Assembly: GCA_964556365.1 (NCBI GenBank)
Contig: CAZKVT010000001.1
Location: forward strand, 7,158-71,157
Direction of reading: 5' to 3'
Origin: an uncultured bacterium
GTDB taxonomy: Bacteria > Hydrothermota > UBA3072
Length of the DNA: 64,000 nt
The position numbers and the translations under genes are program-made. This document shows, in pieces, positions 1 through 64,000 of the stretch. The notes under the pieces were generated by a model. It had not been told where the DNA came from. It was given only the letters and a program-made list of their open reading frames with translations, and did no database searches. How positions within the stretch are numbered: the first letter of the stretch is position 1; each line of letters begins with the position of its first letter.

Positions 1-536
1 TTGTAATTACCAAAGGAAACTTAATACTCAGGGATAAAAAGTTCTTTAAAGCAGAAAATACTTTCGCGGCAATTTCTCTCAATACTCTGGACGATAATAG
101 CGTCAAAATGTTGGAACCAGATGTACCTTCGATTACTAAAAGGAAAAAGGTTATCGAAGAATTAGTTAATACCGGGGTAAGAACCGTAGTCAAGATAGAC
201 CCGATTATACCGGGAATTACTGACGGAGAAAGACTTTGGGATCTTGCAAACTGGTTGTGCAAATTGAAACCTACAGCTGTTACAGCAGAAACTTTACGGA
301 TTAATAAAAAAATAAAAAACGATATAAAAGAAGTTTTACCTGAAAAATTATTTGAAAATTTCCTTTCAAAATACCAGGGAATTACGGAAGAACCTCAACA
401 CCCTAACCTTGAATACCGGTTATCTTTATTTAAGAATCTGGCAAAGCTTTTTCAAGAAAATGGAGTTAAAGCATCTTTTTGTAAAGCTTCACTGCCATAT
501 CATATAACACCTTTCGATTGCCGCGGAGGGTTTTAA
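1..536 (+). CDS. radical SAM superfamily protein, C-terminal portion (SplB/COG1533-like); 5' end outside window
   Basis: The frame of tracked ORF 108..536 stays open back to nt 3 (VITKGNLILRDKKFF...), so the gene is cut by the window edge. The pattern ISLNTLDD..LEP....VVKIDPIIPGITD recalls the barrel half of SPL-type radical SAM enzymes. Its TAA is directly followed by the ATG of the next radical SAM gene. Confidence 0.5.
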   Translation, partial: VITKGNLILRDKKFFKAENTFAAISLNTLDDNSVKMLEPDVPSITKRKKVIEELVNTGVRTVVKIDPIIPGITDGERLWDLANWLCKLKPTAVTAETLRINKKIKNDIKEVLPEKLFENFLSKYQGITEEPQHPNLEYRLSLFKNLAKLFQENGVKASFCKASLPYHITPFDCRGGF

Positions 537-1499
537 ATGGTTTCCAGTTTATATTTGATGCCTACTCAGAAATGTAACAGTGAATGTGTCTACTGTTATA
601 TCCCTGACCAGAAAAGCCAAAAAGAAGGTGACGATGAATTTTTCTATAAGGTAGTGGATAAATTTACAAATGATTTAAAAGATAAAAATATAAATCCGCA
701 ACTGAGGTTTACAGGAGGAGAACCTTATTTAAAAATCGATTTAATAATTAAACTGATAAAAAAATTTACAATATCTTTTCCAAAAGCTATGGTGGTTATA
801 AATACAAATGGCACCTTAATTGACTCCGAAACAATCAAAGATACTCTACCATACAAAAAAAATCTAATTCATATTACTTCTTTAGACGGCTGCGAAGAAA
901 TAAACAATAAAAGAAGATTGCTAAAAGATTCATCTAACTCTTTTGAAAAAGTCGTTAGTAGTATTAAACTACTAAAAGAGAACGGTTTCCTCATTTACAT
1001 AAATATGGTTCTCGATACTCAAACTCTGGACGGATTCGAAGATTTTATAAAATATATTAAGCATTCTCTAAAATTACAAAATTTATCGGTTTCTTTACTT
1101 CACCAGAGCAAAATGAGAAAAGAAGAAAAATTTGACATGCTGCGGAAAGTTTATAAAATTTCAAATAAATACAACATTAAAATTGGAGGACACCATCGTC
1201 TACTGTTAGGCATGAGAATTCCAGAATTGAAGTGTCACGCCGGCGATAAAACCATTCTTGTAACCAGTGACCAAAAATTGGCAGCTTGTCAGCGATTCAT
1301 CGGGAATGGTTTTGAAAATCAACCTTGTAATTCAAATGTTGATTTTAGCTCTATAAAATCAACATATTCCCCGGAAGATTGCTGTTATTCAAAAGATAAT
1401 ATCTGGCTCGGTGACATGTTATTTGAAATGTATCAGGAGAAATATCCGGAATATTTAAGGGTTAGACCATTAGATAAGATTTTGTTTGGGGTTATATAG
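537..1499 (+). CDS. radical SAM enzyme with Cys-rich C-terminal (SPASM/twitch-like) region
   Basis: CNSECVYC (CxxxCxxC) lies near the N-terminus, with an FTGGEPYL SAM-binding GGE motif. Additional Cys residues lie near the C-terminus (KCHAG, ACQRF, PCNS, DCCYS). Confidence 0.8.
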   Translation: MVSSLYLMPTQKCNSECVYCYIPDQKSQKEGDDEFFYKVVDKFTNDLKDKNINPQLRFTGGEPYLKIDLIIKLIKKFTISFPKAMVVINTNGTLIDSETIKDTLPYKKNLIHITSLDGCEEINNKRRLLKDSSNSFEKVVSSIKLLKENGFLIYINMVLDTQTLDGFEDFIKYIKHSLKLQNLSVSLLHQSKMRKEEKFDMLRKVYKISNKYNIKIGGHHRLLLGMRIPELKCHAGDKTILVTSDQKLAACQRFIGNGFENQPCNSNVDFSSIKSTYSPEDCCYSKDNIWLGDMLFEMYQEKYPEYLRVRPLDKILFGVI

Positions 1500-2914
1500 T
1501 GAATGTGATAAAATCTCGAAAACAATTAAAGAATAAAAAAGTTCTTATTATGGGTCTCGGGACAAAAGACGGAGGAGTGGGAGCAACCATATTCGCAAAA
1601 AGGAATGGAGCTATTGTTACAGTTACGGATAAAAACAACCTTTTAGTTCTCAAAAAATCAATCGATAAAATTCAAAATATGAATATCACTTTAAAAATCG
1701 GTAAACACGAATCTATTGATTTTAAAAACGCGGATATTGTCATCGCGAATCCAGTTATCGATGGAAGTAACGAATATCTGAAAATAGCTAAAAAAAACGG
1801 CAGCATAATTGATACTCCAATGGGTATCTTCTCGGAAATAGTTACAGAACCTTACATAGGTATAACTGGCACCAAGGGGAAAAGTTACACAACTTTCCTG
1901 ATTGAACATATGCTAAAAGAATTAGGCGTTAATGCTATTGCGTCCGGGAATAATTGTATATCCCCTTTAAGATATGTGGATGATCCGGATAAGAGATTCG
2001 TTCTGGAACTTTCTTCCTGGCAATTAAAACACATGGGGAGACATAAAAAATCACCTCATATTTCTTGTTGGCTAAATTTTTTTCCAGACCATTTAAATCA
2101 CTATAAAAATCTTAATGATTACTGGAACGATAAATTTTTTATAACAAAAAACCAGAAAAAAGACGATTTTATTGTCTTGCCCTGGAAAGATAAGAAATTA
2201 AGAAATATAGATACAAAAGCAAAAAAGATATTTTTCTCTGATTCGCCTATAAATTCAGTGGATGCAGAAGGAATTTGCTTCTGCGAAGAAGGTAATATTT
2301 TCTTCAAAACAAGCCGCGCCAAAAAATTTGTTGAAAAACATGAAAATCTCCCTCCAAATTTAAAAATAAAACATCATTTAGAACTTTTATTAGCAGCTAT
2401 TTGCTGTATGAAAGTCTACGGATTTGAAATCAGTGGTATTAAAGAAAGTTTTAAGAAGTTTGAAGGCGTTCCTCATAGATTTGAATTTTTGGGTAAAAAA
2501 GAAGGAATTAATTTTATAAACGATTCCGCGGCAACAACGCCAGAATCCGTCATATTAGCCCTGCAAGCTGTAAAAAACTTTCCTCTTGTTACAATATTTG
2601 GCGGCGGAGACCATAAAAATTTATCCTACAACACAGTTGCAAAAAAACTAAAGGAATTCTCAGATAAAATTGTACTTTTTCATGAAGATTTAGCCAGCGA
2701 TAAGATCGAACCACTTCTAAAAAATACTGCAGAAGAAAAAATTCTAAAGGTTCATAACCTTGAAGGAGCAGTCCAATCAGGGATTGAATATCTTTCAAAT
2801 TTAAAAAAAGGCACTTTACTGCTTTCCCCAGGTTGCAGCGGGGCACCTTTTTATACAGACTTATTTGTTAGAGGTACAATGTTTAAGGAGATAATAAAAC
2901 ATTATTATGAATAA
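1499..2914 (+). CDS. murD: Mur ligase family, UDP-N-acetylmuramoyl-L-alanine--D-glutamate ligase (MurD)-like
   Basis: The N-terminal Rossmann-like segment is VLIMGLGTKDGG, and the P-loop is GITGTKGKSYTT. HRFEFLGKKEGINFINDSAATT matches the MurD HRxE....NDSKATN block, and the C-terminal SPGCSG matches SPACAS. The start is GTG, overlapping the upstream TAG (TAGTG). It may be a paralogue rather than the housekeeping murD, given its non-dcw context and K->A in the NDSKAT motif. Confidence 0.6.
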   Translation: MNVIKSRKQLKNKKVLIMGLGTKDGGVGATIFAKRNGAIVTVTDKNNLLVLKKSIDKIQNMNITLKIGKHESIDFKNADIVIANPVIDGSNEYLKIAKKNGSIIDTPMGIFSEIVTEPYIGITGTKGKSYTTFLIEHMLKELGVNAIASGNNCISPLRYVDDPDKRFVLELSSWQLKHMGRHKKSPHISCWLNFFPDHLNHYKNLNDYWNDKFFITKNQKKDDFIVLPWKDKKLRNIDTKAKKIFFSDSPINSVDAEGICFCEEGNIFFKTSRAKKFVEKHENLPPNLKIKHHLELLLAAICCMKVYGFEISGIKESFKKFEGVPHRFEFLGKKEGINFINDSAATTPESVILALQAVKNFPLVTIFGGGDHKNLSYNTVAKKLKEFSDKIVLFHEDLASDKIEPLLKNTAEEKILKVHNLEGAVQSGIEYLSNLKKGTLLLSPGCSGAPFYTDLFVRGTMFKEIIKHYYE

Positions 2915-3533
2915 TAATTTTAAAGCAGTGCTAGAACCAATTAGATTATTTGACATTATTTTGTCGTTAATTTTAATAATCCTTTTTTTTCCTTTCCTTA
3001 TAATTCCTCTCATTCTATCCTGCTTATTCATTGGATTCCCTCCAATATACATATCGAAAAGAATTGGACAAAACGGAAAACTCTATAAACATTTTAAAAT
3101 TAAAACAATGTTACCGGGAAAAGAATGCGGGAGAATTTTCTTTGAGCAGAATAGATTAAACTGGTGCGGAAGACTTCTGCGGAGATACCACCTCGATGAG
3201 ATACCTGAACTATATTTGATTCTCATAGGGAAAATGAGTTTTGTGGGTCCGAGGCCCCTCCCTGAAAACCTATTAAACGGGCTGGACGCAAAAAACAGAA
3301 CCAGCGTCCCCCCCGGATGGACCGGGTTACCTCAAATATATCTGTTAAAAAACGGTATCCTAAATAAGAAACTGCAAGTAAAACTCGACAATATTTATGT
3401 TAGAAAGAGAAACCTTAAGTACAATATAAGAATAATATTAATGACTTTAATATATACTCTTAAAAGAAAAGATTTAGATATGGAACCTGATTCGACAAAA
3501 GACAAAGTAGAGTTTAAGAAAAGATTATCTTGA
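2907..3533 (+). CDS. small monotopic polyprenyl-phosphate phosphoglycosyl transferase (bacterial sugar transferase, PglC/WbaP C-terminal type)
   Basis: An N-terminal re-entrant hydrophobic helix is followed by PPIYISKRIGQNGKLYKHFKIKTM and HLDEIPELYLILIGKMSFVGPRP, the DE dyad / MSxVGPRP signature of PF02397. It overlaps the upstream gene by 8 nt. Confidence 0.8.
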   Translation: MNNNFKAVLEPIRLFDIILSLILIILFFPFLIIPLILSCLFIGFPPIYISKRIGQNGKLYKHFKIKTMLPGKECGRIFFEQNRLNWCGRLLRRYHLDEIPELYLILIGKMSFVGPRPLPENLLNGLDAKNRTSVPPGWTGLPQIYLLKNGILNKKLQVKLDNIYVRKRNLKYNIRIILMTLIYTLKRKDLDMEPDSTKDKVEFKKRLS

Positions 3534-3586
3534 CATTGTAGTTGGTTATGTTAAAAATTAATATGTAAACAATAAGGGAGGTAGGA

Positions 3587-4825
3587 ATGAAAAACAAAAA
3601 AACACAGAATATCATTTTGTTAGTTTCCTTAATAGTTATTCTAATTGTAGTTTATATATCCACCGTTAAATTTGTGTATCATAAAAATATGACAATATAT
3701 TTCGAGTCGACTCCGGAAGGGACAACGGTTTCTTGTAAAGGAAATGTCTTAGGAAAAACACCCTTTGAAATGAAATATAATATATATAACAGTAATTTGT
3801 TTGTTAAAAGTAATCGTTTTACTTTTGACAAAGACTTTTTCAGTAAAAAAACTGTTCCGTTTTCATACAACCAAACAAAAAGCGTAGATACAATTCAAGT
3901 AAAACTCGAGTTAGATAAAAAACCGTTACCTGGATACAAAGACGAATTTCCTAATAATTATGTATTAAAACTTGAAGACCTGCGCGGCAAAACAGATACG
4001 GAATTAACGTTCTTACGAAATGAAATTTACGCGAAATACGGAAGAAAATTTATAACACCTAAATATAAGGATTATTTCAATTCAAAGGAGTGGTATAAAG
4101 TAAACCCTCATTTCTCTGATGCCTTTTTAACCGAAACCGATAAGAAAAATGTGGCTTTAATTCTCAGCCTGGAAAATTCTCCTGAAACAAATAAACCTTT
4201 AGCCGAAAAAGCAACAGATAAACCGGAGTATACTTATAAAGAAATCGAAGTTGAACTTTATCCCGACAAGATGCTAATTCCTGAAGACCTGGTTTGTAAA
4301 ACAAACGAAGAATTAGCACTATTAAGAAATGAGGTATACGCAAGACACGGAAGACAATTTGAAACACCTAAATATCAGGAATATTTCAATTCAAAAAGCT
4401 GGTATAAAATTAATCCCGAATACTCAGACGCTCTTTTAACTGAAACCGATAAGGCAAATTTAGCTTTAATCCTAGATATAGAAACATCTATCGAAGAAAA
4501 TAAGGATATGATAAAAAAGATCTTAGATAACCCCGAATACACTTATAAAGACGAAAAACTTATATTTATAGATGAACATAATGTCAAATATTTAAAATCG
4601 TCTAACTGGGGCAGAATATTCTGCAAATATGATTATATAAGTTCCACCGGGAAAGGAGAAAAAATTGTCAGGTGGCGGTTCTATAAAGGGGAAATATTTT
4701 TATGCGATTATAACAAAGTTTGGGGTGAAGAAAGAAGGCAAATCTCTATTGTTAAATTAGATCTTAAAAATAATACCATTAAATTAATTAAAAGAATCGA
4801 GGAAGAACCGGAGTATTATTACTAA
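3587..4825 (+). CDS. membrane-anchored protein with PEGA-like segment and two YARHG domains
   Basis: The SD AAGGGAGG lies upstream and there is an N-terminal TM helix. Two copies of LRNE(I/V)YA(K/R)(Y/H)GRxF.TPKY..YFNSK.WYK.NP (YARHG motif) are present. Confidence 0.75.
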   Translation: MKNKKTQNIILLVSLIVILIVVYISTVKFVYHKNMTIYFESTPEGTTVSCKGNVLGKTPFEMKYNIYNSNLFVKSNRFTFDKDFFSKKTVPFSYNQTKSVDTIQVKLELDKKPLPGYKDEFPNNYVLKLEDLRGKTDTELTFLRNEIYAKYGRKFITPKYKDYFNSKEWYKVNPHFSDAFLTETDKKNVALILSLENSPETNKPLAEKATDKPEYTYKEIEVELYPDKMLIPEDLVCKTNEELALLRNEVYARHGRQFETPKYQEYFNSKSWYKINPEYSDALLTETDKANLALILDIETSIEENKDMIKKILDNPEYTYKDEKLIFIDEHNVKYLKSSNWGRIFCKYDYISSTGKGEKIVRWRFYKGEIFLCDYNKVWGEERRQISIVKLDLKNNTIKLIKRIEEEPEYYY

Positions 4826-4842
4826 AAGACTCAAAAAAACCC

Positions 4843-6369
4843 TTGGAATCAAATAAACATAATTTAAGTAAGCCTTTCTTAGAAAGTGAAAATCTAACCT
4901 TATTTTTACATATCGCTATTCTCTGTTCGCTTACAATCTTAATCCGCGTTTTTTTTCTTTTTCATAACTCGTTCGCCGTAGGTTTCGACGGTTACTATTA
5001 TGCCCTGCAGGTTCGCGCACTAAAGGAAACAGGGCAATTATTGATCGCGGATAATTCACTTGTTTTCCAAATCTTGCGATTCTTCGCGATATTTTCAAGA
5101 GATGTCGTATTCAGCAATAAAATTGCAGCTCTCTTATTCGGCGCTTTAAACGCAATTATCCTATACCTTTTACTAATAAGATTGAATATAAATAAATGGA
5201 TTGCTTTCCTATGTGGAATATTATTTCTCTCTTCCTATACTCAAAATTTTCTGGGTTTCGAACTGCAAAAAAACAACATCAGTATGAGTTTTTTTCTGTT
5301 TTTTATGCTTTTTTTAAGCATTAGCCTCGATAATAAAAAATATTTTAAATATACCTTTTTGTTTTTTATATTAACTCTACTTACACATAAATTGATGGGA
5401 GCGTTAGCTATACTTTTTCTAATTATTTATTTTATAATAATATTGATATTTAACCAGAACTTACGTAAAAAAATTACGGCTAATAGGAAACTCCTTCTAC
5501 TTACTTGCAGTTCTTTTTTAATAATTATTATCATTACAATCTTTCTATCTCCTCTACGATTAGTGGACTTAAAAAATTTTCTAAGTTCTTTTACTCTGTA
5601 CAGCGGAATCGTAGACAGATTTAAGAAAATCATTTTTATAAGAAATATTGGAACCAAGATAGAACTAATTTTATTGCATGTTATACCGTTTTTATTTATT
5701 CCGTTTTTAAGAGCTTTCCTTAAAAACCCTGAAATTCGAAAACAGCAAAAATATTTTTTAACTGCTCTCCTGTTTTTTTCTTTCATATTAATATTCCCTT
5801 TTCTTAAATTCGACTGGGATTTCATAGCTTTTCGATTCTTAATTATAAATACGGTTCCTTGCTGTATATTTATCGGCTCTATTGTTTCAATTTCAAAAAA
5901 GAGGCTTAAAAAGACTTCACAAATATTTTTGATTATAACATCGATACTTCTTATGAGCCAAATACCTTCCCAAATTAAAACTTTTCATACAAGAAGATAT
6001 CCCAATTACAGTAACTTATATTCATCTATGCTAAAGGTTAAGGATTATGTTCCCGCGGATAAAAAAATCATCGCGCATAAGGGACTAAGTTCATTTATCT
6101 GGTATATTACCGGAATAGAAGGAACTCATTTCACGCCGGTTGAAAATTTAGATGAATATTATAGAATTGTATATGGTTTTGGCATTATCCACTTTGAACC
6201 TTATCTGGCTTCAGGAGAATACGAAAAACCTGTCGAGATAAAAATGCCTTATTTCTTAGTTGAAGAGCGCCTATGGCAAAATTTTTATAATGATAAGAAA
6301 GATAAAGTAGATTTTTTAAAAGAATGGGTAAATCCCAGTCAACCCAGACCCGCCCATGTATATCATTAA
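4843..6369 (+). CDS. polytopic integral membrane protein, possibly GT-C-fold glycosyltransferase (ArnT/PMT-like)
   Basis: There are more than 10 predicted hydrophobic helices followed by a soluble C-terminal region of about 120 aa. The start is TTG and there is no in-frame ATG before the first helix. The function call is weak, resting on architecture only. Confidence 0.35.
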   Translation: MESNKHNLSKPFLESENLTLFLHIAILCSLTILIRVFFLFHNSFAVGFDGYYYALQVRALKETGQLLIADNSLVFQILRFFAIFSRDVVFSNKIAALLFGALNAIILYLLLIRLNINKWIAFLCGILFLSSYTQNFLGFELQKNNISMSFFLFFMLFLSISLDNKKYFKYTFLFFILTLLTHKLMGALAILFLIIYFIIILIFNQNLRKKITANRKLLLLTCSSFLIIIIITIFLSPLRLVDLKNFLSSFTLYSGIVDRFKKIIFIRNIGTKIELILLHVIPFLFIPFLRAFLKNPEIRKQQKYFLTALLFFSFILIFPFLKFDWDFIAFRFLIINTVPCCIFIGSIVSISKKRLKKTSQIFLIITSILLMSQIPSQIKTFHTRRYPNYSNLYSSMLKVKDYVPADKKIIAHKGLSSFIWYITGIEGTHFTPVENLDEYYRIVYGFGIIHFEPYLASGEYEKPVEIKMPYFLVEERLWQNFYNDKKDKVDFLKEWVNPSQPRPAHVYH

Positions 6370-6422
6370 TATAAATTAAATGGATTTAAAGTGTTAAAAA
6401 AACAGTAAAAGGTGGTAAAAAA

Positions 6423-7841
6423 ATGAAAAAAATCGGAACCTTTCTAATTCTTTTTCTGGTCTTAAATCTCGAATCTATAGCACAGGAAAAGACTATCAGA
6501 AACTCTATCGATACACCTAATGGCTATGTCAGGATAAATTTCCCTGAAGGGTCTTACAGTAACTGGATTCAAAACCTTCCTTTAAAAGAAAACTCGATAA
6601 TTCTGGAATATAGGGGTTATATGATTAGCCTTGATTATTTCTATAATGTTTTCGCGGTCGTAGATATGCCTCTCTTATTTAAATCGGACTTGGAACAATG
6701 CGCGGACTATTGCCTCAGATTCTGGGCGGAATACCACAAAGACATGAATAAATTAGACTCTCTCTATCTATTCGATTATAGCGGAAACAAGAAGAAATTT
6801 ACAGGCAGCGGAAAAACTTACTCCGGGTTTTTAAAGTGGGCTTTTTCATATTCGAATTCTTACTCTTTAAAAAAAGGCTGTGAGAAAGTAAGTGTCGACG
6901 AACTAATACCCGGCGATATGATAGTTCAAAACGAAGGCGGAGGAATAGGTCACGCTTCCGTAATACTGGATGTTTGCAAGTCTAGTGAAGGTAAAAAGTT
7001 GTATTTAATCGGTTATAGTTATATGCCCGCGCAAGAACTCCATATAGAAAAAGCAGCCGGCTCAAGAGGTACTGAGGGCTGGTTTGCTATCGAAGGATAC
7101 TTTAATTATTTGTCAGATTATATTCCTCTCGGAGAACCTACCTTAAGAAGATTCGAACCTACTTTTTCTATTGAAGAAAGTTCGAGTGCTATCGATAAAT
7201 GGGATAATTTTGAAAAAGCGGTAAGAAATCAGACAATTTCAAAAGATTCCGCTAAAAAAGTATTTCCTTCTCTACATGCAGAACTGAAAAATTATGCGGA
7301 AAAATACAAATTTGATACCTTAATAACTTCATGGGCTTTTCCCGTCGATGGATACGGCATGGACGCACTCGGAAAAGGGGGATTTAAACCGGATATTTAT
7401 TACGGGGGTTCGACCATAAAAGGATACGATTTTTACGATGGAAACAAACACGGAGGACATCCCGCTTACGACATTTTTATTCTTGATAAAAATCAGGATT
7501 GTGTGGATGATAACGACGGAAAACCGGTCAATATCGCCGCGCCTGTCGATTTAATGATACTTTCGATTTTTAAAGCCTGGGTAAAAGGTTCGGGAATAAG
7601 AGGAGGAAATTACGTCTGGGCTCTGGACCCGTACGATAATCAAATATTTTATTTCGCGCACATGGATTCTATTTTTGTCGAAGGAGGAGATTTTTGTAAC
7701 AAGGGTACACCTATCGGCACAATGGGAAGGAGCGGCAAGAATGCCTGGGTAAAACGATGCCCAACACATTTACACATGATGATTTTAAAAATCGAGGGCA
7801 ATGAACTCACCCCCCTCGATTACCTTCAAATGTTGGAATAA
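6423..7841 (+). CDS. secreted DUF4846-like domain fused to M23 (LytM-type) metallopeptidase
   Basis: A signal peptide is present. The N-terminal half has NGYVRINFPEGSYSNWIQNLPLK and DLEQCADYCLRFWAEYH, which I recall as DUF4846-like. The C-terminal half has HPAYDIF (HxxxD) and CPTHLHMMI (HxH), the M23 zinc ligands. Confidence 0.7.
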   Translation: MKKIGTFLILFLVLNLESIAQEKTIRNSIDTPNGYVRINFPEGSYSNWIQNLPLKENSIILEYRGYMISLDYFYNVFAVVDMPLLFKSDLEQCADYCLRFWAEYHKDMNKLDSLYLFDYSGNKKKFTGSGKTYSGFLKWAFSYSNSYSLKKGCEKVSVDELIPGDMIVQNEGGGIGHASVILDVCKSSEGKKLYLIGYSYMPAQELHIEKAAGSRGTEGWFAIEGYFNYLSDYIPLGEPTLRRFEPTFSIEESSSAIDKWDNFEKAVRNQTISKDSAKKVFPSLHAELKNYAEKYKFDTLITSWAFPVDGYGMDALGKGGFKPDIYYGGSTIKGYDFYDGNKHGGHPAYDIFILDKNQDCVDDNDGKPVNIAAPVDLMILSIFKAWVKGSGIRGGNYVWALDPYDNQIFYFAHMDSIFVEGGDFCNKGTPIGTMGRSGKNAWVKRCPTHLHMMILKIEGNELTPLDYLQMLE

Positions 7842-7870
7842 CTTCTATACAATTCGAAAACTAACAATGG

Positions 7871-7899
7871 TTGACAAAGATAGAGTATATTACTAATAT
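7871..7899 (+). promoter_or_regulatory. sigma70-type promoter (TTGACA-17-TAATAT) for the HEAT-repeat gene
   Basis: TTGACA is at 7871-7876, followed by a 17-nt spacer and TAATAT at 7894-7899. The predicted TSS is about 7906, only about 3 nt before the ATG at 7909. Confidence 0.5.
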
Positions 7900-7908
7900 C
7901 AGTATACA

Positions 7909-10900
7909 ATGGTTTTAATAAAAATGGATAGAATTTACTTAAAAAAGTGTTTAATACTATTTATCTTTTCGTTATCTTTTTCTTTAAATATTTATGCTAA
8001 GTTAAGTGACAATAAAGTTAAATCTTTGATTCAACAATTTGCCATCACTGACAGGTACGACGAGAACTACAGAGAACGCGAAGAAATCATTAAAGAGTTG
8101 CTTAACTCAGAAAATTCCCAAATAATAAATTTCCTTATAGACGCTCTGTACAATGATAATTCTAGCATACAATATGGTGCAATTTTGACTTTAAAAAAAC
8201 TCAGAGATCCACGGTCTATAGAGCCTTTGGGAAAAATATTATTAGATAAAAACCTTGGCAGAAAATTGGTTGATAATGAGGGATGGCTTAGAAACTATGT
8301 ATTAGAGATTCTCGAGAACATTGAAAATTCCCTCGTAATTGAGTATCTGATACAATCTCTTAAGTTAGAACGTGGAGGTATACAATCTCGATCCATAGAA
8401 ATCTTGGGTAAAAGACAAGATAAAAGAGCTATAAAACCTTTACTTTTTATATCTAAAGATACATTAACCGAGACATCTCTTAGAGTAAAAGCAATTAATT
8501 CTCTTGGAAAAATAGGAGACTCAATAGTAGTAAATCCTTTAATTGATATACTGGAAGAAAAACCAGATTCTGAAATCCGTTCAGCTATATTTCATACAAT
8601 ATGTAGTTTTCCGAATAAGAAGATGGTTCCTACGTTAATTAAAGAATTAAAAATAGGGACCCGTTCCACTAAATGGAGTGCCGCAAAAACATTAGGGGAA
8701 ATAGGAGATACTTCTGCGGTAATGCATTTAATCGACTTAATAAATGACAAAGACGTGAGATTCAGAGCGACCGAAGCACTGGGCAAAATAGGAGATAAGC
8801 GTGCCGTAGAGCCCTTACTTTCAATCTTAGAGACAAAACCTCCCTGCAGCACCTTCACCGCAATTGAAGCTTTAGGCGAAATAGGAGATACTTCAAGTAT
8901 TGACGCCCTCGCGGATATTTACATGAATACTCCTACATCAGAATGCCCTATACTATTTTTTCGTTATGCGGCAGCTAATGCTTTAGCTAAAACAAACAGT
9001 ATAAGAGCCGCGCGTATAATAATTGAAGGGTTTCAACAGATTGAAGACAAGGGAAGGTTAGATTACAACGATATAAGGAGAATACTAAGGGAGTCAACAC
9101 CCCAATCTGTAGGAACTCTAATAAAAATACTACGTACAGAAAATAGAAAATATAAGGATTGGGTATCAGAAGCTTTAGCAAGACTCGGTTCCAAATCGGT
9201 CGATTCTCTTCTTACAACCATCAATCATGACAACCCTAACGTACGAAAATATTCTGTTAGAACGCTCAAAGAAATAGGAGACCCAAAAGCTATTGTTCCT
9301 TTAATTGCAGCTTTACGAAAAGAACAAAATGGCGAAGTTAGAAGAGGAATATCAAAGGCGCTCGGATGTCTGGGGCGTAACAATAAAACAGCTCTTGATT
9401 CTTTACTTACTCTGCTAGAAGATAAAGATTTTGTTTTACGCCGGGAGGCTGCGTTTGCTTTAATGATACCAGAAGACAAAAGAGCTATAGACCCTTTAAT
9501 TTTAGCACTAAATGATGATGACTTTGGCGTAAGAATCGCCGCGGTACGGTCTTTAACAAGAATAGGAGTTGAGCCTGAAGTCTTAATAAAAGCCTTAAAG
9601 AATGAATGTACGATTGTGAGGTGGATAGCAGCGTATGTAATCGGAGAAAAAAAATACACTACTGCTATAAAACCTTTGATTGAATGCATGAGGGAAGAGC
9701 CTAAGAATGACAAAGAAGAGACAGAAAAAATATTAAAAGATTTAAATATCGATTTATATTCCCAAGAAGATTATTGCAGCCCTTCTCACATACGTTCAAG
9801 GTTTTGCGGATATGGTAGATCCGTTAGACTCAAAGACGACCCTAAAGATGGTCAATTCGCCGCTATCTGCGTACTCGGTGAGTTAAAAGCAAAAGAAGCG
9901 GTTAAACCTTTAATAAAAGCTTTAAAGCACGAAAAAGATTATATTAGAGAAGCAGCAGCATGGTCTTTAGGAGAAATCAAGGATAAACGGGCAACTAAGC
10001 CCCTTATCGAGGCTTTGAGAGACAGTGATGAAATGGTTCGTTCTCGCGCTCATTGGGCATTAGTGGATATTGAGGATGAGAAAGCAATAGATCCTTTAAT
10101 TCTCCTATTAAAAAACGAAAGACCCGAGGTCAGAGAAGAAGCGATAGATGCTTTACACTGGTTTGAAGATAGCAGAATAATAAAACCTTTAAAATATGCC
10201 TTGAAAGATGAAGACGAGGGAGTACAGTCGGCAGCAGCAAAAGCATTAATTTATAAAGGAGAAAGTTTATTTGTTACGCAGTTTCTTCAAAAAGATAAAG
10301 AAGAGAATAAAGAAATAAAAGATGAAACTACATTACCTCTTAAATTTACAAAAAAGTCTCAATCAATTGAAGATCTAGTAAATCTTCTGGGAGCAAAAAA
10401 TTCCAGGACTCGAAGTAAAGCTTTTTCAGCCCTGAAAGGTTTTGATAAAAAAGAAGTCGCAAAATTTTTGATAATTGCTCTGGTAGAGCATGACGAGACC
10501 GGCAGAGAAACAGCTTTCTATTTATTGAATGATTTAGGATTAAACACTGCCAAAAATTTTATTTCGGAAGATTTTAGAGATTATCTACTGAATATAAAAT
10601 TAACAAATAAAAATATGTCAGCGGAAGAAAAATGCGGTTATATTTTAATGGAAGCGGCAATAAGCGAAAAGGAAAAAGTAAGAGAAAATGCCTTAGAAGT
10701 AATAAAACGTTTCAATAATTCTGCTGTAAATAAAAATTTTGTTGAATTCTTGATAGGTCGACTTAAAGATGATTCTCCTGAAGTTAGATCTACAATTGCT
10801 TACGCACTGGGTGAATCCAGGAACCCGAAGGCGGTAGGTCCTTTAATTAATTTACTTAAAGATGAAGACGAGAGTGTTTGTAGATCAGCTGTTGGTGCTC

Positions 10901-11883
10901 TGGGAGAAATAAAGGATAAATCAGCAATTCCGGCATTGATTGAAGCTTTCGACACTAAAAACATAGATTTGATGAATTGTATTATATACGAGCTTAATTT
11001 TTTTGGAGTTTATGCTGTTGATAAGTTAATTAAAGCTTTAAATCATGAATCTCGTCTAATAAGGATGTGCGCGGCTTTAACATTAGGTGGCATAGAAGAT
11101 AAAAAGGCAGTAGAACCCTTGATAAATTCATTAAAAGACGACGATTCTTGTGTTAGAAAAGAAGCGGCTGATGCTCTTAGAAGGATAGAAGACCTCCGGG
11201 CTGTGAACCCTTTAATTGAAACATTGAACGATAAATCAGATATGGTCGTAGAAGAAGCAATTCAAGCTCTGAGTAGAATCGGAGATACAAGCGCAACTAG
11301 ACCTCTACTCTTAATATTGAACTCTAAAAATCCGGAAATCCGAAAAAATGCGGCATACGCCCTCGGAAACATAAAAGATCCTAAAGCTATTAAACCATTA
11401 ATAAAATTACTCGATAATGAAAAAGATCCAGGTACCCGTAGGGCAGTTGCCAGCTCTCTCGGAAAACTGAATGACCCTATAGCTATTAAACCATTAATAA
11501 AATTACTCGATAAAACAGAAAATTCAGATACTCGGAAGGCTGTTGCCAGCTCTCTGGGTAAATTCAATGATACCAGAGCCATTGAAACATTACTTAAATT
11601 ACTCGAAGAAACTAAGAATTCAGATACACGTAAAGCAGTTGCCTGCACCCTCGGAGGAATAAAAGACCCCAAAGTTGTGGAACCTTTAATAAGATTACTT
11701 AATGACAGCAATATAGATGTTCAATCGACAGCGGTTTATTCTCTCGGCAAAGTCGGCGACGTTAGGGCACTAAAGCCATTAAAAACTTTCATGAAAGATA
11801 AAAACGAAAAAACGCAAGAACGTACTGAGGAAGCAATCAAAAAGATAAGAAAAAGAGTGAGCATCAAAAATTATGATTTTTAA
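7909..11883 (+). CDS. giant HEAT-repeat (PBS-lyase HEAT-like) protein with N-terminal signal/anchor
   Basis: There are dozens of units of about 31 aa of the form R..A..ALG.IGD.RA(V/I).PLI..L.D. An N-terminal hydrophobic segment is present. Confidence 0.85.
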   Translation: MVLIKMDRIYLKKCLILFIFSLSFSLNIYAKLSDNKVKSLIQQFAITDRYDENYREREEIIKELLNSENSQIINFLIDALYNDNSSIQYGAILTLKKLRDPRSIEPLGKILLDKNLGRKLVDNEGWLRNYVLEILENIENSLVIEYLIQSLKLERGGIQSRSIEILGKRQDKRAIKPLLFISKDTLTETSLRVKAINSLGKIGDSIVVNPLIDILEEKPDSEIRSAIFHTICSFPNKKMVPTLIKELKIGTRSTKWSAAKTLGEIGDTSAVMHLIDLINDKDVRFRATEALGKIGDKRAVEPLLSILETKPPCSTFTAIEALGEIGDTSSIDALADIYMNTPTSECPILFFRYAAANALAKTNSIRAARIIIEGFQQIEDKGRLDYNDIRRILRESTPQSVGTLIKILRTENRKYKDWVSEALARLGSKSVDSLLTTINHDNPNVRKYSVRTLKEIGDPKAIVPLIAALRKEQNGEVRRGISKALGCLGRNNKTALDSLLTLLEDKDFVLRREAAFALMIPEDKRAIDPLILALNDDDFGVRIAAVRSLTRIGVEPEVLIKALKNECTIVRWIAAYVIGEKKYTTAIKPLIECMREEPKNDKEETEKILKDLNIDLYSQEDYCSPSHIRSRFCGYGRSVRLKDDPKDGQFAAICVLGELKAKEAVKPLIKALKHEKDYIREAAAWSLGEIKDKRATKPLIEALRDSDEMVRSRAHWALVDIEDEKAIDPLILLLKNERPEVREEAIDALHWFEDSRIIKPLKYALKDEDEGVQSAAAKALIYKGESLFVTQFLQKDKEENKEIKDETTLPLKFTKKSQSIEDLVNLLGAKNSRTRSKAFSALKGFDKKEVAKFLIIALVEHDETGRETAFYLLNDLGLNTAKNFISEDFRDYLLNIKLTNKNMSAEEKCGYILMEAAISEKEKVRENALEVIKRFNNSAVNKNFVEFLIGRLKDDSPEVRSTIAYALGESRNPKAVGPLINLLKDEDESVCRSAVGALGEIKDKSAIPALIEAFDTKNIDLMNCIIYELNFFGVYAVDKLIKALNHESRLIRMCAALTLGGIEDKKAVEPLINSLKDDDSCVRKEAADALRRIEDLRAVNPLIETLNDKSDMVVEEAIQALSRIGDTSATRPLLLILNSKNPEIRKNAAYALGNIKDPKAIKPLIKLLDNEKDPGTRRAVASSLGKLNDPIAIKPLIKLLDKTENSDTRKAVASSLGKFNDTRAIETLLKLLEETKNSDTRKAVACTLGGIKDPKVVEPLIRLLNDSNIDVQSTAVYSLGKVGDVRALKPLKTFMKDKNEKTQERTEEAIKKIRKRVSIKNYDF
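11383..11670 (+). repeat. three tandem 96-nt (32-codon) near-identical HEAT units
   Basis: The units start at 11383, 11479 and 11575 (KAIKPLIKLLDNEKDPGTRRAVASSLGKLNDP / IAIKPLIKLLDKTENSDTRKAVASSLGKFNDT / RAIETLLKLLEETKNSDTRKAVACTLGGIKDP). The first two share long identical nucleotide runs (ctattaaaccattaataaaattactcgataa). Confidence 0.85.
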
Positions 11884-11901
11884 CGCTTAGCGCTTCGGCT
11901 A

Positions 11902-14340
11902 TCAATACACCTCTATACTTATAGCTTGACTTTTACAATCGGTATAAGGGACTGCTGCCTCAAGGACATACTTTCCCGGCTTCATGGGCAAATTAAGAGC
12001 GTACGGATATTCAGAAACCTTAAACTCCCGTTCATTTACAAACCATAACACTTCTTTAGAACTCGGCACCACGTTACAATTAATGGTTATAACCGCTTCA
12101 TCCTCTGGCATCTCTGGGTCTATGTAGAATCGGGAATTGGCGTTGGGATAAGTTATTTCAACTTCATAATCCTCGGGTTTCTTTTCATAACCGTCTACAG
12201 GACTATACTCAATAGGTGTAGTATTAAGTCCCTGAGAAGCAGCCCAATCTTTAAAAATCGGATCCAGAACGACAAATTTTTTATAAACAACATATTTTTT
12301 CGGACAACCCGGAGGAGCGAGCAAATTATTTCTTTTATCGATTGCGATAATTTTGACAACATCACTGTATTCGGTGGGTTCTGTACCGGGTTTAAAATAA
12401 TCCAGTGAAACATAAGGAGTATTCCTATCCGCCAGCCTGCCTGTCAAACGGCAAATCGGAACCTGTACATAATCTCGAGGCGGAGGGAATTCCCTGTCAT
12501 CTAAGCCTTCTTTTCTCTCAGGATGAAGTAACCCGAAAATCTTTTTAACGATAGGCGCCGCGTGAGCGTAACCGCTTACCTGTTTCATAGACAAATTGTC
12601 GTGATGTCCCACCCAAACACCTACGAGATACCTGTCAGACCAGCCGATAGTCCAGGCATCCCGGTATCCCTGTGAAGTACCCGTTTTCACGGCAACAGGA
12701 TAAGGATATTCCAAATATCCCAACCTCGGAAAGGTCGGCAATCTGGCTAATGGGTCGGATAAGAATCTCTGTATTTGTTTTGCTATATCAGACCTCATAA
12801 GCCTGGTTCTTTTGTAACTCATATCCGGGTCCGCGACCCAGCTTAGCTTCGTCTTCTTTCCTTCGTTAGCAAGAACCAGATAGGACTCGCATACCTGACT
12901 GAGACTGGTGTAAAGACCTCCGATAGCGAGACCGAGTCCGTAATATAGAGGGTCGTTTTCACCCGGAGCAAGACCTAAACCAACAAAATATTTGTATGTT
13001 CGCTCCACACCTAAATCTTTAATAACATGAATAGAGGGAATGTTGCGACTGTTGGCAAGCGCTGTTTTATACAGCACAGGTCCCATAAATTCCTTGTCAT
13101 AATTTTCAGGAATAAAAGTATTTCGTCCCTCTCCGAAATCATGCCCTATATCTCTAAGTACGGTAGAGGCGGTATATCCAAGCCACTCCATACCAAGAGC
13201 AAAAAGAAAAGGTTTTAATGAACTACCCGTTGAACGCGGTACTCTCGCGTAATCTATCGAACCCGCGTTGCTACGATCGTAATAGTTCTCTGAACCCAAA
13301 TAAGAAAGTATTTCGCCTGTTTCCTTCCTAATTACCATTACAGCCACATTCGAAGCTCCGGCTTTTCTTAAATCCGAAATCCTGCCGTCGATAATATCCT
13401 GAACTTCTTCCTGCAATTTTAAATCTACACTGGTCCTAATAGTGTTATTAAGATTGCTAACCATGTGTTCTTCATATTTTTTTTCATCACGGAAATATTC
13501 CGTCATAGCTAAAACGGCATGAATGGTAGAACTGATGCGTAATTCCCTGGGAGGTAAGTAGAAGTCCTCTACTTCTCTCTTAGCCTGTCTCCAATCTTCT
13601 TTTGAAATCCAATTATATTGAAAGGCTCTATTTATGATAATTTCAGCCCTCAATTTTGCCGCGTCCATACCGTAGGTTCTGCAAATGTTCATCTCTCCGG
13701 GAGCCTTAGGTAACGCGGCCAGCAAAGACGCTTCCGCCAAACTAAGGTCATTCAAAGGCTTTTGAAAATAACGCCTGCTCGCGTAATTAGCTCCGAATAT
13801 CTCGTTTCCGTAAGGAGCAATTTTTAAGTATTGACGCAGTACCTTCTCGCGACCATATAACAACGTAATCTCGATCGCGGTAAAACTTTCTTTAATTTTG
13901 AAATACCAGTTCCTTGAGTGGGGAGCCTGCAAGCGAGCAACCTGCATAGCAATCGTAGAAGCTCCGGAAAAATCTTTCCGAACTACATAATTATTCCATA
14001 ATGCTCTAATTACAGAAAAGCCATCGATACCTAAGTGAAAATAGAATCTCTGGTCCTCAGCCGCCAGAGTCATCTTTTCCAATCCCGGCGGAATTGAATC
14101 AGGCAGTGGCCAGAAGCCAAAATTCCCATCTTTATTCTCTACAGAAGCTAAAAATTCCATATTCCTTTCTAAAAACAGTAAAGAGGGTTCAGGAGTTACC
14201 AGACGACAGCAGAAAAGGCTGTGCAAAAAGGCAATAGATACAAACAAAACAGGAATTAAAAAAAGAAATCTTAAATAAGGCTTGAAATCTTCAAAAGATT
14301 TAAACTTTTGTCTAACTATTACAATTACTTTCTGTATCAA
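11902..14340 (-). CDS. pbpC: penicillin-binding protein 1C (bifunctional GT51 transglycosylase / transpeptidase)
   Basis: The GT51 motif EDQRFYFHLGIDGFSVIRA is present. The transpeptidase motifs are STGSSLKPF (SxxK) and KTGTS, followed by a C-terminal beta-rich PBP1C-type domain. The gene lies directly downstream of an alpha-2-macroglobulin gene, as in E. coli yfhM-pbpC. The start is TTG. Confidence 0.85.
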   Translation of the reverse strand: MIQKVIVIVRQKFKSFEDFKPYLRFLFLIPVLFVSIAFLHSLFCCRLVTPEPSLLFLERNMEFLASVENKDGNFGFWPLPDSIPPGLEKMTLAAEDQRFYFHLGIDGFSVIRALWNNYVVRKDFSGASTIAMQVARLQAPHSRNWYFKIKESFTAIEITLLYGREKVLRQYLKIAPYGNEIFGANYASRRYFQKPLNDLSLAEASLLAALPKAPGEMNICRTYGMDAAKLRAEIIINRAFQYNWISKEDWRQAKREVEDFYLPPRELRISSTIHAVLAMTEYFRDEKKYEEHMVSNLNNTIRTSVDLKLQEEVQDIIDGRISDLRKAGASNVAVMVIRKETGEILSYLGSENYYDRSNAGSIDYARVPRSTGSSLKPFLFALGMEWLGYTASTVLRDIGHDFGEGRNTFIPENYDKEFMGPVLYKTALANSRNIPSIHVIKDLGVERTYKYFVGLGLAPGENDPLYYGLGLAIGGLYTSLSQVCESYLVLANEGKKTKLSWVADPDMSYKRTRLMRSDIAKQIQRFLSDPLARLPTFPRLGYLEYPYPVAVKTGTSQGYRDAWTIGWSDRYLVGVWVGHHDNLSMKQVSGYAHAAPIVKKIFGLLHPERKEGLDDREFPPPRDYVQVPICRLTGRLADRNTPYVSLDYFKPGTEPTEYSDVVKIIAIDKRNNLLAPPGCPKKYVVYKKFVVLDPIFKDWAASQGLNTTPIEYSPVDGYEKKPEDYEVEITYPNANSRFYIDPEMPEDEAVITINCNVVPSSKEVLWFVNEREFKVSEYPYALNLPMKPGKYVLEAAVPYTDCKSQAISIEVY

Positions 14341-14354
14341 TTTTAAATGATTTT

Positions 14355-17300
14355 TTATTTTTCTTGTTTTATTACTATTTCAGCTCCGGGACTATTACCG
14401 TTCACGCTCAAATCATACATCATTTCAGCTCTAGCCGGGGGATGGGTAAAATCTCCTTCTATCGTCGCTCTCAGACGAAAATAAAAATCATAAGTGCCAG
14501 CCGGCAAATAATCGAAATAATAGACAACTTTATCATCCAAAAATTGCTGATAATCTACTTTATCGGTAGTTCTCCCGGAAGGATTAGCATCGGCAGAAGA
14601 AGTTTCCAGATTTGGATTAAGGGGTTCGAATCCCGCGGCAAACGGCGCCGAAACAGCAACAAAATGTTGGTCTTTGGGATTTACAACCTGTATATGCTCC
14701 TCGATTATATCCCCTATCTTAAGATTATGCACGGTTTCCGCCTTCTCGAGCATATTCTTTTTATCAGGAGCATCAGTTTTGGAAACATAAATCAATTCTC
14801 TTTTTACCACAAAACCGTGCTGCTCGGCAGAAACAGCGCTGCCCAATTTTTCCGGCAAATAACTCTGAGTGTACTCCACGTAAAATTCTTCATCCCTGGA
14901 TTTAGATTTTAAACTAACATTACCGGCTTCTTTGCTTTTTAGTTCTGCCTGCAGGGCTCCTTTTCTTCCGTCGAATTTTATACGCTCGGAAGAACTTCCG
15001 TCTTTAAGGTCAAACTCCGCGGTAAGACTTCTTTTCTTTCCTTCCTGCATATAATCGCGCAGCGAAAGTAAAGCGTTACTATTAACATTTGTATTTCCCC
15101 ATCCGTCCACACTGCCGAGAGTAACAAGTTCATCCACCATCATCTCGACTTTTTCCGGAGACTTCCCGGATAAAGAAAAAGCGCTTATCAAACCGCTTAA
15201 ATTCTTTATTTCTGAAGCGTGAACCTGCGCTCCTATTCTCATGTTCCTCTGCTGCAGACCTCCGAAGACTTCTTCTCCTTCTTTAAGTTTGAATATAGTT
15301 TCTTTCCATAATTCTTTTTCCAGATTCTTAGAGGCGAGACCCAATCTGAAATCACCGGTTAAAATAGCTTTATATATTCTCGATTGACTTAACAAATCGA
15401 CCTGTTTCGTCTGGGAAGCAAGTTCACGCAGGTAACCAACGTCTGCCTCTCCCGCCATACCTAAAGCGTGTATCGCGGCACAGCGCTCGTAATATCTATA
15501 TCCCGATAAAAATTGAGAATAGTCCGAACGAAGAGATCTTTTAAGAACGTTAATCGCTCTATCTAACATTTCTTCATCAAGATGATATCCGGCGCCGGAT
15601 TTCTTAACCGTAAGAAGAAACTCGGTAATATAAGCGGTTAAATAGACGCGACCATTACTCCCGGGCCAGTAGCCGAATAAACCGCTGGGGTGCTGGGCTT
15701 TTTTAAGGAATTCCAGAGTTTTATTAACATAATCCTTTAAATGGGGATCGGGAGTCTCGAGCCCCAATTCTCCCCAGATATCATCGTAAGCCAGGGCGGG
15801 ATAAGCGTAACTGACCTTTTGCTCTGTACATCCGTGAGGATAATGCATCAGGTATGACAAGGCTGAAAGAACTTTAAGTATAGCCAATTTATCACTAACG
15901 ATTAAGTCTCTATGAAAAGTGTTTTTTCTTGGGGTATCATTTAAGGTTTTCCAGTAAAATGCCGAATCCACTTTAACAATTCCGAAAGTATCGTATACAA
16001 TGGGTTCTCTATCCAATAGAAGCGGAATTTTTATCTGGAAAGCATCACCGGCTTTGTCATAACTGCGCTGCAGGGCAATCTTAAATGAAACGGAATCTAT
16101 AAGCAAATCACCCTTTTCATCATAACCGGGAGCACTGGCCTCCATGTCAGCATACAGAGGTAAAGCTTCCTTAGAAGGCAGAGTGATTGTTCCTTTTTCC
16201 TTCCCCTTTAATATATCTACACCCTTTGTTTCAATCGAATATATTGCCTTTCCTCCCTCCCCTTCAACAACGCGGGCTATTCCTCCGGCTTTAAATTTAT
16301 CTCCTATTCTAATGAATCTCGGAAGAGCCGGCTGAACAATAACCGGTAGGCGCACGGCAACTTTTGATTTCTGAGAACCGAAACGAGACACTCCGGAAAC
16401 CGCTACCGCCCGAACAGCAAAATTAGTAAGATTATCGGGCATTTTAATTTTAACCGTCGCCTTACCGGAAGAATTGACGAGTATTCTCGGATTGTAATAC
16501 GGAACTGTTTTAAAGGTTTTCCTTACCGTTATTTTACCCAACCCCTCGAATTCCTCTTCTTCCTCGTAGTAACCGTCCCCCGCGGGCGACTCTCCTAATC
16601 TCAAATCTCCTATAGCAAGATTACGGGAATCTCTGACACTTACATACGATTCCACTGGATCGATAAAAGCCTCCAACGGATCTATATTTTTTTCTTTCTT
16701 TAAAGCGAAAATAGCGTCGTCTACAAGCCAGAGAGTTACTTCTCCGCTTAAAGGTTTACCTTTATTATCTTTTAAACTTATCTCCATATCCATCTCATTG
16801 CCGGGCAAAACAACTTTCTCATGCTCTAAATCGACATAAACCCTGTTGGAAGTGGGTTCTATTTTCAACCAGGTAGTGTTCGCGACAGCTTCAGGCTTCC
16901 CCAGATCGACTTTCTGCCCTTCGGGAAGAACTTTAGGCGGAGCAATACGGGAACGTATTAGCAAAAAGCTGACCGGCAACAGAGGAACCATCTCGGGAAG
17001 GATTTTAACCTGGAGAGTCGCTTTGCCACCTGAAATATCGACCCATTTATACTCAGGTCTCTCATCCGGCATCTCTATTACGGATAGCGCTCGAGCATTT
17101 TGGTAAGGACTTTTAATAAGAATAGTCGCCACATCCCCCGCTTCGTAAGAATCTTTATCCGGCACTGTTTCAAAAATCATCTGTTTTGGTTTTTGCCATG
17201 CCATGGGTTTGTCTCCAGCTACGAATAAATCTACTTTTACTGTCTGCAAACGCCCCAGTTTATCTTTAGCATTGAGTTCCAGTATATAAACACCTGCGGA

Positions 17301-20195
17301 TTGATCGGCGAATTTCACCTCAACCGGTTTCGTAGATGTCTCGATTTCGCGTTCTTCTATTAAATCGACGGTCTCCGTCGTTACATATTCTGGTTTGCCG
17401 ACCGTAAAATCTGTTTCTTTAAGGTAAGAATGCCAGGCAAGTTTCTTTAACTGAACAGAAACTTTATGACCGGCGGATAATTTTTCATCGACATCGAGAG
17501 CGATTATTTCCACTTCTATTGTGTTAACGTCTTTGACGTACCGGTTAGTTTTAAGCCCGAGTATAAACGAAGGCAACGCGATAACAGAACGGCTGCCGGA
17601 TACGGTCTGCTGGTCTGCTCCTGTAACTGTTGCTTCACATACATATTTCCTCGGGTTACCATCAAGCTCGGTTTGGGGATTAATTACAATAGTGGTTTCT
17701 CCGTTTTCGTCTGTCGTTTTTTCCTCTTCGAGAGGACCCGCCTGGGAAGTGTAACCTCTCGCTCCGAAACGGCTGTCTGAAGAAAGAAAATATCCTTCTA
17801 TTCCTTCCGGTTTAAATGTATAAGGGAAGGAAGTAACCCTCCACTTCACGCCCTGGTTTACGACTTTTCCCCCCGCGTAGTAAGTGGCTGTCAATTTAAT
17901 GGTAAAAGATTTGTCATTTGGTACCTTATCCGGACTGTGCAGCTTGACATCGAACCTGGGAACCTTGTAGGCTTCCATATCAAAATCGGTGCTGGCTACA
18001 CTACTTCTATACTTTTTTTCTATTAAATTAACCCGGTAAGTTCCGGTCGGAAGATTTTCCTCTTTAAATTCATGGTAAAAACTGCCCTCTTTTGTCAACT
18101 CAACGTCATATTCCCATTCTACTCCTTCCGGACTTCTAATGCTGAGGAAAAACTCCCTGTGTTTTACATAAGATATCTCCCCTTGAAAACGCCACCTTAC
18201 ATATCCTTTTATATAGACTTTTTCTTCCGGACGGTATATAGGACGTTCGGTAAAGACATGAGCTTTTATTGTAGGTTCTCCAGCGGAAGCTCTAGGGGTA
18301 TACGAAAGCCACTGGAGCCATCCCGAGCTATGGCGAGACCAGTGATTATTCGAAAACTCCGGAGGCGCGGCCTGACTGCGGGTATCTATTACAAGATAAT
18401 CCTCCCCTTTATTTACAAGAACTCTTTTTACCGCGAAATCTTTAAATTTTTGCTTGGTTTCCGGGTCATGCTCGATTTTCAAAAAACCATATCCGTTAGT
18501 TTGTCCGCTGTATATGGTCTCAAAATGTGATTTTTTTACACCCTCGATTTTTATGTTAGCGCCCGCGACCGGTTCACCCGTTTTATATGAAGTTACAGCG
18601 AATAAAACTTCATTTGTTGCCTCGATAGTACTCAAACACAAATCCGTAACCTGAATTTTTACGTATTGTCTTTCCTGTTTTCCGCCCAATTTTCTGAATC
18701 CGATTAGATAAGTACCGGGTTGATTCTCCCCGCTTATCTCAGCAAGCTTATCCTTTAAATTTATAGCGTTATGCCGCAAGACCCCTTCTTTTTCAAGATC
18801 TATTATCCTCGAATAATGCGGACTTCCAAGCATCTGGATGTGTGAGATAATTTGAGAGGTGCTTAAAGGGGAAAGTATATTATCTTCCGAAACCGGTTCT
18901 TCGCCGGGGCCGGGGGGAAGCGCGTCCTCATCTACCGATACCCATGTTTCGGGGAAAGGCCAGAAAGCTTTATTTAGAGGGTCTATCCGGTAAATTCTAA
19001 AATCTATATTCTTTATACCGGAAACTCTGATGGGGAAATGCTGCGGACCATATCTTTCAACTATACCAAAACTCTTGTCCCACCTTATAAAAATTTGTTC
19101 ACTGGGTCGGTAAAAATAAAAACTGGACGATTTTTCCATCACGAGGCTTCTGCCTTCCCTGTCCACAAAAGATATAGGTTCTATCGTAACCTTATAAAGT
19201 TTATCGGTTTCAACGGTAACATAAATTTGCAGCTGTTCGCCGCTTTGTCTGAAATCGAAAGCTTCCGGTGCCGGAGAAAAATTAACCATGCTTTTAACCA
19301 TAGATAAACTTAAATCCGCCGGAGGACTCGAAAAAGTAAAAACAAGCTCGCCTGATTGAGGCAATCTCAACGCTTGATCTTTATCATAGTTGCTTCCGGA
19401 AGGGTTGACAGTAAATTGATAGGCTCTGCTACCCACTCCTTGAAGCCTGAATTCTTCCTTTGTTTTAAAGTAATAAGTCTGGGAAGCTTCTTCTAAGGAA
19501 GGGTCATCTGATAACCTAAGTGTGGTCTCTACTTTAAGTCCGAGAGAGAAAGGATGTTCCATTTCAAAGTAGTATTTATAATTATCCGAATCCGAGGTAC
19601 GTTCGGCAAGTTTTATGTTAAAATCTTTATAAGTATATCTTTTTCTGCCCTCTTTACCTATACCCGGCAGGAGATAGGACTCAAAAGTAACAAGTTTGGA
19701 AAGAGCGGATGGGTCTACATAATATTCGAACTCCATTGTAATTTTCTCGACTTCCCCGAGGCCGGTTTCTCCGTTTTCGGGGATAATTTTCACCGGAGGA
19801 GAAAGCAATGTGGACAGTTCTTTTCTGTATCCTCCGATGCTAATTTTAAACTTTTCCATCGCCGGCCACGGAATTGTTGGTCGGAATTCCAGAGTCCTGG
19901 AATCAAGCCACCTGTATTCTCCGGGATGCGTTGGTTCTATTTTAATTACTTTCAGAGGTTCATCCATAGGGCCACTCCCCTCAGGATGCATCTCTTTCTT
20001 AAAAAAAACTGTCAAAGGATCGTATTCGCGCAGGAATTCTTCTGGCAGTATCGTAACATCTTTATCGCTTAAATTCTTAAACTGATTATAATCCGCGGGT
20101 TTATACTTATAAGGGTCGGTCGCGTAAGCGCTTAAGCAAACAAAATACAAAGCAAAAAATCTAAATGGGAAATAAATCTTTTTAGACATAAACAT
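14355..20195 (-). CDS. bacterial alpha-2-macroglobulin family protein with intact thioester (YfhM-like)
   Basis: The protein is 1946 aa. The thioester motif GCTEQ (CTEQ codons at 15819-15830) sits in HYPHGCTEQKVSYAYP. A signal peptide is present. The likely true start is the ATG at 20189 (MSKKIYF...), 6 nt after the SD AGGAGA, rather than 20195. Confidence 0.9.
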   Translation of the reverse strand: MFMSKKIYFPFRFFALYFVCLSAYATDPYKYKPADYNQFKNLSDKDVTILPEEFLREYDPLTVFFKKEMHPEGSGPMDEPLKVIKIEPTHPGEYRWLDSRTLEFRPTIPWPAMEKFKISIGGYRKELSTLLSPPVKIIPENGETGLGEVEKITMEFEYYVDPSALSKLVTFESYLLPGIGKEGRKRYTYKDFNIKLAERTSDSDNYKYYFEMEHPFSLGLKVETTLRLSDDPSLEEASQTYYFKTKEEFRLQGVGSRAYQFTVNPSGSNYDKDQALRLPQSGELVFTFSSPPADLSLSMVKSMVNFSPAPEAFDFRQSGEQLQIYVTVETDKLYKVTIEPISFVDREGRSLVMEKSSSFYFYRPSEQIFIRWDKSFGIVERYGPQHFPIRVSGIKNIDFRIYRIDPLNKAFWPFPETWVSVDEDALPPGPGEEPVSEDNILSPLSTSQIISHIQMLGSPHYSRIIDLEKEGVLRHNAINLKDKLAEISGENQPGTYLIGFRKLGGKQERQYVKIQVTDLCLSTIEATNEVLFAVTSYKTGEPVAGANIKIEGVKKSHFETIYSGQTNGYGFLKIEHDPETKQKFKDFAVKRVLVNKGEDYLVIDTRSQAAPPEFSNNHWSRHSSGWLQWLSYTPRASAGEPTIKAHVFTERPIYRPEEKVYIKGYVRWRFQGEISYVKHREFFLSIRSPEGVEWEYDVELTKEGSFYHEFKEENLPTGTYRVNLIEKKYRSSVASTDFDMEAYKVPRFDVKLHSPDKVPNDKSFTIKLTATYYAGGKVVNQGVKWRVTSFPYTFKPEGIEGYFLSSDSRFGARGYTSQAGPLEEEKTTDENGETTIVINPQTELDGNPRKYVCEATVTGADQQTVSGSRSVIALPSFILGLKTNRYVKDVNTIEVEIIALDVDEKLSAGHKVSVQLKKLAWHSYLKETDFTVGKPEYVTTETVDLIEEREIETSTKPVEVKFADQSAGVYILELNAKDKLGRLQTVKVDLFVAGDKPMAWQKPKQMIFETVPDKDSYEAGDVATILIKSPYQNARALSVIEMPDERPEYKWVDISGGKATLQVKILPEMVPLLPVSFLLIRSRIAPPKVLPEGQKVDLGKPEAVANTTWLKIEPTSNRVYVDLEHEKVVLPGNEMDMEISLKDNKGKPLSGEVTLWLVDDAIFALKKEKNIDPLEAFIDPVESYVSVRDSRNLAIGDLRLGESPAGDGYYEEEEEFEGLGKITVRKTFKTVPYYNPRILVNSSGKATVKIKMPDNLTNFAVRAVAVSGVSRFGSQKSKVAVRLPVIVQPALPRFIRIGDKFKAGGIARVVEGEGGKAIYSIETKGVDILKGKEKGTITLPSKEALPLYADMEASAPGYDEKGDLLIDSVSFKIALQRSYDKAGDAFQIKIPLLLDREPIVYDTFGIVKVDSAFYWKTLNDTPRKNTFHRDLIVSDKLAILKVLSALSYLMHYPHGCTEQKVSYAYPALAYDDIWGELGLETPDPHLKDYVNKTLEFLKKAQHPSGLFGYWPGSNGRVYLTAYITEFLLTVKKSGAGYHLDEEMLDRAINVLKRSLRSDYSQFLSGYRYYERCAAIHALGMAGEADVGYLRELASQTKQVDLLSQSRIYKAILTGDFRLGLASKNLEKELWKETIFKLKEGEEVFGGLQQRNMRIGAQVHASEIKNLSGLISAFSLSGKSPEKVEMMVDELVTLGSVDGWGNTNVNSNALLSLRDYMQEGKKRSLTAEFDLKDGSSSERIKFDGRKGALQAELKSKEAGNVSLKSKSRDEEFYVEYTQSYLPEKLGSAVSAEQHGFVVKRELIYVSKTDAPDKKNMLEKAETVHNLKIGDIIEEHIQVVNPKDQHFVAVSAPFAAGFEPLNPNLETSSADANPSGRTTDKVDYQQFLDDKVVYYFDYLPAGTYDFYFRLRATIEGDFTHPPARAEMMYDLSVNGNSPGAEIVIKQEK

Positions 20196-20201
20196 TCTCC
20201 T

Positions 20202-23200
20202 TTACCTTTTACCAATAATTCTGTTTATCACTTCTTCTGGAGGCAAATCTGGCGGAGCTTTCTGTCCCACTATTATCGGAGTACATGAAACCGCCTCCTC
20301 GGAAACGGGTACATGAAGTAAGAAATAATACAAACCTTTATCTAAATTCAAATATTGCTGTTCTCCTTTTCCTATAAGATTCCAATCCGAATCGTATAGT
20401 TTCGCCTTAACAACCTCTTTCTGAGTTTTAATCCCCAAACCAATTTTTCTTTTCGTGGGAATCGAAAAACCAAATATAGAGCTCTCACCCGGAGTGAGAT
20501 ATACTGTCGATCTTATATCTTCTTCCAGAGTTCTTACCGGTCTTAAACTGTAAACTAAATTAATATTACCCGGAGGCTCATAATCCATTAATCTCAAACC
20601 AAGTTTATATTCTCCCGGAGCTAAAGCGATCTGCCAATCGAATCCTTCAAAAGCGGAAAAATAATGAATAATTTTATTATCCTTTAACAATACTCCTATC
20701 ATTTCTCTCTTAGATTTTAAACTTATATGTTTTGTTTCCGAGAGATTTAATGAAAACCAATTTATTTTATCAGTGAGATAGAATTCCGTCGGATTGGTGA
20801 GGCCAAGAGTTCTAAAAACCCGAAGAGAATGTTCCCATTTCGATTCAAAAACCTTATCATTCTTTACGAGATTGATTTTAACTCCTCCGACTCCGTGAGC
20901 AACTTTCAAGAAACCTCCGAAGTTTGCGTCTTTTTCTCCTGCAGATACCCACAAAACTTCTCCATCATCTAGTTTTTCTCTAATCAACCCTTTTGAACTG
21001 AACAAAGTAATATTTTTTATATTTCCTTCATAGTATAAAGAAACTGAATCACAATCGGGCTTCAAGGAAGGAAGCTCGAGAGTAATTTCTCCGGGTTTAG
21101 AAAACCATTTTTCTATTCCGCTTTCAAGAGTAAGTTTCTTTTCTCTCTCAAACAGTTTTTTCTTTAACGGCTCCCGTATTTCCAGCAATTCCACAAAGAA
21201 CTTCTTTTCTCCTTCTAAAGCCAGCAAATATAAATTTCCCGAACCGGCTTTAAAATCAAAACCCGCGACTTCCGACTCGGTCGAATAAACTTCTCTACTC
21301 TCATCAGTTCCATCCCAAACACCGATTCCGCCAGAAGGAACTTTAACTCGGATAAGATATGGCCCCCTCCCGGGCAATTTATAACACCAACTTTCCGCCT
21401 TTGAAGAAATCCATTCCTGCTCTCCGATTTTAAGCACAGATTGCCCAGATATCGGAACATCTTTCCTTTCGACTTCGGCATAAATTTCCTCATCGAAATG
21501 TTCATCTGACCCATTCCAGAATACGACAGTACCCGGAACATCATCAAAATCTACAGTCAAACATTTACCCTTACTTAAGAATTGACCCCCCGTCACCGGA
21601 ATACCTGAAGGTTTAAAATATCCGGTTTTTTCTGTATACATTCCGGCAAAAGGCTGTCCGAAAGCCATATTAACTGAAATTACTGAAATATTATTTTCAT
21701 TAGAGGTAAGAGAAAACACTCTGGGAGTATTTTCAAGCATAGAAATTCTTATTTTCTCTTCCGTATTTAATCTGTAAGGAGATAAAGAAAATCTAACATT
21801 TCCGCAATTTTCAAATTTAATCTTCAAGTAGAGTTTTTCAAATAAAGAAGAAAAATATAGCCCTTTTTCCGAAGAGAAGAAAGGATCTTCCGAATCGGCA
21901 GTTTGTATCTCACTTAATAAATTACCGGAATTAACTCTATAATGACCGAGCCATCCAGTTCCCATATCTACATGAAAATATAAATTCTTTAATTCAGACT
22001 CTTCAGGAATTTCTCCCTTCCATCCATTTAAAAGATTAGAAAGCGAGATCTCTGTTGCTTTGACACTTTCATAAAGTAAGCTCACTCTCTCATCCAGATG
22101 GTCTTCCGACCAGACTTTTAATTTGTAATCAGCGTTAACGGAAATAGGCATCGCCAACTCGATTTTTTTTCCTCTTTTCTCAGCCAACACTTCGATATTT
22201 CCATTTGAATCGGTCCTCCCTATTAAACATCCTATGTTGCTCCTACCTTTCAGCGATACATTTATAATGTTCGCGTCTGCTAGTTTTTCAATTGGAAAAG
22301 TTAAAATCCTACCTTTTAAATCGAGCTCTTTTCGCGTCCCGGACTTAACAGAAGAAACGAGAGAGTCCGGAAGAGTTTTCATACTAACGAGCGTTTCAAA
22401 GGAACCTTCGCTTTCCGTCTGAACTTCCAGATAGTAATTCCCTTCTTTCAAATACTTCGAAATGTTAAAATTCCAATCGGAAAGACCATCATCGTTTTCC
22501 GCTATTAAAACACCGTCAGTATCGGACAATTTCGCGGATACATCGTCGGTACCCTTACTTGATAACTCGACAACTGATTCTTTGCCGACACGGACTTCGA
22601 AAGTACGGGGATTTGTAATCGTATAACTCTGACCTGAAATTAAAATATCTGTATTAACAGCTAAGCGGAAATCGATATGATTTTGCTCTTTAATCGATTT
22701 AACAGAAATTTCGTAATTTCCTATCTCGAGTTCAGACTCTTTACTTCCCGACCATACGAGAAGAATTTCTTCTTCATTTTTACGTTTTAAACTCGCTTCA
22801 AATTCATTACTAACGAACATATTCGCTTTTACAGGCGCGGGAACATTAATATAGAAAACCGCAGGTTTTCTTTTTCCATCGATAATTTCTTCGATCCAAT
22901 TAGAAGTAACGGTCTGGTTTAAAGCCAAAGTATGCGGTCCTTTCCCTTCAAAGCTCGGAACATCCTCGATTTTCTCGAGCAACGCTATTCTCCTGCTGGT
23001 CCTGTTCTCGGGAAGAGAAAACAACTTATAAGAACCTTTAGAAAAATTATATTGGATATCGGCATTTATTCCAGGTTTTAAGATCGGCCAACCTTCCTCA
23101 TCATCGAGCCTGGCTCTAAAATAACCTTCCTGCCCAAATGATTGGATTCTATAAGTTCCGGGATTGTCTATTCTAAAATGATATGAGATACCGGCACTCA

Positions 23201-25487
23201 CGGGAACCTCCGAGCGTTTCTCGCTGCCCGGCTCTAATTCTCCACCCGCGATTACCTGATTTGCTTTAAGCGATAATCCGAGGTGCCCGGCTGATTCTCC
23301 TGTAGCTTGAACACTTACCTGGTATTCTCCGGGCAGGAGATAAACCAATAACAAAGCATTTCGTCCCAAACCGTTTTCGGACGCTGACTGCAAATTCGTG
23401 ATAAAACGATTACGGAGAGTAATTTTCGTACTCAATCTACCTACGGTTTCAAGGCGGTAAATTCCGGGAGACTCAACGCTAACCTGATATACTTCGCTTT
23501 CTCCACGCACAAGATCGAAGAAATGAGGTTTTCCCGGATTAAGTTTCGGAAATTCAGGTAATTTATCCAGAAAACCTGTAGGCAGCGATTTAGGCGGGCT
23601 ATCGGGAAGGCGTTCTAAGATTTTGCCGCTTGCATATACGAAAATATTATCATCCGTTGTATTTTCTATTCTTAATTTATATTCTCCCGGTTTTACCATG
23701 GTCGGTTTTGTGTATGAATTATTGTCTAAATGGAAAGCATACTGTTTATCTGTTACATCGGAAACCGAAATACGCGATTCTTTTCTTACTTTAAAAGGAA
23801 CAGAAACTGTTCCTCCCGGAGAAAGATATACGGGTAAAGGATCCTCCAAAGATAAAGGTAAAAGTCTTAAAACAAGTCCCGCAACTTCCGGAGATTGATC
23901 GTTAATAAGCAAACTAAGACTTTTGGTTGGATCACTATCCAGCGGAATAGAAGGAAATTGTATACGGGGAAAACCCGAATATAAGCGCTCTTCCTCTTCA
24001 GTGAATATTTTTTTAGCTAATCCTTTAACCATAGAAACAAGTGAAATATGATAAATATTTAAAGTAAGAATGCCTTTGTTTTCAGGATATAGGTGTAACT
24101 TGTGTAAACCCCGGGTCAAGTTCACAGAACCTTTCCCCGTTACACTTTTCGGAGAACGGTAATTAGGAGGTTTAACAACAAAATATTTCTCTATCTTCCA
24201 TTTCGCTTCCACACCCATAGGATTTATCACATACCTACCCGAAGTTTCAACCCATAAATATAAACTCATAGAGCCTAAAAGATTAAATTTCCTGTAAAAC
24301 TGGCGGATGTTCGTCAACGTATCTACCTGCATATCGTAAAGCTTCAAACCACTATTTCGCGTCAGCACACCCGAAGTTCCGAGTTGATCCCCGGGCACCC
24401 CTGTATGTAATGAAGAAAGCCAGTATCGTCCTGTCGTTCTAACACTAAGAGAAGAGTTTAACTTTTCGAGTGATTGCAGCTTAAATCTTTGCCCTTCTTC
24501 ACCGAATACTTTGACAAGAAAATAAGGATTCGTATTACTGTGAGGGTTAAGCATACATCTTGGATCATTTAACTTCACATGGATGGAATCTCTTTCCGTG
24601 ACAGACTGATATGGACTATTATAACTAAAAGGACTTACCTCGATATTTAATAGAACTTTTTTTTCTGTTTCCAACAACATCCTGGAAACCTCAGAAGAAA
24701 CAAGATACTGATTATAACCGAGAGAAGAAACTTCATCGAGCACAATTCCTGTAGTAGCAATCTTTGGTATTCCCCAGACAACATAAAGCGGATTTTCAGA
24801 ACTTTTCTTAGACCAATTAGCCTGCTTTCCTCCGTAAGCGGTAAGCAAATACAATCCGGGATTAACCCTGACAACCATTTTCAAACACACAAGAGGAGTT
24901 TCCTGCGTAGGATAGCTCTTTGAGGTTAATATTTCCGTATCCACTCTCCAGTTTCCGTCCTTCCAGAGTTCAAGACCGGCTATATTCCTTCCGGCAGCTT
25001 CTATCTGTAAGGTTGTAATTGTATCGATTTCGATCCAGTAGGAAACCTGCTGTAGATCAAGTAGCTCCGTTTTGTGAATTTTATACGGAATTAAATATTT
25101 GGGATTTTTTTCATTTATTTCATCATACGAGAAAACTTTAACAGTCGCTTTACTCCTACCCTTTGTATGCGATAGAGTCTGTATTTTGTACTTTCCTTTT
25201 TCCAGAAAAAGGTCCAATCTCCCGTTTCTTTCGCCGGCTAATCCATCGATAGCACCCGGACCATTTTTTTTATCCCAAATCTGGATCGAGGTCCCTTCCT
25301 CGTTAAAAGATTGTATGGAATATCTACCCCACTTATTAACTTCAAAAACAATAGAGTACAAACCTTTTCCGTCAAAAGTCTTTTGTAATATTTCTTTTCC
25401 GGAGATTTTTAGGGTGCACACAAAAAACAAAAATAAAACGAACTGAGCAAAAATTTTATATCTTCTCACACTTTCCCTCCCTACCAA
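20202..25487 (-). CDS. giant secreted protein built of repeated PPC/pre-peptidase-C-terminal-like beta-sandwich modules; function unknown
   Basis: The protein is about 1760 aa. Recurrent module ends have the form G.Y.(L/I/V) (GKYKIQTL, GLYLLTAY, GEYKLRIE, GIYRLETV, GEYQVSVQ, GTYRIQSF, GNYYLEVQ, GEYKLGLR, GLYYFLLH). One module has the clear PPC signature SAKLSDTDGVLIAENDDGLSDWNFNISKYLKEGNYYLEVQ. The probable start is the GTG at 25469, after GGGAGGG, giving the signal peptide MRRYKIFAQFVLFLFFV. The stop lies 6 nt before the A2M start region. Confidence 0.7.
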   Translation of the reverse strand: MVGRESVRRYKIFAQFVLFLFFVCTLKISGKEILQKTFDGKGLYSIVFEVNKWGRYSIQSFNEEGTSIQIWDKKNGPGAIDGLAGERNGRLDLFLEKGKYKIQTLSHTKGRSKATVKVFSYDEINEKNPKYLIPYKIHKTELLDLQQVSYWIEIDTITTLQIEAAGRNIAGLELWKDGNWRVDTEILTSKSYPTQETPLVCLKMVVRVNPGLYLLTAYGGKQANWSKKSSENPLYVVWGIPKIATTGIVLDEVSSLGYNQYLVSSEVSRMLLETEKKVLLNIEVSPFSYNSPYQSVTERDSIHVKLNDPRCMLNPHSNTNPYFLVKVFGEEGQRFKLQSLEKLNSSLSVRTTGRYWLSSLHTGVPGDQLGTSGVLTRNSGLKLYDMQVDTLTNIRQFYRKFNLLGSMSLYLWVETSGRYVINPMGVEAKWKIEKYFVVKPPNYRSPKSVTGKGSVNLTRGLHKLHLYPENKGILTLNIYHISLVSMVKGLAKKIFTEEEERLYSGFPRIQFPSIPLDSDPTKSLSLLINDQSPEVAGLVLRLLPLSLEDPLPVYLSPGGTVSVPFKVRKESRISVSDVTDKQYAFHLDNNSYTKPTMVKPGEYKLRIENTTDDNIFVYASGKILERLPDSPPKSLPTGFLDKLPEFPKLNPGKPHFFDLVRGESEVYQVSVESPGIYRLETVGRLSTKITLRNRFITNLQSASENGLGRNALLLVYLLPGEYQVSVQATGESAGHLGLSLKANQVIAGGELEPGSEKRSEVPVSAGISYHFRIDNPGTYRIQSFGQEGYFRARLDDEEGWPILKPGINADIQYNFSKGSYKLFSLPENRTSRRIALLEKIEDVPSFEGKGPHTLALNQTVTSNWIEEIIDGKRKPAVFYINVPAPVKANMFVSNEFEASLKRKNEEEILLVWSGSKESELEIGNYEISVKSIKEQNHIDFRLAVNTDILISGQSYTITNPRTFEVRVGKESVVELSSKGTDDVSAKLSDTDGVLIAENDDGLSDWNFNISKYLKEGNYYLEVQTESEGSFETLVSMKTLPDSLVSSVKSGTRKELDLKGRILTFPIEKLADANIINVSLKGRSNIGCLIGRTDSNGNIEVLAEKRGKKIELAMPISVNADYKLKVWSEDHLDERVSLLYESVKATEISLSNLLNGWKGEIPEESELKNLYFHVDMGTGWLGHYRVNSGNLLSEIQTADSEDPFFSSEKGLYFSSLFEKLYLKIKFENCGNVRFSLSPYRLNTEEKIRISMLENTPRVFSLTSNENNISVISVNMAFGQPFAGMYTEKTGYFKPSGIPVTGGQFLSKGKCLTVDFDDVPGTVVFWNGSDEHFDEEIYAEVERKDVPISGQSVLKIGEQEWISSKAESWCYKLPGRGPYLIRVKVPSGGIGVWDGTDESREVYSTESEVAGFDFKAGSGNLYLLALEGEKKFFVELLEIREPLKKKLFEREKKLTLESGIEKWFSKPGEITLELPSLKPDCDSVSLYYEGNIKNITLFSSKGLIREKLDDGEVLWVSAGEKDANFGGFLKVAHGVGGVKINLVKNDKVFESKWEHSLRVFRTLGLTNPTEFYLTDKINWFSLNLSETKHISLKSKREMIGVLLKDNKIIHYFSAFEGFDWQIALAPGEYKLGLRLMDYEPPGNINLVYSLRPVRTLEEDIRSTVYLTPGESSIFGFSIPTKRKIGLGIKTQKEVVKAKLYDSDWNLIGKGEQQYLNLDKGLYYFLLHVPVSEEAVSCTPIIVGQKAPPDLPPEEVINRIIGKR

Positions 25488-25752
25488 TAATATTCTACTT
25501 TTAATTTATACAGTTTAAAATCCGAACACCTCTTTTACATAACCGTTAGCTCAAAATTTTATTTAACCCTCTTTAACCCCTCCTAAAAAGGTATGAACCT
25601 TAATATATAAACTATGATATGAAATTTAAGCCAATTCGTCAAGGTTTTAATAGTTGGAGTTCCATTATTTTTTCCATTAAACATACTATTTAACCTTAAT
25701 TAAAAGTGAAGACTGCCCGTTCAGAAGGAAGTCTCTTAATCTTCATCCCCCC

Positions 25753-25780
25753 TTGACTCCGATATTTAAATGTCTATAAT
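25753..25780 (+). promoter_or_regulatory. sigma70-type promoter (TTGACT-16-TATAAT) upstream of the SGNH/TPR gene
   Basis: TTGACT is at 25753-25758 and TATAAT at 25775-25780. It is preceded by CCCC, like other promoters in this window. Confidence 0.5.
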
Positions 25781-25839
25781 TGACCAAAAGATTAAATTTG
25801 TGTTTGTATAATTGCTAAAATTAATGGAAAAATTAAAAA

Positions 25840-28083
25840 ATGGAGAAAAATATTAATAAGTCGAACTCCTCTCCCGAAATAAGTTTCGGAAAGCGTATAC
25901 TTTTTAGCCTGCTGCTGCTCTTGATCGCGCTAAGCGCTCTATTGCTCGTGGAAGGAATTCTTCGGTTCTGTAACTACGGAGGAGATTTAAGTTTATTCGT
26001 CTCCGCTCCGGAAGAAATCTCGGATTACTACCGTTGTAATCCTGATATAGGAAAGCGCTATTTCTATGAACAGTTTACCATACCGGACCCACCAAAGGAT
26101 CTATTCCTGAAGAAAAAACCGGAAAACGGGTATAGGATTTTTGTACTCGGTGGATCGACTACTGCCGGCTTCCCATACGGAAATAACCTGATGTTTTCCC
26201 GAATTCTATGGCGGAGACTTCAGGATACGTTCCCGGAGAAGCGAATTGAGGTCGTGAACACAGCCATGGCTGCAGTAAATAGCTACACCATACTTGACTT
26301 CATCGATGAAATACTTGAATATGAACCCGATCTCATACTCATTTACATGGGACATAACGAATTCTATGGGGCACTCGGAGTTGCCTCATTAGAATCGATC
26401 GGACAGAGTAGGGCAATTATTAAACTCTATTTAAAAATGCAACACCTGCGGTTATTCCGTCTATTGCGAACACTAATCAGTAAGGTAAAGACGATATTAG
26501 AGCGAAATCACGCTGACAATCCGGAGGATCCGACGGCGACTCTAATGGAGCGAATTGTTTCAGAACAGGTTATTCCCCTGGGAAGCGAATTATACGAACG
26601 GGGAAAAGAACAATTTCGAACTAACCTTGAGGAAATCTTGCGGATAGCAGATAAAGCGGACGTACCGGTCGTGTTGAGCGAGCTGGTAAGTAATGTGGGA
26701 GAACAAACCCCGTTTCATTCGGTACAATCAGACACTTTTCCTCCGGCAAATCAAGTGTATAAGCAGGCAAAAGAGCTAGAAGAGCGGGGAGATTACGACA
26801 AAGCCGGACAACTGTATTTCTGGGCAAAAGATCTGGATGCCCTTCGATTTCGGGCAACCGAAGATTTTAACAACATAATCTACGAATCGGCTTCCAAATA
26901 CAAAATCACAGTAGTACCAATGAAAAATATTTTTGAAAAGCACTCTTCACATGGCATCATTGGAAAGGAGCTAATACTCGAACACCTTCATCCTAACGTT
27001 GACGGCAATTTTCTTATGGCAGACGGGTTTTATAGAACAATTAGGGCAAAAGGCTATATCGGCTCGAAGTGGAATTCGAACCACATCCAAAATGCTTCTG
27101 TGTACAAAAGAGATTGGGGAATGACTCCCCTAGACACGGTATACGGCAATCTGAGTATTCGCTGGCTTAAGGGAGGTTGGCCATTTCAGCCTAAAGAGTT
27201 CCAAAATACGAGTCTTGAAACCTATACCCCGAAGAATAAGGTGGATTCGGTGGCACTTAAAGTATTGGTGGATAAAGAAATCGGTGTAGAAGCGGGTCAT
27301 CTTACCCTGGCTCAATATTACCGAAACCATAAAGAATACCATAAGGCTTACCATGAATACAGAGCGCTTATATATACAATACCCCACGAGGTCATGTTCT
27401 ACGAAGGTGCCGCGCAAATGCTGCTCAAGTTGGACAAGGATGAGGAGGCCCTTTCAATTTTAAACGAATCATTGCGGATCATAAAAAACGACTTTGCTAT
27501 CAAGCACCTTGCGCGCATGTATCTGCAGCAGGGAGATGTTAACAAAGCCCTATCCTATTGCGCGAAAGCGGATCCGTCCCTTACAAAGGATCAGGATTTC
27601 CTGAACACTCTTGCGCATGCCTATATCGCCTCCGGACAATTAGACAGATTTCGAAAAGTCTTGGAACATCTGCACTCCCGTAAATCCGGATCACTCCAGC
27701 CGTTTCCGTATCATATTTCAGCAGGGACGCAACAGATAGCACAAATATACAATTCCGCTTCCACTGTTTTTTTAAAGGAACGGGATTTCCGCACTGCCTT
27801 CTTGTTATTAAACCAATCCCTGAATATAGAGGAAACAGCATTCGCAAATAAGTGGATTGGTCAGATATTGATTGTTCAAAAGCAATTTCGACAGTCGCTG
27901 CCCTATTTGCTAAAAGCCGAAGCCATGGGATTGAAGGATTCGGATTTATACTACAATCTGGCAGCAGCAAGCTATTATCTGGACAAAAAAGAAGAAACGA
28001 TTCGTTATTTAAACAAGCTAAAACAAATTAATCCAGATCATCCCGACCCCTCCGGCTTACTGAACAAATTATATCTGGATTGA
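25840..28083 (+). CDS. membrane-anchored SGNH/GDSL-type hydrolase fused to TPR repeats
   Basis: An N-terminal TM helix is present. SGNH block I is IFVLGGSTTAGFPYGNN and block V-like is LEHLHPNVDGNFLMA. The C-terminal half has TPR-like repeats of about 34 aa. Confidence 0.7.
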   Translation: MEKNINKSNSSPEISFGKRILFSLLLLLIALSALLLVEGILRFCNYGGDLSLFVSAPEEISDYYRCNPDIGKRYFYEQFTIPDPPKDLFLKKKPENGYRIFVLGGSTTAGFPYGNNLMFSRILWRRLQDTFPEKRIEVVNTAMAAVNSYTILDFIDEILEYEPDLILIYMGHNEFYGALGVASLESIGQSRAIIKLYLKMQHLRLFRLLRTLISKVKTILERNHADNPEDPTATLMERIVSEQVIPLGSELYERGKEQFRTNLEEILRIADKADVPVVLSELVSNVGEQTPFHSVQSDTFPPANQVYKQAKELEERGDYDKAGQLYFWAKDLDALRFRATEDFNNIIYESASKYKITVVPMKNIFEKHSSHGIIGKELILEHLHPNVDGNFLMADGFYRTIRAKGYIGSKWNSNHIQNASVYKRDWGMTPLDTVYGNLSIRWLKGGWPFQPKEFQNTSLETYTPKNKVDSVALKVLVDKEIGVEAGHLTLAQYYRNHKEYHKAYHEYRALIYTIPHEVMFYEGAAQMLLKLDKDEEALSILNESLRIIKNDFAIKHLARMYLQQGDVNKALSYCAKADPSLTKDQDFLNTLAHAYIASGQLDRFRKVLEHLHSRKSGSLQPFPYHISAGTQQIAQIYNSASTVFLKERDFRTAFLLLNQSLNIEETAFANKWIGQILIVQKQFRQSLPYLLKAEAMGLKDSDLYYNLAAASYYLDKKEETIRYLNKLKQINPDHPDPSGLLNKLYLD

Positions 28084-28091
28084 GTAGATCG

Positions 28092-30341
28092 ATGTATATT
28101 CTTGGAATTTCAGCTTTTTATCACGACAGTGCCGCCTCTCTGATTAGGGATGGGAACATTATTGCGGCGGCACAGGAAGAACGATTTACCCGCCTCAAAC
28201 ACGATTATCGATTTCCGACCCATGCAATAAATTATTGTCTACAAGAGGAAAATATTTCCCCATCGGATCTCGAATATATCGCGTTTTACGACAAACCGTT
28301 CCTAAAATTTGAAAGAATTCTCGAATCGTATTTGCAATATGCTCCGATAGGAATCAGTTCTTTTATAAAAGCCATACCCGTCTGGATAAAAAAGAAAATC
28401 TGGATAAAAAGCCTTATACAAGAAGAACTCCCCGGCTTCAAAGGCAAAATACTCTTTCCCGAACATCACAGATCCCATGCTGCTTCGGCATTTTTTCCGT
28501 CTCCTTTTTCTGAAGCCGCCATTGTAACCACGGACGGCGTTGGTGAATGGACAACTACCAGCATCGGTTTCGGAAAAGAAAATTCTATCAAACTACTGCA
28601 GGAACTCCAATTTCCGCATTCTCTCGGTATGTTGTACTCCACGTTCACCTACTACACCGGTTTCCGGGTAAATTCAGGAGAATATAAAGTGATGGGATTG
28701 GCACCTTACGGGAAACCAAAGTATGTTCAAACTATTCTGGACAACCTTATAGATATAAAAGAAGACGGCTCGTTTCGTCTTAACCTGGAATATTTTAACT
28801 TTCCGGTTGGACTTACTATGACTAACCGGAAATTCAACCGATTATTCGGCGGTCCTCCGCGCAAACCGGAAAGTAAGATAACGCAGAGAGAAATGGATTT
28901 AGCACGCTCTGTGCAGGAGGTAACCGAACTTATCTTAAAACGGATATGCCGCCACGCGAAAGTAGAAACAGGAGCAAAAAATTTAGTATTAGCCGGCGGA
29001 GTTGCGTTGAATTGTGTAGCTAACGGAAAATTACTGCGCGATAACGCTTTTGAAGATATCTGGGTTCAGCCGGCAGCCAGTGATGCCGGCGGAGCGCTGG
29101 GTGCAGCGCTTTCTGTCTGGTATGAATATCTGGGAAATTCACGCGCTATCGAACATGGGTATGATGCCCAGCAGGGTTCCTATCTCGGACCTCGATTCAG
29201 TAATTCGGAGATAAGGGAATTTCTGGAAAGCCATCATATTCCTTTTCACCAATTATCAGACACCGAAGTAATAAAACAAACAGCAACATTGCTGGCAGAG
29301 AAAAATGTAGTCGGCTGGTTTCAAGGGCGGATGGAATTCGGTCCGCGGGCGCTTGGGGCACGAAGCATACTCGCAGATCCTCGTTCCCCGGAGATGCAAA
29401 AGAAATTAAATTTAAAGATTAAATTTCGTGAGTCGTTCCGGCCATTCGCCCCATCCGTATTGGAAAATGCCGTAAAAAAATACTTTCAATTCGACCGGCC
29501 CAGTCCATACATGCTTTTTGTTGCCGAGGTCGCCGAGGATAAACGCCACCGGATGAGCCAAAAAGAAGAAAAATTGTTCGGGATCGATAAACTGAATATC
29601 GTACGGTCAGAAATTCCGGCAATAACTCACGTTGACTACTCCGCGCGCCTCCAAACAGTCAACGAAAATACAAATAAGAAATACTATGCCCTGTTGAAGG
29701 AATTCGGAAAACAGACGGGATGTCCCGTTCTTGTAAATACCTCCTTCAACGTACGGGGAGAACCCATTGTCTGCACCCCCCATGATGCATATAAATGTTT
29801 TATGCGAACCGAGATGGACTATCTGGTTCTCGGAAATTATCTCCTATATAAAAAAGAACAGCCTGAAACCACTCCGGGGCTCTCCTGGAAAGACGATTTT
29901 GCACTTGGTCGATTTACCCCGAAGCAACCGGCAATCATGGATACTTCGAAATTTGGAGACCGCAGGGAATGGCGGAAATTCGGGATTGGACTTTCAATCA
30001 TTCTGGCGATCCTCGGAACCATCCAATGGATAAGGGGAATTTCCCTATTTCCCATATTTTACTCGATCGCCGGGATAGTCCTTGCATCGGGCCTTCTTTT
30101 CCCGATAATTTTGAAACCATTGTTCATTTTATTCAGTTATATAGGATTCGCTTTAGGATGGGTAATGACCCGGGTTATACTCTCGGCCCTTTTCTTCCTG
30201 GTACTAACACCAATCGGTCTACTCTCGCGCCTGGTAAAAAAGCGTTATTTACAGACGGATATCGGTACAAATGAAACTACCTACTGGAAGGCACATCGGG
30301 AACAAACCGCTTCGAAAGAACATTTTGAAAAGCAGTATTAA
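28092..30341 (+). CDS. NodU/CmcH-family carbamoyltransferase fused to a C-terminal SxtJ-like membrane domain
   Basis: MYILGISAFYHDSAASLIRDGNIIAAAQEERFTRLKHD is the typical carbamoyltransferase N-terminus, so I prefer the ATG at 28092 to the tracked TTG at 28080. The last roughly 130 aa (from about nt 29950) form 3-4 TM helices (WRKFGIGLSIILAILG...LTPIGLLSRLVKKRYL), resembling SxtJ. Confidence 0.8.
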   Translation: MYILGISAFYHDSAASLIRDGNIIAAAQEERFTRLKHDYRFPTHAINYCLQEENISPSDLEYIAFYDKPFLKFERILESYLQYAPIGISSFIKAIPVWIKKKIWIKSLIQEELPGFKGKILFPEHHRSHAASAFFPSPFSEAAIVTTDGVGEWTTTSIGFGKENSIKLLQELQFPHSLGMLYSTFTYYTGFRVNSGEYKVMGLAPYGKPKYVQTILDNLIDIKEDGSFRLNLEYFNFPVGLTMTNRKFNRLFGGPPRKPESKITQREMDLARSVQEVTELILKRICRHAKVETGAKNLVLAGGVALNCVANGKLLRDNAFEDIWVQPAASDAGGALGAALSVWYEYLGNSRAIEHGYDAQQGSYLGPRFSNSEIREFLESHHIPFHQLSDTEVIKQTATLLAEKNVVGWFQGRMEFGPRALGARSILADPRSPEMQKKLNLKIKFRESFRPFAPSVLENAVKKYFQFDRPSPYMLFVAEVAEDKRHRMSQKEEKLFGIDKLNIVRSEIPAITHVDYSARLQTVNENTNKKYYALLKEFGKQTGCPVLVNTSFNVRGEPIVCTPHDAYKCFMRTEMDYLVLGNYLLYKKEQPETTPGLSWKDDFALGRFTPKQPAIMDTSKFGDRREWRKFGIGLSIILAILGTIQWIRGISLFPIFYSIAGIVLASGLLFPIILKPLFILFSYIGFALGWVMTRVILSALFFLVLTPIGLLSRLVKKRYLQTDIGTNETTYWKAHREQTASKEHFEKQY

Positions 30342-30401
30342 CAATAGGAGGCTTTTAATATATGTATTTCCAACAGAATAATAGCAAAGGAAGGTTATTC
30401 T

Positions 30402-30560
30402 ATGTCTAAAATGTCCATATTGGTTGAATTCTGGGAGTTCTTACGAGCCCGGAAAAAATGGCTTCTCGCGGTAATCGCATTCTTTCTTTTATTACTCGGC
30501 ACTTTGATTGTATTCACGGAGGGATCAGCACTGGCGCCTTTTATATATCCCCTCTTCTAA
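30402..30560 (+). CDS. 52-aa DUF5989/SxtK-like small membrane protein (absent from ORF track)
   Basis: The ATG is at 30402, preceded by AAGGAAGG, and the TAA is at 30558-30560. It translates as MSKMSILVEFWEFLRARKKWLLAVIAFFLLLLGTLIVFTEGSALAPFIYPLF. This matches my memory of the conserved small protein that follows carbamoyltransferase/SxtJ genes (..EFW.FL..RKKWWL.P......LLG.L.V...GSALAPFIY.LF). Confidence 0.75.
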   Translation: MSKMSILVEFWEFLRARKKWLLAVIAFFLLLLGTLIVFTEGSALAPFIYPLF

Positions 30561-30663
30561 GCTATTCCGAGAGAGCGAACAGCCGGGTATAGGAAACGAT
30601 TCCCCTGCGGGAAACCGCAAATATTGATATTCTTTTCCTTATAAATATTCTCCTTAATTTTTT

Positions 30664-31290
30664 TTAATTGCGCGTCGCACTAAATCTTACAGCCAGACTG
30701 GTCCCACTCCAATTTTCCTCGGTATTGGTCTCTTTTATGGAGTGATAACCAAACGAACCGGAGACTCCCAATCCCCAACTGCCACCAACCCACCATTCTT
30801 TTCCTAAAGTCAAATCGAAAACCGGACCCGGATCCGACTCTATTACCCAACTATCTACTTCTACCCCAACGAACTCCAACTCCAAAGAACCGATACCCGC
30901 GGATCCCGAGAGATAGATATTAGCCGGCATAAGGTAATATGTAACTCCCAAGCCAACAGAAAGAAGCGAAACATTTCCATTAAAGTCGTTAGATATATCT
31001 CCAAGCTCATAAGTAGGCTCAAGCATAACCACACCAAACATCGTTGCATGCAAAGCAAAATTGTTAAAGACGCAAGCTCCGATGGCAATGTTAGCATCAC
31101 TACTCGCCCCGGAGAACTTCGAAGGAAAATAAGGACTACTAAATTTTGTCTCTGCTCCGCCAATACCTATCGATAATCTCAGAAAAAATCCTCCGTCATG
31201 GTCACGGGGTCCCGCAAACGCATTTATAGATAATACAACCAGAACAAGAGATACCAATACTATTTTCTTTCCGAAACTATATTTTTTCAT
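30664..31290 (-). CDS. small outer-membrane beta-barrel protein
   Basis: The likely start is the ATG at 31290, 4 nt after GGGAGGG, giving MKKYSFGKKIVLVSLVLVVLSINAFA (signal peptide). The tracked start at 31314 is an upstream TTG. The body is Gly/aromatic-rich with alternating strands (GGFFLRLSIGIGG, GVTYYLMP, WGLGVSGSFGYH). Confidence 0.6.
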   Translation of the reverse strand: MKKYSFGKKIVLVSLVLVVLSINAFAGPRDHDGGFFLRLSIGIGGAETKFSSPYFPSKFSGASSDANIAIGACVFNNFALHATMFGVVMLEPTYELGDISNDFNGNVSLLSVGLGVTYYLMPANIYLSGSAGIGSLELEFVGVEVDSWVIESDPGPVFDLTLGKEWWVGGSWGLGVSGSFGYHSIKETNTEENWSGTSLAVRFSATRN

Positions 31291-31459
31291 AATACCCTCC
31301 CTTTTTAATAACAATTTATTCAGAATAAATTGTTATTAATACTTTCCAAAGCAAATTTTTTTACAACCCTTCCAAACAAATGATAAGAAACCATTTGATA
31401 TTTGTCAAGCCAAATAATCCTGGTGCAACTCCAGACAAAACCTCGATACAACAAACTGC

Positions 31460-31488
31460 TTGACATTAAAGTTAAATTCCCTTATAAT
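31460..31488 (+). promoter_or_regulatory. consensus sigma70 promoter (TTGACA-17-TATAAT) for the lipoprotein/transglutaminase operon
   Basis: TTGACA is at 31460-31465 and TATAAT at 31483-31488, separated by a 17-nt spacer. Confidence 0.6.
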
Positions 31489-31596
31489 ATATTCAAACCG
31501 CTTTAAGAAATTTGTACTTTTTATCACTTTAATTATACACGAAAAAAGTGGGAATTGAGAAATTTGCTCTTTAAAAAATTATGTAAGGAGGTACGA

Positions 31597-32391
31597 ATGC
31601 GATTATTTAGATCTTTACTAATACTAATTATATTATTTTTACTAATTATCTCATGTGGTTCATCTCAAAAGAGCGTAATGACGGCAGTTTCTTCACTCAG
31701 GCTGAGAATTAATGAGGGAGATACAATTAAATATGAAAGTAAATTAATATCCAATAGCAGAATGTTTATTAATACATTCGAGTATCCTGAATTACAATAT
31801 TACGGCAAAGCTAAGATTTACACAATTGTAACAAAAAGAGAGGGCGATTCAACCAGTTTTAAATCAGGTATTATCGATGCTTCTTCCTCTCTACGTAGAA
31901 CAGGGTATCGTCTAAGTTCAATTCATATCAAAAATTCAATTCATATGGACTGGGACGATCTCAAAGGCAAAGAATGGGAATACACTTTAACCTCATCAGG
32001 TCTTACAAAATCCTCCGATGAAGGAATCGACCAGTTTTTATGGCTTCTGTTTCCCTTCTTCCCTCCGGAAGAACCAGTTACTGTAGGAACATCCTGGGAA
32101 AGGAAAATTGGAAAAGGATTTATAATTAATTACCGTTTTCTTGAGATGAAAGGAGATAACGCTATTATTGAATTCAAATACAAATATAAAGGAACAAAAG
32201 AACCTGATGACTCTGAAATAGATGAAATAATCTTTGAAGAAGAAACAAAAGCTAAAGTAACACTTAACACAAAGACTGGTAAAGTAATGAAAATAGATAT
32301 AGAATCGGATGAAAAAAGAACCGCAAAAATTAACCAGAATCGTTTAAGAATATACTTTGATGATGATTGGGATATTAAAGTTATAGAATGA
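31597..32391 (+). CDS. lipoprotein of unknown function
   Basis: The ATG at 31597 lies 6 nt after AAGGAGG. MRLFRSLLILIILFLLIISCGSS gives a lipobox (LIISC). The tracked start at 31555 is an upstream non-SD codon. Confidence 0.7.
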   Translation: MRLFRSLLILIILFLLIISCGSSQKSVMTAVSSLRLRINEGDTIKYESKLISNSRMFINTFEYPELQYYGKAKIYTIVTKREGDSTSFKSGIIDASSSLRRTGYRLSSIHIKNSIHMDWDDLKGKEWEYTLTSSGLTKSSDEGIDQFLWLLFPFFPPEEPVTVGTSWERKIGKGFIINYRFLEMKGDNAIIEFKYKYKGTKEPDDSEIDEIIFEEETKAKVTLNTKTGKVMKIDIESDEKRTAKINQNRLRIYFDDDWDIKVIE

Positions 32392-34316
32392 AAATCCTTT
32401 CATATAATATATTTAAATACTTATTAATTAACTTCATCGCTATTACGCTTTACTCCGACACTCAATCCTTTTCCGGAAAAATCAAAGAAGCAGATGCTTC
32501 CATACTATATGATTCCACCTTTTACGAAATAAATAAAGACGGAACTTACACTACGACCTATCATAAAAGAATAAAAATGCTATCACAAAACGGATTAGAA
32601 AAATTCGGACATAAAAGTTTTGCTTTCAGCGCTTCTTCGGGAACAATAGCAGTTATTTTTGCCCGAGTATATAAACCCGACGGAAAAGCAATAGATCTCT
32701 CCTCGAAAAACATAGAAACCTTCAGGAAGCCCGCGTGGGAAGGATCAAAAGAATTCATTCCAAACATTTACTACCTTAAGATAACTTTTCCACAGTTGGA
32801 AATAGGTGGTGAAATAGAATACAAAGTCAGAGACATCTTCAGGGGCAGTGCAATCGATAATCATTTTCAAGGTTATGCCTTCTTCGAAGATGTTGAACCA
32901 ATAGGGCAAAAAGTTATCATAGCCGACGTCCCAAAAACAATGGATTTAAAATGGAAGTTTATAGAGAATAAGACAGCTCATAAAAAGAGTAAATTATTTT
33001 TTAATAAAGAATTAAAAGGCAATCGCGTTATAAACGTTTGGAGCATGGAAGAAATTTACCCTATCGAACCAGAGCCGGCAATGCCCTTCTTTGTAAATTC
33101 GTCTTCCCGATTACTTATCTCCACTCTTCCTTCCTGGGAATTTCTATCAAATTGGTATTACGAAATTTCTAAAAAAGCATTCAAAACCAATATTGATATG
33201 CGTTTACTCTTAAATGATGTAGTAAATGAAAAAATGAGCAGAGAAGAAAAAATAAGAGCCTGTTTCAACTGGGTTGTTGAAAATATACGTTATGTCGAAA
33301 CCACTCTTACCGGACCTAAAGCCGGACTCAACCCCGCCCCGGCGCCGAAAACTTTGAAAAGACAATATGGAGTCTGTAGAGATATGGCCGCTCTCTTAAT
33401 TTCAATCCTGAAAGAAGAGGATATCGAATCCTCGATAGCACTTACCAATACAACAATGGAAACCGAAGAATCCCTACCTGTAGATCAATTTAATCATACA
33501 ATAATTGCCGTAAAAATGGATACAAATTATTTATACATCGACCCAACACCGGATAATTCAAAAGAGTTCTTACCTGCATACGAATACAACGGACAGGCGG
33601 TCCTCGTTTGTACCGAGGGAGGAGAACCTTTAAGATATACTCCCGTAGAAAACCCGGAGAAGAATAGCCTCTTCATCACAGCTATATCGAATCTCGATGC
33701 GAAAAATGAATTAAAGGGGAATCTGACTTTAGAAACTAAAGGATATATGGACTTAAAGTATCGCAACACATTAAGAAAAAATACACCGGAGGAAACTAAA
33801 GAAATGATTGTCGATTTCGTAAAAACAATAAATTCCTCCGCTGTAATCGATACTTTTTATATAGAAGGATTATCTTCAATAAAGGAAACCCTCTTAATTA
33901 AAATAGAATATAGAGTCAGAAATTACGGAAATCAGATGGGAGACATTCTATCTTTGCATTCCCCAATAAGAAATTCATGGGAAACAGATAATTTTTTCAG
34001 AGGCATTAATCCTTTTGTATTAAAAGTTAGGAAATATCCCGTGGATATGGAAATAGTTTCAAATATCTCCTATCACGAAGAACTCATAATAGAAAATACT
34101 TTTAAAATCGCGAATACCCCTGACAACTATGAATTTTCAAACGAATATATATCTACAAAACAGAATTACAAAGTACATAAAAATAAAATTATAATAGATT
34201 CAAAATTTATAGTCAAGGATCCTGACATACCGCTTAACAAATACGAAACAATCAAAAATATTCAGCGTAAGGCACACGAACTCGCTCGTCAACAAATTAT
34301 AATAAAAAGGAGATAA
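32388..34316 (+). CDS. DUF3857 + transglutaminase-like cysteine protease core protein (catalytic triad intact)
   Basis: The core is QYGVCRDMAALLISIL (Cys codon 33375-33377) ... FNHTIIAV ... YLYIDPT, giving Cys-His-Asp. The N-terminal region is of the DUF3857 type. It overlaps the upstream gene by 4 nt. Confidence 0.75.
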   Translation: MKILSYNIFKYLLINFIAITLYSDTQSFSGKIKEADASILYDSTFYEINKDGTYTTTYHKRIKMLSQNGLEKFGHKSFAFSASSGTIAVIFARVYKPDGKAIDLSSKNIETFRKPAWEGSKEFIPNIYYLKITFPQLEIGGEIEYKVRDIFRGSAIDNHFQGYAFFEDVEPIGQKVIIADVPKTMDLKWKFIENKTAHKKSKLFFNKELKGNRVINVWSMEEIYPIEPEPAMPFFVNSSSRLLISTLPSWEFLSNWYYEISKKAFKTNIDMRLLLNDVVNEKMSREEKIRACFNWVVENIRYVETTLTGPKAGLNPAPAPKTLKRQYGVCRDMAALLISILKEEDIESSIALTNTTMETEESLPVDQFNHTIIAVKMDTNYLYIDPTPDNSKEFLPAYEYNGQAVLVCTEGGEPLRYTPVENPEKNSLFITAISNLDAKNELKGNLTLETKGYMDLKYRNTLRKNTPEETKEMIVDFVKTINSSAVIDTFYIEGLSSIKETLLIKIEYRVRNYGNQMGDILSLHSPIRNSWETDNFFRGINPFVLKVRKYPVDMEIVSNISYHEELIIENTFKIANTPDNYEFSNEYISTKQNYKVHKNKIIIDSKFIVKDPDIPLNKYETIKNIQRKAHELARQQIIIKRR

Positions 34317-34318
34317 CA

Positions 34319-36064
34319 ATATTATATATTTTACTGTTAACTGCTTCTTACGGAGCAACGATTCTCTCCGACTCCATCGCCATCAAAATCGACCCGGAAG
34401 GCTTAAAAACTTTCGATAGAAAGTTTATAGTACAAATAGAAAATCAACGCGGGAGGGAAGAATTCGGCGACATAGAAATCAGATATAATAATGAACATTC
34501 ACAATTTGAAATTGTCGAGGCATACACGGAAACTGAGAACGGCAAAAAATATGAACCCGATGAAGAAGGAATCGCGGACCTTTCTGCTTATGAAACGGCT
34601 ATAGCACCCATGTATTCTGAAAATAGATTAAAGGTTGTAAGTTTCAAAAAAGTTAACTCCGGAGCAAAAATATGCTATCATTACAGAATAACATCTAAAA
34701 CTTCTTCCGTTTTACCCTTTTCGGGTACTCACGTCTTCCGGGGAAGGTCGCCTATAAAAAAGAAGAGTTTTTCTCTTTTTCTACCCGATACCATGAATAT
34801 AAATTTTAATATCGAACCCGACCAAAAATCAAAAGAGGAAAATGAAATCTGTTATACTTGGGAAAGGAAAAATTTACTCCGTATAAAGGATTACGAATAT
34901 AGACCTCCGTATTCTTATATTGCGGGAGAGCTTATCTTCTCCTCCGCCAATTCCTGGCAAGAAATGGGCGTTTCTGTATACGATATCCTTAGCAAAGAAA
35001 TAAAACCTCTTAAAAGAACAAAAGAAATAGATAAATTATATTTATTTGTCAAAGATTCGATAAGAATAATACCCATTAGTTTACCCCTAACAGGTTCAGG
35101 GATTTTTTCTCCAAAAGAAATTATGAAAAATAAATATGGCGCGCCCAGAGACAAAAACACACTTTTCATCTCTCTACTGCAAGGAGCACAGCATGAAGCA
35201 TTCCCCGCCTTCATCTGTATAGGCTCTTTGAGTAAAGAAACCCTCTATAAAACCTTACCAACTCTATCTCCTTTTTTCCGCCTTGCGACTGCTGTAAACA
35301 TAGGAGACAGCATTCTTTTCTTAGATCCATCATGCAAATACTGCCCTTCAAATTATGTGGACTTTGAAGGCAAAACAGCATGGATAATAAAAAAGGATAC
35401 TTCATACTTCTATAAAGTTCCGAAATCGAACAATAACAAAATAAGCGTCGATAGCCGGTATGAGATTTCAACCGAAGGAAACCTAAAAGCGAAAATTACC
35501 GCGGAAATAACAGGCTGTTTTTTTGAATCCTTTCAATACTGGCTCGATTCCGAGAAAGAAGACACGAAAAAGAAATTCCTGGAATACATACTATCGGAAA
35601 TCTCGGTTTCCGCGAAAGCAGACACAATAAATATAGACATAACAAAAAATAAGGTACAAATAAATTTAACGTTCGAATCTCCGAGATACGCCCCGAAACA
35701 GGGTAAATATATAACAATGAAACTTATCAACAACATAGTACCTTTTTTCCCGCTTTCATCTCTCGTAAATTCAGAAGATAGATTGTATCCTTATTATTTT
35801 GATTTTTCAAACGCGAAAGTAGAAGAAAAAACAATAGTTGTATATCCTAAAACTTTGAATTTAGAGCATTTACCTGAAAATATGGAATTATCCGGAGACG
35901 GATACTTCTTTAAGATAGAATCATCTTCAAAAGACGAGCAAATCAGATTCATCCGAAAAGCTTCATATACCAAAAGAATAATCTCTGAGAAAACAGATGT
36001 TGCCGCGGACATTAAAAAATTTTTAGACGAAAATACACTCGGTGTGCTTTTTGTGGAAAAATAA
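34319..36064 (+). CDS. DUF3857 + transglutaminase-like paralogue lacking the catalytic Cys and His (pseudoenzyme); non-canonical start
   Basis: The tracked ORF starts at 34610, but the frame is open from 34271. Residues upstream of the tracked start (ILYILLLTASYGATILSDSIAIKIDPEGLKTFDRKFIVQIEN...) align to the N-terminus of the upstream paralogue. AAGGAG at 34307-34312 is followed by ATA 34319, ATT 34328 and CTG 34334, with no ATG/GTG/TTG. In the core, KYGAPRD has Pro 35144-35146 in place of Cys, and FRLATAVN has lost the His. Confidence 0.65.
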   Translation: MLYILLLTASYGATILSDSIAIKIDPEGLKTFDRKFIVQIENQRGREEFGDIEIRYNNEHSQFEIVEAYTETENGKKYEPDEEGIADLSAYETAIAPMYSENRLKVVSFKKVNSGAKICYHYRITSKTSSVLPFSGTHVFRGRSPIKKKSFSLFLPDTMNINFNIEPDQKSKEENEICYTWERKNLLRIKDYEYRPPYSYIAGELIFSSANSWQEMGVSVYDILSKEIKPLKRTKEIDKLYLFVKDSIRIIPISLPLTGSGIFSPKEIMKNKYGAPRDKNTLFISLLQGAQHEAFPAFICIGSLSKETLYKTLPTLSPFFRLATAVNIGDSILFLDPSCKYCPSNYVDFEGKTAWIIKKDTSYFYKVPKSNNNKISVDSRYEISTEGNLKAKITAEITGCFFESFQYWLDSEKEDTKKKFLEYILSEISVSAKADTINIDITKNKVQINLTFESPRYAPKQGKYITMKLINNIVPFFPLSSLVNSEDRLYPYYFDFSNAKVEEKTIVVYPKTLNLEHLPENMELSGDGYFFKIESSSKDEQIRFIRKASYTKRIISEKTDVAADIKKFLDENTLGVLFVEK

Positions 36065-36121
36065 AATAGGTTAAACAAACAACAAATTTATTTTATTAAA
36101 CAGCTTTTATAGTGATATCTG

Positions 36122-36191
36122 TTTTACAAATCAACAGGACAGGTATTTGAACTCCATCCGGCAAGACCGCCGAGAGCTACTTTTAAATTAT
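36122..36191 (-). pseudogene. orphan 3'-terminal fragment (about 21 codons plus stop) of an MBL-rhodanese gene; left copy of a 70-nt direct repeat
   Basis: The minus-strand translation is (TGA)NNLKVALGGLAGWSSNTCPVDL(TAA), compared with the C-terminus ..DNLKVALGGLAGWNSNTCPVDL* of the intact gene at 48189..49550. By manual alignment 65 of 70 nt are identical. Confidence 0.8.
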
Positions 36192-36240
36192 TTCATTCCC
36201 CTATACGAATAAACTCTCCCAAATAAACAAAATAGCTTTC

Positions 36241-36269
36241 TTGACATAAGTTAAAAATATGTTTATAAT
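36241..36269 (+). promoter_or_regulatory. consensus sigma70 promoter (TTGACA-17-TATAAT), predicted to give a leaderless transcript of the UbiA-like gene
   Basis: TTGACA is at 36241-36246 and TATAAT at 36264-36269. The ATG at 36275 is only 5 nt after the -10 element and there is no SD. Confidence 0.6.
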
Positions 36270-36274
36270 AAAGT

Positions 36275-37207
36275 ATGCCTGAAGGAAAAACCAAATCAAA
36301 AAAGAACAATAAACCAGAAAGTTTCCTTAAAAGACTAACTAAATATCAAAAAGAACGATTCCCGATAATTCAATATTTAATATATATACTTTTATATGAC
36401 CTTGGATTCTTTATTTTAAGTTCATATTTAGTAAACAAATATGTTTCTTTTTCAAGTATCAATATTATAGGATTTATATCTGTTTTTCTAATTTTCTTCG
36501 AACTACGCTTATTCGATGAAATTAAAGACTATGATATAGACTTAAAATACTCTCCCCAACGACCGGTACAACGAGGCTTAATATCTATAAATGAAGTAAA
36601 AAAAATGTTATTAATCGTTATAATTTTATTATTATTCTGCAATACATTTTATGGAATTCAAAATTTCGTACTTATGGTAATAATTCAGATTTACATTATT
36701 ATAATGGCAAAAGAGTTTTTTATAGGTAAAAAGTTAAAAAAGAATAGAGTACTCTACGCGATGCTCCATATGGTTGTAATGAGCTTAATGACACTTTACA
36801 TAATTTCTCATGCGGTACTTGTTAGTATGTTAAATATACGTCATCTTACACTCCTTGCGATTTCTTACCTGATAGGTTTTATAATCGAAGTGGGAAGAAA
36901 AATCGAAGCTCCAAAGGAGGAGAAACCAGGAGTCGACAATTACTCTAAACTTCTTGGGCCTAAGAAAGCTGCTTACCTTCTATTTTTCCTCACCTTGTTA
37001 AGTTCTATCTTTACTTTTTCAATTTTCATACAATTGAACAATACCGCCGGAATAATTTCCTTATTCTCACCTCTTATAGTATTAATAGGGGTTATAAATT
37101 TTATAATGAACATGAACAAAAGAAATTCCGCTATAATGAATTTCTCGGGCATTATCTATAATATGCTTATCTTCTCGATATTCATCTCAAGTTATTTCTG
37201 GGATTAA
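36275..37207 (+). CDS. UbiA-superfamily-like integral membrane prenyltransferase (divergent)
   Basis: There are about 8 TM helices. The first Asp-rich motif and following loop are LFDEIKDYDIDLKYSPQRPVQRGLIS (compare NDxxDxxxD....RPLPxGxxS of UbiA/DGGGPS enzymes). The second motif is degenerate (EVGRKIEAPKEEKPGVDNYSKLLG). Confidence 0.5.
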   Translation: MPEGKTKSKKNNKPESFLKRLTKYQKERFPIIQYLIYILLYDLGFFILSSYLVNKYVSFSSINIIGFISVFLIFFELRLFDEIKDYDIDLKYSPQRPVQRGLISINEVKKMLLIVIILLLFCNTFYGIQNFVLMVIIQIYIIIMAKEFFIGKKLKKNRVLYAMLHMVVMSLMTLYIISHAVLVSMLNIRHLTLLAISYLIGFIIEVGRKIEAPKEEKPGVDNYSKLLGPKKAAYLLFFLTLLSSIFTFSIFIQLNNTAGIISLFSPLIVLIGVINFIMNMNKRNSAIMNFSGIIYNMLIFSIFISSYFWD

Positions 37208-37208
37208 A

Positions 37209-39833
37209 GTGATTATAAAATTTGATAAGATAACGGAAAAGGATTTACCTTTAATAGGTGGTAAAGCAAAAAATCTATTTCTCCTTTCAAAAACCAAAGT
37301 GCCTGTACCGCCCTGGTACGTTATCCCTTACACTTTTTTTGAAGACTTTTTCAAAAAAAAAGAACCCATTATCAATAGCATACTTAAATCTTTGGATTAT
37401 AACGATATAGACAAATCGTCTTCTTCCTTAAAAAGTATTATCATAAAAGAACCAGACCTCATTAAAAATATTGCGAATCAGATTTATGCGATACCACTAG
37501 ATTTTTTTCCCGTAAGTGTTCGTTCCTCAGGTATTTTTGAGGATCTTGCATCACATTCATTCGCCGGTCAGTATAGTTCTTTCATGAATTTGAAAAAAGA
37601 AGATCTACCCGAATACATATTAAAATGTATTTCTTCAGTCTTTAATAAACAAAACATAATTTATCATTATAAGAATAATCTAGATATTTTAAAAAGTAGA
37701 GTTTCTGTAATAATACAGAAAATGATATACTCCGAAAAATCAGGTGTCATTTTTACTAAAGATCCTTCAACAGGAAAAAACTACGTTGTCATAAATGCCG
37801 CTTACGGACAAGGAGAAGGAGTAGTCTCCGATACAGTAAAAGCAGATACATACATTTATGATAAATTAGGAAATAAAATTAAAGAAATCATAGAAGAAAA
37901 AGATACAAAAATGATGATATCTCTTAATAGAGGTTTAATTATTAAACCTTTAGAAAATAAAGAAAAGAATAAAGCTACTCTTAGCGAAGAAGAAATTAAA
38001 CGGTTAATAAATTTTTCTAAAAAGATAGAGACTCACTTTGGGAATCCTCAGGATATTGAATTCGCCATGGAAGGAAATAATATATACATCTTGCAAAGCA
38101 GAGACATCACAACAATAAAAAAGAAAGCTTTATTAACCTGGGACAATTCCAATATAGTAGAAAGTTTCTCAGGTCCCACAACACCTTTAACTTTTTCATT
38201 TGCAAATGAAGCATACACTATAATCTATCAACTTGTTTTACAGAAATTAGGGGTCAGGAAAAAGGATATTGAAGATAACGAAATGATATTCACCAATATG
38301 ATAGGGTTTATTAATAATAGGGTTTATTATTCACTTAATAGCTGGTTTAAAACATTGTCTTTTCTCCCCGCATATAACTCAAATAAAGGATTTATGGAAG
38401 GTATGATGGGGGTAAAAGATTCTTACGAGCTAAAAGAGAGTAAAAAGAAAAGATTCAGCTTTAAGGGCATATGGGAGTTAATTAAGATTTCAATAAAACT
38501 GTTGATTACATATTTAACGCACGAAAGAAATGTAAAAAGATTCACTAATTTGTATGAAAAAACCATTACTTCATTCAGAGAACGAATTGTTAAGGTAGAT
38601 CATTTAACCGAATACATCGATTTATACAAATTTATGAAGAAAAAACTTCTTTATAATTGGATTACTCCTATAAATAATGATATCTTCACCATGGTTTCCT
38701 ACGGATTATTAAAAAAACATGTTGAAAAAATAATAGGTAAGAATTCAGAAGGTATACAGAATGATTTGCTGTCAGGCGAAGGTGATATTGAAAGCACCAA
38801 GGTAACATATGCAATATGGCACATTGCGGACATGATTAAAGAGAACAAATTCGCTAAAGAAAGCATTAAAAATAATAATTCACAAGAATTTATGTCTATT
38901 CTAAACAACTCGATCGAATTAAAAGATATAAAGAATAAACTTGATGAATTTTTTGAGAAATACGGTAATAGAAGTGTCAACGAACTAAAACTTGAAACCC
39001 CAAATCTCAAAGAGACACCTGAGAAAATATTATCCCTTATAAAGCAGTACGTTTTAAAAAGCGGGGAAAAACCTTATACCGGCGACCAAAAAATTCGCAA
39101 AGAGGCTGAGCAAAAAATCTACGCCGCCCTGAAAAAATATTTCTTTCTCAAGAGATTTTTCACGCACCGTCTATTCAGGTTTTTCCTATCAGACGCAAGG
39201 AGATTTGTAAAGCATAGAGAAAACATGAGATTTTTCAGAACGAACGTTTTTGGCGCTTCAAAAATAATATTTGTCGAAATCGGAAAAAAGTTTGAGAAAA
39301 ATAACATAATAGAAAAGAAACAGGATATATTCTTTTTAACCCTCGAGGAAATAATTTCATATATCTATGGAACTTCCGTAACTTACAATCTTAAAAGTCT
39401 TATTTCTCTACGAAAAAAGGAATACGAGGATTGCGAAAATAAGGAACCCCCAGAACGTTTTGAGACAGAATTCCCTCCATACGCTTATATGAATGATATA
39501 TTCAAAGAGGAAGAAACAGGAAACCTGGGAGGAATCGGGTGCTCTCCCGGCAGAATAAAAGGAAAGGTACAATTTGTTGAAAACCCTTATGATGTTAAGG
39601 CTTTTGGGGATATAATGATAGCGGAACGAACGGATCCCGGCTGGCTGCCTGTTTTCCCCTTATTTAAAGCTATAATAATTGAGAGAGGAAGTATGCTATC
39701 CCATTCTGCCATAGTGGCAAGAGAAATGGGAATCCCTGCTATCGTCGGAGCAAGAGGAATCAAAGATCTACTAAAGGATGGAGATATAGTGGAGATGGAT
39801 GGCAGCACAGGACTAATAAAAAAAGAGCAATAA
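37209..39833 (+). CDS. PEP/pyruvate-binding (ATP-grasp) plus PEP-utilising mobile His-domain protein, rifampin-phosphotransferase-like architecture
   Basis: The N-terminal motifs are LIGGKAKNLFLL and VRSSGIFEDLASHSFAGQYSSF. The C-terminal swivel domain is ERTDPGWLPVFPLFKAIIIERGSMLSHSAIVAREMGIPAIVGA, carrying the phospho-His. A large central helical region is present and there is no PEP-binding TIM barrel. The start is GTG. Confidence 0.8.
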   Translation: MIIKFDKITEKDLPLIGGKAKNLFLLSKTKVPVPPWYVIPYTFFEDFFKKKEPIINSILKSLDYNDIDKSSSSLKSIIIKEPDLIKNIANQIYAIPLDFFPVSVRSSGIFEDLASHSFAGQYSSFMNLKKEDLPEYILKCISSVFNKQNIIYHYKNNLDILKSRVSVIIQKMIYSEKSGVIFTKDPSTGKNYVVINAAYGQGEGVVSDTVKADTYIYDKLGNKIKEIIEEKDTKMMISLNRGLIIKPLENKEKNKATLSEEEIKRLINFSKKIETHFGNPQDIEFAMEGNNIYILQSRDITTIKKKALLTWDNSNIVESFSGPTTPLTFSFANEAYTIIYQLVLQKLGVRKKDIEDNEMIFTNMIGFINNRVYYSLNSWFKTLSFLPAYNSNKGFMEGMMGVKDSYELKESKKKRFSFKGIWELIKISIKLLITYLTHERNVKRFTNLYEKTITSFRERIVKVDHLTEYIDLYKFMKKKLLYNWITPINNDIFTMVSYGLLKKHVEKIIGKNSEGIQNDLLSGEGDIESTKVTYAIWHIADMIKENKFAKESIKNNNSQEFMSILNNSIELKDIKNKLDEFFEKYGNRSVNELKLETPNLKETPEKILSLIKQYVLKSGEKPYTGDQKIRKEAEQKIYAALKKYFFLKRFFTHRLFRFFLSDARRFVKHRENMRFFRTNVFGASKIIFVEIGKKFEKNNIIEKKQDIFFLTLEEIISYIYGTSVTYNLKSLISLRKKEYEDCENKEPPERFETEFPPYAYMNDIFKEEETGNLGGIGCSPGRIKGKVQFVENPYDVKAFGDIMIAERTDPGWLPVFPLFKAIIIERGSMLSHSAIVAREMGIPAIVGARGIKDLLKDGDIVEMDGSTGLIKKEQ

Positions 39834-40712
39834 ATGTCCCTGATAGACTTATATAAAAAGAAAAGCTATTATAAAATAAAAAAATTTAGAAATAAAGATA
39901 GCAGTTTTACAGCTTACATAAGGGATATTAACCAAAAAAAAATTGCAGGATTGGGATTCTTAGATTTAGAGAAAGATTACGGAAATTTTAAAAAGCTAAT
40001 CGAAAATACAGAATTATGGTTTCGAGAAAACCAAATCAATAAATACTATGCTCCTATGAATTTCAACAGCTGGTACGAATATAGGATTGCTTCTGAGCAC
40101 CTTGAAAACACTCCTTTTCCTTTAGAAAAAATATACCCCGATTATTATCTCGATTTTATTAAAAAATCCGGTTTTCTCCCGAGCATAAATTATTTTTCAT
40201 ATATTATAACCAAGCCCGAACCTCTAATGACACATTTAAAACCCTTTGTCAGAAAAATGAGAAAATTGGGTTTTAGAGTTAGAGAGATTACTACCGGAGA
40301 AAAGGATTTAGTTTTAGAAAGCATATATGATATTTCAGTAGAAAGCTTCAAAGGCGCGCCTCTTTTCGAAGAGATACCCTATAAAGAATTTTATTCATTA
40401 TACGAACCTTTAATCTCGAAAATTCAAGAACGTTATATTATAATCGCAGAAAAAAAAGATGTAATTGAAGGCTTCATTTTTTCTCTTCCTTTTGAAGATA
40501 AACTCACTCTTAAAACAGTGGGAGTCAGACCTTCTATTCAAGGAAAATATATAGCTCCCACACTTATTTACGAAACCTATAAAAGAGGATGTGAAGACAA
40601 TTTCAAGAAATTTTTCCACGCTTATATGCGAGAAGGCATTTCAACCCATACCTTCTCGAAAAGGCACGGTGATATTTACCGGAAATACACTCTTTATGAA
40701 AAAATCCTTTGA
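39834..40712 (+). CDS. GNAT-like acyltransferase (tentative)
   Basis: The C-terminal region YIIIAEKKDVIEGFIFSLP...LKTVGVRPSIQGKYIAPTLIYETYKRG resembles the GNAT beta4-alpha3 (R/Q)xxGxG/A acyl-CoA binding segment. The N-terminal half is unassigned. Confidence 0.4.
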   Translation: MSLIDLYKKKSYYKIKKFRNKDSSFTAYIRDINQKKIAGLGFLDLEKDYGNFKKLIENTELWFRENQINKYYAPMNFNSWYEYRIASEHLENTPFPLEKIYPDYYLDFIKKSGFLPSINYFSYIITKPEPLMTHLKPFVRKMRKLGFRVREITTGEKDLVLESIYDISVESFKGAPLFEEIPYKEFYSLYEPLISKIQERYIIIAEKKDVIEGFIFSLPFEDKLTLKTVGVRPSIQGKYIAPTLIYETYKRGCEDNFKKFFHAYMREGISTHTFSKRHGDIYRKYTLYEKIL

Positions 40713-42129
40713 GAATCCGGTAGAACTCGTCTTCGATACAATCAAAGATAAAAAAAAGAAAGCACTAATCCAACCAATTAACAGTCTGTTCAAATTCAGG
40801 TTCGATAGTATATCCTTCGAGGATTTAAAAAGAGAAGCTTTAAGATACTCAAGCCTCTTAAGAAAACATTATAAAATAGGAAAAGGAACCAAAGTGCTAC
40901 TTATGGTTCCCTTTTCTATCGAAATGTATATAAGCGTAATAGCAATATTTCTCCTGGGAGGATGTGTTATTTTCATAGAACCCTGGATTGGCAAAAATTT
41001 ATTTAAAAAAGTTTTGAATTCTGTGAATACAAAATTCGTTATCTCGAGCTTTAAAACCAGAATACTGTTAAGGCTTTTTGGATTTATCGATAGAAATAAA
41101 ATCTTTATCAAACCTGCAATAAGAAATAAAAAAGGGGTACTAATTAAAGAGGAAAAAAACCAAATATCAAAGGCAAATATAGCTGTAATAACTTTTTCAA
41201 CCGGCAGTAGTGGTATACCTAAACCCATAAAGAGGAGTTACGGAGATTTAGAATACCAAATGTATAGACTCTCTCGGCACATAAAAAAAGAGAAAAGCGT
41301 AGACTTCGTCTCTTTCCCCAATCTTGTTCTTTACAGTTTATCCAAACACACTACCACAATTATACCTGAAAAAGGTTTCAAAGGCTCTACCCCTATAAAT
41401 AAAAAAACACTAAAAGACTGTATTGATAAAGAAAATCTCAGCCGCCTGTTCCTCAGTGTTTCGCATCTTTCCACTATAAAAGATAAGGATATCTTTGAAA
41501 AAATCGACTCTATCTATACAGGAGGCAGTACAATCGAAAAAAGCTTTATAAGAAAGTATAACCTCGCGAAAAAAATTCATATTTTATACGGATCCACCGA
41601 AATTGAACCCATAGCAACTATTAATGGTATCGATTTCCTAAGAATAAAGGAAAGAGGAATACCGGTCGGGAAAATAGATAATTCTTTAGAATTAAAAATC
41701 GAACCTATGGAAGAAAACATTGGTGAGATTTTAATAAAATACAAAGATAAAACAAAATCTCCAATGGAATGGATTAGGACGGGGGACATCGGATATTTAA
41801 ATAAAGATAATGTACTGATACTAATGGGAAGAAAAATAGATGTTTTTCCCATTAAGGGAATATATATATATCCTTACGAGATACAAAATATAATGGATGA
41901 AGAGGAAATCACACAAAAGATTATACCCTATGTTAAAAACGAAAGACTTTTAATAATTGTAGAAGGGGAAGAGAATAAAAACATATCAATAAAAATAGAT
42001 AAAGCCCTTAAAGAAAGAAAGATATCTCCGGATAAAACAGTATTTATGAAAGAAATACCAAGAGATCCAAGACATAGAGCAAAAATTGATATGAAGAAAC
42101 TATCTAAAAAGATAAAAAACTATTTTTGA
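40696..42129 (+). CDS. AMP-dependent synthetase/ligase (acyl/aryl adenylating enzyme)
   Basis: The motifs are FSTGSSGIPKPIKRS (A3, T/S-S-G-x-x-G-x-P-K), ILYGSTEIEP (A5) and RTGDIGYLNKDNVLILMGRKID (A7/A8). I prefer the ATG at 40696 (MKKSFENP...) to the tracked 40591, which would overlap the upstream gene by 122 nt. Confidence 0.8.
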   Translation: MKKSFENPVELVFDTIKDKKKKALIQPINSLFKFRFDSISFEDLKREALRYSSLLRKHYKIGKGTKVLLMVPFSIEMYISVIAIFLLGGCVIFIEPWIGKNLFKKVLNSVNTKFVISSFKTRILLRLFGFIDRNKIFIKPAIRNKKGVLIKEEKNQISKANIAVITFSTGSSGIPKPIKRSYGDLEYQMYRLSRHIKKEKSVDFVSFPNLVLYSLSKHTTTIIPEKGFKGSTPINKKTLKDCIDKENLSRLFLSVSHLSTIKDKDIFEKIDSIYTGGSTIEKSFIRKYNLAKKIHILYGSTEIEPIATINGIDFLRIKERGIPVGKIDNSLELKIEPMEENIGEILIKYKDKTKSPMEWIRTGDIGYLNKDNVLILMGRKIDVFPIKGIYIYPYEIQNIMDEEEITQKIIPYVKNERLLIIVEGEENKNISIKIDKALKERKISPDKTVFMKEIPRDPRHRAKIDMKKLSKKIKNYF

Positions 42130-44108
42130 TTCTTTAAAAAAGTTCCCAATATTATCGAATCACAAAAATAAGCTGTAACTATTGCGATTGCAGAGAGAAT
42201 CCCAAAATAATTTATCGTTGTTAACTTCGCAAAGATCAAAAGAAAGAAACCGGTAGAAAGAATGAAAGAAGTGATAAACATAGGTTTTATTGCTTCCTTT
42301 TTCTCTCCATGTTTATTGGCGTAAAGATAATGTATTGTATCATCAACAACAATTCCCATTACAATAGGGGTTATAATTATAGTTCCTACATCAAGAGGTA
42401 TTCCAAACAAACCCATAATACCCAATACCGTTATCACCGGAAAAATATTAGGATAGAATGATTTAACTCCGCTTTTAAAACCAAAAAATAATATAATCAC
42501 TGTAAAGATAACAAGTATAGAAATGGGAAATGAGGAAAATTGACTGTCTTCTAGATATTTAATAAGTTTTACATAAAGAGGTAAATAACCGGATGCTTTT
42601 ATTTCTTTTTTCGAAAATTGCTCAAAATAATCTATCAGGTTCTTTATAATTTTTTCGACTTCTCTTGCGCTAACCATGGGTATAAAAACAGTGATTCTTA
42701 AGGTTTTTCTTCCATTACCAGGTCTTATCACATAAGTTTGTTCTACTTCACCGAACATCTTAGAATAACTGAGGAAATTAGTCATCGTAATATTATTGAT
42801 AGAAATCGAGTTGTATCCATAATGAGATTTCAAGCTATCTTGAAACAATTCAACAGTTTTATCGATTTCCAGATCTTCCTCATTTGTCTCCACAAGAAGC
42901 TCTAACGGAAGATAAAATCCAATATTTTCCTCTATCCATTCCGAATCTTTTCTAACTATATCACCTTCTCTTAACATACCAATAGAATATGTGTCTACCC
43001 TCAAAAATTTCATCCCAAAAACAAAAACGCTTAAAAATACTAAAGAAATTGTTAAAACGATTCCTTTTCTCTTGCTTGTAATTTTAGTTATAATATTTTC
43101 CAACTTTTTAAATGTTAAAAAATTCTTCTTTGATAAAGAAAACTTATCTATGAAAATAGAAAAAACGGCAATTGTTACGAAAAATTCGATCAAGACTCCA
43201 ACACCACCGTAAAAACCAAGTTGTTTAACACATGTTATTCTTGAAGAAACAAGCGACAGGTATCCAAAAAAAGTAGTGAGAGAAGTAAGTAAACAGGGCA
43301 CAGCGATATGTGAAAGTTTTTTCTTTTTGTCGTCTGCCAGATTTAAAGTAAATACAATATAAACAATATCGGATAAACCGTATATTAAAATAAGAACCGG
43401 GAGCATAGAAGTAATCATGTTAACAGGATCTCCCAGTACAACAAAAACACTCATTAAAACTAATATCGAAAATACCACACAAAACATGGAAAGAAAAATG
43501 ATTCTCCAGTCCTTTAAAATAATCCCCGAAAGTATAAAAATGTAAGCAAAAACTATAACAATAAATAGAGTAACATTTTCCTGTGTTACCACATTCAACC
43601 TATTATATAAAACAGTTATACCCGCCAGATGATAATCAAATGCTGATTTCTCCATTATTTCTTTTATTCTTTTTATTATTTTACCCCTTTTCTTTTCTAT
43701 AATTTTATCTTTTACAAGAGGCACAATAATCATTGTGGAAAGATAATCTTCGGAAATAAGCATCTGTTTTGCTTCTTTATCTAAAAAAGGAGAGGTTATT
43801 GAAACAGGCAAATCGGTATATTGAACATTGCGCAATGAATCTTCAATTCTTAATAATTGCTTTATATTCTCCTCGGTAATAAAAGAATATTTTGATTCCA
43901 TAGCAATTATAACTTGCTCATCATTACCAAATTTTTCGAGAAAACTTTTGTATTCATGTAATTGAGGATCGTTTTCAGGAAACCATATATCGAGATTGTT
44001 GGAAATTTTTAAACCTTTCAAAGAAACAATAGAAAAAATGAATATTATTAACAGCAAAAAAGATGTAATTATTTTATATTTGTTCAGAAAATAAATACAT
44101 TTATACAT
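42120..44108 (-). CDS. RND-superfamily exporter of the MMPL/HpnN (COG1033) type
   Basis: An N-terminal TM helix is followed by a periplasmic loop starting NLDIWFPENDPQLHEYKSFLEKFGNDEQVIIAME. Two bundles of about 5-6 TM helices are separated by a second soluble loop. Its 3' end overlaps the convergent ligase gene by 10 nt. Confidence 0.7.
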   Translation of the reverse strand: MYKCIYFLNKYKIITSFLLLIIFIFSIVSLKGLKISNNLDIWFPENDPQLHEYKSFLEKFGNDEQVIIAMESKYSFITEENIKQLLRIEDSLRNVQYTDLPVSITSPFLDKEAKQMLISEDYLSTMIIVPLVKDKIIEKKRGKIIKRIKEIMEKSAFDYHLAGITVLYNRLNVVTQENVTLFIVIVFAYIFILSGIILKDWRIIFLSMFCVVFSILVLMSVFVVLGDPVNMITSMLPVLILIYGLSDIVYIVFTLNLADDKKKKLSHIAVPCLLTSLTTFFGYLSLVSSRITCVKQLGFYGGVGVLIEFFVTIAVFSIFIDKFSLSKKNFLTFKKLENIITKITSKRKGIVLTISLVFLSVFVFGMKFLRVDTYSIGMLREGDIVRKDSEWIEENIGFYLPLELLVETNEEDLEIDKTVELFQDSLKSHYGYNSISINNITMTNFLSYSKMFGEVEQTYVIRPGNGRKTLRITVFIPMVSAREVEKIIKNLIDYFEQFSKKEIKASGYLPLYVKLIKYLEDSQFSSFPISILVIFTVIILFFGFKSGVKSFYPNIFPVITVLGIMGLFGIPLDVGTIIITPIVMGIVVDDTIHYLYANKHGEKKEAIKPMFITSFILSTGFFLLIFAKLTTINYFGILSAIAIVTAYFCDSIILGTFLKNQK

Positions 44109-45462
44109 TTAACACCCCTTTTAACTGAAGGACTAAAATGATTAAAACTATAAAAATAGAAATAAGGTTTCTTAAACTTCTATTCAAATTATAACTTGGG
44201 CTATCGATCAACTTTCTTCTAATAGTCGTATATATAATATCGGACAAGATACATCCGAATATAAAAACTAAAGAGAAACCCAAATTATTATAGGGTTTAT
44301 ACAGTAATTGAGGTATCATTAAAATAAATATACCCGACAATAAAAAACCAATATTACCAAAAATGCTTTTATGTTTTTCGATTAAACGTACCTTTAGCCT
44401 ACCATCGATAAACCAGTGACGCCAGAGTAATGTAAAATGGACTCCTGCCGAACATAAAAATGCCATATATAAAAATCTTTCTTGTGAAAATACATTAGCA
44501 GCAAAAACTATAAGTATTGGAATTAAAAAAATCCTCAACAAAGAACCTACTCTAAAAGACCTGGACTCTTCAGCCGGTTCAATATAAAATATTAAATTCA
44601 TAAAAACGAATCCGATAAAAAACAAAACTATCGGAATGTAATAAACGAATCCAGCCAAACTCCATGCCGCATAACTGGCAAGGATTAAAGTTATAAGTCC
44701 ACTAAAACTTATCTTTTTCATCTTCAAACCCAGGATAAATGAAACTATAATAATAAGAGACAATGTCGCGACCTGTAGGATAATTTCTTCTGTGGGTTTG
44801 GCGGATAACTTAAATAATATGAAAAAAGTTCCGAACGGCACGAGTATATTGTCGCTACCTTTAAGAGAAATTAATTCTAAAGCAGTTACAAGAAGGGCAA
44901 CCATGAACCCCAGCAACAAGGAATTCAATCTACTGATATCGGATAACAAGAGAAGAGGTATGTGTACAATAAGAAAAGTTATAAAGAAAAAGCTCACTGA
45001 ACCTTCAGTGCTTTTATCTTGATATTGCACTCTATACTTAATATAACCATAGGCTTTCCCTATAATAGCAGCTATGGGATCCGAAACTGTCATAACCGCA
45101 ACGGAAATTGCGTAAACAACCGGAACATTCTTTCCGAGCGCAAAAAGAAGAAATATTGCGATCGGAAAGTAAAATTCTCCTTCCGTTTCTCTTTCAATCC
45201 CCGTGACTCCTTCGATAAGACCTCTTTTTTTACCTGCGAAAATCAATAATACAAAAAGCAAACAAAGAATAAAAACTGTCAGTCTAAAATTAAAAATAAC
45301 AGGAAAAAACATTGCAAGCATACCGCTTAAAAAGTGTACCAGTTTTCTGGTTAATTCTACACTCAAACGGGTTTTTCTATGTATCATTTCTGCGGTTACG
45401 AAAAATAAAATGTAACATAAAGAAATGATTATAGCTTTTACTAATTCCGTCTCCCAACCCAT
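44101..45462 (-). CDS. polytopic membrane protein with N-terminal polyprenol/dolichol/phytol-kinase-like (CTP-transferase-1 superfamily) domain
   Basis: LTRKLVHFLSGM (RKxxH) and VSDPIAAIIGKAYG (D..A..(I/V)G...G) match signatures of Sec59/VTE5-type kinases. About 230 aa of additional TM helices lie at the C-terminus. It is coupled to its neighbours (TAATG and an 8-nt overlap). Confidence 0.5.
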   Translation of the reverse strand: MGWETELVKAIIISLCYILFFVTAEMIHRKTRLSVELTRKLVHFLSGMLAMFFPVIFNFRLTVFILCLLFVLLIFAGKKRGLIEGVTGIERETEGEFYFPIAIFLLFALGKNVPVVYAISVAVMTVSDPIAAIIGKAYGYIKYRVQYQDKSTEGSVSFFFITFLIVHIPLLLLSDISRLNSLLLGFMVALLVTALELISLKGSDNILVPFGTFFILFKLSAKPTEEIILQVATLSLIIIVSFILGLKMKKISFSGLITLILASYAAWSLAGFVYYIPIVLFFIGFVFMNLIFYIEPAEESRSFRVGSLLRIFLIPILIVFAANVFSQERFLYMAFLCSAGVHFTLLWRHWFIDGRLKVRLIEKHKSIFGNIGFLLSGIFILMIPQLLYKPYNNLGFSLVFIFGCILSDIIYTTIRRKLIDSPSYNLNRSLRNLISIFIVLIILVLQLKGVLNV

Positions 45463-46574
45463 TATAATTTTTCCTCGATTATAAATCTCTTATAGAAAAA
45501 CGCTTTCGAATTCTCAAGAAGTTTCTCAGCTATTTCGTCATGGGATTTAACAGATTTTTGTAGTCTCGCCGGACATTTTCTATCGGCGAGCATATTCCAA
45601 TATACAAATCTGCATCCCTTTTTTCCTGATTTCAATAGGTTTTCGTAAATTTCTTCAAAAGTATTATAATCTAAATATTCGAAGATATCCGAAAGATTGT
45701 AACCGTTAAAAGCGTTTTCTTTTTTTAAACCTTCTTCGACAGAACCTTGAATAATTACTAATTTATCAAGATTTGATTTAACCCTTTCAAAATTCTCCTT
45801 ACGTAAATAATGAGGAAGAATATGCCTAAAATTACCATTTAAAATGAAATCGATATATGGATTCTCTTTGGCGGGAATATTTATAAGTCCCTTATTGACT
45901 CTATTTTTTATATTCTTCGCGACGGGAACTTTAACATAATCAAAAAACTCCGGAGCCCTACCCAAACGTCCCATAACAAAACGGCCAAAGAAAACTCTAA
46001 ACATTAATTTCCACCGAAAAGAATTCCATTTTCCATAAAAGAATTCTTCCCTATCTTCTTTATTTCTATCTACAAACAAAGACTGTATAGTATTTCTATT
46101 ATGAATAAAAGGAATAACATATATTCTGAATATCTTAAAATATTTTTCAAACTTTCCTTCGAAAATAATCCCGTTTTTTATCTTGTTTAAATTATTATTC
46201 CAGAAATCTCTCGATTCTGACGGTAATTCCGACGCAAAGCTTTTATAAATCGACACTCTTTCTTTACAGGGATATACACCAAAAAATCTCAACACTTCTT
46301 CATAGCTAAGTCTTTTTATAGCCGCTTCTTTCAAATGAAAAAGTGCTATCTGAGCTTTACTAATATCGACACCAATAACTCTTTTAGGAAAACCTGTAAG
46401 CAAAGAAAAAGTATTATCTCCGCCGGAAACCACAGAAAGATAAACTCCATCTTTTTTGATATCCAAAGCTTTTAACAAAGCTTCAGTATCCTCCCAACAG
46501 TTCGCGTATCGAATAATACTAAATGTGTTCTTATTCAAATTATTATTTTTTTTACTTCGAGGATTTCCTTCCAT
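45462..46574 (-). CDS. DUF3419 / BtaA-like SAM-dependent (3-amino-3-carboxypropyl) transferase family protein
   Basis: IRYANCWEDTEALLKALDIKKDGVYLSVVSGGDNTFSLL and VDISKAQIALFHLKEAAI match the Y.qCWEDp...AL....S.G.N and D.n.aQ.aLleLK blocks I recall for BtaA/DUF3419. Confidence 0.65.
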   Translation of the reverse strand: MEGNPRSKKNNNLNKNTFSIIRYANCWEDTEALLKALDIKKDGVYLSVVSGGDNTFSLLTGFPKRVIGVDISKAQIALFHLKEAAIKRLSYEEVLRFFGVYPCKERVSIYKSFASELPSESRDFWNNNLNKIKNGIIFEGKFEKYFKIFRIYVIPFIHNRNTIQSLFVDRNKEDREEFFYGKWNSFRWKLMFRVFFGRFVMGRLGRAPEFFDYVKVPVAKNIKNRVNKGLINIPAKENPYIDFILNGNFRHILPHYLRKENFERVKSNLDKLVIIQGSVEEGLKKENAFNGYNLSDIFEYLDYNTFEEIYENLLKSGKKGCRFVYWNMLADRKCPARLQKSVKSHDEIAEKLLENSKAFFYKRFIIEEKL

Positions 46575-47835
46575 ACTTTTTATGCGCTAAAGCAAAATCC
46601 CCGGCAGAAAGAGCTCCAATAATAGATATTTCTCCCCCCAGAATTATCGCCGTGCAAATTTCAGCAAATTTCTGAGATTTTCCACTTCCTAGACAATCTA
46701 CTAAACTTAAACACTCAGCCTGTGTCGGCAGAGAAGTTCCTCCTCCCACAGTACCTACAACTAAATTAGGAAGAGTAACCGCTACGTACAACTTATCATC
46801 ATCCGTAATATCGAGCCGTGTAATACCTACAGCCGCTTCAGACACACATGCTACATCCTGCCCACAGGCTATAAATATCGCAGCAAGCGCATTGGCGTAA
46901 TGCCCCTGCGACCCAATCGAACCGGATTGCACCGCACCTATAACAGACATGTTATAATATGCTACCATATCTTCTGGTTCAGCATGCAATAACCTTTTAC
47001 AAATTTTTCTTGGTATAAAAACTTCAGCCGTAACTTTTTTACCTCTAACAAAAAGATAAGACATTGCTGTTGCCTTTTTATCGCCTGATAAATTGCTTTC
47101 AATAAACCATTTTTTCGGCTTTGTCGGAGAATTTTCCATTATATACTGACAAATAACATCGGTACAGAACGTAACCATATTTTGCCCCGAAGCATCGCCC
47201 GTCTTGTACTCAAAATTAAGATAAACATGATTTCCTTCAACTGTAGCCCTGACGTCTTCAAGAATACCATGACTTGTTTCTTTAGAGACAACATTCTTGA
47301 ATTTATCGAAATTATCAACAACCCAGATTAAAAATTCCCCGGCTTTAATCAAATTATCAAAAATAAATCCAGGCGCTCTGGAAACTCTTTCAGTAAGACA
47401 CATAACTCTAGCCCCACCACATAAATTTATAACCTTCGCGCCTCTATTATGCGATGCGATAAGTGCTCCCTCAGTTGTTGCCATAGGAATGTAAAAATCC
47501 CCATGCGAATATATACCATTCACTCTAATCGGACCAACTACACCAACCGGCATCTGCGCTAAGCCAATATAATTCTCAATATTTCCTTCAAAAATTTCCG
47601 GATTATCGATCGTTTTTTTCCCAGACAAAAAATCAAACTCAAAACCTTGTTTTTCTAAAGTCCTTAACCTCTTTAACTGGTCTTCCTTCGTCAGAGAAGT
47701 TTCTCTTGGTAAAGAAGGAGGCATTTTTTCTTCTTTGATAGATCTCGATTGAAGTTTTTTAATAACAGCCTCTTTAGATCTTCCTTTAAGAATTGCTTCT
47801 ATAATTTCCTTCGATATATCTTTTGATACCGGCAT
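46552..47835 (-). CDS. hmgA: class I hydroxymethylglutaryl-CoA reductase (soluble catalytic domain)
   Basis: The motifs are IENYIGLAQMPVGVVGPIRVNG, YIPMATTEGALIAS, TGDASGQNMV and GTVGGGTSLPTQAECL, corresponding to the class I ENVIG / DAMGxN / GTVGGGT blocks. Confidence 0.85.
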   Translation of the reverse strand: MPVSKDISKEIIEAILKGRSKEAVIKKLQSRSIKEEKMPPSLPRETSLTKEDQLKRLRTLEKQGFEFDFLSGKKTIDNPEIFEGNIENYIGLAQMPVGVVGPIRVNGIYSHGDFYIPMATTEGALIASHNRGAKVINLCGGARVMCLTERVSRAPGFIFDNLIKAGEFLIWVVDNFDKFKNVVSKETSHGILEDVRATVEGNHVYLNFEYKTGDASGQNMVTFCTDVICQYIMENSPTKPKKWFIESNLSGDKKATAMSYLFVRGKKVTAEVFIPRKICKRLLHAEPEDMVAYYNMSVIGAVQSGSIGSQGHYANALAAIFIACGQDVACVSEAAVGITRLDITDDDKLYVAVTLPNLVVGTVGGGTSLPTQAECLSLVDCLGSGKSQKFAEICTAIILGGEISIIGALSAGDFALAHKKYGRKSSK

Positions 47836-47992
47836 CCAATCAACCCCTTTACTTGAAATAAGATATACTCGTAAAAGATATCAACCATTGGTTCATTAAG
47901 ACTGTATTCCTCCCAATTTTATGAGCGCCTTTAAGTAAATACTTACCCGAATTTTTAACTATAACAAATCTAGCCTGTACGGACATATTGTT

Positions 47993-48021
47993 ATTATAAT
48001 TACTTTCATGGTTTATGTCAA
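47993..48021 (-). promoter_or_regulatory. consensus sigma70 promoter (TTGACA-17-TATAAT on minus strand) for the HMGR operon
   Basis: The minus-strand sequence is cTTGACAtaaaccatgaaagtaatTATAATaac. The -35 is at 48016-48021 and the -10 at 47993-47998. This predicts a leader of about 150 nt before the ATG at 47835. Confidence 0.6.
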
Positions 48022-48186
48022 GAAAAACTTTTCCTGCAAGAAAATCGTTTCTGGCTCTTTTATTATCTATTCTATCTTTATTGGTTATAGTTATATATTA
48101 AAAAACGAAACAACAACTATTACTATATTATTCTCATACAAGCGAACTACAATATTTTTAAGAATATACTTTAAGATAGAATATTC

Positions 48187-48256
48187 TTTTACAAATCAAC
48201 AGGACAGGTGTTCGAATTCCAACCGGCAAGACCGCCGAGAGCTACTTTCAAATTAT
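48187..48256. repeat. right copy of the 70-nt direct repeat (3' end of the intact MBL-rhodanese gene)
   Basis: It matches 36122-36191 in the same orientation with 5 mismatches. It is immediately preceded by an 8-bp perfect inverted repeat, AAGAATAT (48160-48167) / ATATTCTT (48181-48188). Confidence 0.8.
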
Positions 48257-49550
48257 CCCACCCTTCTTTCTTAAGAAGACTGGCTGCCATCATTGAACGA
48301 AGACCACTTCCGCAAAAAATACAAACAGGTTTTTCTTTCGGCACTTCATCCATTCTTTCGTAAAGTCGAGTAACAGGAATATTTAAAGCATCGGGTATTT
48401 TACCTTTTTCTTTTATTTCCTCTTCACTCCTGACATCGAGAATTACAATCTCCTCTCCCTTATCCAGCAAACGGCATAAATCCTGAATTTTTAAAGTTCC
48501 TATCGACGCGCTTTCTTTACCTGAAGTATTCCAGCTAAACATTCCACCGGAAAGATAACCTGTAATATTATCATAACCTATTCTTATCAATAATTTCATA
48601 ACAGACAAAGGGTCATCTGTTTTATTAACAAGAAGTATCCTCTTATCATAAGGCAGAAACCAACCGGCAAAATTAGGAATTCCTCCTTGCCATATAAAAA
48701 TAGAACCGGGGATATGAGAACCTGCAAAACTCGACTCCATCCGGGAATCGAGAACAACCGCATCCTCTTTTTCCTTTGAAAATTCATCCGGAGAAAGAGG
48801 AACAGGCACCGGTAGGGAACCCAATATAGGAGCGCCCTCGACATTTAATTTTTCCATCTGCTTAAAATAAAAAGGCCTTTCTAATTCTTTTGATATATTA
48901 TTAATAAAATCTTTTTTTTCAGTAAACTGCAGCTTCGAATTTAACTTTTTCTCGAGCCCAATAGTAGTCCACGGTCTATCCGCGATTTCTCCCCCGCATA
49001 CAGAACCGGCACCGTGAGCCGGGCAAACAATAACCCCATCACCGAGCGAAAAGAATTTATGGAAAATAGTATCGTAAAGCATATCCGCCATTTCTTTCAT
49101 ATTATTTTTACCAAACAAATCGACTCTTCCGACATCACCCGCAAAAAGAGCGTCCCCCGTAAAAAGAATCCAGGGAGAACCGCTGACGTCAAAAAGAAGA
49201 TAACTCATACTGCCTTTGGTGTGACCCGGAGAAAAAATTGCCTCGATTTTATAAGAACCTACCTTCCATTCCTGCCCGTCATTTACCTCATAACCGTACT
49301 TATAATCTAACCCCGTATCGGCATGAAAAATTTCCGCGCCGGTTACCTCAGAAAGTTCTCTCGAACCTACAACATAATCCTCGTTACGATGAGTTTCAAA
49401 AATATATTTAATATTATAACCCTTACGGGAAGCTAAAAACAGATAAACGTCGATGTCCCGCCGGGGATCGACTACAAACGCTTCTTTATTATGCCCCAAA
49501 ATATAAGAATTGTGAGCTAAACCTTCCGATTCGACTTTTTCGAAAAGCAA
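48189..49550 (-). CDS. MBL-fold hydrolase/persulfide-dioxygenase-like domain fused to two rhodanese domains
   Basis: The MBL region has ETHRNEDYV in place of HxHxDH, plus SPGHTKGS, FTGDALF and CPAHG. The first rhodanese-like domain lacks an active Cys. The second has the active-site loop CIFCGSGLRS. Confidence 0.75.
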   Translation of the reverse strand: MLFEKVESEGLAHNSYILGHNKEAFVVDPRRDIDVYLFLASRKGYNIKYIFETHRNEDYVVGSRELSEVTGAEIFHADTGLDYKYGYEVNDGQEWKVGSYKIEAIFSPGHTKGSMSYLLFDVSGSPWILFTGDALFAGDVGRVDLFGKNNMKEMADMLYDTIFHKFFSLGDGVIVCPAHGAGSVCGGEIADRPWTTIGLEKKLNSKLQFTEKKDFINNISKELERPFYFKQMEKLNVEGAPILGSLPVPVPLSPDEFSKEKEDAVVLDSRMESSFAGSHIPGSIFIWQGGIPNFAGWFLPYDKRILLVNKTDDPLSVMKLLIRIGYDNITGYLSGGMFSWNTSGKESASIGTLKIQDLCRLLDKGEEIVILDVRSEEEIKEKGKIPDALNIPVTRLYERMDEVPKEKPVCIFCGSGLRSMMAASLLKKEGWDNLKVALGGLAGWNSNTCPVDL

Positions 49551-49581
49551 GTTTTCCTCCCTTTCTACTAAAGCCTATAAA

Positions 49582-49764
49582 CTACTCGGCAACCTCTTCA
49601 GCCTTAAAAGAAAAATAATTCCTTTCTTTGAACTCCTCCCTTTTTCCTTCATTCCAGTTGTTAACAGGCCTATAATAACCTACAACTCTCGAATAAACCT
49701 CAGCCCTAACCGCGATGATTTTCTCCTTAGAAACTTCCTTCCTTTCAGCAATAGTCTCTTCCAT
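49582..49764 (-). CDS. stand-alone 60-aa protein homologous to the C-terminal glycyl-radical segment of class III ribonucleotide reductase (NrdD)
   Basis: VYSRVVGYYRPVNNWNEGKREEFKERNYF matches the NrdD C-terminal signature (Y)SR(I/V)xGY(Y/L)xxVxxWNxGKxxExxxR. The strong SD AAGGAGGG lies 6 nt upstream. No Zn-ribbon cysteines and no catalytic barrel are present. Confidence 0.65.
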   Translation of the reverse strand: MEETIAERKEVSKEKIIAVRAEVYSRVVGYYRPVNNWNEGKREEFKERNYFSFKAEEVAE

Positions 49765-49783
49765 TAAAAAACCCTCCTTAATT

Positions 49784-50653
49784 TTACCGTGGATTTTTAC
49801 CGGTTACCGTTGGGTTATCAGGATAAGAAGACCACTCAGTAAAAGAACCTTCATAAATCCTTACATTCTGATACCTAAGTAAAAATTTAAACATAATAAA
49901 TTCATTTGTTGCTTCTCTGCCCGTACCGCAGGAACAAATTACGGTTTTATCCGGGTTTATACCTTTTTCATCTAAAATACCCTTAATCTCATCTTCATCT
50001 TTTAAAAGAGTTGGATTATCTTCAGCCATTAAACTTTTCCATGGAAGATTTATCGCCCCGGGTATATGTCCGGGTTTGGGCCAGGGTCCCTGCCCCTCAT
50101 AAACATTTGCCGGTCTCGCGTCGAGTAAAATAACCCCTTCATCATCTTTAACCCTCTTAAAATCCTCATAATTAAGCAAATAATCTTTTCTTACATTAAC
50201 CTCAAAATCTGACTCCGTAACAACGGGAAATTCTTTAGTAAGCTTTCGCCCTTCCTTTTTCCAATTATTCAGACCGCCATCCAGAACATAAACCCTGTTA
50301 TGTCCAAATCTCACGAGAGAATAAGCCACCATCGTCTGCTCAAGACCATCACCCCAACCTCTAACTCCACCAACACCTGTATAAACCACAACCGGATAAT
50401 CGCCTATAAGCCCAACTCTCCCGAAAAGCAATTCCGCGACTTTCCCAGACACGTAAACACCGGGCATACCCTTATAAGATACCCTCAATAAATTCGGATT
50501 GAAATAAATAGCACCTGGAATATGCTCAAGTATATAATCATGTATATCAGGCTGAACATCAAGAATAGAAAATTTACCGCCTAAATTCTCCTCAAGCCAC
50601 GAAGCATGAGTCCATTTTAAACCCCCACCGCCTAAAGGATACTCTTTTTCCAT
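49784..50653 (-). CDS. tandem-rhodanese sulfurtransferase (thiosulfate/3-mercaptopyruvate sulfurtransferase-like)
   Basis: There are two rhodanese domains. The C-terminal one carries the active-site loop VICSCGTGREAT, and HIPGAINLPW is also present. The SD GGAGG lies upstream. Confidence 0.75.
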   Translation of the reverse strand: MEKEYPLGGGGLKWTHASWLEENLGGKFSILDVQPDIHDYILEHIPGAIYFNPNLLRVSYKGMPGVYVSGKVAELLFGRVGLIGDYPVVVYTGVGGVRGWGDGLEQTMVAYSLVRFGHNRVYVLDGGLNNWKKEGRKLTKEFPVVTESDFEVNVRKDYLLNYEDFKRVKDDEGVILLDARPANVYEGQGPWPKPGHIPGAINLPWKSLMAEDNPTLLKDEDEIKGILDEKGINPDKTVICSCGTGREATNEFIMFKFLLRYQNVRIYEGSFTEWSSYPDNPTVTGKNPR

Positions 50654-50707
50654 ATCACCTCCTCTACTGTACCCGTTCCAAAAATGTAACTATTACAAAC
50701 TAAACTT

Positions 50708-50735
50708 ATATTACAAACTTTTTCTTAAATGTCAA
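50708..50735 (-). promoter_or_regulatory. sigma70-type promoter (TTGACA-16-TAATAT on minus strand) for the rhodanese operon
   Basis: The minus-strand sequence is cccTTGACAtttaagaaaaagtttgTAATAT. The -35 is at 50730-50735 and the -10 at 50708-50713. Confidence 0.5.
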
Positions 50736-50768
50736 GGGCAAGAAACCCATCCCTACCCAAAAAAATAA

Positions 50769-50874
50769 TCTCACACGGAGCACACAAAGACCACAAAGAG
50801 AAATATTGTTGTTCAAAACCCACCCCTATCCCCAAATTATTCTCACACAGAGGCACGGAGCACACAAAGATTTT
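50769..50874 (+). repeat. two copies of a dispersed intergenic repeat (TCTCACAC..GGAGCACACAAAGA)
   Basis: Copy one is 50769-50790, tctcacacggagcacacaaaga. Copy two is 50841-50874, tctcacacagaggcacggagcacacaaagatttt. Reverse-orientation relatives lie at 62210-62223 and 63929-63961. Confidence 0.6.
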
Positions 50875-50979
50875 CTTGTTATTTTTAATTGCCATCGGCG
50901 GTCAGCCGTCAGCTCTTCTCTCACATGTAGAACATTTAGAAAATGAAATTCGCAATTCGCAAAAAATTTCTGGCTGCCC

Positions 50980-51008
50980 TTGACACTTAGCCATAATTAT
51001 GATAGGTT
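50980..51008 (+). promoter_or_regulatory. possible promoter (TTGACA-17-TAGGTT) for xseB-ispA-dxs
   Basis: cccTTGACA is at 50980-50985, followed by a 17-nt spacer and a weak -10, TAGGTT, at 51003-51008. The predicted TSS coincides with the xseB ATG at 51015. Confidence 0.35.
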
Positions 51009-51014
51009 GTATTT

Positions 51015-51254
51015 ATGAATTTTGAAGAATCTCTTAATAAGCTTGAAGATATTGTCAAAAAATTGGAAAAAGGAGAGATTTCTCTTGAAGAATCTCTTCC
51101 TCTATTCGAAAAAGGCATGGAAATCCTAAGTAATCTTAAAGACTATCTCGCTGATGCTGAAATCAAAATAGAGAAATTAATAAAAGATAGTGAAGGTAAA
51201 TTTAAAACCGATGAATATAGAGAATTACCTGAAAAATTGGAAGAAGAGAGTTGA
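51015..51254 (+). CDS. xseB: exodeoxyribonuclease VII small subunit
   Basis: MNFEESLNKLEDIVKKLEKGEISLEESLPLFEKGMEILSNLKDYL is a typical XseB sequence. The gene is followed by ispA and dxs, as in the E. coli xseB-ispA-dxs operon. Confidence 0.85.
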   Translation: MNFEESLNKLEDIVKKLEKGEISLEESLPLFEKGMEILSNLKDYLADAEIKIEKLIKDSEGKFKTDEYRELPEKLEEES

Positions 51255-52086
51255 CGAAAAATTAAACGAACACCTTCCCTCGGAAGAGGAATATCCTCCA
51301 TTATTACACAAAGCAATGCGGTACACAGTACTCGCCGGAGGGAAAAGAATTCGACCTATTCTAATGCTTACAGCCTATTCTCTCTCCGGAGGGCATAATT
51401 TTGATGAAATTATGCCTGTTTCATCGGCCATTGAACTAATTCACGCTTATTCTCTGATACACGACGACCTCCCCGCGATGGATAATGATGATTACAGGAG
51501 GGGGCTCCCCAGCTCGCATAAAAAATTCGGGGAAGATATTGCCATCCTGGCAGGTGACGCTCTTTTTTCTCATGCTTTTTACATTATAGCGCATAGTCAT
51601 CTTAAGCCTATTTTAAAAGAAAAGGTTTTAAAGACTCTAACTACAACCATTGGGAATAAAGGAATCATCGGCGGACAAACAGAAGATGTGCTATTCGATT
51701 CATCCAACAAGTCTCCCAAACTGTTAAGATACATACATTCTCATAAAACGGCTTCCTTTTTTTCCGCGTCATGTGAAATAGGAACAATACTCGCGGAAGC
51801 AAAAGAAGATCAAATTTTAGCTGCCAGAAAAGGCGGGCTTCTAATGGGTATGGCTTTTCAGATACAGGATGACATTCTAGACGTAGAAGGGAAAAAAGAA
51901 GAAATGGGAAAAGAAGTAAGAAAAGACAACAATAAACTTACTTATCCCTCAATTTACGGAACCGATTTTTCGAAAATCATAGCAAAGAAATATAGCTCTC
52001 TCGCTTTAAAACAACTAAAAATACTGGAACCTAAAGATGAAACATTTGGAAATATATTAAACTTTTTAATCGCAAGGAAGAACTAA
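51211..52086 (+). CDS. ispA: (2E,6E)-farnesyl/geranylgeranyl diphosphate synthase (short-chain trans-prenyl diphosphate synthase)
   Basis: The FARM motif is LIHDDLPAMDNDDYRRG and the SARM motif is FQIQDDILD, with GKRIRP also present. I prefer the ATG at 51211 to the tracked GTG at 51190. Either start overlaps the end of xseB. Confidence 0.85.
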   Translation: MNIENYLKNWKKRVDEKLNEHLPSEEEYPPLLHKAMRYTVLAGGKRIRPILMLTAYSLSGGHNFDEIMPVSSAIELIHAYSLIHDDLPAMDNDDYRRGLPSSHKKFGEDIAILAGDALFSHAFYIIAHSHLKPILKEKVLKTLTTTIGNKGIIGGQTEDVLFDSSNKSPKLLRYIHSHKTASFFSASCEIGTILAEAKEDQILAARKGGLLMGMAFQIQDDILDVEGKKEEMGKEVRKDNNKLTYPSIYGTDFSKIIAKKYSSLALKQLKILEPKDETFGNILNFLIARKN

Positions 52087-52087
52087 A

Positions 52088-52525
52088 ATGAATTCAAATT
52101 TGTTGCGCCTTTTTTTACTTCCTTATCTAAGCGGATTGTCATGTCAATTAATAAAAATATTTAATCACTGGATAATAGGAAAGAAACTCGAATTCACTCC
52201 AAACCTTTTAAACTTAGGCGGTTTGCCAAGCGCGCACTCGGCAGCAACTATCACCTTAACCACTTTAATAGCGATATATTATGGATTCACCTCGCCGCTC
52301 TTTATAATCGCTTTATTTCTTTCTATATTTATTATGGGAGAGGCATACGTTGTCCGAGGAGTCATTAGCCGACACTCGGAACTAATAAAAATAATTGCGA
52401 AGGCAGTACCGGAAAAAGAATTAGCTAATACTTATATGCCCGGGAGAATCGGCCATACACCGGTAGAAGTAATAATAGGATTAATCTTTGGAATTCTTTT
52501 CGCCCTGGCTTTTGTAGGTATCTAA
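52088..52525 (+). CDS. divergent PAP2 family membrane protein (DUF212)
   Basis: The protein is 145 aa with about 4 TM helices. GGLPSAHSAATITL matches the G(M/L)PSSHSA signature of DUF212 / acid-phosphatase-related proteins. Confidence 0.65.
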   Translation: MNSNLLRLFLLPYLSGLSCQLIKIFNHWIIGKKLEFTPNLLNLGGLPSAHSAATITLTTLIAIYYGFTSPLFIIALFLSIFIMGEAYVVRGVISRHSELIKIIAKAVPEKELANTYMPGRIGHTPVEVIIGLIFGILFALAFVGI

Positions 52526-54388
52526 ATGTTGCTCGACAAAATAAACTCTCCTTCCGATTTAAAAGATTTATCAATAAAAGAACTTGAACTTCTCGCTTCT
52601 GAGATGCGAGAAAAAATCATTACTACTATTGCAAAAAATGGGGGGCACCTTGCCCCGAACCTAGGAGTCGTCGAATTAACCATAGCCATTCTAAAAACGT
52701 TCTCCCCTCCCAAAGACAAAATAATCTGGGATGTCTCCCACCAGGGCTACGGATATAAATTATTAACCGGCAGAAGAGAAGGTTTTGAAACAATACGTAA
52801 ATTTGGTGGTTTAAGCGGGTTTTTAAAAAGAGACGAATCTATCTACGACGCGTTCGGAACAGGACACGCGAGCACTTCTCTATCCGCCGCTCTCGGCTTC
52901 GCGATTGCAAGAGATAAAAAATCCCTCGACAACCAGGTAGTAGCAATCATAGGTGACGGAGCCCTAACCGGAGGAGAAGCCTTAGAAGGTTTAAACCAGA
53001 TAGGATATTTAAAAAAGGATATGTTGGTTATTCTAAACGATAATAAAATGTCTATAGCAAAAAATGTAGGGGGATTCAGAGAATATTTAACAAGACTCCA
53101 ATCAGCCGAAATTTACAATCTTATAATGGAAGACACCTGGAATCTCCTCGAAAAATTACCCGAAGGTCTTAGCAAAAAAGCGTCGCACGCAGCAGAGAAA
53201 TTACATATTGGATTAAAGAATCTTATTGTCCCTAATATCCTTTTCGAAGAATTGGGTATCTCATACTATGGACCCATCGACGGACATAATATAAAAGAAC
53301 TAACGATGATACTCTCCAAGGTCAAAAAGATAAAAAAAGCTAAACTACTTCATATAATAACCGAAAAAGGTAAAGGCTATGAACCAGCCTGCGAGAATCC
53401 TTCTCTTTTTCACGGAATAGGACCTTTTGAATACGAAACAGGAAAAGTAACAAAAAAGAAAGGCCCTCCCTCATACTCGAAAGTATTCGGAGAAACAATC
53501 GTAGAAGAAGCCGGGAACAATAAAGATATAATCGCGATAACAGCAGCTATGACAAAGGGTACAGGGCTTACAACTTTCAAAGAAAAATTCCCGGATAGAT
53601 TTTTCGACGTCGGCATAGCGGAACAACACGCCGTAACCTTCGCCGGCGGACTTGCCTGTGAGGGTTTACGTCCGGTATGCGCTATATACTCCACTTTTCT
53701 TCAAAGGTCCTTAGATCAGATAATACACGATATTGCTCTTCAGAGATTACCGGTAATTTTTTGTCTGGACAGAGCAGGTTTCGCTCCGGGGGACGGACCT
53801 ACACATCATGGGGTTTTTGACCTTTCTTACCTGAGGATGATTCCAAATATTGTTGTAATGGCTCCCAGAAACGAAATAGAATTAAAGAGAATGTTTAAAA
53901 CCGCTCTTCTAAACACCGATAGCCCGTCGGCAATACGTTATCCGAGAGGTCAATCCGTCGGAGTCAAAAAACCTAAAGAAATTAAAGCTATCCCCATCGG
54001 AGAATCTGAAATTTTGAGAAAAGGAAAAGATATATTGATATTAACTGTAGGACCCATCGTATATTCAATTCTCAAAGTAGCAAAAGAGCTTAAGGATTTC
54101 AATCCAACAATCATCGACGCGAAGTTCGTAAAACCTCTGGATGAAAAAACGATCATTAAATTCGCGAAAAAGAGCAAGAAAATTATAACCGTGGAGACAA
54201 ACGTGATAGCAGGAGGCTTCGGAAGCGCGGTTCTGGAACTTCTTAACAGCAATTCTTTAAAAAAGGAAGTTTTAACGATAGGTGTCCCCGACCGCTTTAT
54301 CGAACACGGAAGGGAAGATAAACTGTTAGAATCGATTCACATGGATAAGAACGGCCTAAAAAACAGAATAGAACGATTTATAAAATGA
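52526..54388 (+). CDS. dxs: 1-deoxy-D-xylulose-5-phosphate synthase
   Basis: The N-terminus is INSPSDLKDLSIKELELLASEMREKIITTIAKNGGHLAPNLGVVELT. The ThDP motif IGDGALTGG...NDN is present, and the length is 620 aa. Confidence 0.95.
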   Translation: MLLDKINSPSDLKDLSIKELELLASEMREKIITTIAKNGGHLAPNLGVVELTIAILKTFSPPKDKIIWDVSHQGYGYKLLTGRREGFETIRKFGGLSGFLKRDESIYDAFGTGHASTSLSAALGFAIARDKKSLDNQVVAIIGDGALTGGEALEGLNQIGYLKKDMLVILNDNKMSIAKNVGGFREYLTRLQSAEIYNLIMEDTWNLLEKLPEGLSKKASHAAEKLHIGLKNLIVPNILFEELGISYYGPIDGHNIKELTMILSKVKKIKKAKLLHIITEKGKGYEPACENPSLFHGIGPFEYETGKVTKKKGPPSYSKVFGETIVEEAGNNKDIIAITAAMTKGTGLTTFKEKFPDRFFDVGIAEQHAVTFAGGLACEGLRPVCAIYSTFLQRSLDQIIHDIALQRLPVIFCLDRAGFAPGDGPTHHGVFDLSYLRMIPNIVVMAPRNEIELKRMFKTALLNTDSPSAIRYPRGQSVGVKKPKEIKAIPIGESEILRKGKDILILTVGPIVYSILKVAKELKDFNPTIIDAKFVKPLDEKTIIKFAKKSKKIITVETNVIAGGFGSAVLELLNSNSLKKEVLTIGVPDRFIEHGREDKLLESIHMDKNGLKNRIERFIK

Positions 54389-55188
54389 GGGCAAGAACAA
54401 TAAAAGCCGCTATCGAAATTTCAGGAACAGGAGTTCACAGCGGAAAAAAATCTAAAATAATTTTACAACCGGAAGAAAAAGGAGGAATAGTATTCATTAA
54501 GAACGGAGAGAAAATACCGGCAACACTGGATAAAGTAAAATACTGCGACCGGGCAATTACTCTTGTCGAAAACGGTCAGAGAATAAGGACCATAGAACAT
54601 CTTATGAGCGCTCTTTGCGCCTGCAGGATCGATTGCATCCGGATACATCTCGAAGGTGAAGAAATACCGGCTTTAGACGGCAGCGCCAATCCTTTTATAA
54701 CAGCAATAGAAAAAACAGGCATAAAAGAATTAAAACATGAAAAAAAAGAAAGATACCTTAAAAAAAATATCGTTGTCGAAGGAAAAGGCTGCTTTGCTTC
54801 GTGCGCGCCTTCAGATCACCTTGAAATTCGTTATATCATTTCTTATAATCATCCGTTGCTTTACTATCAGGAATATCTTCTTGACGGAAATTCCAACTTC
54901 CCGGATATAGCAAACTGCAGAACCTACGGAATGCTGTCGTGGAAAGAAGAATTAAATAAAAAAGGCTTTGCTCTGGGAGCCTCGGAAGAAAACACTCTGG
55001 TTTATACAGAAAAGGGAACCTTAAACAAAGCCCGGTTACCCGACGAAGCCGTAAGACACAAGGTGCTGGATTTACTCGGAGAACTTTATCTCATAAGGCC
55101 CATACCTATAGGAAGATACTTTGTTTTTAGAGGAGGTCATTTATTGCATTATCAATTGTTAAAAAAAATAAATAAGGAGCTAAAATGA
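54385..55188 (+). CDS. lpxC: UDP-3-O-acyl-N-acetylglucosamine deacetylase
   Basis: RTIKAAIEISGTGVHSGKKSKIILQP and TIEHLMSAL are present, with HKVLDLLGELYL at the C-terminus. It overlaps dxs via ATGA. Confidence 0.9.
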   Translation: MRARTIKAAIEISGTGVHSGKKSKIILQPEEKGGIVFIKNGEKIPATLDKVKYCDRAITLVENGQRIRTIEHLMSALCACRIDCIRIHLEGEEIPALDGSANPFITAIEKTGIKELKHEKKERYLKKNIVVEGKGCFASCAPSDHLEIRYIISYNHPLLYYQEYLLDGNSNFPDIANCRTYGMLSWKEELNKKGFALGASEENTLVYTEKGTLNKARLPDEAVRHKVLDLLGELYLIRPIPIGRYFVFRGGHLLHYQLLKKINKELK

Positions 55189-55625
55189 TATTCGATATTG
55201 AAAAAATACTTGAAATCATGCCTCACCGATATCCTTTTCTGTTAATCGATAAAGTCGAAATAATAAGTGAGAACGAAGTTATAGGGACAAAAAACGTGAC
55301 ATTCAACGAACCTTTTTTTCAGGGACATTTCCCCTCGGACCCAATAATGCCGGGAGTTTTAATACTTGAATCGATGGTTCAAGCCGGAGGATTTTTACTT
55401 TTAAACAAGTTCAAAAACCCTAAAGATTCAAATGTTTATTTTACTACTATTAATAAAGCGAAATTTAGAAATCCCGTCCGACCGGGCGATGTTCTAAAGC
55501 ACAAAGTCAAGCTTACCGCGTTTAGAAGTAATTTCTGTAAATTAGAAGGAAAATCGTATGTAGAAGAACAAATGGTGGCTGAAGGTTCCTTTGCGGCAGC
55601 AATAGTAGAAAGAAAAAAGGATTAA
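55185..55625 (+). CDS. fabZ: 3-hydroxyacyl-ACP dehydratase
   Basis: LPHRYPFLLIDKV and FFQGHFPSDPIMPGVLILESMVQ are present, and the length is 146 aa. Confidence 0.95.
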   Translation: MIFDIEKILEIMPHRYPFLLIDKVEIISENEVIGTKNVTFNEPFFQGHFPSDPIMPGVLILESMVQAGGFLLLNKFKNPKDSNVYFTTINKAKFRNPVRPGDVLKHKVKLTAFRSNFCKLEGKSYVEEQMVAEGSFAAAIVERKKD

Positions 55626-56383
55626 TGCAAAAAGAGATTCATCCGGAAGCCAAAATCCAGGCAGGCGTCCAAATCGCTCCAGGCTGCCTTATAGAAAAAG
55701 CTGTTGTAATAGGAAGCGGTACAACAATAGCGAAGGGATCTATTATCAAAAATGGCGTTGAAATCGGAAAAAACAATAAAATACATTCCTACGCTGTAAT
55801 AGGAGATATTCCGCAGGATAAAAACCATAATAACAATCTGGGAAAAATTATCATAGGAAATTCGAACGTAATAAGAGAATTCACGACAATCCATCTTCCT
55901 GTGGGAGAAAAAGCAGAAACAAAAATTGGTAACAATAATTATTTGATGGCTTATTCACACGTAGCTCATAACTGCAGGGTAGGAAACAATGTCCTTCTCG
56001 TAAACGGAGCGACTCTCGGAGGTTTTGTGGAAGTCGAGGATTTTGCTTACATTTCCGCTTTCGTTCCGGTTCATCAGTGGGTTAAAATCGGAGCTTATTC
56101 AATAATAGGAGGAGGTTTGCGCATAATAAAAGATTTAGTTCCATTTGCCATGGCTGCCGGCTCACCTCTTAAAGTAGTTTCATATAATTCCCGTGGATTA
56201 AAAAGAAATGGATTCTCAGGGGAACGAATCGGAGAAATAAAAAAAGCTTTCAGAATACTATTCCGCTCAAAACTAAACACAAAACAGGCTGTAAAAAAAC
56301 TTAAAAGTGAATTCCAGGGTAATGAAGACGTAGACCATATTATAAAATTTATTTCTGAATCGAAGAGGGGAATACTTAAATAG
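55625..56383 (+). CDS. lpxA: acyl-ACP--UDP-N-acetylglucosamine O-acyltransferase
   Basis: The protein has left-handed beta-helix hexapeptide repeats and is 252 aa long. It sits after lpxC-fabZ, and its C-terminal helical domain includes GLKRNGFSGERIGEIKKAFRILF. Confidence 0.9.
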   Translation: MQKEIHPEAKIQAGVQIAPGCLIEKAVVIGSGTTIAKGSIIKNGVEIGKNNKIHSYAVIGDIPQDKNHNNNLGKIIIGNSNVIREFTTIHLPVGEKAETKIGNNNYLMAYSHVAHNCRVGNNVLLVNGATLGGFVEVEDFAYISAFVPVHQWVKIGAYSIIGGGLRIIKDLVPFAMAAGSPLKVVSYNSRGLKRNGFSGERIGEIKKAFRILFRSKLNTKQAVKKLKSEFQGNEDVDHIIKFISESKRGILK

Positions 56384-56485
56384 CTCCCTGTGGTCTCTTA
56401 AATTCAAAAATCAAATGTCAAAATGGAAAAATTTAGTGGAGAATACAGAACCCCCTCCCCTTGAGAACAAAACTATAAGTTACTA

Positions 56486-57133
56486 ATGTATCACCTCAAT
56501 TCTTTAATAGATCATACCAATTTAAAAATCAGCACTTCTGAAGAAGATATTAAAAATTTATGCAGGGAGGCTCTTAAATATAACTTTAGAGGAGTTTGTG
56601 TCGATTCCTTATGGATACCACTTGTAAACGAACTCCTGAAAAACAAAGGGGTTAAAATAATTTCTGTTTGTGACTTTCCTCTCGGGGCTTCATCGACTGA
56701 AATCAGGAAAAAAGAGACAGAACTTATCATCAAAGAAGGCGCCGAAGAGATTGACCTTGTAATGCAAATACCCCTTTTAAAAAGTAAAAAATACAAAAAA
56801 ATCGAAAATGATATAAAAGAAATCGTGAATATCATACATCCGAACGTAATACTCAAAGTGATTATAGAAGCTCCCGTACTATCTGAATATGAAATAATAA
56901 CCGCGACAAAAATTGCGGAAAGCGCGGGAGCCAACTATATTAAATCCGGCACGGGCACGAATGGAGCAGTTACTACAAATCAGATAAAAACTATTAAAAA
57001 AACGACAAAACTCCCCATAAAAGCCGCGGGCGGGATAAAAAACATGGATATGGCTATAAAGCTTTTAAATACAGGAGCTTCGGTTCTCGGAAGTTCAAAT
57101 TCGATTGAAATAATTAAAGGGGAAAATAGATGA
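56486..57133 (+). CDS. deoC: deoxyribose-phosphate aldolase
   Basis: LIDHTNLK, GVCV, EIDLVM, LKVIIE and YIKSGTG (Schiff-base Lys region) are present, and the length is 215 aa. Confidence 0.85.
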   Translation: MYHLNSLIDHTNLKISTSEEDIKNLCREALKYNFRGVCVDSLWIPLVNELLKNKGVKIISVCDFPLGASSTEIRKKETELIIKEGAEEIDLVMQIPLLKSKKYKKIENDIKEIVNIIHPNVILKVIIEAPVLSEYEIITATKIAESAGANYIKSGTGTNGAVTTNQIKTIKKTTKLPIKAAGGIKNMDMAIKLLNTGASVLGSSNSIEIIKGENR

Positions 57134-58140
57134 AGAAAAAACTGGGGCTAATCCTTAGTTTCTTTATATCGATGATTTTTTTGCTTCTGGCTTTAAAAAA
57201 AGTTAACGCGAAAGAAATAACAGAATCATTACTAAACGCGAATTTATTATATTTCTTTCTTGCCATTTTCATTACACTAATCGCTTTCCTTCTCCGCGCG
57301 ATTAGATGGAGAATTCTTTTAAATCCTTTGAAAAAACTTCCATTATCCATGGTTTTTAACGCGACAATGATTGGATTCATGTGCAATTACACGCTACCCG
57401 CCAGGGTCGGCGAAGTAATAAGAGCATATCTTATAGGCGCGAGAGGAAATATTAGTAAGAGCACGGCTTTTGCCACAATAATAGTAGAAAGAGTAATGGA
57501 TGTTTTTATTTTAACCCTTTTTACCGCTATCCTTTTAATCTTTTTTCCGGTACCGGGCTACTTCAAAAAAATAGGTGCCGTAATTGTTCTTTTAAATACT
57601 CTAATCTTTATTCTCCTTGTAGTAATGGATAAAAAAACCGCGGTTTTTATTAGAATAATCGAAAAACCATTATCAATATTCGGCGAAAAAATAAAAGAAA
57701 AGATTAAAACATTTCTTTTCGCTTTTATAAAAGGACTGAAGATTCTGGAAAACCGTTCAAATTTTCTTCTGGCGGCAGTTTTTTCTCTTGGTATATGGAG
57801 TATCACGGGTTTACTTTTTTACGTTTTATTCTTTTCATTCCCAATCCGCCTGCCCCTACACGCGGCTTTCCTGGATATGATAGTTCTCACCTTCGGCATT
57901 ATGATTCCCTCGACTTCCGGTTTTATAGGAACTTTTCAATTTTTCGCGAAAGAAGGGTTGATGATTTTCCATGTCGACCCGAATATAGCATTGAGTTATT
58001 CCATACTGCTTTACGCTTCTCAATTTTTACTTGTAGTAGTAGTGGGACTGGTTTCCCTATGGCTCTGGGGACTGGATTTCAAGGATTTAAAGACTAAAGC
58101 TTCTTCATATAATTCATTAGAGAATAAACAAAGAGACTAA
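57130..58140 (+). CDS. UPF0104 / lysylphosphatidylglycerol-synthase-TM-region-like (flippase-like) membrane protein
   Basis: There are about 8 TM helices. FLLRAIRWRILLNPL and ARVGEVIRAYL are typical of PF03706. It overlaps deoC via ATGA. Confidence 0.65.
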   Translation: MKKKLGLILSFFISMIFLLLALKKVNAKEITESLLNANLLYFFLAIFITLIAFLLRAIRWRILLNPLKKLPLSMVFNATMIGFMCNYTLPARVGEVIRAYLIGARGNISKSTAFATIIVERVMDVFILTLFTAILLIFFPVPGYFKKIGAVIVLLNTLIFILLVVMDKKTAVFIRIIEKPLSIFGEKIKEKIKTFLFAFIKGLKILENRSNFLLAAVFSLGIWSITGLLFYVLFFSFPIRLPLHAAFLDMIVLTFGIMIPSTSGFIGTFQFFAKEGLMIFHVDPNIALSYSILLYASQFLLVVVVGLVSLWLWGLDFKDLKTKASSYNSLENKQRD

Positions 58141-58166
58141 AAACTTAAACGGAAAGCAACTTTCCG
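58135..58166 (-). terminator. putative intrinsic terminator of the REC-GGDEF/Hpt/GspE operon
   Basis: The minus-strand hairpin is CGGAAAG-TTG-CTTTCCG (58150-58166), a 7-bp stem. It is followed by TTTAAGTTTTT, which overlaps the stop codon. Confidence 0.45.
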
Positions 58167-60745
58167 ACCCGTAGTAATAACAATTCCTTTTTTACAGGTT
58201 TTTTCAAGTAATCTGCCGCGCCTTTTTTCAGACCCTCGATTTCATTCTCGGAATCCGAAAGAGAGGTCACGAATATTACAGGTGTTTTAATCCCTTTTTG
58301 CTTTATAATATTCATTAAAGAAAAACCATCGAGATTGGGCATATTTACATCGGAAATTACAAGGTCAAAATCTTTCTTTCCCAAATCGAGCAAAGCGGCG
58401 GCTCCGTCTTCCGCGAGAGTTACCATATAACCCGCGTTGGTTAAGTATCGAGATATCAAATTCCGTGAATCGACATCATCTTCCACCACAAGAATCATTT
58501 TCCCCTTTTCCTCTATTTCCTGAGTTTCGACCTCAACGGCTTTTTCCTGCTCGATAGTTTCCTTCTCTTCGCCGAGAACAACTTTCGTTGTTTTTTTGGC
58601 AGAAGATTCTTCAATTAAAACCTTATTATAAACATCTTCAGGGGCAAATATAAGACTTCTTATTTTTTCTATAGCATGGTCAGGTAAAAGATAACAACCT
58701 TTTTCTTTAAAAATGTGACGGATTTCCGAAATTGGAGTTCCTTTTCTTATTTCTTCGATTATATCTTCATCGAATTTCAAGACCTCATATACACCTTCTC
58801 TGCCGTAATATCCTGTGTTATTGCAATTCGGACATCCCTTCACCTCGAGAACTCTTTCCGGAATATCATCCGTAAAGGGTTCTAAGAGTTTTCTCTGCTC
58901 GTCAGATATATGCACAATTTTACTGCAGGACTGGCAGGGTTTTTTTATTAATTTTTGAGCAACAATACAGAGGAGACTTTCGGACATTTGTAATCTTGCA
59001 ACGTCCAATCTCTCGAGACGGAAAATAGCGGAAGTCGCGTTTGAAGTATGGAGAGTGGAAATAGTTAAATGTCCTGTAGAAGCAAAATCTACAGCCGTTT
59101 TAGCCGAATAAGGGTCTCTTATCTCTCCCATGTATAAAATATCGGGGTCCTGCCTGACAGACGATTTTAAAAGGTCCTCAAAAGCTATACCAGCTTTTTC
59201 GTTCACCTGCTGCTGATTCGCCGACGGGATGCGGTATTCGACCGGGTCTTCCACACTCATAAGACTTCGTGTTTCCGTATCTATTTGCGAAAGTAAACTG
59301 TAAACTGTCGTAGTTTTTCCCGAACCTGTTCCACCCACCACAAGAACCATTCCGTGATGCTGATTTCCGCTGTTCTCAAGAACGGCTGACTGTTTTTCCG
59401 TCATACCCAACTCAAGAAGAGTCTTTGGTTTCGCGTAAGGTTTTAATATTCTTATAACAACACTCTCACCGTTGGGTGTAGAAGTTGTGGCAATACGAAA
59501 ACTAAAGACACCACCGGCTATTTCCCTGGCGAAACTTCCGTCTTGAGGTCTTCTGCGCTCAGCAATATCCAGACCAGCCAATAATTTAAGACGGGATATG
59601 ACCATCTGGCTGGTTCTGCCTTTAATATTAACATGGTCGACCATATCTCCGTCGACTCTGAATCTAATAACGGATTCATTTTTTTTAGGCTCTATATGTA
59701 TATCACTCGCCCGGCTTTTAATTGCCTCCTGTAGGATACTATTGGTTATAGTTATTACAGGCCCACCTTCTCCATCTATAACTTTGTGTTTTTCTTCTTC
59801 TTTTTTTTGGAACACCTGAGTCACGTACCTTTCATTTACCCCCTCAGTTTCAGCTTCCTGCCTCTTATACTCTTGCTTCTTACTTAATTCTTCCTCCTCC
59901 ACAAATTCAGGTTCTTTAAAAAGCTTTTCTATATTCTCAGGTTCGCTTACCAGAAATCTCGAATTGGGAGATATGTCCCAGAAACTATCCAGAGAATCCA
60001 GCAAATCCCAATCAAAGGGATTGCTTATTACCAATGCTTCCTCACCCGAAGGCTCGATTCTGGGGACAATAAGATTTTTTTTGCAAAATGCTCCGGGAAA
60101 CGTACCGAGATGCACGTTCTGGATTTCTATCGTCGGAGTGTAAGGCAAACCAAGAAAACCGCTAATATATTCGGCCATTTTTTTATTGCTAAGATTTATC
60201 TCGGAAGCGAAAGAATATATATCACGGGGAGTTATCTTAAATAATCTTTTTTTGTTTTCTTTGTTTAAATTTAAACTGTATGATAAAAACTTAATAAATC
60301 TATTAAAATCTAATGGTTTGATGTTTTTTCTGATACCCGAAGGGCGTTCGGAAAGTTTTTTCCATCGTTTTCCGGTTTTTACATGTTTATCAATTATAGA
60401 AAGGAGTTTCTCTTTTTCAATAGGTTTCACCAGATAATCCACTCCTCCCACAGAAAATGCTTTTGCCTTATCCTTATCACTTTCTAAGGCAGTCAAGAAA
60501 ATAACAGGGATAAACTCCGTTTCTTTATCTTTCTGCAGGTTTGAACAAACGGTATACCCATCCATGGAAGGCATATTTATATCCAGTAGAACGACATCGG
60601 GCTTTTCTTCTTTTACTTTTTCTATTCCCTCTGTCGGACTTATTGCTGTTATAACTTCATATCCTGCGTCAGAAAGGATTCTTTCCACTAATTTGAGCAT
60701 ATCTTGATTGTCATCGATGTAAACAACCTGAGCCTTTTTATTCAT
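58145..60745 (-). CDS. GspE/PilB-family secretion ATPase flanked by receiver (REC) domains at both termini
   Basis: The N-terminal REC has IDDNQD, LLDINMPSMDG, FLTA and YLVKP. A T2SSE_N-like region follows. The ATPase core has Walker A VVGGTGSGKTTT, ILYMGEIRD and the His box GHLTISTLHT, plus the tetracysteine CQSC...CPNC. The C-terminal REC has VEDD, ISDVNMPNLDG, FVTS and YLKKP. Confidence 0.85.
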   Translation of the reverse strand: MNKKAQVVYIDDNQDMLKLVERILSDAGYEVITAISPTEGIEKVKEEKPDVVLLDINMPSMDGYTVCSNLQKDKETEFIPVIFLTALESDKDKAKAFSVGGVDYLVKPIEKEKLLSIIDKHVKTGKRWKKLSERPSGIRKNIKPLDFNRFIKFLSYSLNLNKENKKRLFKITPRDIYSFASEINLSNKKMAEYISGFLGLPYTPTIEIQNVHLGTFPGAFCKKNLIVPRIEPSGEEALVISNPFDWDLLDSLDSFWDISPNSRFLVSEPENIEKLFKEPEFVEEEELSKKQEYKRQEAETEGVNERYVTQVFQKKEEEKHKVIDGEGGPVITITNSILQEAIKSRASDIHIEPKKNESVIRFRVDGDMVDHVNIKGRTSQMVISRLKLLAGLDIAERRRPQDGSFAREIAGGVFSFRIATTSTPNGESVVIRILKPYAKPKTLLELGMTEKQSAVLENSGNQHHGMVLVVGGTGSGKTTTVYSLLSQIDTETRSLMSVEDPVEYRIPSANQQQVNEKAGIAFEDLLKSSVRQDPDILYMGEIRDPYSAKTAVDFASTGHLTISTLHTSNATSAIFRLERLDVARLQMSESLLCIVAQKLIKKPCQSCSKIVHISDEQRKLLEPFTDDIPERVLEVKGCPNCNNTGYYGREGVYEVLKFDEDIIEEIRKGTPISEIRHIFKEKGCYLLPDHAIEKIRSLIFAPEDVYNKVLIEESSAKKTTKVVLGEEKETIEQEKAVEVETQEIEEKGKMILVVEDDVDSRNLISRYLTNAGYMVTLAEDGAAALLDLGKKDFDLVISDVNMPNLDGFSLMNIIKQKGIKTPVIFVTSLSDSENEIEGLKKGAADYLKKPVKKELLLLRVGKLLSV

Positions 60746-61055
60746 TTACGATTTCTACTCTCCCCAGATAATTTTTAAGTTCAGATACATTGTTTTTTAT
60801 TTCTTCCGCGTTTTTTTCTTTCGCGGATATTTCGATCGTTTTTCCTAACTCGGTTATACCATCGAACCCGTAAATAGAACCGGACCCTTTCATACTATGT
60901 CCTAGTCTCTCTATCGTTTCAAAATCTCCCTTTTCCAGAGATTCATTAATTTTATTGATATCTTTTTCCTTGTTCTCGAGAAAATTCGGAATAAGCTGAA
61001 TCGCGTACTCGGGAACTTTAATTTTAATTTTTTCGTCGCTTTTTTCACCTTGCAT
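60738..61055 (-). CDS. histidine phosphotransfer (Hpt) domain protein
   Basis: The protein is 105 aa and carries LGHSMKGSGSIYGF (HxxKG phospho-His motif). It overlaps the downstream ATPase gene by 8 nt. Confidence 0.8.
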   Translation of the reverse strand: MQGEKSDEKIKIKVPEYAIQLIPNFLENKEKDINKINESLEKGDFETIERLGHSMKGSGSIYGFDGITELGKTIEISAKEKNAEEIKNNVSELKNYLGRVEIVNE

Positions 61056-61080
61056 TATTTAAACCTCCATTTTTACTGTA

Positions 61081-62058
61081 TTAGTTCGCGACTTTAACAC
61101 AATTGCGTCCAGCCTGCTTAGCCGCGTATAGCGCCTTATCCACCTTACTTATAAATGAATTTGGTTTTGTTTTTCTATCGGGCTTAACTGTAGCTACTCC
61201 TATGCTTATTGTAACATATTTCTCCACGGACGATTTTTCATGTTTTATTTTTAATTTTTTTGTTTCACTTAAAAACCGATTAGCGACCTCGAGAACTCCT
61301 TTTTTGTCAGTATTAGGAAGAACTCCAATAAATTCTTCCCCCCCGTATCTACAAAGAAAATCTTTCGGTCTTTTTAAAGTATCGTTTAAGATACCGGCGA
61401 CTTTTTTCAAACAATCATCACCCTTTAAGTGTCCGTATGTATCATTATACGCTTTAAAATAATCGATATCGAACATTATTAGCGAAATAAATTCTTTTTC
61501 CCTTACGGCATTCTTCCATTCGCCGATAAAAAACTCCTCAAAATAACGCCGGTTTGGAACGCCAGTTAGACCATCCCTGTATGACATACGAGTCAATTTC
61601 TTATTTGCTTCGTCGAGCAGCTCAGCCATCTCCGTTATCTCTCTTTCTCTTTCTTTCCTGCTGTCTGTTTCCCTCTTTAGTTTTAAAGCAGAATGAACTC
61701 TGGCTAAAAGCTCGGTTTTATTTGTCGGTTTTGTTATATAATCTATGGCTCCCGCCTCAAAAGCCAACTGCAGATGACTTTCTTCCCTGTGGGCTGTGAT
61801 CATTATAATAGGAATATCTTTTAGTTCTTTATCCTTTTTGATTTTACCGCAGGCTTCTATACCGTTTATATCCGGCATATTTATATCCATCAGGATAAGA
61901 TCTATATCTTTTTTCTTGTTACTATTTTTTAAGCCAAGAATTTCGAAAGCTCGAACCGCCGATTCGGCAAGATGTATTTTACTATATCCTTCCTTGCTTA
62001 AAATCGATTTAAGTACTAATAACTGGTCTTCTGAATCATCAACAATAAGAATATTCAT
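61081..62058 (-). CDS. response regulator diguanylate cyclase (REC-GGDEF) with I-site
   Basis: The REC domain has VDDSED, LMDINMPDINGIE and YITKP. The GGDEF domain has RDGLTGVPNRR and RYGGEEF, with RPKD (RxxD) 5 residues upstream as an I-site. Confidence 0.9.
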   Translation of the reverse strand: MNILIVDDSEDQLLVLKSILSKEGYSKIHLAESAVRAFEILGLKNSNKKKDIDLILMDINMPDINGIEACGKIKKDKELKDIPIIMITAHREESHLQLAFEAGAIDYITKPTNKTELLARVHSALKLKRETDSRKEREREITEMAELLDEANKKLTRMSYRDGLTGVPNRRYFEEFFIGEWKNAVREKEFISLIMFDIDYFKAYNDTYGHLKGDDCLKKVAGILNDTLKRPKDFLCRYGGEEFIGVLPNTDKKGVLEVANRFLSETKKLKIKHEKSSVEKYVTISIGVATVKPDRKTKPNSFISKVDKALYAAKQAGRNCVKVAN

Positions 62059-62230
62059 TTAAAATCCCTATTTACATATATTAGGATACTATTTTTTTTC
62101 TAAAAGTAAAGGGGTTTTTTGAATTGACTTAAGAATCACCGTAGAGAACATATAAATCAGTCCAAGGTCTTTGACCGATCCAACGAACTAACGATTAAAT
62201 CCTCTACGTCTCCGTGTGAGAATTTTTCCC

Positions 62231-62258
62231 TTGACATTATAATTATAATCTGTATAAT
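62231..62258 (+). promoter_or_regulatory. sigma70-type promoter (TTGACA-16-TATAAT) for the T9SS cargo gene
   Basis: cccTTGACA is at 62231-62236 and TATAAT at 62253-62258. A GTGTGAGAAT repeat copy lies just upstream. Confidence 0.55.
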
Positions 62259-62295
62259 TTTTATCGTAAGTTAACTAAAACAAAAGGGGGAAACT

Positions 62296-63870
62296 ACGAA
62301 AAAGGCATTAATTTTAACGGTTTTCAATTTATTGTTCGCTTTTTTTCTCTCAGCGGACAATTTAATCCTCAACCCGGGATTCGAGTCCTGGACTGAAAAT
62401 ACCCCTGATAATTGGACACACAAATCAGGAATTACTGTTTTTAAAGAAGATGGATTATCCCACGAGGGAAATTTTAGCCTTAAAGATTCTCTTACCACAC
62501 AATCGCAAACCGACGCCGATCTAATAAGCGCCTCTATCGAAATTTCTCCTGGAGTAGCCTGTACTCTAAGAGTATGGGTCTATGACAATGAGCCTGCCGG
62601 CAGGCTCAGGCTGATAGCCTGTTGGAATACAGGAGATTCAGACTGGGGCTCCTATTCGGCCGACAGCGCAAATTGGCAGCAGCTTGAGCTGGTAACAAAC
62701 ACTCCTTTTAATGCTGATTCCGGAAGCCTCGCTCTAAGAGCATACGATATTGATTCTGTTTGGGATGGGGACGCTGTTTTCTACATCGACGACGCTGAAT
62801 TTATAACCATTACGGAACCGCCTCCCTTTGTAAAAAGAATCTGGCATACCCCCACTCATCCTACACAAACCGAAACAGAAAACATCTACGCTGAAATATT
62901 AGACAACGGCAATATAACAGTTGATTCCCTTTACTACGGGATAAATAATTTAGATTCTCATTTTGCTATTACTCACGCCGCAATCAGCGGAGATACCTTT
63001 TCTTATAATATTCCGCAGCAGACAGAAGATGATACTGTTTTTTATTACCTATGGGTAAAAGACAATGACGATTCGGTTACAATTTCGGATACCAACACCT
63101 ATTACGTGGGTAACAAAGGAATAATCATTAATGAATTGTGTTATGATACTCCGGGTTCGGATACAGCATGTTTTGTAGAATTATACGGACCCCCCGGAGC
63201 TTCCCTGGAGGGAATAGAGGTTGTGGGAGTAAACGGTTCAGACGGTGAAGATTATCAAAATATCGACCTTACAGGCTATTTGATACCTTCTGATGGTTTT
63301 TTTGTTATAGCGCAGGATAGCTCTGTTATAAATTCTGATACTATCACGACAAAGGTAAATTTACAAAACGGCCCGGATAATATCGAACTACGATTTAAAG
63401 GAATAACCATCGACGCGCTGGGATACGGAAACGGCAATTTTATATTTACAGGCGAAGGATTACCCGCTCCTGATATAGCGTATACAAATAGTTTATCGCG
63501 ATATCCGGATGGCGAGGATACGGACAACAACATAAGCGATTTTATAGAAACCACGCTTAGAACTCCGGGAGAAGGCAACTTTTCCTATATTAAAGAGAAC
63601 AACGCCGGACAGCCTTTCGACATATCCTTTCCATCTATTCTGTTAGGAAATAAAGGAGAGTTTATAATAAAAGCGGGGGGGAAAGGGCGTGTAGATTTTT
63701 CTATATTTAACATTTTGGGACAACAAATTTTTAATTCTAAAAAAGATTTTTCGAACCCCGGCACATACAAAATCGAATGGAATATCAAAGACGTCTGCCC
63801 GGGTGTATATTTTTGCAATTTACAATACGAAGAAATACTTTTAACCGAAAAGATTCTGGTAATAAGATAA
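62296..63870 (+). CDS. secreted protein: CBM-like N-terminal domain, lamin-tail (LTD) domain, T9SS type-A C-terminal sorting domain
   Basis: NLILNPGFESWTENTPDNWT is a CBM_4_9-like start. The LTD region is IIINELCYDTPGSDTACFVELYGPPGASLEGIEVVG...DGFFVIAQ. The C-terminal FSIFNILGQQIF...PGVYFCNLQYEE..LTEKILVIR is a T9SS CTD. The tracked TTG start (62332) leaves no usable signal peptide. The frame is open from 62275, and KKALILTVFNLLFAFFLSA follows the SD AAAGGGGG, implying a start at ACG 62296 (or a base error). Confidence 0.7.
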   Translation, partial: TKKALILTVFNLLFAFFLSADNLILNPGFESWTENTPDNWTHKSGITVFKEDGLSHEGNFSLKDSLTTQSQTDADLISASIEISPGVACTLRVWVYDNEPAGRLRLIACWNTGDSDWGSYSADSANWQQLELVTNTPFNADSGSLALRAYDIDSVWDGDAVFYIDDAEFITITEPPPFVKRIWHTPTHPTQTETENIYAEILDNGNITVDSLYYGINNLDSHFAITHAAISGDTFSYNIPQQTEDDTVFYYLWVKDNDDSVTISDTNTYYVGNKGIIINELCYDTPGSDTACFVELYGPPGASLEGIEVVGVNGSDGEDYQNIDLTGYLIPSDGFFVIAQDSSVINSDTITTKVNLQNGPDNIELRFKGITIDALGYGNGNFIFTGEGLPAPDIAYTNSLSRYPDGEDTDNNISDFIETTLRTPGEGNFSYIKENNAGQPFDISFPSILLGNKGEFIIKAGGKGRVDFSIFNILGQQIFNSKKDFSNPGTYKIEWNIKDVCPGVYFCNLQYEEILLTEKILVIR

Positions 63871-63928
63871 GAATCCTCCGGATTGGTTAAATGGTTGAAT
63901 TGTCGAATAGTTGAATAGGAAAAATAAA

Positions 63929-63961
63929 AAAATCTTTGTGTCTTAGTGCTTTTGTGTGAGA
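63929..63961 (-). repeat. reverse-orientation copy of the dispersed TCTCACAC...CACAAAGA repeat
   Basis: The reverse complement of 63929-63961 is tctcacacaaaagcactaagacacaaagatttt. By eye it is about 80% identical to 50841-50874, and the flanks (aaattat / ttatttt) also match. Confidence 0.55.
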
Positions 63962-64000
63962 AATAATTTTTTCATTGCGAAAATTGTTCCCAAACATTAT

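Follow-up and report, generated by a model that had tools for sequence, protein, structure and literature searches.

In saxitoxin clusters, sxtK is followed by sxtL, which encodes a GDSL lipase (PMC2679770, PMC2684587) that was once proposed to cleave a carbamoyl group (PMC2885083). For SxtJ and SxtK, a recent study that also names GPRALGxRS as a carbamoyltransferase motif goes no further than "hypothesised to work in conjunction" with the carbamoyltransferase SxtI (bioRxiv 10.64898/2026.06.11.731795). The gvg cluster of Pseudomonas fluorescens WH6 encodes a carbamoyltransferase, GvgF, that is 55% identical to SxtI and is followed by a 47-amino-acid transmembrane open reading frame, GvgG; GvgG and the esterase/lipase GvgA are both genetically required, and the authors of that study point out that small transmembrane open reading frames often accompany carbamoyltransferase genes (bioRxiv 10.1101/080572). 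In the field of envelope acylation, the sequence FxYxxF has been defined as an acyl-shuttle motif in DltX and PatA, where the acyl-tyrosine feeds the serine of an SGNH enzyme, and the SGNH enzymes PatB and OatA have been described as having no block II glycine (PMC12148441).

A partly fused version of a portable module with four components, a carbamoyltransferase, SxtJ, SxtK/DUF5989, and a membrane-anchored SGNH enzyme, is found in an uncultured WOR-3 bacterium. Within the stretch of 64,000 nucleotides that was analyzed (the window), three genes on the plus strand form one operon with a single promoter-like site upstream. Gene 1 (positions 25840 to 28083, 747 amino acids) encodes an SGNH/GDSL enzyme with a membrane anchor and a C-terminal TPR superhelix, gene 2 (28080 to 30341, 753 amino acids) encodes a carbamoyltransferase fused to SxtJ, and gene 3 (30402 to 30560, 52 amino acids) encodes a single-pass microprotein resembling DUF5989/SxtK. 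The original prediction, made by reading the DNA without database searches, had placed these open reading frames and named their domains correctly, as HMM scans confirmed (Carbam_trans_N/C, SxtJ, DUF5989, Lipase_GDSL_2, and TPR). The promoter-like site (25753 to 25780, plus strand) is a consensus match only, a sigma-70-type TTGACT-16-TATAAT that agrees at 11 of 12 positions, is the top site of the region, and lies 60 nucleotides 5' of gene 1. Gene 3 starts 60 nucleotides downstream of gene 2, and a Shine-Dalgarno-like AAGGAAGG (30387 to 30394, plus strand) can be read in the sequence 7 nucleotides ahead of its ATG. The next gene downstream of the operon is on the minus strand and convergent. 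As the longest open reading frame, gene 2 begins at a TTG (28080), which produced the 4-nucleotide overlap with gene 1 that had been claimed for this junction. Nearly all close homologs of gene 2 (749 amino acids) start with MYILGISAF, equivalent to an ATG at 28092 in the window, so that the overlap is probably a product of the longest-frame choice and the junction is probably an 8-nucleotide gap. Genes 1 and 2 are tightly coupled under either start.

The carbamoyltransferase part of gene 2 (28092 to 29867, counted from the probable true start) is of the NodU/CmcH/TobZ type and joins a Kae1-like N domain (PF02543; Carbam_trans_N, 318.4 bits, cutoff of 24) to a YrdC-like C domain (PF16861; Carbam_trans_C, 257.7 bits, cutoff of 27). 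Its relatives in the PDB include 7xb6, decarbamoylnovobiocin carbamoyltransferase (9s2t), GdmN, and TobZ, with E values from 1e-75 to about 5e-98; these solved chains align with this part only (query residues 8 to 592). Across 35 carbamoyltransferase sequences, H125, H126, H129, D148, D331, and G417-P-R-A-L-G-x-R-S425 (749-amino-acid numbering) are invariant, the last of these reading GPRALGARS in the window; the conserved histidines and aspartates correspond to what we take to be the metal ligands of TobZ. By family, the enzyme is an O-carbamoyltransferase for which transfer dependent on ATP and carbamoyl phosphate is predicted, and its domain must be cytoplasmic. It is about 70% identical to 606-amino-acid carbamoyltransferases encoded in stand-alone loci of many phyla.

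A linker of about 30 residues (29868 to 29960, plus strand, as placed by alignment and the AF2 model) leads from the carbamoyltransferase to the first transmembrane helix; its residues 601 to 614 have AF2 pLDDT values below 50, and it is missing in unfused carbamoyltransferases, which end in ...FELD. The SxtJ domain that follows (29961 to 30341, plus strand, from Pfam, hydropathy, and AF2) scores 24.2 bits against PF19588 at residues 633 to 720 when the full protein is searched, just below the cutoff of 24.4, and 28.1 bits, above the cutoff, when the domain is searched in isolation. The same family is matched by 66 of 69 relatives from carbamoyltransferase loci (best E value, 1.7e-22), and the extension is 52 to 53% identical to free-standing 134-amino-acid open reading frames that, in contigs of Marinimicrobia and Armatimonadota, sit between the genes for a carbamoyltransferase and for DUF5989. 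The fusion reported in the original prediction is therefore genuine. The domain has four hydrophobic segments and a turn with the conserved sequence G-W-x-M-T-R; its C-terminal tail is basic and bears a conserved Y-W, and no invariant histidine is present in the SxtJ alignment. In the AF2 model of the fused protein, which is of moderate confidence (pLDDT 72.5), helices span residues 624 to 648, 653 to 669, and 671 to 714; the topology of the domain is probably N-in, C-in. Fusions of this kind are rare when fused and split architectures are counted (2 of 80 species loci fused), have at least four independent origins, each nested among split relatives in the tree (SH-aLRT 84 to 100), and join SxtJ to a carbamoyltransferase in every fused cluster found. 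The earlier use of the fusion as Rosetta-stone evidence is upheld by this pattern, which supports the idea that the carbamoyltransferase and SxtJ work as one membrane-associated unit. Since the fusion fixes the stoichiometry and topology of SxtJ, the single chain would also be a handy construct for structural work.

The product of gene 3 matches DUF5989 (PF19451) with 69.7 bits (cutoff of 27), belongs to a family with 1,643 library clusters at an E value of ≤0.001, and is 63 to 83% identical across phyla. Its amphipathic N terminus, which ends in R-K-K-W, leads into a single transmembrane helix that is followed by a short tail at the C terminus. From charge bias alone, at the R-K-K-W flank, we infer that the N terminus lies inside and that the tail is extracytoplasmic. 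The tail ends in the hexapeptide F-I-Y-P-L-F (30540 to 30557, plus strand), an FxYxxF sequence with the stop codon immediately after it and with Tyr49 encoded at 30546 to 30548. A P-F-(I/V)-Y-x-x-F C terminus was present in all 77 DUF5989 relatives from the examined loci and in 123 of the 150 best library representatives of the family. A role limited to membrane anchoring, as first proposed, is supported as far as the carbamoyltransferase-SxtJ unit is concerned but under-reads DUF5989 with its invariant C-terminal FxYxxF. Our literature search found no paper tying DUF5989 or SxtK to the acyl-shuttle motif. Fusions of SxtJ to DUF5989, which would mimic an MBOAT-borne motif, were sought and none was found, and no reading frame ends in the FxYxxF motif at loci that have no separate sxtK-like gene. 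Longer library proteins containing DUF5989 were rejected as fusions, being mis-called starts that carry no SxtJ domain. Two other ideas about the peptide, that it is a RiPP-like substrate and that it is carbamoylated at cytoplasmic Ser2 or Ser5, were set aside as unsupported.

In gene 1, Lipase_GDSL_2 matches residues 102 to 389 (Pfam, 43.5 bits, cutoff of 32.9), and several TPR families match residues 488 to 734 within a run of TPR helices from about 483 to 745; the AF2 model is confident (pLDDT 87.1, pTM 0.82). The protein has one N-terminal hydrophobic segment (window centers at residues 22 to 37), a signal anchor at about residues 20 to 38 that ends with a conserved L-L-E38-x-x-L-R42. Its catalytic residues are Ser106 (26155 to 26157), Asn173, and Glu381/His384 (His384 at 26989 to 26991); S106, N173, and H384 are invariant in 41 SGNH sequences, all of which have E or D at position 381. 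The canonical block II glycine is absent, the position reading N140-x-A142 with alanine in 39 of the 41 sequences, an assignment that rests on the sequence pattern and on the AF2 strand at 135 to 140. Charge is biased across the anchor (N-flank +3.2 versus C-flank +0.1, n = 41), which predicts an N-in orientation with the catalytic domain outside. With the SGNH domain predicted on the periplasmic side, it is unlikely that this enzyme, first proposed to be a deacylase or acyl-shuffling enzyme, is a plain deacylase acting in the cytoplasm next to the carbamoyltransferase. By PDB profile search, the closest solved relatives of the domain are SGNH/GDSL esterases and lipases, and no molecule named DltD, PatB, OatA, or AlgX is among the 60 best matches; when the SGNH/TPR model was compared by fold with the PDB, TPR proteins dominated the matches.

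The module recurs in more than 20 bacterial phyla and hundreds of species, with its gene order shuffled. SxtJ was present in 76 of 80 species-level carbamoyltransferase loci (three of the four that were without it are at contig ends), and the small open reading frame whose conservation had been expected was found as DUF5989 in 61 of the 80. In eight loci, sxtJ, or both sxtJ and sxtK, are located upstream of the carbamoyltransferase gene. Other WOR-3 lineages have orders such as L-K-J-CT, J-L-K-CT, and L-J-CT-K, where CT is the carbamoyltransferase, J and K are SxtJ and SxtK, and L is the SGNH enzyme; the L-CT::J-K order of the window is retained in three WOR-3 contigs with differing flanks. 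Of the 80 loci, 19 have an SGNH relative no more than 3.5 kb away on the same strand, and 30 have one in the flanks when both strands are counted.

With most loci of the trio (carbamoyltransferase, SxtJ, and DUF5989) having no SGNH gene, it could be argued that the system comprises only the fused chain and DUF5989, and that the SGNH/TPR protein is an incidental operon neighbor in this genus with an envelope function of its own. The SGNH/TPR family is indeed large (3,741 matches at an E value of ≤1e-5 among 8,000 scored), all three of the sampled paralogs at about 54% identity are distant from any carbamoyltransferase and adjoin T9SS-cargo genes, and Melioribacter sp. OK-6-Me encodes two SGNH/TPR proteins on contigs other than that of its trio. 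Against this, DUF5989 and the SGNH/TPR protein match exactly in presence and absence among 14 other sampled genomes of the genus, 10 having both and 4 having neither. Short and long SGNH types that have the same transmembrane anchor with an E-x-x-x-R motif recur beside the trio in at least 10 phyla and in many gene orders, and the sxt cluster has the same pairing. We therefore consider an incidental neighbor improbable. The partnership of SGNH enzyme and carbamoyltransferase noticed in the original prediction holds up in the genus, but it is not peculiar to this locus, as it parallels SxtL and extends to many phyla. In the four genomes of the genus that have no module, the downstream OMP gene is present (about 52% identity) and the upstream giant gene was not found, a synteny too weak to define an empty site.

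We tentatively propose that the operon encodes a relay passing carbamoyl groups to an envelope polymer; this relay would resemble the Dlt and PatA/PatB systems but operate with no MBOAT. The cytoplasmic carbamoyltransferase, held at the inner membrane face by the fused four-helix SxtJ domain, would make carbamoyl-AMP from ATP and carbamoyl phosphate. The carbamoyl group would then be loaded onto the invariant Tyr49 in the FxYxxF tail of the DUF5989 peptide, on the outer side of the membrane; the aryl carbamate formed in this way would carbamoylate Ser106 of the periplasmic SGNH domain. The SGNH domain would in turn transfer the carbamoyl group to a hydroxyl or amine of the envelope polymer, while the TPR arm may dock on the machinery that synthesizes or exports that polymer. 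Overall, an ATP-dependent carbamoyltransferase and SxtJ would replace the MBOAT of the Dlt and PatA/PatB acyl-tyrosine shuttles. We count in favor of the relay the C-terminal FxYxxF, the predicted outside positions of both the tail and the SGNH domain, the intact SGNH triad, the noncanonical block II, and a carbamoyl-phosphate synthetase gene in the same genome. The main difficulty is that there is no evident, explained route for the carbamoyl group from a cytoplasmic active site to a periplasmic tyrosine: no MBOAT or AT3 domain was detected by Pfam in the three proteins or among the annotated recurrent neighbor families. The topologies are also predictions, and the AF2 model of the fused chain is only of the quality given above.

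The full conservation of the Kae1-like transfer domain implies a first acceptor that is reachable from the cytoplasm. This counts against the relay and suits a different arrangement, in which DUF5989 would be a structural subunit of the fused enzyme. From the cytoplasmic side, that enzyme would directly O-carbamoylate a substrate that is embedded in the membrane or exported, the candidates being a sugar linked to a lipid, the head group of a lipid, and a molecule awaiting export. Once the product has been flipped or exported, the periplasmic SGNH/TPR protein would hydrolyze carbamate or acyl esters and so trim or regulate the modification. MprF-type lipid aminoacylation with a periplasmic hydrolase follows a similar logic. 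Such an arrangement requires no unexplained transmembrane chemistry, and it agrees with the esterases as nearest solved relatives of the SGNH domain and with the absence of an adjacent SGNH gene at many trio loci (only about one-quarter to one-third have one), both of which speak against the relay. It would also agree with the role of decarbamoylase proposed for SxtL (PMC2885083) and with the glycan genes near some loci (epimerase, DegT, GT4, and Wzy_C; Wzx-like, YfhO, and GT1 at locus L090). However, the trio usually stands alone, with neither flippase nor glycan genes, and the absolute conservation of an outer-side C-terminal FxYxxF would be left with no reason. In addition, GvgA, known here as an esterase/lipase by description, is required for formation of the gvg product and not just for its turnover. 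We regard this arrangement as possible but rather unlikely.

The products served by the homologous sxt and gvg modules are small and soluble, which counts against a relay to an envelope polymer and weakens the argument that membrane tethering points to a glycan or lipid substrate. It may be that the operon tailors a soluble secondary metabolite by carbamoylation before export, as would SxtI/J/K/L or GvgF/G/A. The only module members with functional evidence (gvg knockouts and predicted roles in sxt) do serve small molecules, and the carbamoyltransferase is about 55 to 60% identical to cyanobacterial members of its subfamily. However, no biosynthetic core, tailoring, or exporter genes adjoin the operon in the window, and no toxin-pathway genes are present there, as had been stated earlier. 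The operon has its own promoter-like site, its flanks vary among close relatives, and a Microcoleus locus has a CT-J-K-L block amid housekeeping genes with no toxin-pathway domains. The roughly 70% identity of stand-alone carbamoyltransferases between phyla suggests a common, widespread acceptor. A soluble metabolite is thus very improbable as the substrate here. Taken as a whole, the original interpretation is partly supported; the parallel between the SGNH enzyme and SxtL, the predicted periplasmic position of that enzyme versus the cytoplasmic carbamoyltransferase, and the FxYxxF end of DUF5989 are three points that it missed.

Neither SxtJ nor SxtK has been given a role since the first description of the saxitoxin cluster, and our survey places both in a portable module. 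The shuttle tag on the microprotein and the predicted periplasmic SGNH domain make this puzzle biochemically testable, as +43 Da on Tyr49 and then on Ser106. Still more guardedly than the relay itself, we hypothesize that DUF5989/SxtK is a carbamoyl-tyrosine shuttle which, with SxtJ and a TobZ-type carbamoyltransferase, constitutes a third transmembrane loader of SGNH transferases beside MBOAT and AT3, driven by ATP through carbamoyl-AMP and serving targets outside the cytoplasm in over 20 phyla. Were this so, the SxtJ/K/L and GvgG/GvgA steps would occur at or beyond the membrane in two natural-product pathways. Should the relay be real, carbamoylation of the envelope would be a surface modification that is widespread but has been overlooked, and the acyl-tyrosine shuttle principle would reach past the MBOAT and AT3 enzymes.

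Among known systems, the soluble enzymes TobZ, GdmN, decarbamoylnovobiocin carbamoyltransferase, and 7xb6 have the same Kae1-like plus YrdC-like core as the carbamoyltransferase of the window; to our knowledge, these enzymes modify soluble antibiotics and work with no membrane partner. The Dlt system (DltA/C, the MBOAT DltB, the microprotein DltX, and the SGNH enzyme DltD) and the PatA/PatB system of peptidoglycan O-acetylation resemble the module in having an FxYxxF end at the outer face and an SGNH enzyme on an N-terminal membrane anchor, both as predicted here, and PatB shares with the SGNH enzyme of the window the absence of the block II glycine. In contrast to both systems, the module has no MBOAT or AT3 and an SxtJ with no invariant histidine, the group moved would be carbamoyl (as carbamoyl-AMP) and not an acyl thioester, and, judged by the 60 best PDB matches, neither DltD nor PatB is among the sequence relatives of the SGNH domain; the likeness, drawn by analogy, is one of working alike and not of family membership. 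An acetyl-FIYANF peptide has been given to PatB in vitro. The gvg cluster resembles the window in combining a carbamoyltransferase with a small transmembrane open reading frame and an esterase/lipase, with GvgG and GvgA matched by description only, and so the pairing of carbamoyltransferase and SGNH enzyme may extend to gvg; it differs in its product, a soluble oxyvinylglycine, and no SxtJ-like gene is mentioned for it. Another likeness is to sxtI-J-K-L, where, going by published descriptions (PMC2679770, PMC2684587, PMC2885083), the same four families occur in the order carbamoyltransferase, SxtJ, SxtK (DUF5989), and GDSL/SGNH, and where the carbamoyltransferase likewise bears GPRALGxRS. The window differs in that a single polypeptide holds both the carbamoyltransferase and SxtJ, the SGNH gene is upstream of them and encodes a TPR domain of about 260 residues, and toxin-pathway genes are absent. 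Since the SGNH partner mirrors SxtL, the gene set of the operon is that of sxtI-J-K-L.

Three codirectional open reading frames occupy positions 25840 to 30560 on the plus strand of the window and constitute a fused variant of a module already known as a gene association. The first encodes a 747-aa protein with Pfam matches to GDSL_2 (residues 102 to 389) and to TPR families (residues 488 to 734); the second encodes a 753-aa carbamoyltransferase (CT; Carbam_trans_N, 318 bits; Carbam_trans_C, 258 bits); and the third encodes a 52-aa DUF5989 protein (69.7 bits). SxtJ was matched at residues 633 to 720 of the 753-aa protein with 24.2 bits, against a cutoff of 24.4, when the full protein was searched and with 28.1 bits, above the cutoff, when its C-terminal domain was searched by itself. 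The three-gene locus of the original prediction was thereby confirmed, with a Pfam match for each domain that it named, and the interpretation given there gained partial support. A TTGACT-16-TATAAT site lies 60 nt 5' of the first gene and the gene after DUF5989 is convergent, so that the stretch looks like a self-contained operon. The 4-nt overlap proposed between the SGNH and CT genes probably does not exist: close CT homologs start at MYILGISAF, which favors ATG 28092 (749 aa), 8 nt past the SGNH stop codon, over the overlapping TTG 28080. The host assembly is 1.85 Mb and 78.6% complete, and the names of the closest NCBI homologs assign it to candidate division WOR-3.

Unfused CTs from Calditrichia, Armatimonadota, Acidobacteriota, Marinimicrobia, KSB1, and Aminicenantes are 606 aa long, are ~70% identical to the window CT domain, and stop at ...FELD, where the window protein runs on into a linker and a membrane domain. 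In such organisms two further genes come after the CT, one encoding a free-standing 134-aa protein and the other a 52-aa DUF5989 peptide; the former proteins are 52 to 53% identical to the window extension, and the latter are 63 to 83% identical to the window DUF5989. A one-genome-per-species scan found a close CT relative in at least 597 species, and the best 80 of these loci, from more than 20 phyla, were analyzed with our own HMMs on six-frame translations. SxtJ adjoins the CT in 76 of the 80, a value biased upward because the ranking favors loci covering the whole fused query, and DUF5989 does so in 61. Fusion is genuine but rare (2 of 80 species loci). In a maximum-likelihood tree of CT domains, fused enzymes fall at four separate places, each nested among split relatives: a WOR-3 clade (support, 97), a second group, L006/P0063 (100), a Pyrinomonadaceae genome (84), and an Aegiribacteria genome (98). 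A search limited to long proteins with an SxtJ-like region gave 31 clusters, all of them CT fusions. The Rosetta-stone inference of joint action by CT and SxtJ is thus well supported.

The SGNH gene is a fourth component of the module rather than an oddity of this locus. In saxitoxin clusters the order is sxtI-sxtJ-sxtK-sxtL, SxtL being a GDSL lipase (PMC2679770, PMC2684587). Across the 80 loci, an SGNH protein is the most frequent neighbor family of the trio of CT, SxtJ (J), and DUF5989 (K). Of 83 clustered loci, window included, 18 have a short form (~330 to 450 aa) and 9 have the long SGNH/TPR form; of the 80 species loci, 19 have an SGNH relative within 3.5 kb on the same strand and 30 have one on either strand of the flanks. 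Both forms have an N-terminal membrane anchor that closes with a conserved E-x-x-(L/G)-R motif. DUF5989 is patchy in WOR-3 (31/151 genomes); among 14 other sampled genomes of the window's genus, 10 have it together with the SGNH/TPR gene, ~4.5 kb apart, and 4, two of them >90% complete, have neither. With L for the SGNH gene, the order L-CT::J-K is constant in three WOR-3 contigs with differing flanks, and other WOR-3 lineages carry split genes in shuffled orders (L-K-J-CT, K-L-CT, J-L-K-CT, L-J-CT-K, CT-K-J, and J-CT-K). A neighborhood that is kept while its order shuffles is a classic mark of functional linkage. In another WOR-3 family (L095, 3419 to 8450), the CT lies ~2.6 kb from DUF5989 and SxtJ, in the order K-J.

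Against this link, homolog searches showed the SGNH/TPR family to be large; ~54%-identical members adjoin T9SS-cargo genes in 3 of 3 sampled loci, none of which has a CT nearby, and Melioribacter has two SGNH/TPR proteins unlinked to its trio. The SGNH gene might accordingly be an incidental neighbor, which the kept neighborhood makes improbable. In the T9SS loci (L091, 7209 to 11232; L092, 6753 to 11010; L093, 7803 to 10938), the paralog is directly 3' of the cargo gene on the same strand, and the cargo carries CBM9 or FlgD_ig plus Por_Secre_tail. In two Ignavibacteria loci (L008, 1994 to 7838; L010, 2524 to 8243), 3 or 4 SGNH/TPR paralogs stand in tandem on the other strand from the trio. 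Some of these genes look split or truncated, and some encode, ahead of the anchor, an N-terminal cytoplasmic extension of ~35 residues (MPLS.KQ...L.vkemAk.LNV...) that resembles a small helix-turn-helix.

It seems very improbable that the operon serves to tailor a soluble metabolite, as sxt and the gvg cluster of Pseudomonas fluorescens WH6 do. Genetic data from WH6 show that product formation depends both on a 47-aa transmembrane ORF located after the CT and on an esterase/lipase (bioRxiv 10.1101/080572); partners of this kind, possibly of the same families as those of the window, are thus functional. The CT-J-K-L order also occurs in two Microcoleus loci; in the annotated one, L079, the block has housekeeping neighbors and no toxin-pathway domains were found. 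Upstream of that block lies a gene for a 549-aa protein that matches DUF1574 (6070 to 7719), and two ~440-aa paralogs without a Pfam match and with weak SGNH similarity (E ~1e-5) follow it (13886 to 16549). A minority of loci have glycan genes (epimerase, DegT, GT4, Wzy_C, YfhO, Wzx-like) in their flanks, the trio occurs in CPR genomes (L030, L038), and the window's own neighbors gave no hint of the acceptor. In a close WOR-3 relative (L089, 10817 to 14250), UbiA and PPDK_N/Rph-type genes lie 2.5 kb downstream of the module, and in an Armatimonadota contig (L004, 5317 to 11144; also L005) the CT-SxtJ-DUF5989-SGNH block interrupts the operon for the F-type ATP synthase, separating the gamma subunit gene from the beta subunit gene. 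The ~70% CT identity across phyla, the conflict of the CT tree with taxonomy, the patchiness, and a GC content of 0.438 to 0.444 at 26001 to 30000, compared with 0.366 and 0.382 in the adjacent 2-kb bins upstream and downstream, together indicate a mobile accessory module; the GC contrast is consistent with horizontal acquisition.

The CT reaction consumes ATP and carbamoyl phosphate and the enzyme has no signal peptide, which places it in the cytoplasm; the host genome has a carbamoyl-phosphate synthetase gene. Flanks of the SGNH/TPR anchor (n = 41) have a mean net charge of +3.2 in the 15 residues before it and +0.1 after it, so that by the positive-inside rule both domains are predicted to be periplasmic. 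A confident AF2 model of the SGNH/TPR protein (pLDDT, 87.1; pTM, 0.82) consists of a single long helix at the N terminus, an α/β domain, and ~16 to 18 TPR helices wound into a superhelix. Catalytic Ser106, Asn173, and His384 are invariant in the 41 sequences, with Glu or Asp at position 381; in 39 of them, Ala takes the place of the block II glycine. SxtJ has four hydrophobic segments, the last two forming a single helix in an AF2 model of only moderate confidence, and strongly basic ends (RREWRK, SRLVKKRYL), which favor an N-in, C-in arrangement whose outer face carries the invariant G-W-x-M-T-R turn; fusion to the CT fixes the N terminus in the cytoplasm. R-K-K-W precedes the single DUF5989 helix, so its 14-residue tail should be outside.

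That tail ends in F-I-Y-P-L-F-stop (30540 to 30560, plus strand). P-F-(I/V)-Y-x-x-F-stop ends 77 of 77 DUF5989 relatives in the loci studied. In the library, where 1,643 clusters matched, it ends 123 of the best 150 representatives; among the other 27, 14 retain the motif followed by unrelated sequence that looks like read-through. Small genes of this family are underannotated: on a JGI contig from a close WOR-3 relative (L088), the ORF at 8309 to 8464 (own HMM, E = 6.5e-23) was uncalled by the source's gene finder, which called a different 41-aa ORF nearby. Literature searches found no paper that mentions DUF5989 or links DltX to carbamoyltransferases. The acyl-shuttle motif FXYXXF is present at the extracellular C terminus of DltX and the C terminus of bacterial MBOATs (FIYANF in Neisseria PatA), and acyl-Tyr acts as the donor, with the serine of an SGNH enzyme anchored in the membrane as its acceptor (PMC12148441).

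We tentatively propose that the module follows the logic of Dlt and PatAB, as the leading reading, by analogy, among those considered, which is unproven and directly testable. O-carbamoyl-tyrosine is an aryl carbamate, and aryl carbamates, on chemical grounds, readily carbamoylate active-site serines. The main gap is the passage of the carbamoyl group across the membrane. That the CT retains an intact Kae1-like transfer domain implies that its acceptor is accessible from the cytoplasm, which weighs against a relay, and the nearest solved relatives of the SGNH domain by profile are ordinary esterases, not DltD or PatB. The main rival, which we regard as somewhat less likely, confines all chemistry to the inner face and casts the SGNH enzyme as an editing esterase in the periplasm. 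The proposed relay differs from Dlt and PatAB in having no MBOAT or AT3 protein, and SxtJ has no invariant His. It resembles them in its four parts: the CT would be the cytoplasmic activating enzyme, SxtJ would be the small membrane unit (CT and SxtJ together taking the MBOAT's place), DUF5989 would be the microprotein with an outward FxYxxF tail, and the anchored, outward-facing SGNH enzyme would be its partner.

Follow-up and report, generated by a model that had tools for sequence, protein, structure and literature searches.

A candidate-division WOR-3 bacterium carries an accessory genomic island of 12,065 bp (positions 36192-48186 plus one copy of a flanking repeat), inserted exactly at the stop codon of a housekeeping-type gene for an MBL-fold and rhodanese protein. 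The island encodes no recombinase, and its presence is polymorphic in at least two species: that of the DNA analysed here (species 1) and another WOR-3 species (species 2). This strain-variable presence in two species indicates a real gene island, one that comes and goes without an integrase of its own. We favour, with a probability of about 0.5, a reading of the sequence patterns in which the island would be gained, lost and exchanged by general recombination of the host through a 70-nt repeat. All positions refer to the window, the whole 64-kb stretch of DNA that was analysed, and the layout around the island is as follows.

35937..36121, no strand: flank patch tied to the island haplotype, about 8% divergent from the island-free contig L025, against 0-1% further left
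36122..36191, minus strand: left repeat copy (psi), a gene-less duplicate of the closing 22 codons and stop of the MBL-rhodanese gene
36192..36236, no strand: left adaptor (spacer), from psi to the cluster promoter; island DNA
48026..48186, no strand: right adaptor, from promoter to MBL-rhodanese stop; island-borne intergenic DNA
48187..48256, minus strand: right repeat copy, the functional 3' end of the MBL-rhodanese gene, with its stop at 48189-48191
48189..49550, minus strand: target gene, MBL-fold plus rhodanese protein (453 aa), with orthologues in 25 loci

The two repeat copies lie in the same orientation, 12,065 bp apart from start to start, and are identical at 65 of 70 positions. These values, first obtained by eye in a sequence-only reading of the window, hold under proper alignment. 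No other direct repeat between 30 and 54 kb is as large; the others reach at most 36 nt, with low identity. The right copy is indeed made up of the final 22 codons and the stop of the intact gene at 48189-49550 (minus strand). The left copy reads NNLKVALGGLAGWSSNTCPVDL and a stop (frame 36124-36192), has no gene body and is shut by an in-frame TGA directly upstream, at 36193-36195, as had been described; its sequence is identical across five independent contigs. Homology stops within about two codons of the boundary given, which excludes a longer decayed paralogue. Codon alignment likewise bears out that four of the five differences between the copies are synonymous, at third codon positions, and that the fifth is a second-position Ser/Asn change.

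The predicted empty site, with the DUF3857 gene adjoining the MBL-rhodanese gene, exists. In L025, a metagenome contig with 97% identical flanks, one gene follows the other directly with a single repeat copy; the contig matches window positions 52218-48184 (97.3%) and 36190-29496, and the 72-nt overlap of the matches is the repeat. In species 2, contigs L043 and L046 carry, at the corresponding position, the eight-gene cluster together with a tail fragment of their own. L046 runs from the MBL-rhodanese gene into the HMG-CoA reductase gene and the remainder of the right operon, and L043 covers the left operon as far as UbiA, followed by the spacer, psi (L043 6294-6365) and the flank. Three further contigs of species 2 are island-free (L022, L035 and L037), with flanks 98-99.8% identical. 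Beyond psi the DNA differs by species: species 1 has the DUF3857b gene there, and species 2 a gene of 160 aa. The left adaptor (36192..36236) has no match in island-free relatives, and the right adaptor (48026..48186) is missing from relatives without the island. Comparative data thus support the reading of an integrated island; the site-specific attL/attR mechanism that was proposed with it goes beyond them.

The locus sits in a hypervariable region, in which the DUF3857 block and the g_216 region vary too. By eye, base composition had not clearly separated the segment from its flanks. GC is in fact 31.9% in the island and 38.0% in the remaining window, but composition is not decisive because positions 1-6000 are equally low (31.8%). 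An 8-bp inverted repeat noted beside the right junction (48160-48167 / 48181-48188) is present, although its folding is no better than that of shuffled sequence (z = -1.2).

The content of the island is a conserved eight-gene module with two promoters of its own, predicted from its protein families to serve lipid/isoprenoid-type biosynthesis and export.

36237..36269, plus strand: left-operon promoter, TTGACA-17-TATAAT at 36241-36269, with the 13-mer TTTCTTGACATAA at 36237-36249
36275..37207, plus strand: UbiA-family prenyltransferase (family match)
37209..39833, plus strand: PEP-synthase / PPDK-like ATP-dependent enzyme, PigC/Rph-like architecture (family match)
39834..40712, plus strand: 292-aa protein without a family match; its L049 orthologue has weak GNAT matches
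40696..42129, plus strand: AMP-binding acyl-AMP/CoA ligase, 477 aa as called on public contigs (family match)
42120..44108, minus strand: RND / MMPL-type (HAE3, HpnN-like) membrane transporter (family match)
44101..45462, minus strand: 453-aa polytopic membrane protein without a family match
45462..46574, minus strand: DUF3419 protein (family match)
46552..47835, minus strand: class I HMG-CoA reductase (family match)
47993..48025, minus strand: right-operon promoter, TTGACA-17-TATAAT at 48021-47993, with the 13-mer at 48013-48025

Exactly eight genes in two convergent operons fill the interval, as had been read, and leave no spare ORF space. Six of the eight proteins match a known family, the 292-aa and 453-aa proteins being the exceptions, and the former is represented by just three protein clusters in a database of 5.8 billion proteins. 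The DUF3419 family includes betaine-lipid synthase BtaA/BTA1-like proteins (PMC10685587). The expectation that the cluster would occur at other loci was confirmed in the more distant L044/L048 and L049 lineages, where the eight genes stand in other contexts without psi or the MBL-rhodanese gene. The inward-facing consensus promoters reported at 36241(+) and 48021(-) are both perfect matches, but they are the cluster's conserved promoters rather than element ends: the left one is conserved in L043 and L044, the right one in L046 and L048. We also considered the 13-bp inverted repeat (36237-36249 / 48013-48025) as the terminal repeat of an element and rejected it, as it is the -35 region of both cluster promoters and occurs also where the cluster lies at other loci.

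Searches of the eight island proteins against Pfam, NCBIfam and PHROGs found no integrase, transposase or recombinase family, and there is no tRNA in the 64-kb window, in agreement with the sequence-only reading. In public annotations, where some genes have no Pfam match, no recombinase-type Pfam family appears among the genes called up to about 10 kb to the left or right. The species 2 copy of the island is likewise devoid of an integrase, an excisionase or a relic of either. Among 25 related MBL-rhodanese loci, all of them contigs only, neither another element nor a second repeat copy was found at the site. For phage genes, PHROGs yielded only a generic kinase match among the eight proteins, and a viral contig collection contained no relative. 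A prophage or phage satellite was rejected because there are no phage structural, replication or integration genes, and a composite transposon or IS-bounded element because there is no transposase and the 13-bp inverted repeat is promoter sequence. Comparison of the adaptors between species 1 and species 2 revealed in neither a conserved block suggestive of recombinase arm sites.

Between the two species, psi differs at 7 of 66 sites, all of them third codon positions (chance about 5e-4). It is 89% identical, against 58% for the spacer next to it and 56% for the right adaptor, and each psi has species-specific codon states in common with the functional alleles of its own host. Such coding-like differences next to a spacer of 58% identity indicate repeated exchange of the fragment with functional alleles, or repeated copying from them. 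In the window, the right copy has the empty-site state at each of the five variable positions and psi the consensus state of relatives; either copy may therefore be the one that the element supplied, where the gene-proximal right copy had been proposed. Codons 1-17 of the right copy are of empty-site (L025) type and codons 19-23 are common to psi. The inferred switch from empty-site to psi type in the right copy falls in the interval of codons 16 to 19 for species 1 and of codons 5 to 16 for species 2, exchange points that rest on one or two island-free alleles per species and that later allelic recombination could also have produced. The two species 2 copies are nearly identical, with a single difference. 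L046 and the island-free L037 show 4 differences in the 3,047 nt ahead of the repeat but 5 in the final 69 nt (Fisher p = 5e-7). The window and L025 are 99% identical over 48200-49199 and 91-93% over 49200-49599.

We suggest that the 70-nt duplicate of the gene tail would be the recombination substrate, and that RecA-type or short-homology recombination of the host could gain, lose and exchange the island and adjoining DNA. The route may be a Campbell-type single crossover with deletion between repeats, or allelic double crossovers that terminate inside the repeat. Functional tail and orphan copy would swap segments repeatedly, so that the orphan copy goes on evolving like coding sequence. Apparent exchange points that differ between species, together with near-identical tracts from island-free strains that end inside the repeat, favour general recombination, and the exchange-point pattern appears to fit it at least as well as site-specific attL/attR. 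Counter to this, divergent patches adjoin psi (~185 nt in species 1, ~196 nt in species 2), and the latest transfers could thus have used ordinary homology of the flanking gene instead of the repeat. The psi/spacer junction lies at the same codon in both species, as expected of a site-specific enzyme, but also of one inherited junction. Finally, third-codon-position identity between species is as high for island genes (0.59-0.70) as for the MBL-rhodanese gene (0.65), which leaves room for an ancient vertical descent of both together, with the island lost repeatedly.

Where a duplicated 3' gene end brackets an island, a tyrosine or serine integrase is the classical cause. A serious rival, which we regard as possible though doubtful, is that the island is the remnant or satellite of a site-specific integrative element (CIME-like, or a defective island) with the repeats as attL/attR. 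A tyrosine or serine integrase targeting the MBL-rhodanese 3' end would have been lost or be supplied in trans, and the element-borne copy would act as the functional gene end while integrated, giving coding-like evolution of both copies. The architecture is canonical for this, with its duplicated gene end, precise empty site and intact target gene; the junction codon is the same in two species whose distal flanks differ, and psi differences confined to third codon positions would fit displaced host alleles. CIMEs and trans-mobilised islands are described in the literature, and an integrase gene could lie elsewhere in the genome, beyond the 64-kb window. Against it stand the eight cargo genes that fill the island and leave neither integrase, excisionase nor relic in either species, the 25 related loci without another element or second repeat copy, and the adaptors, 56-58% conserved and without arm-like blocks. 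The inferred exchange points are also unlike between species, and the private states that the species 2 copies have in common (GAA, AAC, TAG-TGAA) would need an extra step of gene conversion.

We consider it unlikely that horizontal mobility played no part, with a single illegitimate insertion duplicating 70 nt in a common ancestor and vertical descent with many losses thereafter. Losses would then be precise deletions between the repeats, for which 70-nt direct repeats are adequate substrates, and gene conversion from the functional copy would keep psi coding-like. The equal third-position divergence, the common psi/spacer junction and the single difference between the species 2 copies are all compatible with this history. 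It requires, however, at least six independent precise losses among about 12 sampled lineages, and species-specific distal flanks that arose identically in island-bearing and island-free haplotypes. Moreover, none of the states derived in the functional copy of species 1 appears in its psi, and conversion is therefore not in progress in that species; the eight-gene module in unrelated contexts of other lineages must have moved at least between those. Far less probable is an assembly artefact or chance repeat, with the bracket or the empty site arising from mis-joining at a short repeat. The data are entirely metagenome assemblies and contig breaks are frequent near the locus, but both junctions recur in separate, independent assemblies from different samples and assemblers (L001, L002, L005, L008 and L011-L016), L025 has private substitutions in repeat and flank and is thus not a collapsed window haplotype, species 2 has three independent island-free contigs, and chance is far too weak to give 65/70 identity.

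Among known systems, islands, prophages and ICEs placed by tyrosine integrases at the 3' end of tRNA, tmRNA or protein genes resemble the WOR-3 island in the duplicated gene end, the intact gene, the precise empty site and cargo under its own promoters. They differ in that the WOR-3 island has no integrase, excisionase, tRNA, mobility or transfer genes, and in that its repeat is long (70 nt) and imperfect. A further class comprises cis-mobilizable elements (CIMEs) and other derivatives of ICEs and IMEs that keep att flanks but have no integrase, for example in the ICESt1/ICESt3 family, which occupies the 3' end of fda in Streptococcus. CIMEs by definition share their att sites with an ICE, resident or incoming, that provides the integrase acting on these sites. 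They too lie between direct repeats copied from the 3' end of a protein-coding gene and bear cargo only, without recombination or transfer genes; unlike them, the WOR-3 site shows no ICE/IME or integrase in 25 related loci (contigs only), and its exchange points do not look fixed. Flexible islands are exchanged by homologous recombination in flanking core genes, as in capsule/O-antigen switching and the marine 'additive/replacement' islands. Within-species presence/absence polymorphism, mosaic recombination tracts in adjacent genes and a hypervariable setting are common to both, whereas flexible islands have no duplicated fragment of a neighbouring gene and the WOR-3 boundary is a stop codon marked by psi.

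The closest described analogue is the microcin H47 island of Escherichia coli, which encodes no recombinase, is flanked by long but imperfect direct repeats and gives rise to hybrid sites through crossovers in four stretches of identity (PMC3191183, PMC5426353). Its excision and integration were demonstrated experimentally and are RecA-independent (Azpiroz et al. 2011, PMC3191183; Azpiroz and Lavina 2017, PMC5426353), whereas the WOR-3 island is known from assembled contigs alone. In H47 the repeats do not form the 3' end of a protein gene that must be kept intact, and phylum and cargo are different. Both islands are nevertheless small (H47 about 13 kb) with secondary-metabolism cargo, both are flanked by extensive imperfect direct repeats and encode no recombinase, and both have empty sites in other strains, hybrid ones in H47. 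Recombination in several distinct identity stretches may be a further likeness, as the right copies here appear to be hybrids whose switch points differ by species.

An island of 12,065 bp (window 36192-48186 plus one repeat copy) lies at the stop codon of a gene for a 453-aa metallo-beta-lactamase-fold/rhodanese protein (MBL-rhodanese; 48189-49550, minus strand). As the sequence-only reading had proposed, a 70-nt direct repeat of this gene's 3' end brackets the segment: on alignment, 36122-36191 and 48187-48256 are 65/70 identical at a spacing of 12,065 bp. MBL-rhodanese ends in the right copy, which makes up its last 22 codons and stop. The left, orphan copy translates as NNLKVALGGLAGWSSNTCPVDL followed by a stop, with an in-frame TGA at 36193-36195 closing the frame and no gene body. 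Codon comparison agrees with the earlier count of differences between the copies: four of the five are synonymous, at third positions, and one is Ser/Asn. No direct repeat elsewhere in 30-54 kb comes close to this pair. An 8-bp inverted repeat, considered as a terminator, was rejected because shuffled sequence folds at least as well.

Between the repeats lie exactly eight genes, arranged as two convergent operons:

36275-37207, plus strand: UbiA prenyltransferase
37209-39833, plus strand: PEP-synthase/PPDK-like enzyme
39834-40712, plus strand: 292-aa protein without a family match
40696-42129, plus strand: acyl-AMP ligase
42120-44108, minus strand: MMPL/RND transporter
44101-45462, minus strand: 453-aa membrane protein
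45462-46574, minus strand: DUF3419 protein
46552-47835, minus strand: class I HMG-CoA reductase

A perfect TTGACA-17-TATAAT promoter precedes each operon, and the two promoters have the 13-mer TTTCTTGACATAA in common. A 13-bp perfect inverted repeat (36237-36249 / 48013-48025) was considered as a pair of transposon ends and rejected, since in every lineage these bases are conserved as the promoter of the two operons. Across the 64 kb there are four perfect TTGACA-N16-18-TATAAT promoters (31460, 36241, 47993 on the minus strand, and 62231) versus 0.04 expected, three of them heading operons within the variable 31-48 kb region.

Pfam, NCBIfam and PHROGs searches of the island proteins found no recombinase, transposase or phage function, and a tRNA search found none within the 64-kb window; the earlier observation that integrase, transposase and tRNA are absent from the island thus holds. 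There was also no match to Rfam families anywhere in the window. GC content is 31.9% in the island versus 38.0% in the rest of the window, and GC, GC3 and tetranucleotide profiles lie at the low-GC end, yet inside the range found elsewhere in the window. Since window 1-6000 is as GC-poor as the island, composition is not decisive, as had been judged by eye. The 292-aa protein belongs to only three protein clusters in a 5.8-billion-protein database, and viral and plasmid collections yielded no relatives except one plasmid match at 27% identity. Its AlphaFold model (pLDDT 45.7) was too poor for searching, and Protein Data Bank sequence searches gave no matches. HMG-CoA reductase is the only mevalonate pathway gene in the island. 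Chromosomal ispA (polyprenyl synthase) and dxs (MEP pathway) lie about 3 kb away in the right flank (window 51190-54388), a proximity that may be functionally meaningful or coincidental.

We collected MBL-rhodanese relatives from genomes and metagenomes, and found the predicted empty site, with a DUF3857 gene joined directly to MBL-rhodanese, exactly so in contig L025 (Ga0315554_1002468), from the same species as the window (species 1). L025 carries ispA, a small ORF, a rhodanese gene and MBL-rhodanese, followed directly by a convergent DUF3857 gene, a second DUF3857 gene and a 278-aa gene. Positions 1-4035 correspond to window 52218-48184 at 97.3% nucleotide identity, positions 3964-10641 match window 36190-29496, and the two matches overlap by 72 nt, which is the repeat.

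The same position is occupied in a second species. Contig L043, found through a protein 80% identical to the 292-aa protein, carries carbamoyltransferase, DUF5989, 2-hydroxyacid dehydrogenase and 160-aa genes, then the 70-nt MBL-rhodanese tail fragment, a spacer, and the UbiA, PEP-synthase-like, 292-aa and ligase genes. The fragment's stop codon (L043 6294 = window 36125) marks the exact point from which the contig is homologous to the window. L046, from the same sample, supplies the remaining half of the island and reads rhodanese, MBL-rhodanese, HMG-CoA reductase, DUF3419, membrane protein, transporter. The outer flanks of both contigs are 98-99.8% identical to L022, L035 and L037, in which MBL-rhodanese is present and the island absent. 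In both species, whose distal neighbour genes are unrelated, conspecifics with and without the island thus show it to be polymorphic in its presence, and at one and the same codon.

Elsewhere the cluster occurs in other surroundings, as the proposed search for it at other loci brought out. In a third lineage (L044, L048) the cluster, with proteins 71-82% identical to those of the window, is flanked by a gene for a peptidyl-prolyl isomerase and by genes for polysaccharide modification, with neither a tail fragment nor an MBL-rhodanese gene; similarity to the window sets in at the promoter (36238) on one side and, on the other, at the ribosome-binding region of HMG-CoA reductase. A fourth lineage (L049, 10001-21278) has the same eight genes as a single co-directional operon: HMG-CoA reductase, DUF3419, 465-aa membrane protein, MMPL, UbiA, PEP-synthase-like, GNAT-like, AMP ligase. 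The same eight genes in other contexts make this a conserved functional module, which is predicted to make and probably export an unusual lipid. Our search for a description of the cluster found none, including in the only six publications that mention DUF3419. The spacer (36192-36236), the tail fragment and the right intergenic piece (48026-48186) are adaptors that belong to the MBL-rhodanese position alone. For the right adaptor (48026-48188), a resemblance to relatives' DNA downstream of MBL-rhodanese, suggestive by eye, was non-significant by blastn-short and was dropped.

The entire region downstream of MBL-rhodanese is hypervariable, and both the cluster and the DUF3857 block are absent from closer and more distant relatives (L018, L026, L027, L036 and others). 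The block at window 31311-36121 (the 278-aa gene and two DUF3857/transglutaminase-like genes) has a perfect consensus promoter of its own at 31460 and is likewise an insert or a replacement; we saw no flanking repeat around it. In L018, L026, L027 and L036 a 216-aa gene (window 30664-31314) directly follows MBL-rhodanese, with about 190 nt of unrelated DNA replacing the block. Window ~25500-31310 is hypervariable too, at 70-85% nucleotide identity to L018/L026 versus 95-97% on both sides. In L025, whose adjoining genes are 98-99% identical, the 216-aa protein reaches only 62%, and L019 has the TPR/GDSL and carbamoyltransferase genes in inverted orientation. Between the two rhodanese-domain genes sits a conserved 57-60-aa ORF (window ~49570-49760, L011 8072-8254, L046 5039-5212), which public annotations assign to PF13597 (NRDD, anaerobic ribonucleotide reductase family), odd for such a small protein.

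Strains from JGI samples 3300031278 and 3300031331 have an inserted multi-copy element immediately outside the left promoter (window 36236/36237). The sequences concerned are L003 11627-11678, L004 9579-9705, L009 1-32, L006 1-118 and L007 1-118. The element's terminus ends in AATCTGTACCACCATGTGCCTGATTACCCCG, with an ORF reading outward from it, and the element has no Rfam match. Contigs break inside the element, and L009 restarts with 8 nt of it plus a 24-nt near-duplicate of the target. Divergence of L003 and L004 exactly at 36237 had suggested a "gene X" truncated by the cluster, an alternative cargo. We dropped this reading because the diverging terminus also ends two unrelated contigs (L006, L007) and the cluster resumes behind it in L009.

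Codon-level comparison bears on how the repeat has evolved. In species 1 the right copy has the empty-site (L025) states at all five variable positions, and the left copy has states common among relatives, with zero private changes. The claim that the element supplied the functional gene end is therefore not supported in species 1, and the empty site, being of right-copy type, likewise overturned the idea of a native left copy and a foreign right copy. Both window copies read CCT and TAA where L025 has CCA and TGA, so the right copy switches type between codons 16 and 19. In species 2 the copies differ at a single site and have private states in common; the functional copy passes from island-free to island type between codons 5 and 16, and L046 and L037 differ at 4 of 3,047 nt before the repeat versus 5 of the last 69 nt (p = 5e-7). 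Between the species, the orphan copies are 89% identical: of 66 sites, 7 differ and each is a third codon position (chance about 5e-4), with 58% identity in the spacer beside them and 56% in the right adaptor. Each orphan copy has species-specific codon states in common with its own host's functional alleles. This comparison between the orphan copies and the pattern in species 2 show that the orphan copy did not evolve as dead DNA; it apparently traded sequence with functional gene ends or was copied anew from them.

Against L025, identity of the window is 99% across 48200-49199 and falls to 91-93% across 49200-49599, a drop that resembles a recombination tract ending inside the repeat. Compared with L018, MBL-rhodanese is 81-92% identical across 48800-49199 and 97-98% farther upstream; the mosaic gene (window 48200-49600) points to frequent recombination among alleles in the population. 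Beside the orphan copy is a patch of about 185 nt in species 1, 8% divergent from the island-free conspecific, and of about 196 nt in species 2, unalignable with island-free conspecifics.

We favour, at a probability of about 0.5, gain, loss and exchange of the island by host general recombination, which would act through the repeat and neighbouring genes. Arguing for this are the coding-like orphan copy, exchange points that appear to vary, and the allelic pattern: the switch points in both species and the window/L025 tract fit allelic tracts that stop where homology between island and island-free types ends. Exchange points vary in the E. coli microcin H47 genomic island (PMC3191183, PMC5426353), and those inferred here from sequences appear to do the same. 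A site-specific integrase that acted in trans or was lost, as for cis-mobilizable elements (CIMEs), is a serious and possible rival, as it explains the canonical architecture and shared junction equally well. Vertical inheritance alone, with repeated precise loss, we consider rather improbable. It is less parsimonious, although island genes and MBL-rhodanese are equal in third-position divergence between species. This equality makes island versus core divergence, which we tried as a test for horizontal transfer, uninformative on that question. An assembly artefact is very unlikely: independent assemblies of several samples reproduce both junctions, and L025 has private substitutions in repeat and flank that mark it as a separate haplotype rather than the window type collapsed during assembly.

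Within host general recombination, we tentatively suggest that the orphan 70-nt tail could be a portable homology arm, and the island a recombinase-free, self-targeting cassette that is mobile without mobility genes. Host homologous recombination would then insert the cassette behind any recipient's MBL-rhodanese, whatever the downstream DNA; the target gene would stay intact, and the cassette would continually re-template its arm from functional alleles.

To our knowledge, WOR-3 is a phylum known solely from metagenomes. For this group the island is a clear example of accessory-genome turnover, verified by comparison, in which a complete biosynthetic module comes and goes at a defined nucleotide position without a mobility gene. 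If the repeat acts via host recombination, a short duplicate of the end of a conserved neighbouring gene suffices for gene-cluster spread; if the homology-arm reading is true, mobility of a biosynthetic gene cluster needs no mobile-element genes. Island-prediction tools that rely on integrases, tRNAs or skewed composition would overlook such islands. Strain-level presence or absence of the module also offers a natural contrast for assigning its function. Islands bracketed by a duplicated gene tail have been described, including integrase-less examples such as the H47 island and CIMEs. The present island adds a well-documented example from an uncultured phylum, of interest for its apparently undescribed eight-gene lipid module and for the coding-like evolution of its orphan repeat.

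Follow-up and report, generated by a model that had tools for sequence, protein, structure and literature searches.

What compound could be made by a locus that unites putative genes for prenyl transfer, lipid-alcohol phosphorylation, aminocarboxypropyl transfer and acyl activation? The question is raised by a segment of the 64,000-nucleotide stretch of DNA analyzed here (the window), which derives from an uncultured bacterium. A preliminary description recognized in this segment two convergent, internally coupled four-gene operons with 3' ends overlapping by 10 nt (42120-42129), and proposed that they encode a self-contained isoprenoid or aminolipid biosynthesis-and-export system. All eight open reading frames were found as placed there, and profile searches upheld every family assignment. 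The observation thus stands; its interpretation, as discussed below, is borne out only in part.

Organization of the locus

The predicted features of the segment are as follows.

36241..36269, plus strand: plus-operon promoter, perfect sigma70-type TTGACA-N17-TATAAT
36275-37207, plus strand: UbiA-like gene, 310 aa
37209-39833, plus strand: Rph-type dikinase gene, 874 aa
39834-40712, plus strand: GNAT gene, 292 aa
40696-42129, plus strand: ANL adenylating-enzyme gene, 477 aa from the gene-caller ATG (40696; the longest ORF opens at GTG 40591)
42120-44108, minus strand: RND exporter gene, 662 aa
44101-45462, minus strand: polyprenol-kinase-family membrane protein gene, 453 aa
45462-46574, minus strand: DUF3419/BtaA-family gene, 370 aa
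46552-47835, minus strand: HMG-CoA reductase (HMGR) gene, 427 aa
47993..48021, minus strand: minus-operon promoter, perfect sigma70-type TTGACA-N17-TATAAT

In the plus operon the first two junctions are gaps of 1 and 0 nt and the third is an overlap of 17 nt; successive genes of the minus operon overlap by 23, 1 and 8 nt. The segment ends, 36241 and 48021, coincide with the -35 boxes of the two promoters. Only three perfect TTGACA-N17-TATAAT sites are present in the 64 kb, where chance alone would give 0.01; judged by this sequence match, each operon would be driven by its own promoter. The two promoters are near-identical, with TTTCTTGACATAA and TTATAATAA in common beyond the boxes, and both are kept in relatives 80-85% identical. 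Since only 6 nt separate the -10 box from the ATG at 36275, the plus-operon transcript is probably leaderless. Downstream of the minus-operon promoter lies a 5' leader some 158 nt long, in which neither an Rfam match nor a stable fold was found. The cluster forms a low-GC island.

A conserved six-gene core

Among other genomes we found the gene set to be kept: 29 non-redundant loci carry at least four of six core families, and 20 carry all six. They come from at least 13 bacterial phyla and show at least 10 different gene orders; co-localization of the families is far beyond chance. Many hosts bear names of proteobacteria or Bacillota; two carriers are cultured strains, Roseinatronobacter sp. 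S2 (where the cluster is on a plasmid) and Brevibacillus laterosporus B9. Three near-invariant pairs make up the conserved unit, namely UbiA followed by the dikinase (adjacent in 24 of 27 loci), DUF3419 followed by the kinase (26 of 29) and GNAT followed by ANL (22 of 22). Riflebacteria have the kinase without the rest of the cluster. All eight families recur together in two loci (L031 and L037), but the view of a self-contained, eight-gene system must be narrowed: the core is six genes, while HMGR (14 loci) and the RND protein (8 loci, including the window) are accessory. We take the cluster to be a genuine, horizontally mobile biosynthetic unit. It appears to be widespread and, as the preliminary description had supposed, without a characterized counterpart so far: no published description or curated family was found in the searchable literature or NCBIfam.

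Predicted activities of the core proteins

The product of the first plus-strand gene is assigned by sequence to the UbiA superfamily of membrane prenyltransferases, as a divergent member. It scores 33.4 bits with Pfam UbiA (cut-off 34.2), which 18 of 19 orthologs match; its best NCBIfam hit is an unnamed prenyltransferase family (NF010118, 92.8 bits), followed by PRK12884 (30 bits, cut-off 269) and BchG. The nearest solved relatives of its profile are archaeal DGGGP synthase (6m31; E 1.8e-9, 40 bits, full length) and chlorophyll synthase (25 bits). Both of these are O-prenyltransferases, which makes the prenyl-O-linked product of the original proposal plausible. The first Asp-rich motif reads DExKDxxxD...RPxxRG; in place of the second stands a non-canonical ExxRK...E, so that the donor or the acceptor may be unusual.

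The neighboring protein is predicted to be a rifampin-phosphotransferase-type dikinase. It has the ATP-grasp PPDK_N (236 bits), Rph_4th and swivel phospho-His/PEP-utilizers (84 bits) domains, lacks the PEP/pyruvate TIM barrel, and matches best Listeria RPH in the PDB (5hv1/5fbs, 255 bits); its scores lie under the cut-offs for Rph, PpsA and PigC.

The DUF3419 protein matches PF11899 over its full length (210 bits), and the motif LSxxSxGDN...D is kept in 28 orthologs. It is a putative SAM-dependent 3-amino-3-carboxypropyl transferase of the DUF3419/BtaA family, whose only characterized members, to our knowledge, are BtaA/BTA1. Residues 1-222 of its partner correspond to a predicted CTP-dependent diacylglycerol/polyprenol (dolichol/phytol) kinase-family domain, the N-terminal half retrieving diacylglycerol/polyprenol, phytol and dolichol kinases with E values of 1e-47 to 1e-30. 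Relatives of this domain occur fused to DUF92, and the remainder of the protein, residues 223-453, probably represents a DUF92 (VTE6-like) domain that has decayed; the DUF92 motifs are absent from the protein, and only sub-threshold remnants were detected. A model of the protein gave no significant structural match.

The remaining pair would supply and transfer an acyl group. The predicted GNAT-type acyltransferase carries its GNAT domain in the C-terminal half of a protein of about 300 aa; Acetyltransf_1 is hit by 21 of 23 orthologs, at best with 1.6e-10, and by the protein of the window itself with only 16 bits. The N-terminal half has a conserved GPMNGxTWxxYR motif. The ANL-superfamily adenylating enzyme, by its profile a candidate acyl-AMP/CoA ligase, scores 70 bits with AMP-binding and 165 bits with NF006754 (under the cut-off), at most 33 bits with any solved structure, and retains motifs A3, A5, A7, A8 and A10.

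Accessory genes

The HMGR gene is an accessory of the cluster, found at the head of the array in 13 of the 14 loci that have it. Its product (384 bits, class I) conserves the catalytic and HMG-carboxylate-binding residues and shows a cluster-specific variant, GDA[SA]GQNM versus GDAMGMNM. The RND protein, also a frequent accessory (orthologs in L005, L009, L031, L037, L043, L068 and L069), is predicted to be a compact HAE3/MMPL-like exporter with a sterol-sensing-type domain (MMPL 26 bits, sterol-sensing domain 22.7 bits, TIGR00921 61 bits). Seven loci have ABC half-transporters; exporters, like HMGR, are missing from about half the loci. Fatty-acid-activating and LplT-Aas-like genes are likewise frequent companions. 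An MFS-PlsC-acyl-ACP-synthetase gene of the latter type lies directly upstream of the cluster in two phyla (L020 and L036), and in L048 the dikinase is fused with a fatty-acyl-AMP-ligase/ACP didomain, which in L046 lies next to it. The A-T didomain, which together with a racemase accompanies the cluster in Clostridia, carries a motif of fatty-acid ligases and not of amino-acid ligases. The recurrence of exporter, LplT-PlsC-Aas-like and fatty-acyl-AMP-ligase/ACP genes beside the cluster speaks for the lipid character first attributed to it.

A proposed pathway and its alternatives

We consider it about an even chance (0.5) that the cluster makes a membrane-anchored amphiphile, exported where a transporter is present. 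The product we infer is a lipid that is both O-prenylated and N-acylated and bears a homoserine-type head group. Its synthesis could begin with CTP-dependent phosphorylation of a free isoprenoid alcohol by the polyprenol-kinase-family protein, whose own VTE6-like half is decayed, the second phosphate probably coming from the dikinase. With the resulting prenyl diphosphate, or with FPP/GGPP from the neighboring MEP genes, UbiA would O-prenylate the acceptor, as its nearest relatives do in their own chemistry. In the manner of BtaA, the DUF3419 enzyme would use SAM to place a 3-amino-3-carboxypropyl group on a lipid hydroxyl, and the amino group would be N-acylated by ANL and GNAT, with an acyl unit probably derived from mevalonate in loci that have HMGR. 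Outward transport would fall to the RND or ABC protein. Both the sequence of these reactions and the acceptors named for them are provisional. The presence of two polytopic membrane enzymes counts in favor of a lipid product. Against it, the acceptor of the DUF3419 enzyme could be other than a lipid, and the dikinase gene adjoins UbiA and not the kinase; we know of no precedent for phosphorylation of a prenyl phosphate in the Rph family. The non-canonical second motif of UbiA, the many loci without HMGR or exporters and the solitary kinase of Riflebacteria also count against it.

The cluster might instead serve mainly in prenol salvage, kinase and dikinase turning free phytol, geranylgeraniol or farnesol back into diphosphates for transfer by UbiA to a housekeeping acceptor. 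This would mirror plant VTE5/VTE6/VTE2 and would fit the kinase family with its DUF92-fused relatives, the decay of the DUF92 half, the constant presence of UbiA and the many hosts that, by record titles, come from guts and sediments rich in chlorophyll debris. However, DUF3419, GNAT and ANL, only loosely connected in such a scheme, are conserved and linked as strictly as the kinase and UbiA and therefore belong to the same pathway, and exporter, HMGR and acyl-activating genes would be superfluous for salvage alone. We regard this as unlikely to be the main role.

It also seems doubtful that the amphiphile proposed above should give way to a diffusible specialized metabolite, for example a small prenylated N-acyl amino acid (N-mevalonyl-homoserine-like), secreted by RND or ABC transporters and not a structural lipid. 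The set of HMGR, ANL and GNAT, with its parallel to SidI/SidF, would suit such a compound, as would the exporters, the Clostridia didomain and racemase, the low GC content and the patchy, plasmid-borne, HGT-like spread. Yet in two phyla the cluster is joined by a lysolipid re-acylation gene, the didomain motif points to fatty acids, and, as far as known, all characterized enzymes of the kinase and BtaA families use membrane lipid alcohols.

Two further readings are highly improbable. Bacterial acquisition of an archaeal-type ether-lipid pathway (GGGP/DGGGP-like), as suggested at the outset, would account for DGGGP synthase being the best solved relative of UbiA, but that match is distant, as is PRK12884, and a survey of recurrent families in the flanks analyzed does not show GGGP synthase, G1P dehydrogenase or CarS as regular neighbors. 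A mevalonate-pathway or isoprenoid-supply cluster, read from a canonical-looking HMGR at the operon head together with the "kinase" and UbiA, is contradicted by the many loci without HMGR, by the lipid-alcohol (not mevalonate) kinase and by FPP synthase and Dxs (ispA-dxs, MEP pathway) being encoded in the window itself (51190-54388, 3.4 kb from the cluster). The flanks of the loci analyzed share no further recurrent gene family, so no mevalonate-pathway gene (HMG-CoA synthase, mevalonate or phosphomevalonate kinase, decarboxylase) is a regular neighbor. The earlier idea that HMGR feeds isoprenoid precursors is thus not supported.

Comparison with known systems

The dikinase has in common with Listeria/Bacillus RPH and PigC/RedH a three-part architecture (ATP-grasp, substrate-binding part including Rph_4th, swivel His), which implies conversion of ATP to AMP and Pi with transfer of a phosphoryl group to a hydrophobic substrate. 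Unlike them, it is far under every equivalog cut-off, adjoins a UbiA gene and in one Clostridia case is fused with the fatty-acyl-AMP-ligase/ACP didomain. The UbiA-like protein shares the first Asp-rich motif and RP..G with DGGGP and (bacterio)chlorophyll synthases but is very distant from both, carries ExxRK...E and lacks a GGGPS or chlorophyll context. Plant and cyanobacterial phytol salvage likewise combines a CTP-type prenol-kinase domain with a UbiA transferase; there VTE5 is a phytol kinase, VTE6 a phytyl-phosphate kinase (DUF92) and VTE2 an aromatic C-prenyltransferase, whereas in the cluster the DUF92 half is decayed or missing, an Rph-type dikinase is present instead and UbiA is closest to O-prenyltransferases.

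In fungal siderophore synthesis of the fusarinine type, HMGR provides mevalonate for the ligase SidI and the GNAT transacylase SidF, a use of HMGR, ANL ligase and GNAT together outside isoprenoid synthesis, as may be the case here; the cluster lacks a SidH-like hydratase and an NRPS, and the likeness is offered as an analogy. The accessory transport and re-acylation genes are of the types of the HpnN/MmpL RND lipid exporters and E. coli LplT-Aas, but the RND protein scores 18-29 bits with HpnN equivalogs (cut-offs 752-1100) and the exporter differs by locus, being RND, ABC or none.

The BtaA/BtaB pathway to DGTS in Rhodobacter sphaeroides, with its algal counterpart BTA1, has the full-length DUF3419/BtaA protein in common with the cluster. 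By analogy, transfer of the 3-amino-3-carboxypropyl group to a lipid hydroxyl would create a phosphorus-free amino-acid head group; the acceptor in the cluster may be an isoprenoid instead of DAG. In contrast to that pathway, the cluster loci have no BtaB N-methyltransferase and hence do not specify DGTS synthesis; DUF3419 is paired with a polyprenol-kinase-family gene, and GNAT and ANL stand alongside, so that N-acylation would take the place of N-methylation.

Layout and promoters of the cluster

The eight genes lie in two four-gene operons that face each other and share 10 nt at their 3' ends (42120-42129), as had been proposed from a first reading of the sequence; the ORF listing bears out these positions. 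The family names given to the products in the preliminary description are likewise upheld by Pfam and NCBIfam searches with the window proteins, their orthologs and, for the kinase, a profile.

Genes and promoters of the cluster
36241-36269, plus strand, perfect TTGACA-N17-TATAAT promoter
36275-37207, plus strand, UbiA-like prenyltransferase
37209-39833, plus strand, Rph-type dikinase
39834-40712, plus strand, GNAT-like acyltransferase
40696-42129, plus strand, adenylating enzyme (ANL)
42120-44108, minus strand, RND exporter
44101-45462, minus strand, putative membrane kinase
45462-46574, minus strand, DUF3419 protein
46552-47835, minus strand, HMG-CoA reductase (HMGR)
47993-48021, minus strand, perfect TTGACA-N17-TATAAT promoter

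Along the plus-strand operon, successive genes lie 1 nt apart, directly abut (0 nt) and overlap by 17 nt, respectively; those of the minus-strand operon overlap by 23, 1 and 8 nt. The limits of the cluster, 36241 and 48021, are the -35 hexamers of its two predicted promoters. The 64-kb window has three perfect sites of this kind where chance would give 0.01, and the two that flank the cluster are near-identical outside the hexamers too, with the common extended sequence TTTCTTGACATAA ... TTATAATAA. The minus-operon promoter is kept in relatives with 80-85% identity. The third perfect site (31460-31488, plus strand) precedes an ORF at 31555-32391. Because the ATG of the UbiA gene, the first of its operon, lies 6 nt past the -10 box, the plus-operon mRNA is probably leaderless. 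A 45-codon ORF upstream of the HMGR gene (47849-47986, minus strand) begins at the same position relative to its -10 box; a similar frame exists in the related locus L069 but is cut to 6 codons in L068, and we rejected this ORF as a gene because it is probably not conserved. We also abandoned the idea that the 158-nt leader of HMGR holds a riboswitch or another structured RNA, since an Rfam search gave nothing with an E value below 0.78 and the fold z-score (+1.1) indicates no unusual stability. G+C content is 0.29-0.33 over the cluster (36001-46000) versus 0.35-0.44 in most of the window, a drop that would fit either horizontal acquisition or AT-rich membrane-protein genes.

The neighbourhood in the window is varied. 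Directly upstream of the cluster lies a pair of genes for DUF3857 proteins (32388-36064, plus strand), one of them also with a transglutaminase core; the pair is not conserved beside the cluster in other loci. Two giant adjacent ORFs (14355-20195 and 20202-25487, both minus strand) encode 1,946 and 1,761 aa; no Pfam match is recorded for the product of the second, and the database entry for that of the first ends at the contig end. A flippase-like LPG_synthase_TM protein (TIGR00374, 99 bits) is encoded at 57130-58140 (plus strand), 9 kb from the cluster.

A conserved core of three gene pairs

A scan with the kinase alignment, covering one genome per species, returned 57 loci, whose six-frame ORFs were searched with the eight window proteins. 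Scan and protein look-up together yielded 29 non-redundant loci with at least four of six core families and 20 with all six. By their database labels, the hosts are WOR-3 (the closest, 46% identity), Bacteroidetes, Fibrobacterota, Melainabacteria, Gamma- and Betaproteobacteria, Desulfobacterales and other "delta" proteobacteria, Kiritimatiellota (Pontiellaceae), Verrucomicrobia (Akkermansiaceae), Sulfurimonadaceae, Latescibacterota, animal-gut Clostridia, Leptotrichia rugosa (complete genome) and Actinomycetota. Two further carriers, each with HMGR and the six core genes, came from a plasmid search: Roseinatronobacter sp. S2, where the cluster sits on a 137-kb plasmid, and Brevibacillus laterosporus B9, where it spans about 459-477 kb of NZ_CP011076.1. 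The L. rugosa genome is that of strain HSP-334, and the Latescibacterota genome OZ252100 is likewise complete. RefSeq annotation of the Roseinatronobacter genes is generic only, two of them being labelled "hypothetical protein".

At least ten gene orders are found among the loci, and three pairs are almost invariant: UbiA is followed by the dikinase in 24 of 27 cases, DUF3419 by the kinase in 26 of 29, and GNAT by the adenylating enzyme in all 22. To judge from sequence, the six families form one conserved unit of three pairs, predicted to be co-transcribed. The expectation that the cluster would recur in other genomes is thus met by the 29 loci, with all eight families present in two (L031, L037); the eight-gene unit originally envisaged does not hold, HMGR and the RND exporter being accessory.

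Prenyltransferase, dikinase and kinase

The window UbiA protein is a borderline match to PF01040 (33.4 bits; cut-off 34.2) and matches NF010118 with an E value of 2.5e-26; PF01040 is matched by 18 of 19 orthologs, at best with 3.2e-18. The first Asp-rich motif together with RP..G is invariant across 19-25 orthologs as DExKDxxxD....RPxPRG. The second Asp-rich motif, DxxxD, is absent, and a conserved ExxRKxR....E..G..TY stands there instead. Among solved structures the ortholog profile finds only archaeal DGGGP synthase (6m31, a full-length match with E 1.8e-9) and, behind it, chlorophyll synthase; both enzymes prenylate oxygen. The 874-aa dikinase consists of an ATP-grasp PPDK_N domain, Rph_4th and a swivel His domain, the latter with the sequence GSMLSHSAIVAREMGIP in the translation; the PEP/pyruvate TIM-barrel domain was not found in the Pfam search. 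Its best solved match is the rifampin phosphotransferase of Listeria (255 bits), and it falls far under the NCBIfam equivalog cut-offs for Rph (294 vs 999), PEP_synth (274 vs 740) and PigC (327 vs 1300).

For the kinase, a membrane protein of 453 aa, sequence and profile searches of Pfam, NCBIfam and the PDB with the whole protein gave no match. Its all-helical AlphaFold2 model (pLDDT 86) retrieved nothing significant from the PDB with Foldseek, CdsA (4q2e) having the highest probability (0.57; E 0.86). A profile of residues 1-222 found stand-alone proteins of 208-237 aa (E 1e-47 to 1e-30) whose names, automatic annotations of their sources, are "diacylglycerol/polyprenol kinase family" (NCBI) and "phytol kinase" or "dolichol kinase" (JGI). 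The protein carries the motif D-x2-A-x3-G-x3-G...K-S-x-E-G, which in our estimation resembles the CTP motif of DOLK. In more remote full-length relatives the kinase domain is followed by an intact DUF92 domain, which we take to be the family of the plant phytyl-phosphate kinase VTE6. PF01940 (DUF92) finds no match in the C-terminal half of the window kinase, and the conserved DUF92 motifs are gone from the cluster-type proteins; the traces seen in relatives are all sub-threshold (P0009, E 0.009; P0013, E 2.7e-4; hhalign, E 0.0023 and probability 12%). The C-terminal half is missing in Leptotrichia and in loci L052 and L053. A 184-aa ORF behind the short Leptotrichia kinase proved unrelated to that half. 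The kinase-family matches, the DUF92-fused relatives and the lost DUF92 motifs together lead us to read the protein as a putative prenol kinase of CTP type whose second-kinase domain has decayed.

A word-index search, with 18 matches, had suggested a tiny kinase family; this was rejected when an exhaustive search produced 12,468 representatives (E up to 0.001). Full-length homologs with 30-37% identity occur in Riflebacteria/Ozemobacteraceae (L010, L012, L014-L019, L021-L025, L030, L035), with none of the remaining cluster genes nearby. The solitary homolog of L014 is surrounded by genes for hydrogenase, GAF proteins, a nucleotidase and a peptidase, all unrelated.

HMG-CoA reductase and its isoprenoid context

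The window HMGR belongs to class I (PF00368, 384 bits). The closest solved enzyme is archaeal (6hr7, 303 bits), and the score against TIGR00533 (327; cut-off 441.8) is under the equivalog level. Aligned with 6hr7 and plant HMGR, the window enzyme retains the R-A-P residue as well as the catalytic Glu, Lys (DKK), Asp and His, and the catalytic residues are kept in all 12 full-length cluster HMGRs aligned (the truncated L009 copy was left out). Every one of the 16 cluster copies examined reads GDA[SA]GQNM, versus GDAMGMNM in reference class I enzymes, which points to a dedicated HMGR subfamily. The gene is present in 14 loci and heads the array in 13 of these; in L033 it is divergently transcribed.

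Some 3.4 kb past the cluster, at 51190-56383 (plus strand), lies an E. coli-like xseB-ispA-dxs group (FPP synthase, 287 bits, above cut-off; Dxs, TIGR00204, 806 bits), followed by lpxC-fabZ-lpxA. These genes identify the host as Gram-negative and as a carrier of the MEP entry enzyme, and it is therefore very unlikely that the cluster HMGR serves isoprenoid synthesis in general. UbiA can draw its prenyl diphosphates from the housekeeping pathway.

Head-group, acylation and export proteins

The DUF3419 protein matches PF11899 over its full length (210 bits, residues 16-366), and the SAM-binding-type motif LSxxSxGDN...D is conserved in 28 orthologs; no solved structure of DUF3419 exists. Among GNAT orthologs, 21 of 23 match a PF00583-type domain, which forms the C-terminal half (best 1.6e-10). 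The window GNAT (292 aa) is not itself significant (16.2 bits vs a cut-off of 20.7), and its RGxGLG acyl-CoA-binding motif has degenerated to QGKYIAP. An AlphaFold2 model built from a 3-sequence alignment was unusable (pLDDT 46), and an internal duplication was rejected (hhalign probability 5%). The adenylating enzyme scores 70 bits against PF00501; its translation contains core motifs A3, A5, A7, A8 and A10 (TGSSGIPKP, YGSTE, RTGD, GRKID..K.G and the terminal Lys), and it is distant from all solved enzymes. The 662-aa exporter is above the cut-offs for MMPL (26.2 bits; 20.5) and the sterol-sensing domain (22.7; 22.3) and under the equivalog cut-offs for HAE3 (61 vs 352) and HpnN (18-29 vs 752-1100). 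By these profile scores it is probably a compact RND protein of HAE3/MMPL type and not an HpnN equivalog.

Accessory genes at other loci

Genes for transport and for the handling of fatty acids are found alongside the cluster. An RND exporter is encoded in 8 loci, the window included; ABC half-transporters are present in 7. Upstream of HMGR, L020 (Melainabacteria) and L036 (Pontiellaceae) encode a protein of 1,118-1,162 aa that combines MFS, PlsC-acyltransferase and AMP-binding parts, and in Clostridia there is a second adenylating enzyme with a carrier domain and the LPLNH..E motif of fatty-acid ligases.

Fatty-acid-handling genes at other loci
L020, 318-3806, MFS + PlsC + AMP-binding gene, overlaps the HMGR gene
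L036, 1706-5062, MFS + PlsC + AMP-binding gene
L048, 12464-16729, fatty-acyl-AMP-ligase + carrier-protein didomain fused to the dikinase, 1,421 aa
L046, 17193-19788, fatty-acyl-AMP-ligase + carrier-protein didomain as a separate gene after the dikinase, then an Asp/Glu racemase gene

The first of these architectures is presumably that of LplT-Aas lysophospholipid re-acylation. In L046 an Asp/Glu racemase gene follows the separate dikinase and ligase-carrier genes. On the Roseinatronobacter plasmid (L072, NZ_CP121116.1) genes for a WavE-family protein, two GT2 glycosyltransferases and a HAD phosphatase (851-5029) stand directly upstream of the HMGR-led cluster on the same strand, which hints at a cell-envelope glycan link in that one strain. 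Further ORF families that seemed to recur near the cluster were rejected as antisense shadows inside core genes; with these set aside, the flanks analysed show no gene of the mevalonate pathway, for GGGP synthase or for a methyltransferase that regularly accompanies the cluster.

Discussion

We regard it as a solid lead that the cluster is of a lipid or natural-product biosynthetic type, assembled from known enzyme families whose combination has not been described, and with a hypothetical product. Two members appear from their sequences to be polytopic membrane enzymes of the lipid-alcohol kinase and prenyltransferase families. We propose a pathway in which the kinase would activate free prenol, with a second phosphorylation plausibly carried out by the dikinase, which would have displaced DUF92. 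UbiA would then O-prenylate an acceptor, the DUF3419 enzyme would move the aminocarboxypropyl group of SAM onto a lipid hydroxyl, and the resulting amine would be N-acylated by the adenylating enzyme and GNAT. In loci with HMGR the acyl unit would probably be mevalonate-derived, by analogy with the HMGR-SidI-SidF logic of fungal siderophores, and RND or ABC pumps would export the product. In its full form, this reading holds that the cluster makes a bacterial membrane lipid of a new class, phosphorus-free and O-prenylated (through an ether or ester), whose homoserine-type head group would come from SAM and be N-acylated and not N-methylated, in half of the carriers with a mevalonate-derived acyl unit. 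The pathway would spread horizontally across at least 13 phyla, gut Clostridia and oral Leptotrichia among them, and would provide the first lipid-biosynthetic role for an Rph-type dikinase and a dedicated non-isoprenoid role for HMGR in MEP-pathway bacteria. We give this about one chance in four.

Two rivals keep their place beside the aminolipid. The function might centre on prenol salvage, or the product might be a secreted small metabolite. An archaeal-type ether lipid pathway, to which the kinship of UbiA with DGGGP synthase might seem to lead, is contradicted by the lack of partner genes and by the MEP context. The ortholog profile reaches 40 bits against 6m31 and the window protein 30 bits against PRK12884 (cut-off 269), below the equivalog level, and no further gene family that could represent GGGPS or G1P dehydrogenase recurs in the flanks analysed, in a screen for recurrence as distinct from a family-specific search. 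The same two arguments contradict an isoprenoid-supply cluster. The supply of mevalonate-derived isoprenoids through HMGR, a part of the original proposal, is not supported in view of the MEP genes in the window and the missing mevalonate partners: HMG-CoA synthase, mevalonate kinases and decarboxylase are not among the recurrent families in the flanks, these immediate neighbourhoods being the range covered. Anti-phage defence was rejected because PADLOC matched none of the eight window proteins.

The literature searched, including every paper that mentions DUF3419, does not describe this gene set, and three of the eight proteins lack an NCBIfam model; both agree with the initial remark that no characterised pathway of this composition is known. 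If the inferred chemistry of the prenylated aminolipid is right, the cluster would represent a widespread, unrecognised route to such a lipid. It would give functions to DUF3419 proteins outside DGTS synthesis and to many Rph paralogues annotated "phosphoenolpyruvate synthase", would explain the orphan class I HMGRs of MEP-pathway bacteria, and could yield a new biomarker lipid for use in anoxic sediments and in gut communities. The cultured carriers Roseinatronobacter sp. S2 and Brevibacillus laterosporus B9 make the cluster directly testable.

To our knowledge, BtaA-like, UbiA, Rph-type dikinase, polyprenol kinase and orphan HMGR proteins are not known to work together. One point of comparison is BtaA. 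In the DGTS route BtaA has an N-methyltransferase partner, BtaB, whereas the loci analysed show no recurrent methyltransferase family; what the window DUF3419 protein does share with BtaA is the PF11899 domain over its full length.

Follow-up and report, generated by a model that had tools for sequence, protein, structure and literature searches.

A gene of 60 codons in the analysed DNA, a 64,000-nucleotide stretch of a genome of the candidate division WOR-3 lineage (hereafter the window), is a conserved extra copy of a gene for a radical-glycine protein. It probably encodes a functional duplicate of the detachable subunit that carries the glycyl radical in a two-piece class III ribonucleotide reductase (RNR), and would give the large NrdD body (NrdD-L) and the activase NrdG an alternative, separately regulated supply of that subunit.

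The open reading frame (ORF), here called NrdD-S2, occupies positions 49582..49764 of the minus strand including its stop codon, starts with ATG at 49764-49762, and translates as MEETIAERKEVSKEKIIAVRAEVYSRVVGYYRPVNNWNEGKREEFKERNYFSFKAEEVAE. Its Shine-Dalgarno (SD) sequence, AAGGAGGG (49772..49779, minus strand), lies 7 nt before the ATG and 5 nt past the stop of the upstream rhodanese gene, and the same SD is found in every orthologue of the ORF. An initial annotation of this DNA had described a 60-aa ORF with a strong SD, placed between two rhodanese genes, that corresponds to a stand-alone NrdD C-terminus with its radical glycine and lacks both the zinc-ribbon cysteines and the catalytic barrel; each part of that description held.

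Against NrdD C-termini the ORF was significant in four profiles. The Pfam model PF13597 (NRDD) matched with E 3.6e-9 and 36.3 bits (gathering score 26.2), pairing residues 21-51 with model positions 533-562 of 562, and the NCBIfam models NF006358, TIGR02487, and NF006126 matched only through their last ~30 positions (E 5.7e-10 to 1.8e-7; positions 650-683 of 684 for NF006126). This match is far beyond chance. A leader of ~19 aa precedes the core, which carries the radical-glycine motif SRVVGYY at about residues 24-31, with S24, R25, V26, V27, G28, and Y29 invariant in a 42-sequence alignment and Gly28 as the radical glycine. Zinc-ribbon cysteines and a catalytic barrel were not found in the ORF, and PF01228, the Gly_radical family of pyruvate formate-lyase (PFL) type, matched neither the ORF, for which the Pfam scan gave NRDD alone, nor anything else in the assembly.

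Oxygen destroys glycyl-radical enzymes by cleavage at the radical glycine, and the GrcA/YfiD protein of PFL is the only known remedy. GrcA/YfiD of E. coli and Y06I of phage T4 are autonomous glycyl-radical cofactors for PFL. A review of June 2026 knows spare parts only for formate lyases and regards those of other glycyl-radical enzymes as yet to be determined (PMC13450708), as an earlier review from 2021 likewise does (PMC8683613). The initial annotation was right that no characterized NrdD equivalent of GrcA is known, and none was found in the literature. One reading of the window ORF is a strict spare part of this kind, which would take the place of the C-terminus that a full-length NrdD loses when oxygen cuts the chain at its radical glycine. 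Like YfiD, the ORF is a free-standing glycyl-radical module preceded by a leader at its N-terminus, and both reviews raise the possibility for other glycyl-radical enzymes. The nrdD genes of this genome and its relatives nonetheless make this reading very improbable.

The assembly (1.85 Mb in 47 contigs, completeness 78.6%) was searched in full and yielded one nrdD, on contig C20; the window ORF lies on contig C1. The product of this gene, NrdD-L, has 704 aa, stops at a TAG after the zinc site CPVHGYISGEHFFCPYPH and a tail of ~48 residues, and contains no RVxGY motif, and its 1003-bit match to NF006126 covers model positions 5-662 of 684. The missing end is encoded separately: 15 bases past the nrdD-L stop, behind AAGGAG, a TTG codon opens a 57-aa ORF, LVENIEEKSLEREKVYAVRAEVYSRVVGYYRPVQDWNEGKREEFKERKYLKTEDSNN, that matches positions 650-683 of the same model. 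The activase gene adjoins it (TIGR02495, NrdG2; 188.7 bits against a cut-off of 131.15), so that the order on C20 is nrdD-L / 57-aa glycyl-radical ORF / nrdG. Where the initial annotation had looked to a full-length nrdD with its nrdG elsewhere in the genome, nrdG is indeed present, but nrdD occurs only as the split body and the 57-aa ORF. No full-length NrdD was found in this genome (78.6% complete) or in other genomes of the genus, and the assembly, at the same completeness, yielded no class I or class II RNR and no PFL-type glycyl-radical enzyme, which leaves NrdD-L as the sole candidate partner found.

These results tell against the GrcA-like rescue of an oxygen-cleaved full-length NrdD that the initial annotation had suggested, since the only NrdD found is split and its body ends before the glycine domain. 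All copies in the other genomes of the genus likewise sit in frames of 57-80 aa, the ORF has no homology to PF01228, and the sampled genomes with a fused NrdD carry no extra copy. With the only NrdD found in the genome split and the small subunit a regular part of it, the window ORF is instead a second paralogue of that regular small subunit.

The split was traced through a sample of 61 related genomes. The radical motif lies in a short frame in all 15 genomes of the genus, this one included, with 57-80 aa for every copy in the 14 others, and in short frames in several other families of the phylum, for an overall range of 55-98 aa. Other families have the motif inside frames of 691-714 aa, which represent fused NrdD. 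An NrdD body without a glycine domain of its own is conserved in all genomes of the genus, and extra copies of the tip outside the nrd cluster were found only in genomes with a split NrdD and in none with a fused one. Stop-codon read-through of nrdD was considered and rejected: the large and small ORFs are out of frame with each other in most split genomes and each small ORF comes with an SD and a start codon of its own, which also excludes a sequencing error.

Beyond this sample, only one of the 120 best homologues of NrdD-L in the database has the glycine domain; the other 119 share the zinc site CPxHG...CP[YFH]xH and an EELxxFG tail and include proteins of WOR-3, Fermentibacteria, Aminicenantes, and the cultured Thermodesulfatator indicus. 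A scan of GTDB contigs recovered the order nrdD-L / small ORF / nrdG in about 47 of the best 80 loci, and the same three-gene layout stands on contigs labelled Spirochaetes and others. The split of NrdD is real, old, and widespread; a literature search found no description of a split NrdD, nor of an NrdD spare part.

Split bodies differ from one-piece enzymes at their ends. The zinc site of NrdD-L is of the form C-x2-H...C-x3-H (CPVHG...CPYPH) and is followed by a conserved extra tail. Across the split-type bodies, CPVHG...CP[YFH]xH replaces the C-x2-C pairs and the tail reads EELxxFG...EG[SA]Y[RK]...LFLN (L001:3060-3255, P0120-P0239), and in one homologue, P0229, an ordinary glycine domain is joined to a split-type zinc site. 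The tail is a possible docking element for the free subunit. Its possible origin as a decayed glycine domain was examined for the NrdD-L form (EELEEFG...EGAYKRI...VFLNKAK) and rejected: MAFFT placed glycine domains onto the tail and phmmer paired EEFGQVVEL with RIVGYLVPV of Thermotoga maritima, but hhalign did not support the relation (probability 0.2%, 8 columns). Separately, eight split-type bodies reach 1000-1180 aa (P0204, P0209, P0217, P0225, P0231, P0233, P0235, and P0236). Homing-endonuclease domains (PF14528 with PF14890 or PF05204) occur in P0204, P0209, P0217, and P0233, and the other long bodies show the ATP-cone and NRDD alone; the long forms probably contain inteins inside NrdD-L.

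The relation between body and tip was also modelled with AlphaFold2 as a fusion in which the TAG was read through as G, using 66 homologues; alignments that contained the free peptides, which MAFFT misaligned, were set aside. The mean pLDDT was 75, but residues 383-402 of the finger loop and 737-767 of the glycine domain fell below 50, and at this low confidence in both elements the model lends no structural support to docking in trans.

The window ORF and the nrdD-adjacent copy are identical at 29 of 32 core residues, share the core AEVYSRVVGYYRPV..WNEGKREEFKER, and have acidic N-terminal leaders of the same kind. Codons differ at 17 of the 29 residues that the two have in common, so the duplication is not recent, and by this comparison the window ORF is a paralogue of the small subunit of the split NrdD. 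Twelve further species-level genomes of the genus have an orthologue of the window copy, for a total of 13 with this one, and a search confined to short proteins yielded 118 stand-alone relatives (38-101 aa), the 60-aa orthologue class among them. The two paralogues also differ. Of the primary copies in the genus, 12 of 14 start with TTG, and second copies start with ATG; each paralogue has its own conserved tails, the differences from the primary copy comprising a change of QD to xN after RPV and the acidic C-terminus EEVAE. A peptide tree, which rests on few columns and is prone to long-branch artefacts, sets the 60-aa class apart from the adjacent class.

Selection on the second copy is as strong as on the first. 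The median dN/dS (Nei-Gojobori) is 0.11 for the 13 orthologues of the window class and 0.125 for the nrdD-adjacent class, and the core of the window class has a pN of 0.055 against a pS of 0.645. That the ORF corresponds to only the 3′ tip of a large gene might suggest a decaying fragment left by a rearrangement of nrdD, and the initial annotation had allowed for a relic. Such an origin is refuted by an intact frame, an SD, the 12 orthologues elsewhere in the genus with synteny kept, and synonymous sites near saturation beside an almost unchanged core. The survey of conservation and dN/dS that the initial annotation had proposed thus speaks for a maintained gene.

The ORF is the middle gene of a three-gene unit on the minus strand with intergenic gaps of 19 and 31 nt. 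The first gene (49784..50653, minus strand) encodes a 289-aa tandem-rhodanese sulfurtransferase that resembles 3-mercaptopyruvate/thiosulfate sulfurtransferases, with PF00581 in two stretches (E 1.5e-28) and a match to NF008557 that falls below the cut-off (E 2.9e-33); it is syntenic with the small ORF in about 12 genomes of the genus. The third gene (48189..49550, minus strand) has a TTG start behind a GGGAGG SD and encodes a 453-aa fusion of a metallo-beta-lactamase (MBL) fold with two rhodanese domains (PF00753 and PF00581) that resembles persulfide dioxygenase/rhodanese proteins. Its best PDB matches are 3tp9 (E 1.4e-71) and 3r2u, both solved MBL-rhodanese fusions, followed by the persulfide dioxygenases 4ysb, 5ve3, and 4chl, and of 41 relatives only members of this genus were found to carry the gene. 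The first metal motif of this protein reads H-R-N-E-D-Y, as against HxHxDH in MBL and persulfide-dioxygenase proteins, and the His and Asp ligands further along are apparently retained; the altered motif makes persulfide-dioxygenase activity uncertain.

A sigma-70-type promoter precedes the unit at 50705..50735 (minus strand; CCCTTGACA, 16-17 nt, TAATATAAG; 10/12 in a consensus scan). Its -35 and -10 boxes are conserved in 10 aligned genomes, and the DNA further upstream cannot be aligned. The next strong promoter on the minus strand (48021-47993, 12/12) lies beyond the MBL-rhodanese gene, and with this spacing, the short gaps, and the promoter of the unit itself, the small ORF most likely shares a transcript with the sulfur genes. 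An alignment of 10 upstream regions revealed an operator-like element (50667..50698, minus strand) between the -10 box and the SD, comprising a 7-1-7 near-palindrome, TTGTAATAGTTACAT (50698-50684), and GGGTACAG (50674-50667); the 10 genomes share TTGTAATAGTTACAT and GGTTACAG. The element would most likely be a repressor-type site, and its palindrome resembles the 7-1-7 boxes of the Fur family. The genome contains two Fur-family genes, both unlinked to the unit, and no NrdR or clear Rrf2 regulator was found in it. A scan of the genome with a position weight matrix of the operator found only the window site scoring high, and Rfam gave nothing above noise on the operon. Elsewhere in the window, two adjacent radical-SAM-like ORFs occupy 3-1499 (+), of which the second (537-1499, +, 320 aa) is weakly similar to SPASM-type peptide maturases (PapB family, E 2e-23, below cut-off) and matched an NrdG model only through the common radical-SAM core.

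The nrd cluster on C20 lies behind another conserved promoter and a conserved leader of ~170 nt. Upstream of nrdD-L (L001:884-1140), the promoter CCCTTGACTTAT / 17 nt / TATTATAAGA is kept in 11 genomes of the genus, in which the leader is also highly conserved and holds a perfect hairpin, TTTTTTCGGTATTCGAAAAAA. Rfam returned nothing above noise for this leader, which may be an undescribed regulatory leader.

A separate promoter, together with tails unlike those of the primary copy, would also suit a regulator or decoy whose competition for NrdG or NrdD-L keeps these from the primary subunit and so damps dNTP synthesis when the sulfur operon is on. This is quite improbable, as a pure inhibitor would be expected to lose the radical glycine and the invariant core residues, and the window peptide keeps them all.

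Gene order around the second copy varies within the genus. The order rhodanese / small ORF / MBL-rhodanese is found in ten genomes, and in two the rhodanese and the small ORF occur without the MBL-rhodanese gene, one of these retaining the last 21 codons of that gene beside an intact small ORF. In one further genome the small ORF follows genes for an Rrf2 regulator, an HD protein, and a 4Fe-4S protein. In one congener the rhodanese and MBL-rhodanese genes are directly adjacent, with no small ORF between them, from which it follows that the operon works without it.

This variation bears on a role outside RNR, in which the peptide would work for the sulfurtransferase operon; it might be a radical or thiol partner of the rhodanese and the MBL-rhodanese, for instance, or accept sulfur from them. 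Tight operon linkage in about 12 genomes of the genus is in keeping with such a role, as is the C-x-C end (YLSCECEE) of many orthologues. The C-x-C is missing, however, from the window protein and four other orthologues, the invariant part of the peptide is exactly the NrdD radical loop, and the small ORF and the MBL-rhodanese gene are each found beside the rhodanese without the other. Rhodaneses are not known to have glycyl-radical chemistry, and the role is on balance improbable.

Another extra copy was found in congener G008, which lacks the rhodanese-type copy. On its contig C6 (L054:2506-2679), a 57-aa duplicate lies between MetY and NifS in an operon assigned by Pfam as Rrf2-MetY-NifS-NifU, and in the tree this duplicate groups with the adjacent class. 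The orthologous operon of congener G013 (L082) has a MetY-NifS gap of about 12-15 nt and no insert. Judged by position and grouping, the duplicate is independent of the window-type copy, and together the two indicate that extra copies entered sulfur-trafficking or Fe-S operons at least twice.

The two insertions also bear on whether the window copy is a plain redundant or dosage copy whose place in a sulfur operon is a historical accident without regulatory meaning. The near-identity of the two cores, the changing context within the genus (rhodanese operon, Rrf2-HD-FeS cluster, isc-like operon), and the absence of the window-type copy from one species all fit such an accident. Neutral redundancy should decay, yet dN/dS stays at 0.11 across 13 species; the small ORF has survived deletion of its MBL-rhodanese neighbour, both independent insertions lie in sulfur or Fe-S operons, and the paralogues keep distinct conserved tails, start codons, and SDs. 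The accidental copy is therefore unlikely, though it retains some plausibility.

Lone NrdD-type glycine-domain genes were also seen in phage-like contexts (L057:2020-2253, L058:2480-2863, and L063:5001-5213), as a 77-aa form whose neighbour on a contig of 3 kb is a PD-(D/E)XK nuclease, a 127-aa form that includes a Cys4 zinc ribbon, and a 70-aa form amid many small ORFs, an RNA ligase, and a homing endonuclease. An orphan gene of 58 aa (L061/L062:5001-5177) lies on an 884-kb metagenome contig among uncharacterized neighbours, with no nrdD or nrdG found within 5 kb.

In the preferred reading, the window copy as a second supply of the detachable subunit, the primary protein of ~57 aa, encoded between nrdD-L and nrdG, would supply the radical glycine to NrdD-L in trans. 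The NrdG2-type activase would take a hydrogen from Gly28 of the window peptide in the same way, and the activated peptide would dock on NrdD-L and hand its radical to the cysteine of the finger loop, which is the task of the fused C-terminus in one-piece NrdD. The window copy has the promoter and operator-like site of its unit, an ATG, and a strong SD, set against the TTG of the primary copy, and would therefore yield additional or replacement radical subunits whenever the sulfur operon is on. The inducing state may be sulfide or micro-oxic stress, conditions that destroy glycyl radicals; this coupling to stress, akin to the oxidative-stress regulon that the initial annotation had considered, may hold on the evidence of the gene neighbourhood.

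Compared with known systems, the window ORF shares with GrcA/YfiD and Y06I a small free-standing radical loop behind an N-terminal leader, encoded away from the parent enzyme, and like GrcA/YfiD it would presumably be activated by the activase of the parent and then act in trans. The differences are of family and of circumstance. GrcA/YfiD is of the PFL type (PF01228) with ~127 aa, and the window ORF, at 60 aa half that size, derives from the NrdD C-terminus (PF13597). GrcA/YfiD coexists with the full-length parent that it repairs, whereas the partner body here never had a glycine domain to lose, which would make the window ORF an alternative subunit and not a repair patch for a cleaved chain.

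One-piece class III RNRs (T. maritima, 4COI/4U3E; phage T4, 1H78; P. copri, 8P23) belong to the same family and have the same RVxGY loop, the activase here being of the NrdG2 type, and NrdD-L aligns with their structures up to the zinc site. Their radical domain is part of the same chain and follows a four-cysteine zinc site, in contrast to the separate, twice-encoded polypeptide and the CPVHG...CPYPH site with its tail described here. In analyses of the RNR family the radical domain of class III is C-terminal (PMC9669993). The small subunits encoded next to nrdD in WOR-3, Fermentibacteria, and other lineages are like the window copy in core, length class, leader pattern, and strong SD. The window copy departs from them in lying outside the nrd cluster, under the promoter of a sulfurtransferase operon, with ATG instead of TTG, with distinct tails, and in one genus only. 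A precedent for a C-terminal functional module as a separate gene product is the split class II RNR NrdJa/NrdJb (PMC9669993). That enzyme is of another class, its module is IscU-like or a zinc finger and not a radical carrier, and no second copy elsewhere has been described.

A broader proposal, offered tentatively as a possibility, is that the radical tip of class III RNR is a consumable, separately encoded part and the window gene its stress-time supply. Copies would have been placed independently, at least twice, in operons for sulfur trafficking and Fe-S assembly, so that fresh subunits are made alongside the proteins that repair sulfur and Fe-S cofactors after damage, the cluster of NrdG among them. 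The repeated insertion beside sulfurtransferase and Fe-S assembly genes points to a possible regulatory link.

A conserved extra tip copy in a sulfur-transfer operon can be put to the test as a candidate replaceable radical part beyond PFL, and the lineage offers a natural test, with an apparently sole RNR that would take its tip in trans and two tips under different promoters. If the tip is indeed a consumable part, class III RNR would become the first glycyl-radical enzyme besides PFL with a spare-part system. If the two tips are interchangeable or can be swapped, the picture of class III RNR, now that of one chain with a C-terminal radical domain, would change. Such a supply, if real, would also explain how strict anaerobes keep up DNA synthesis in sulfidic, intermittently oxic habitats.
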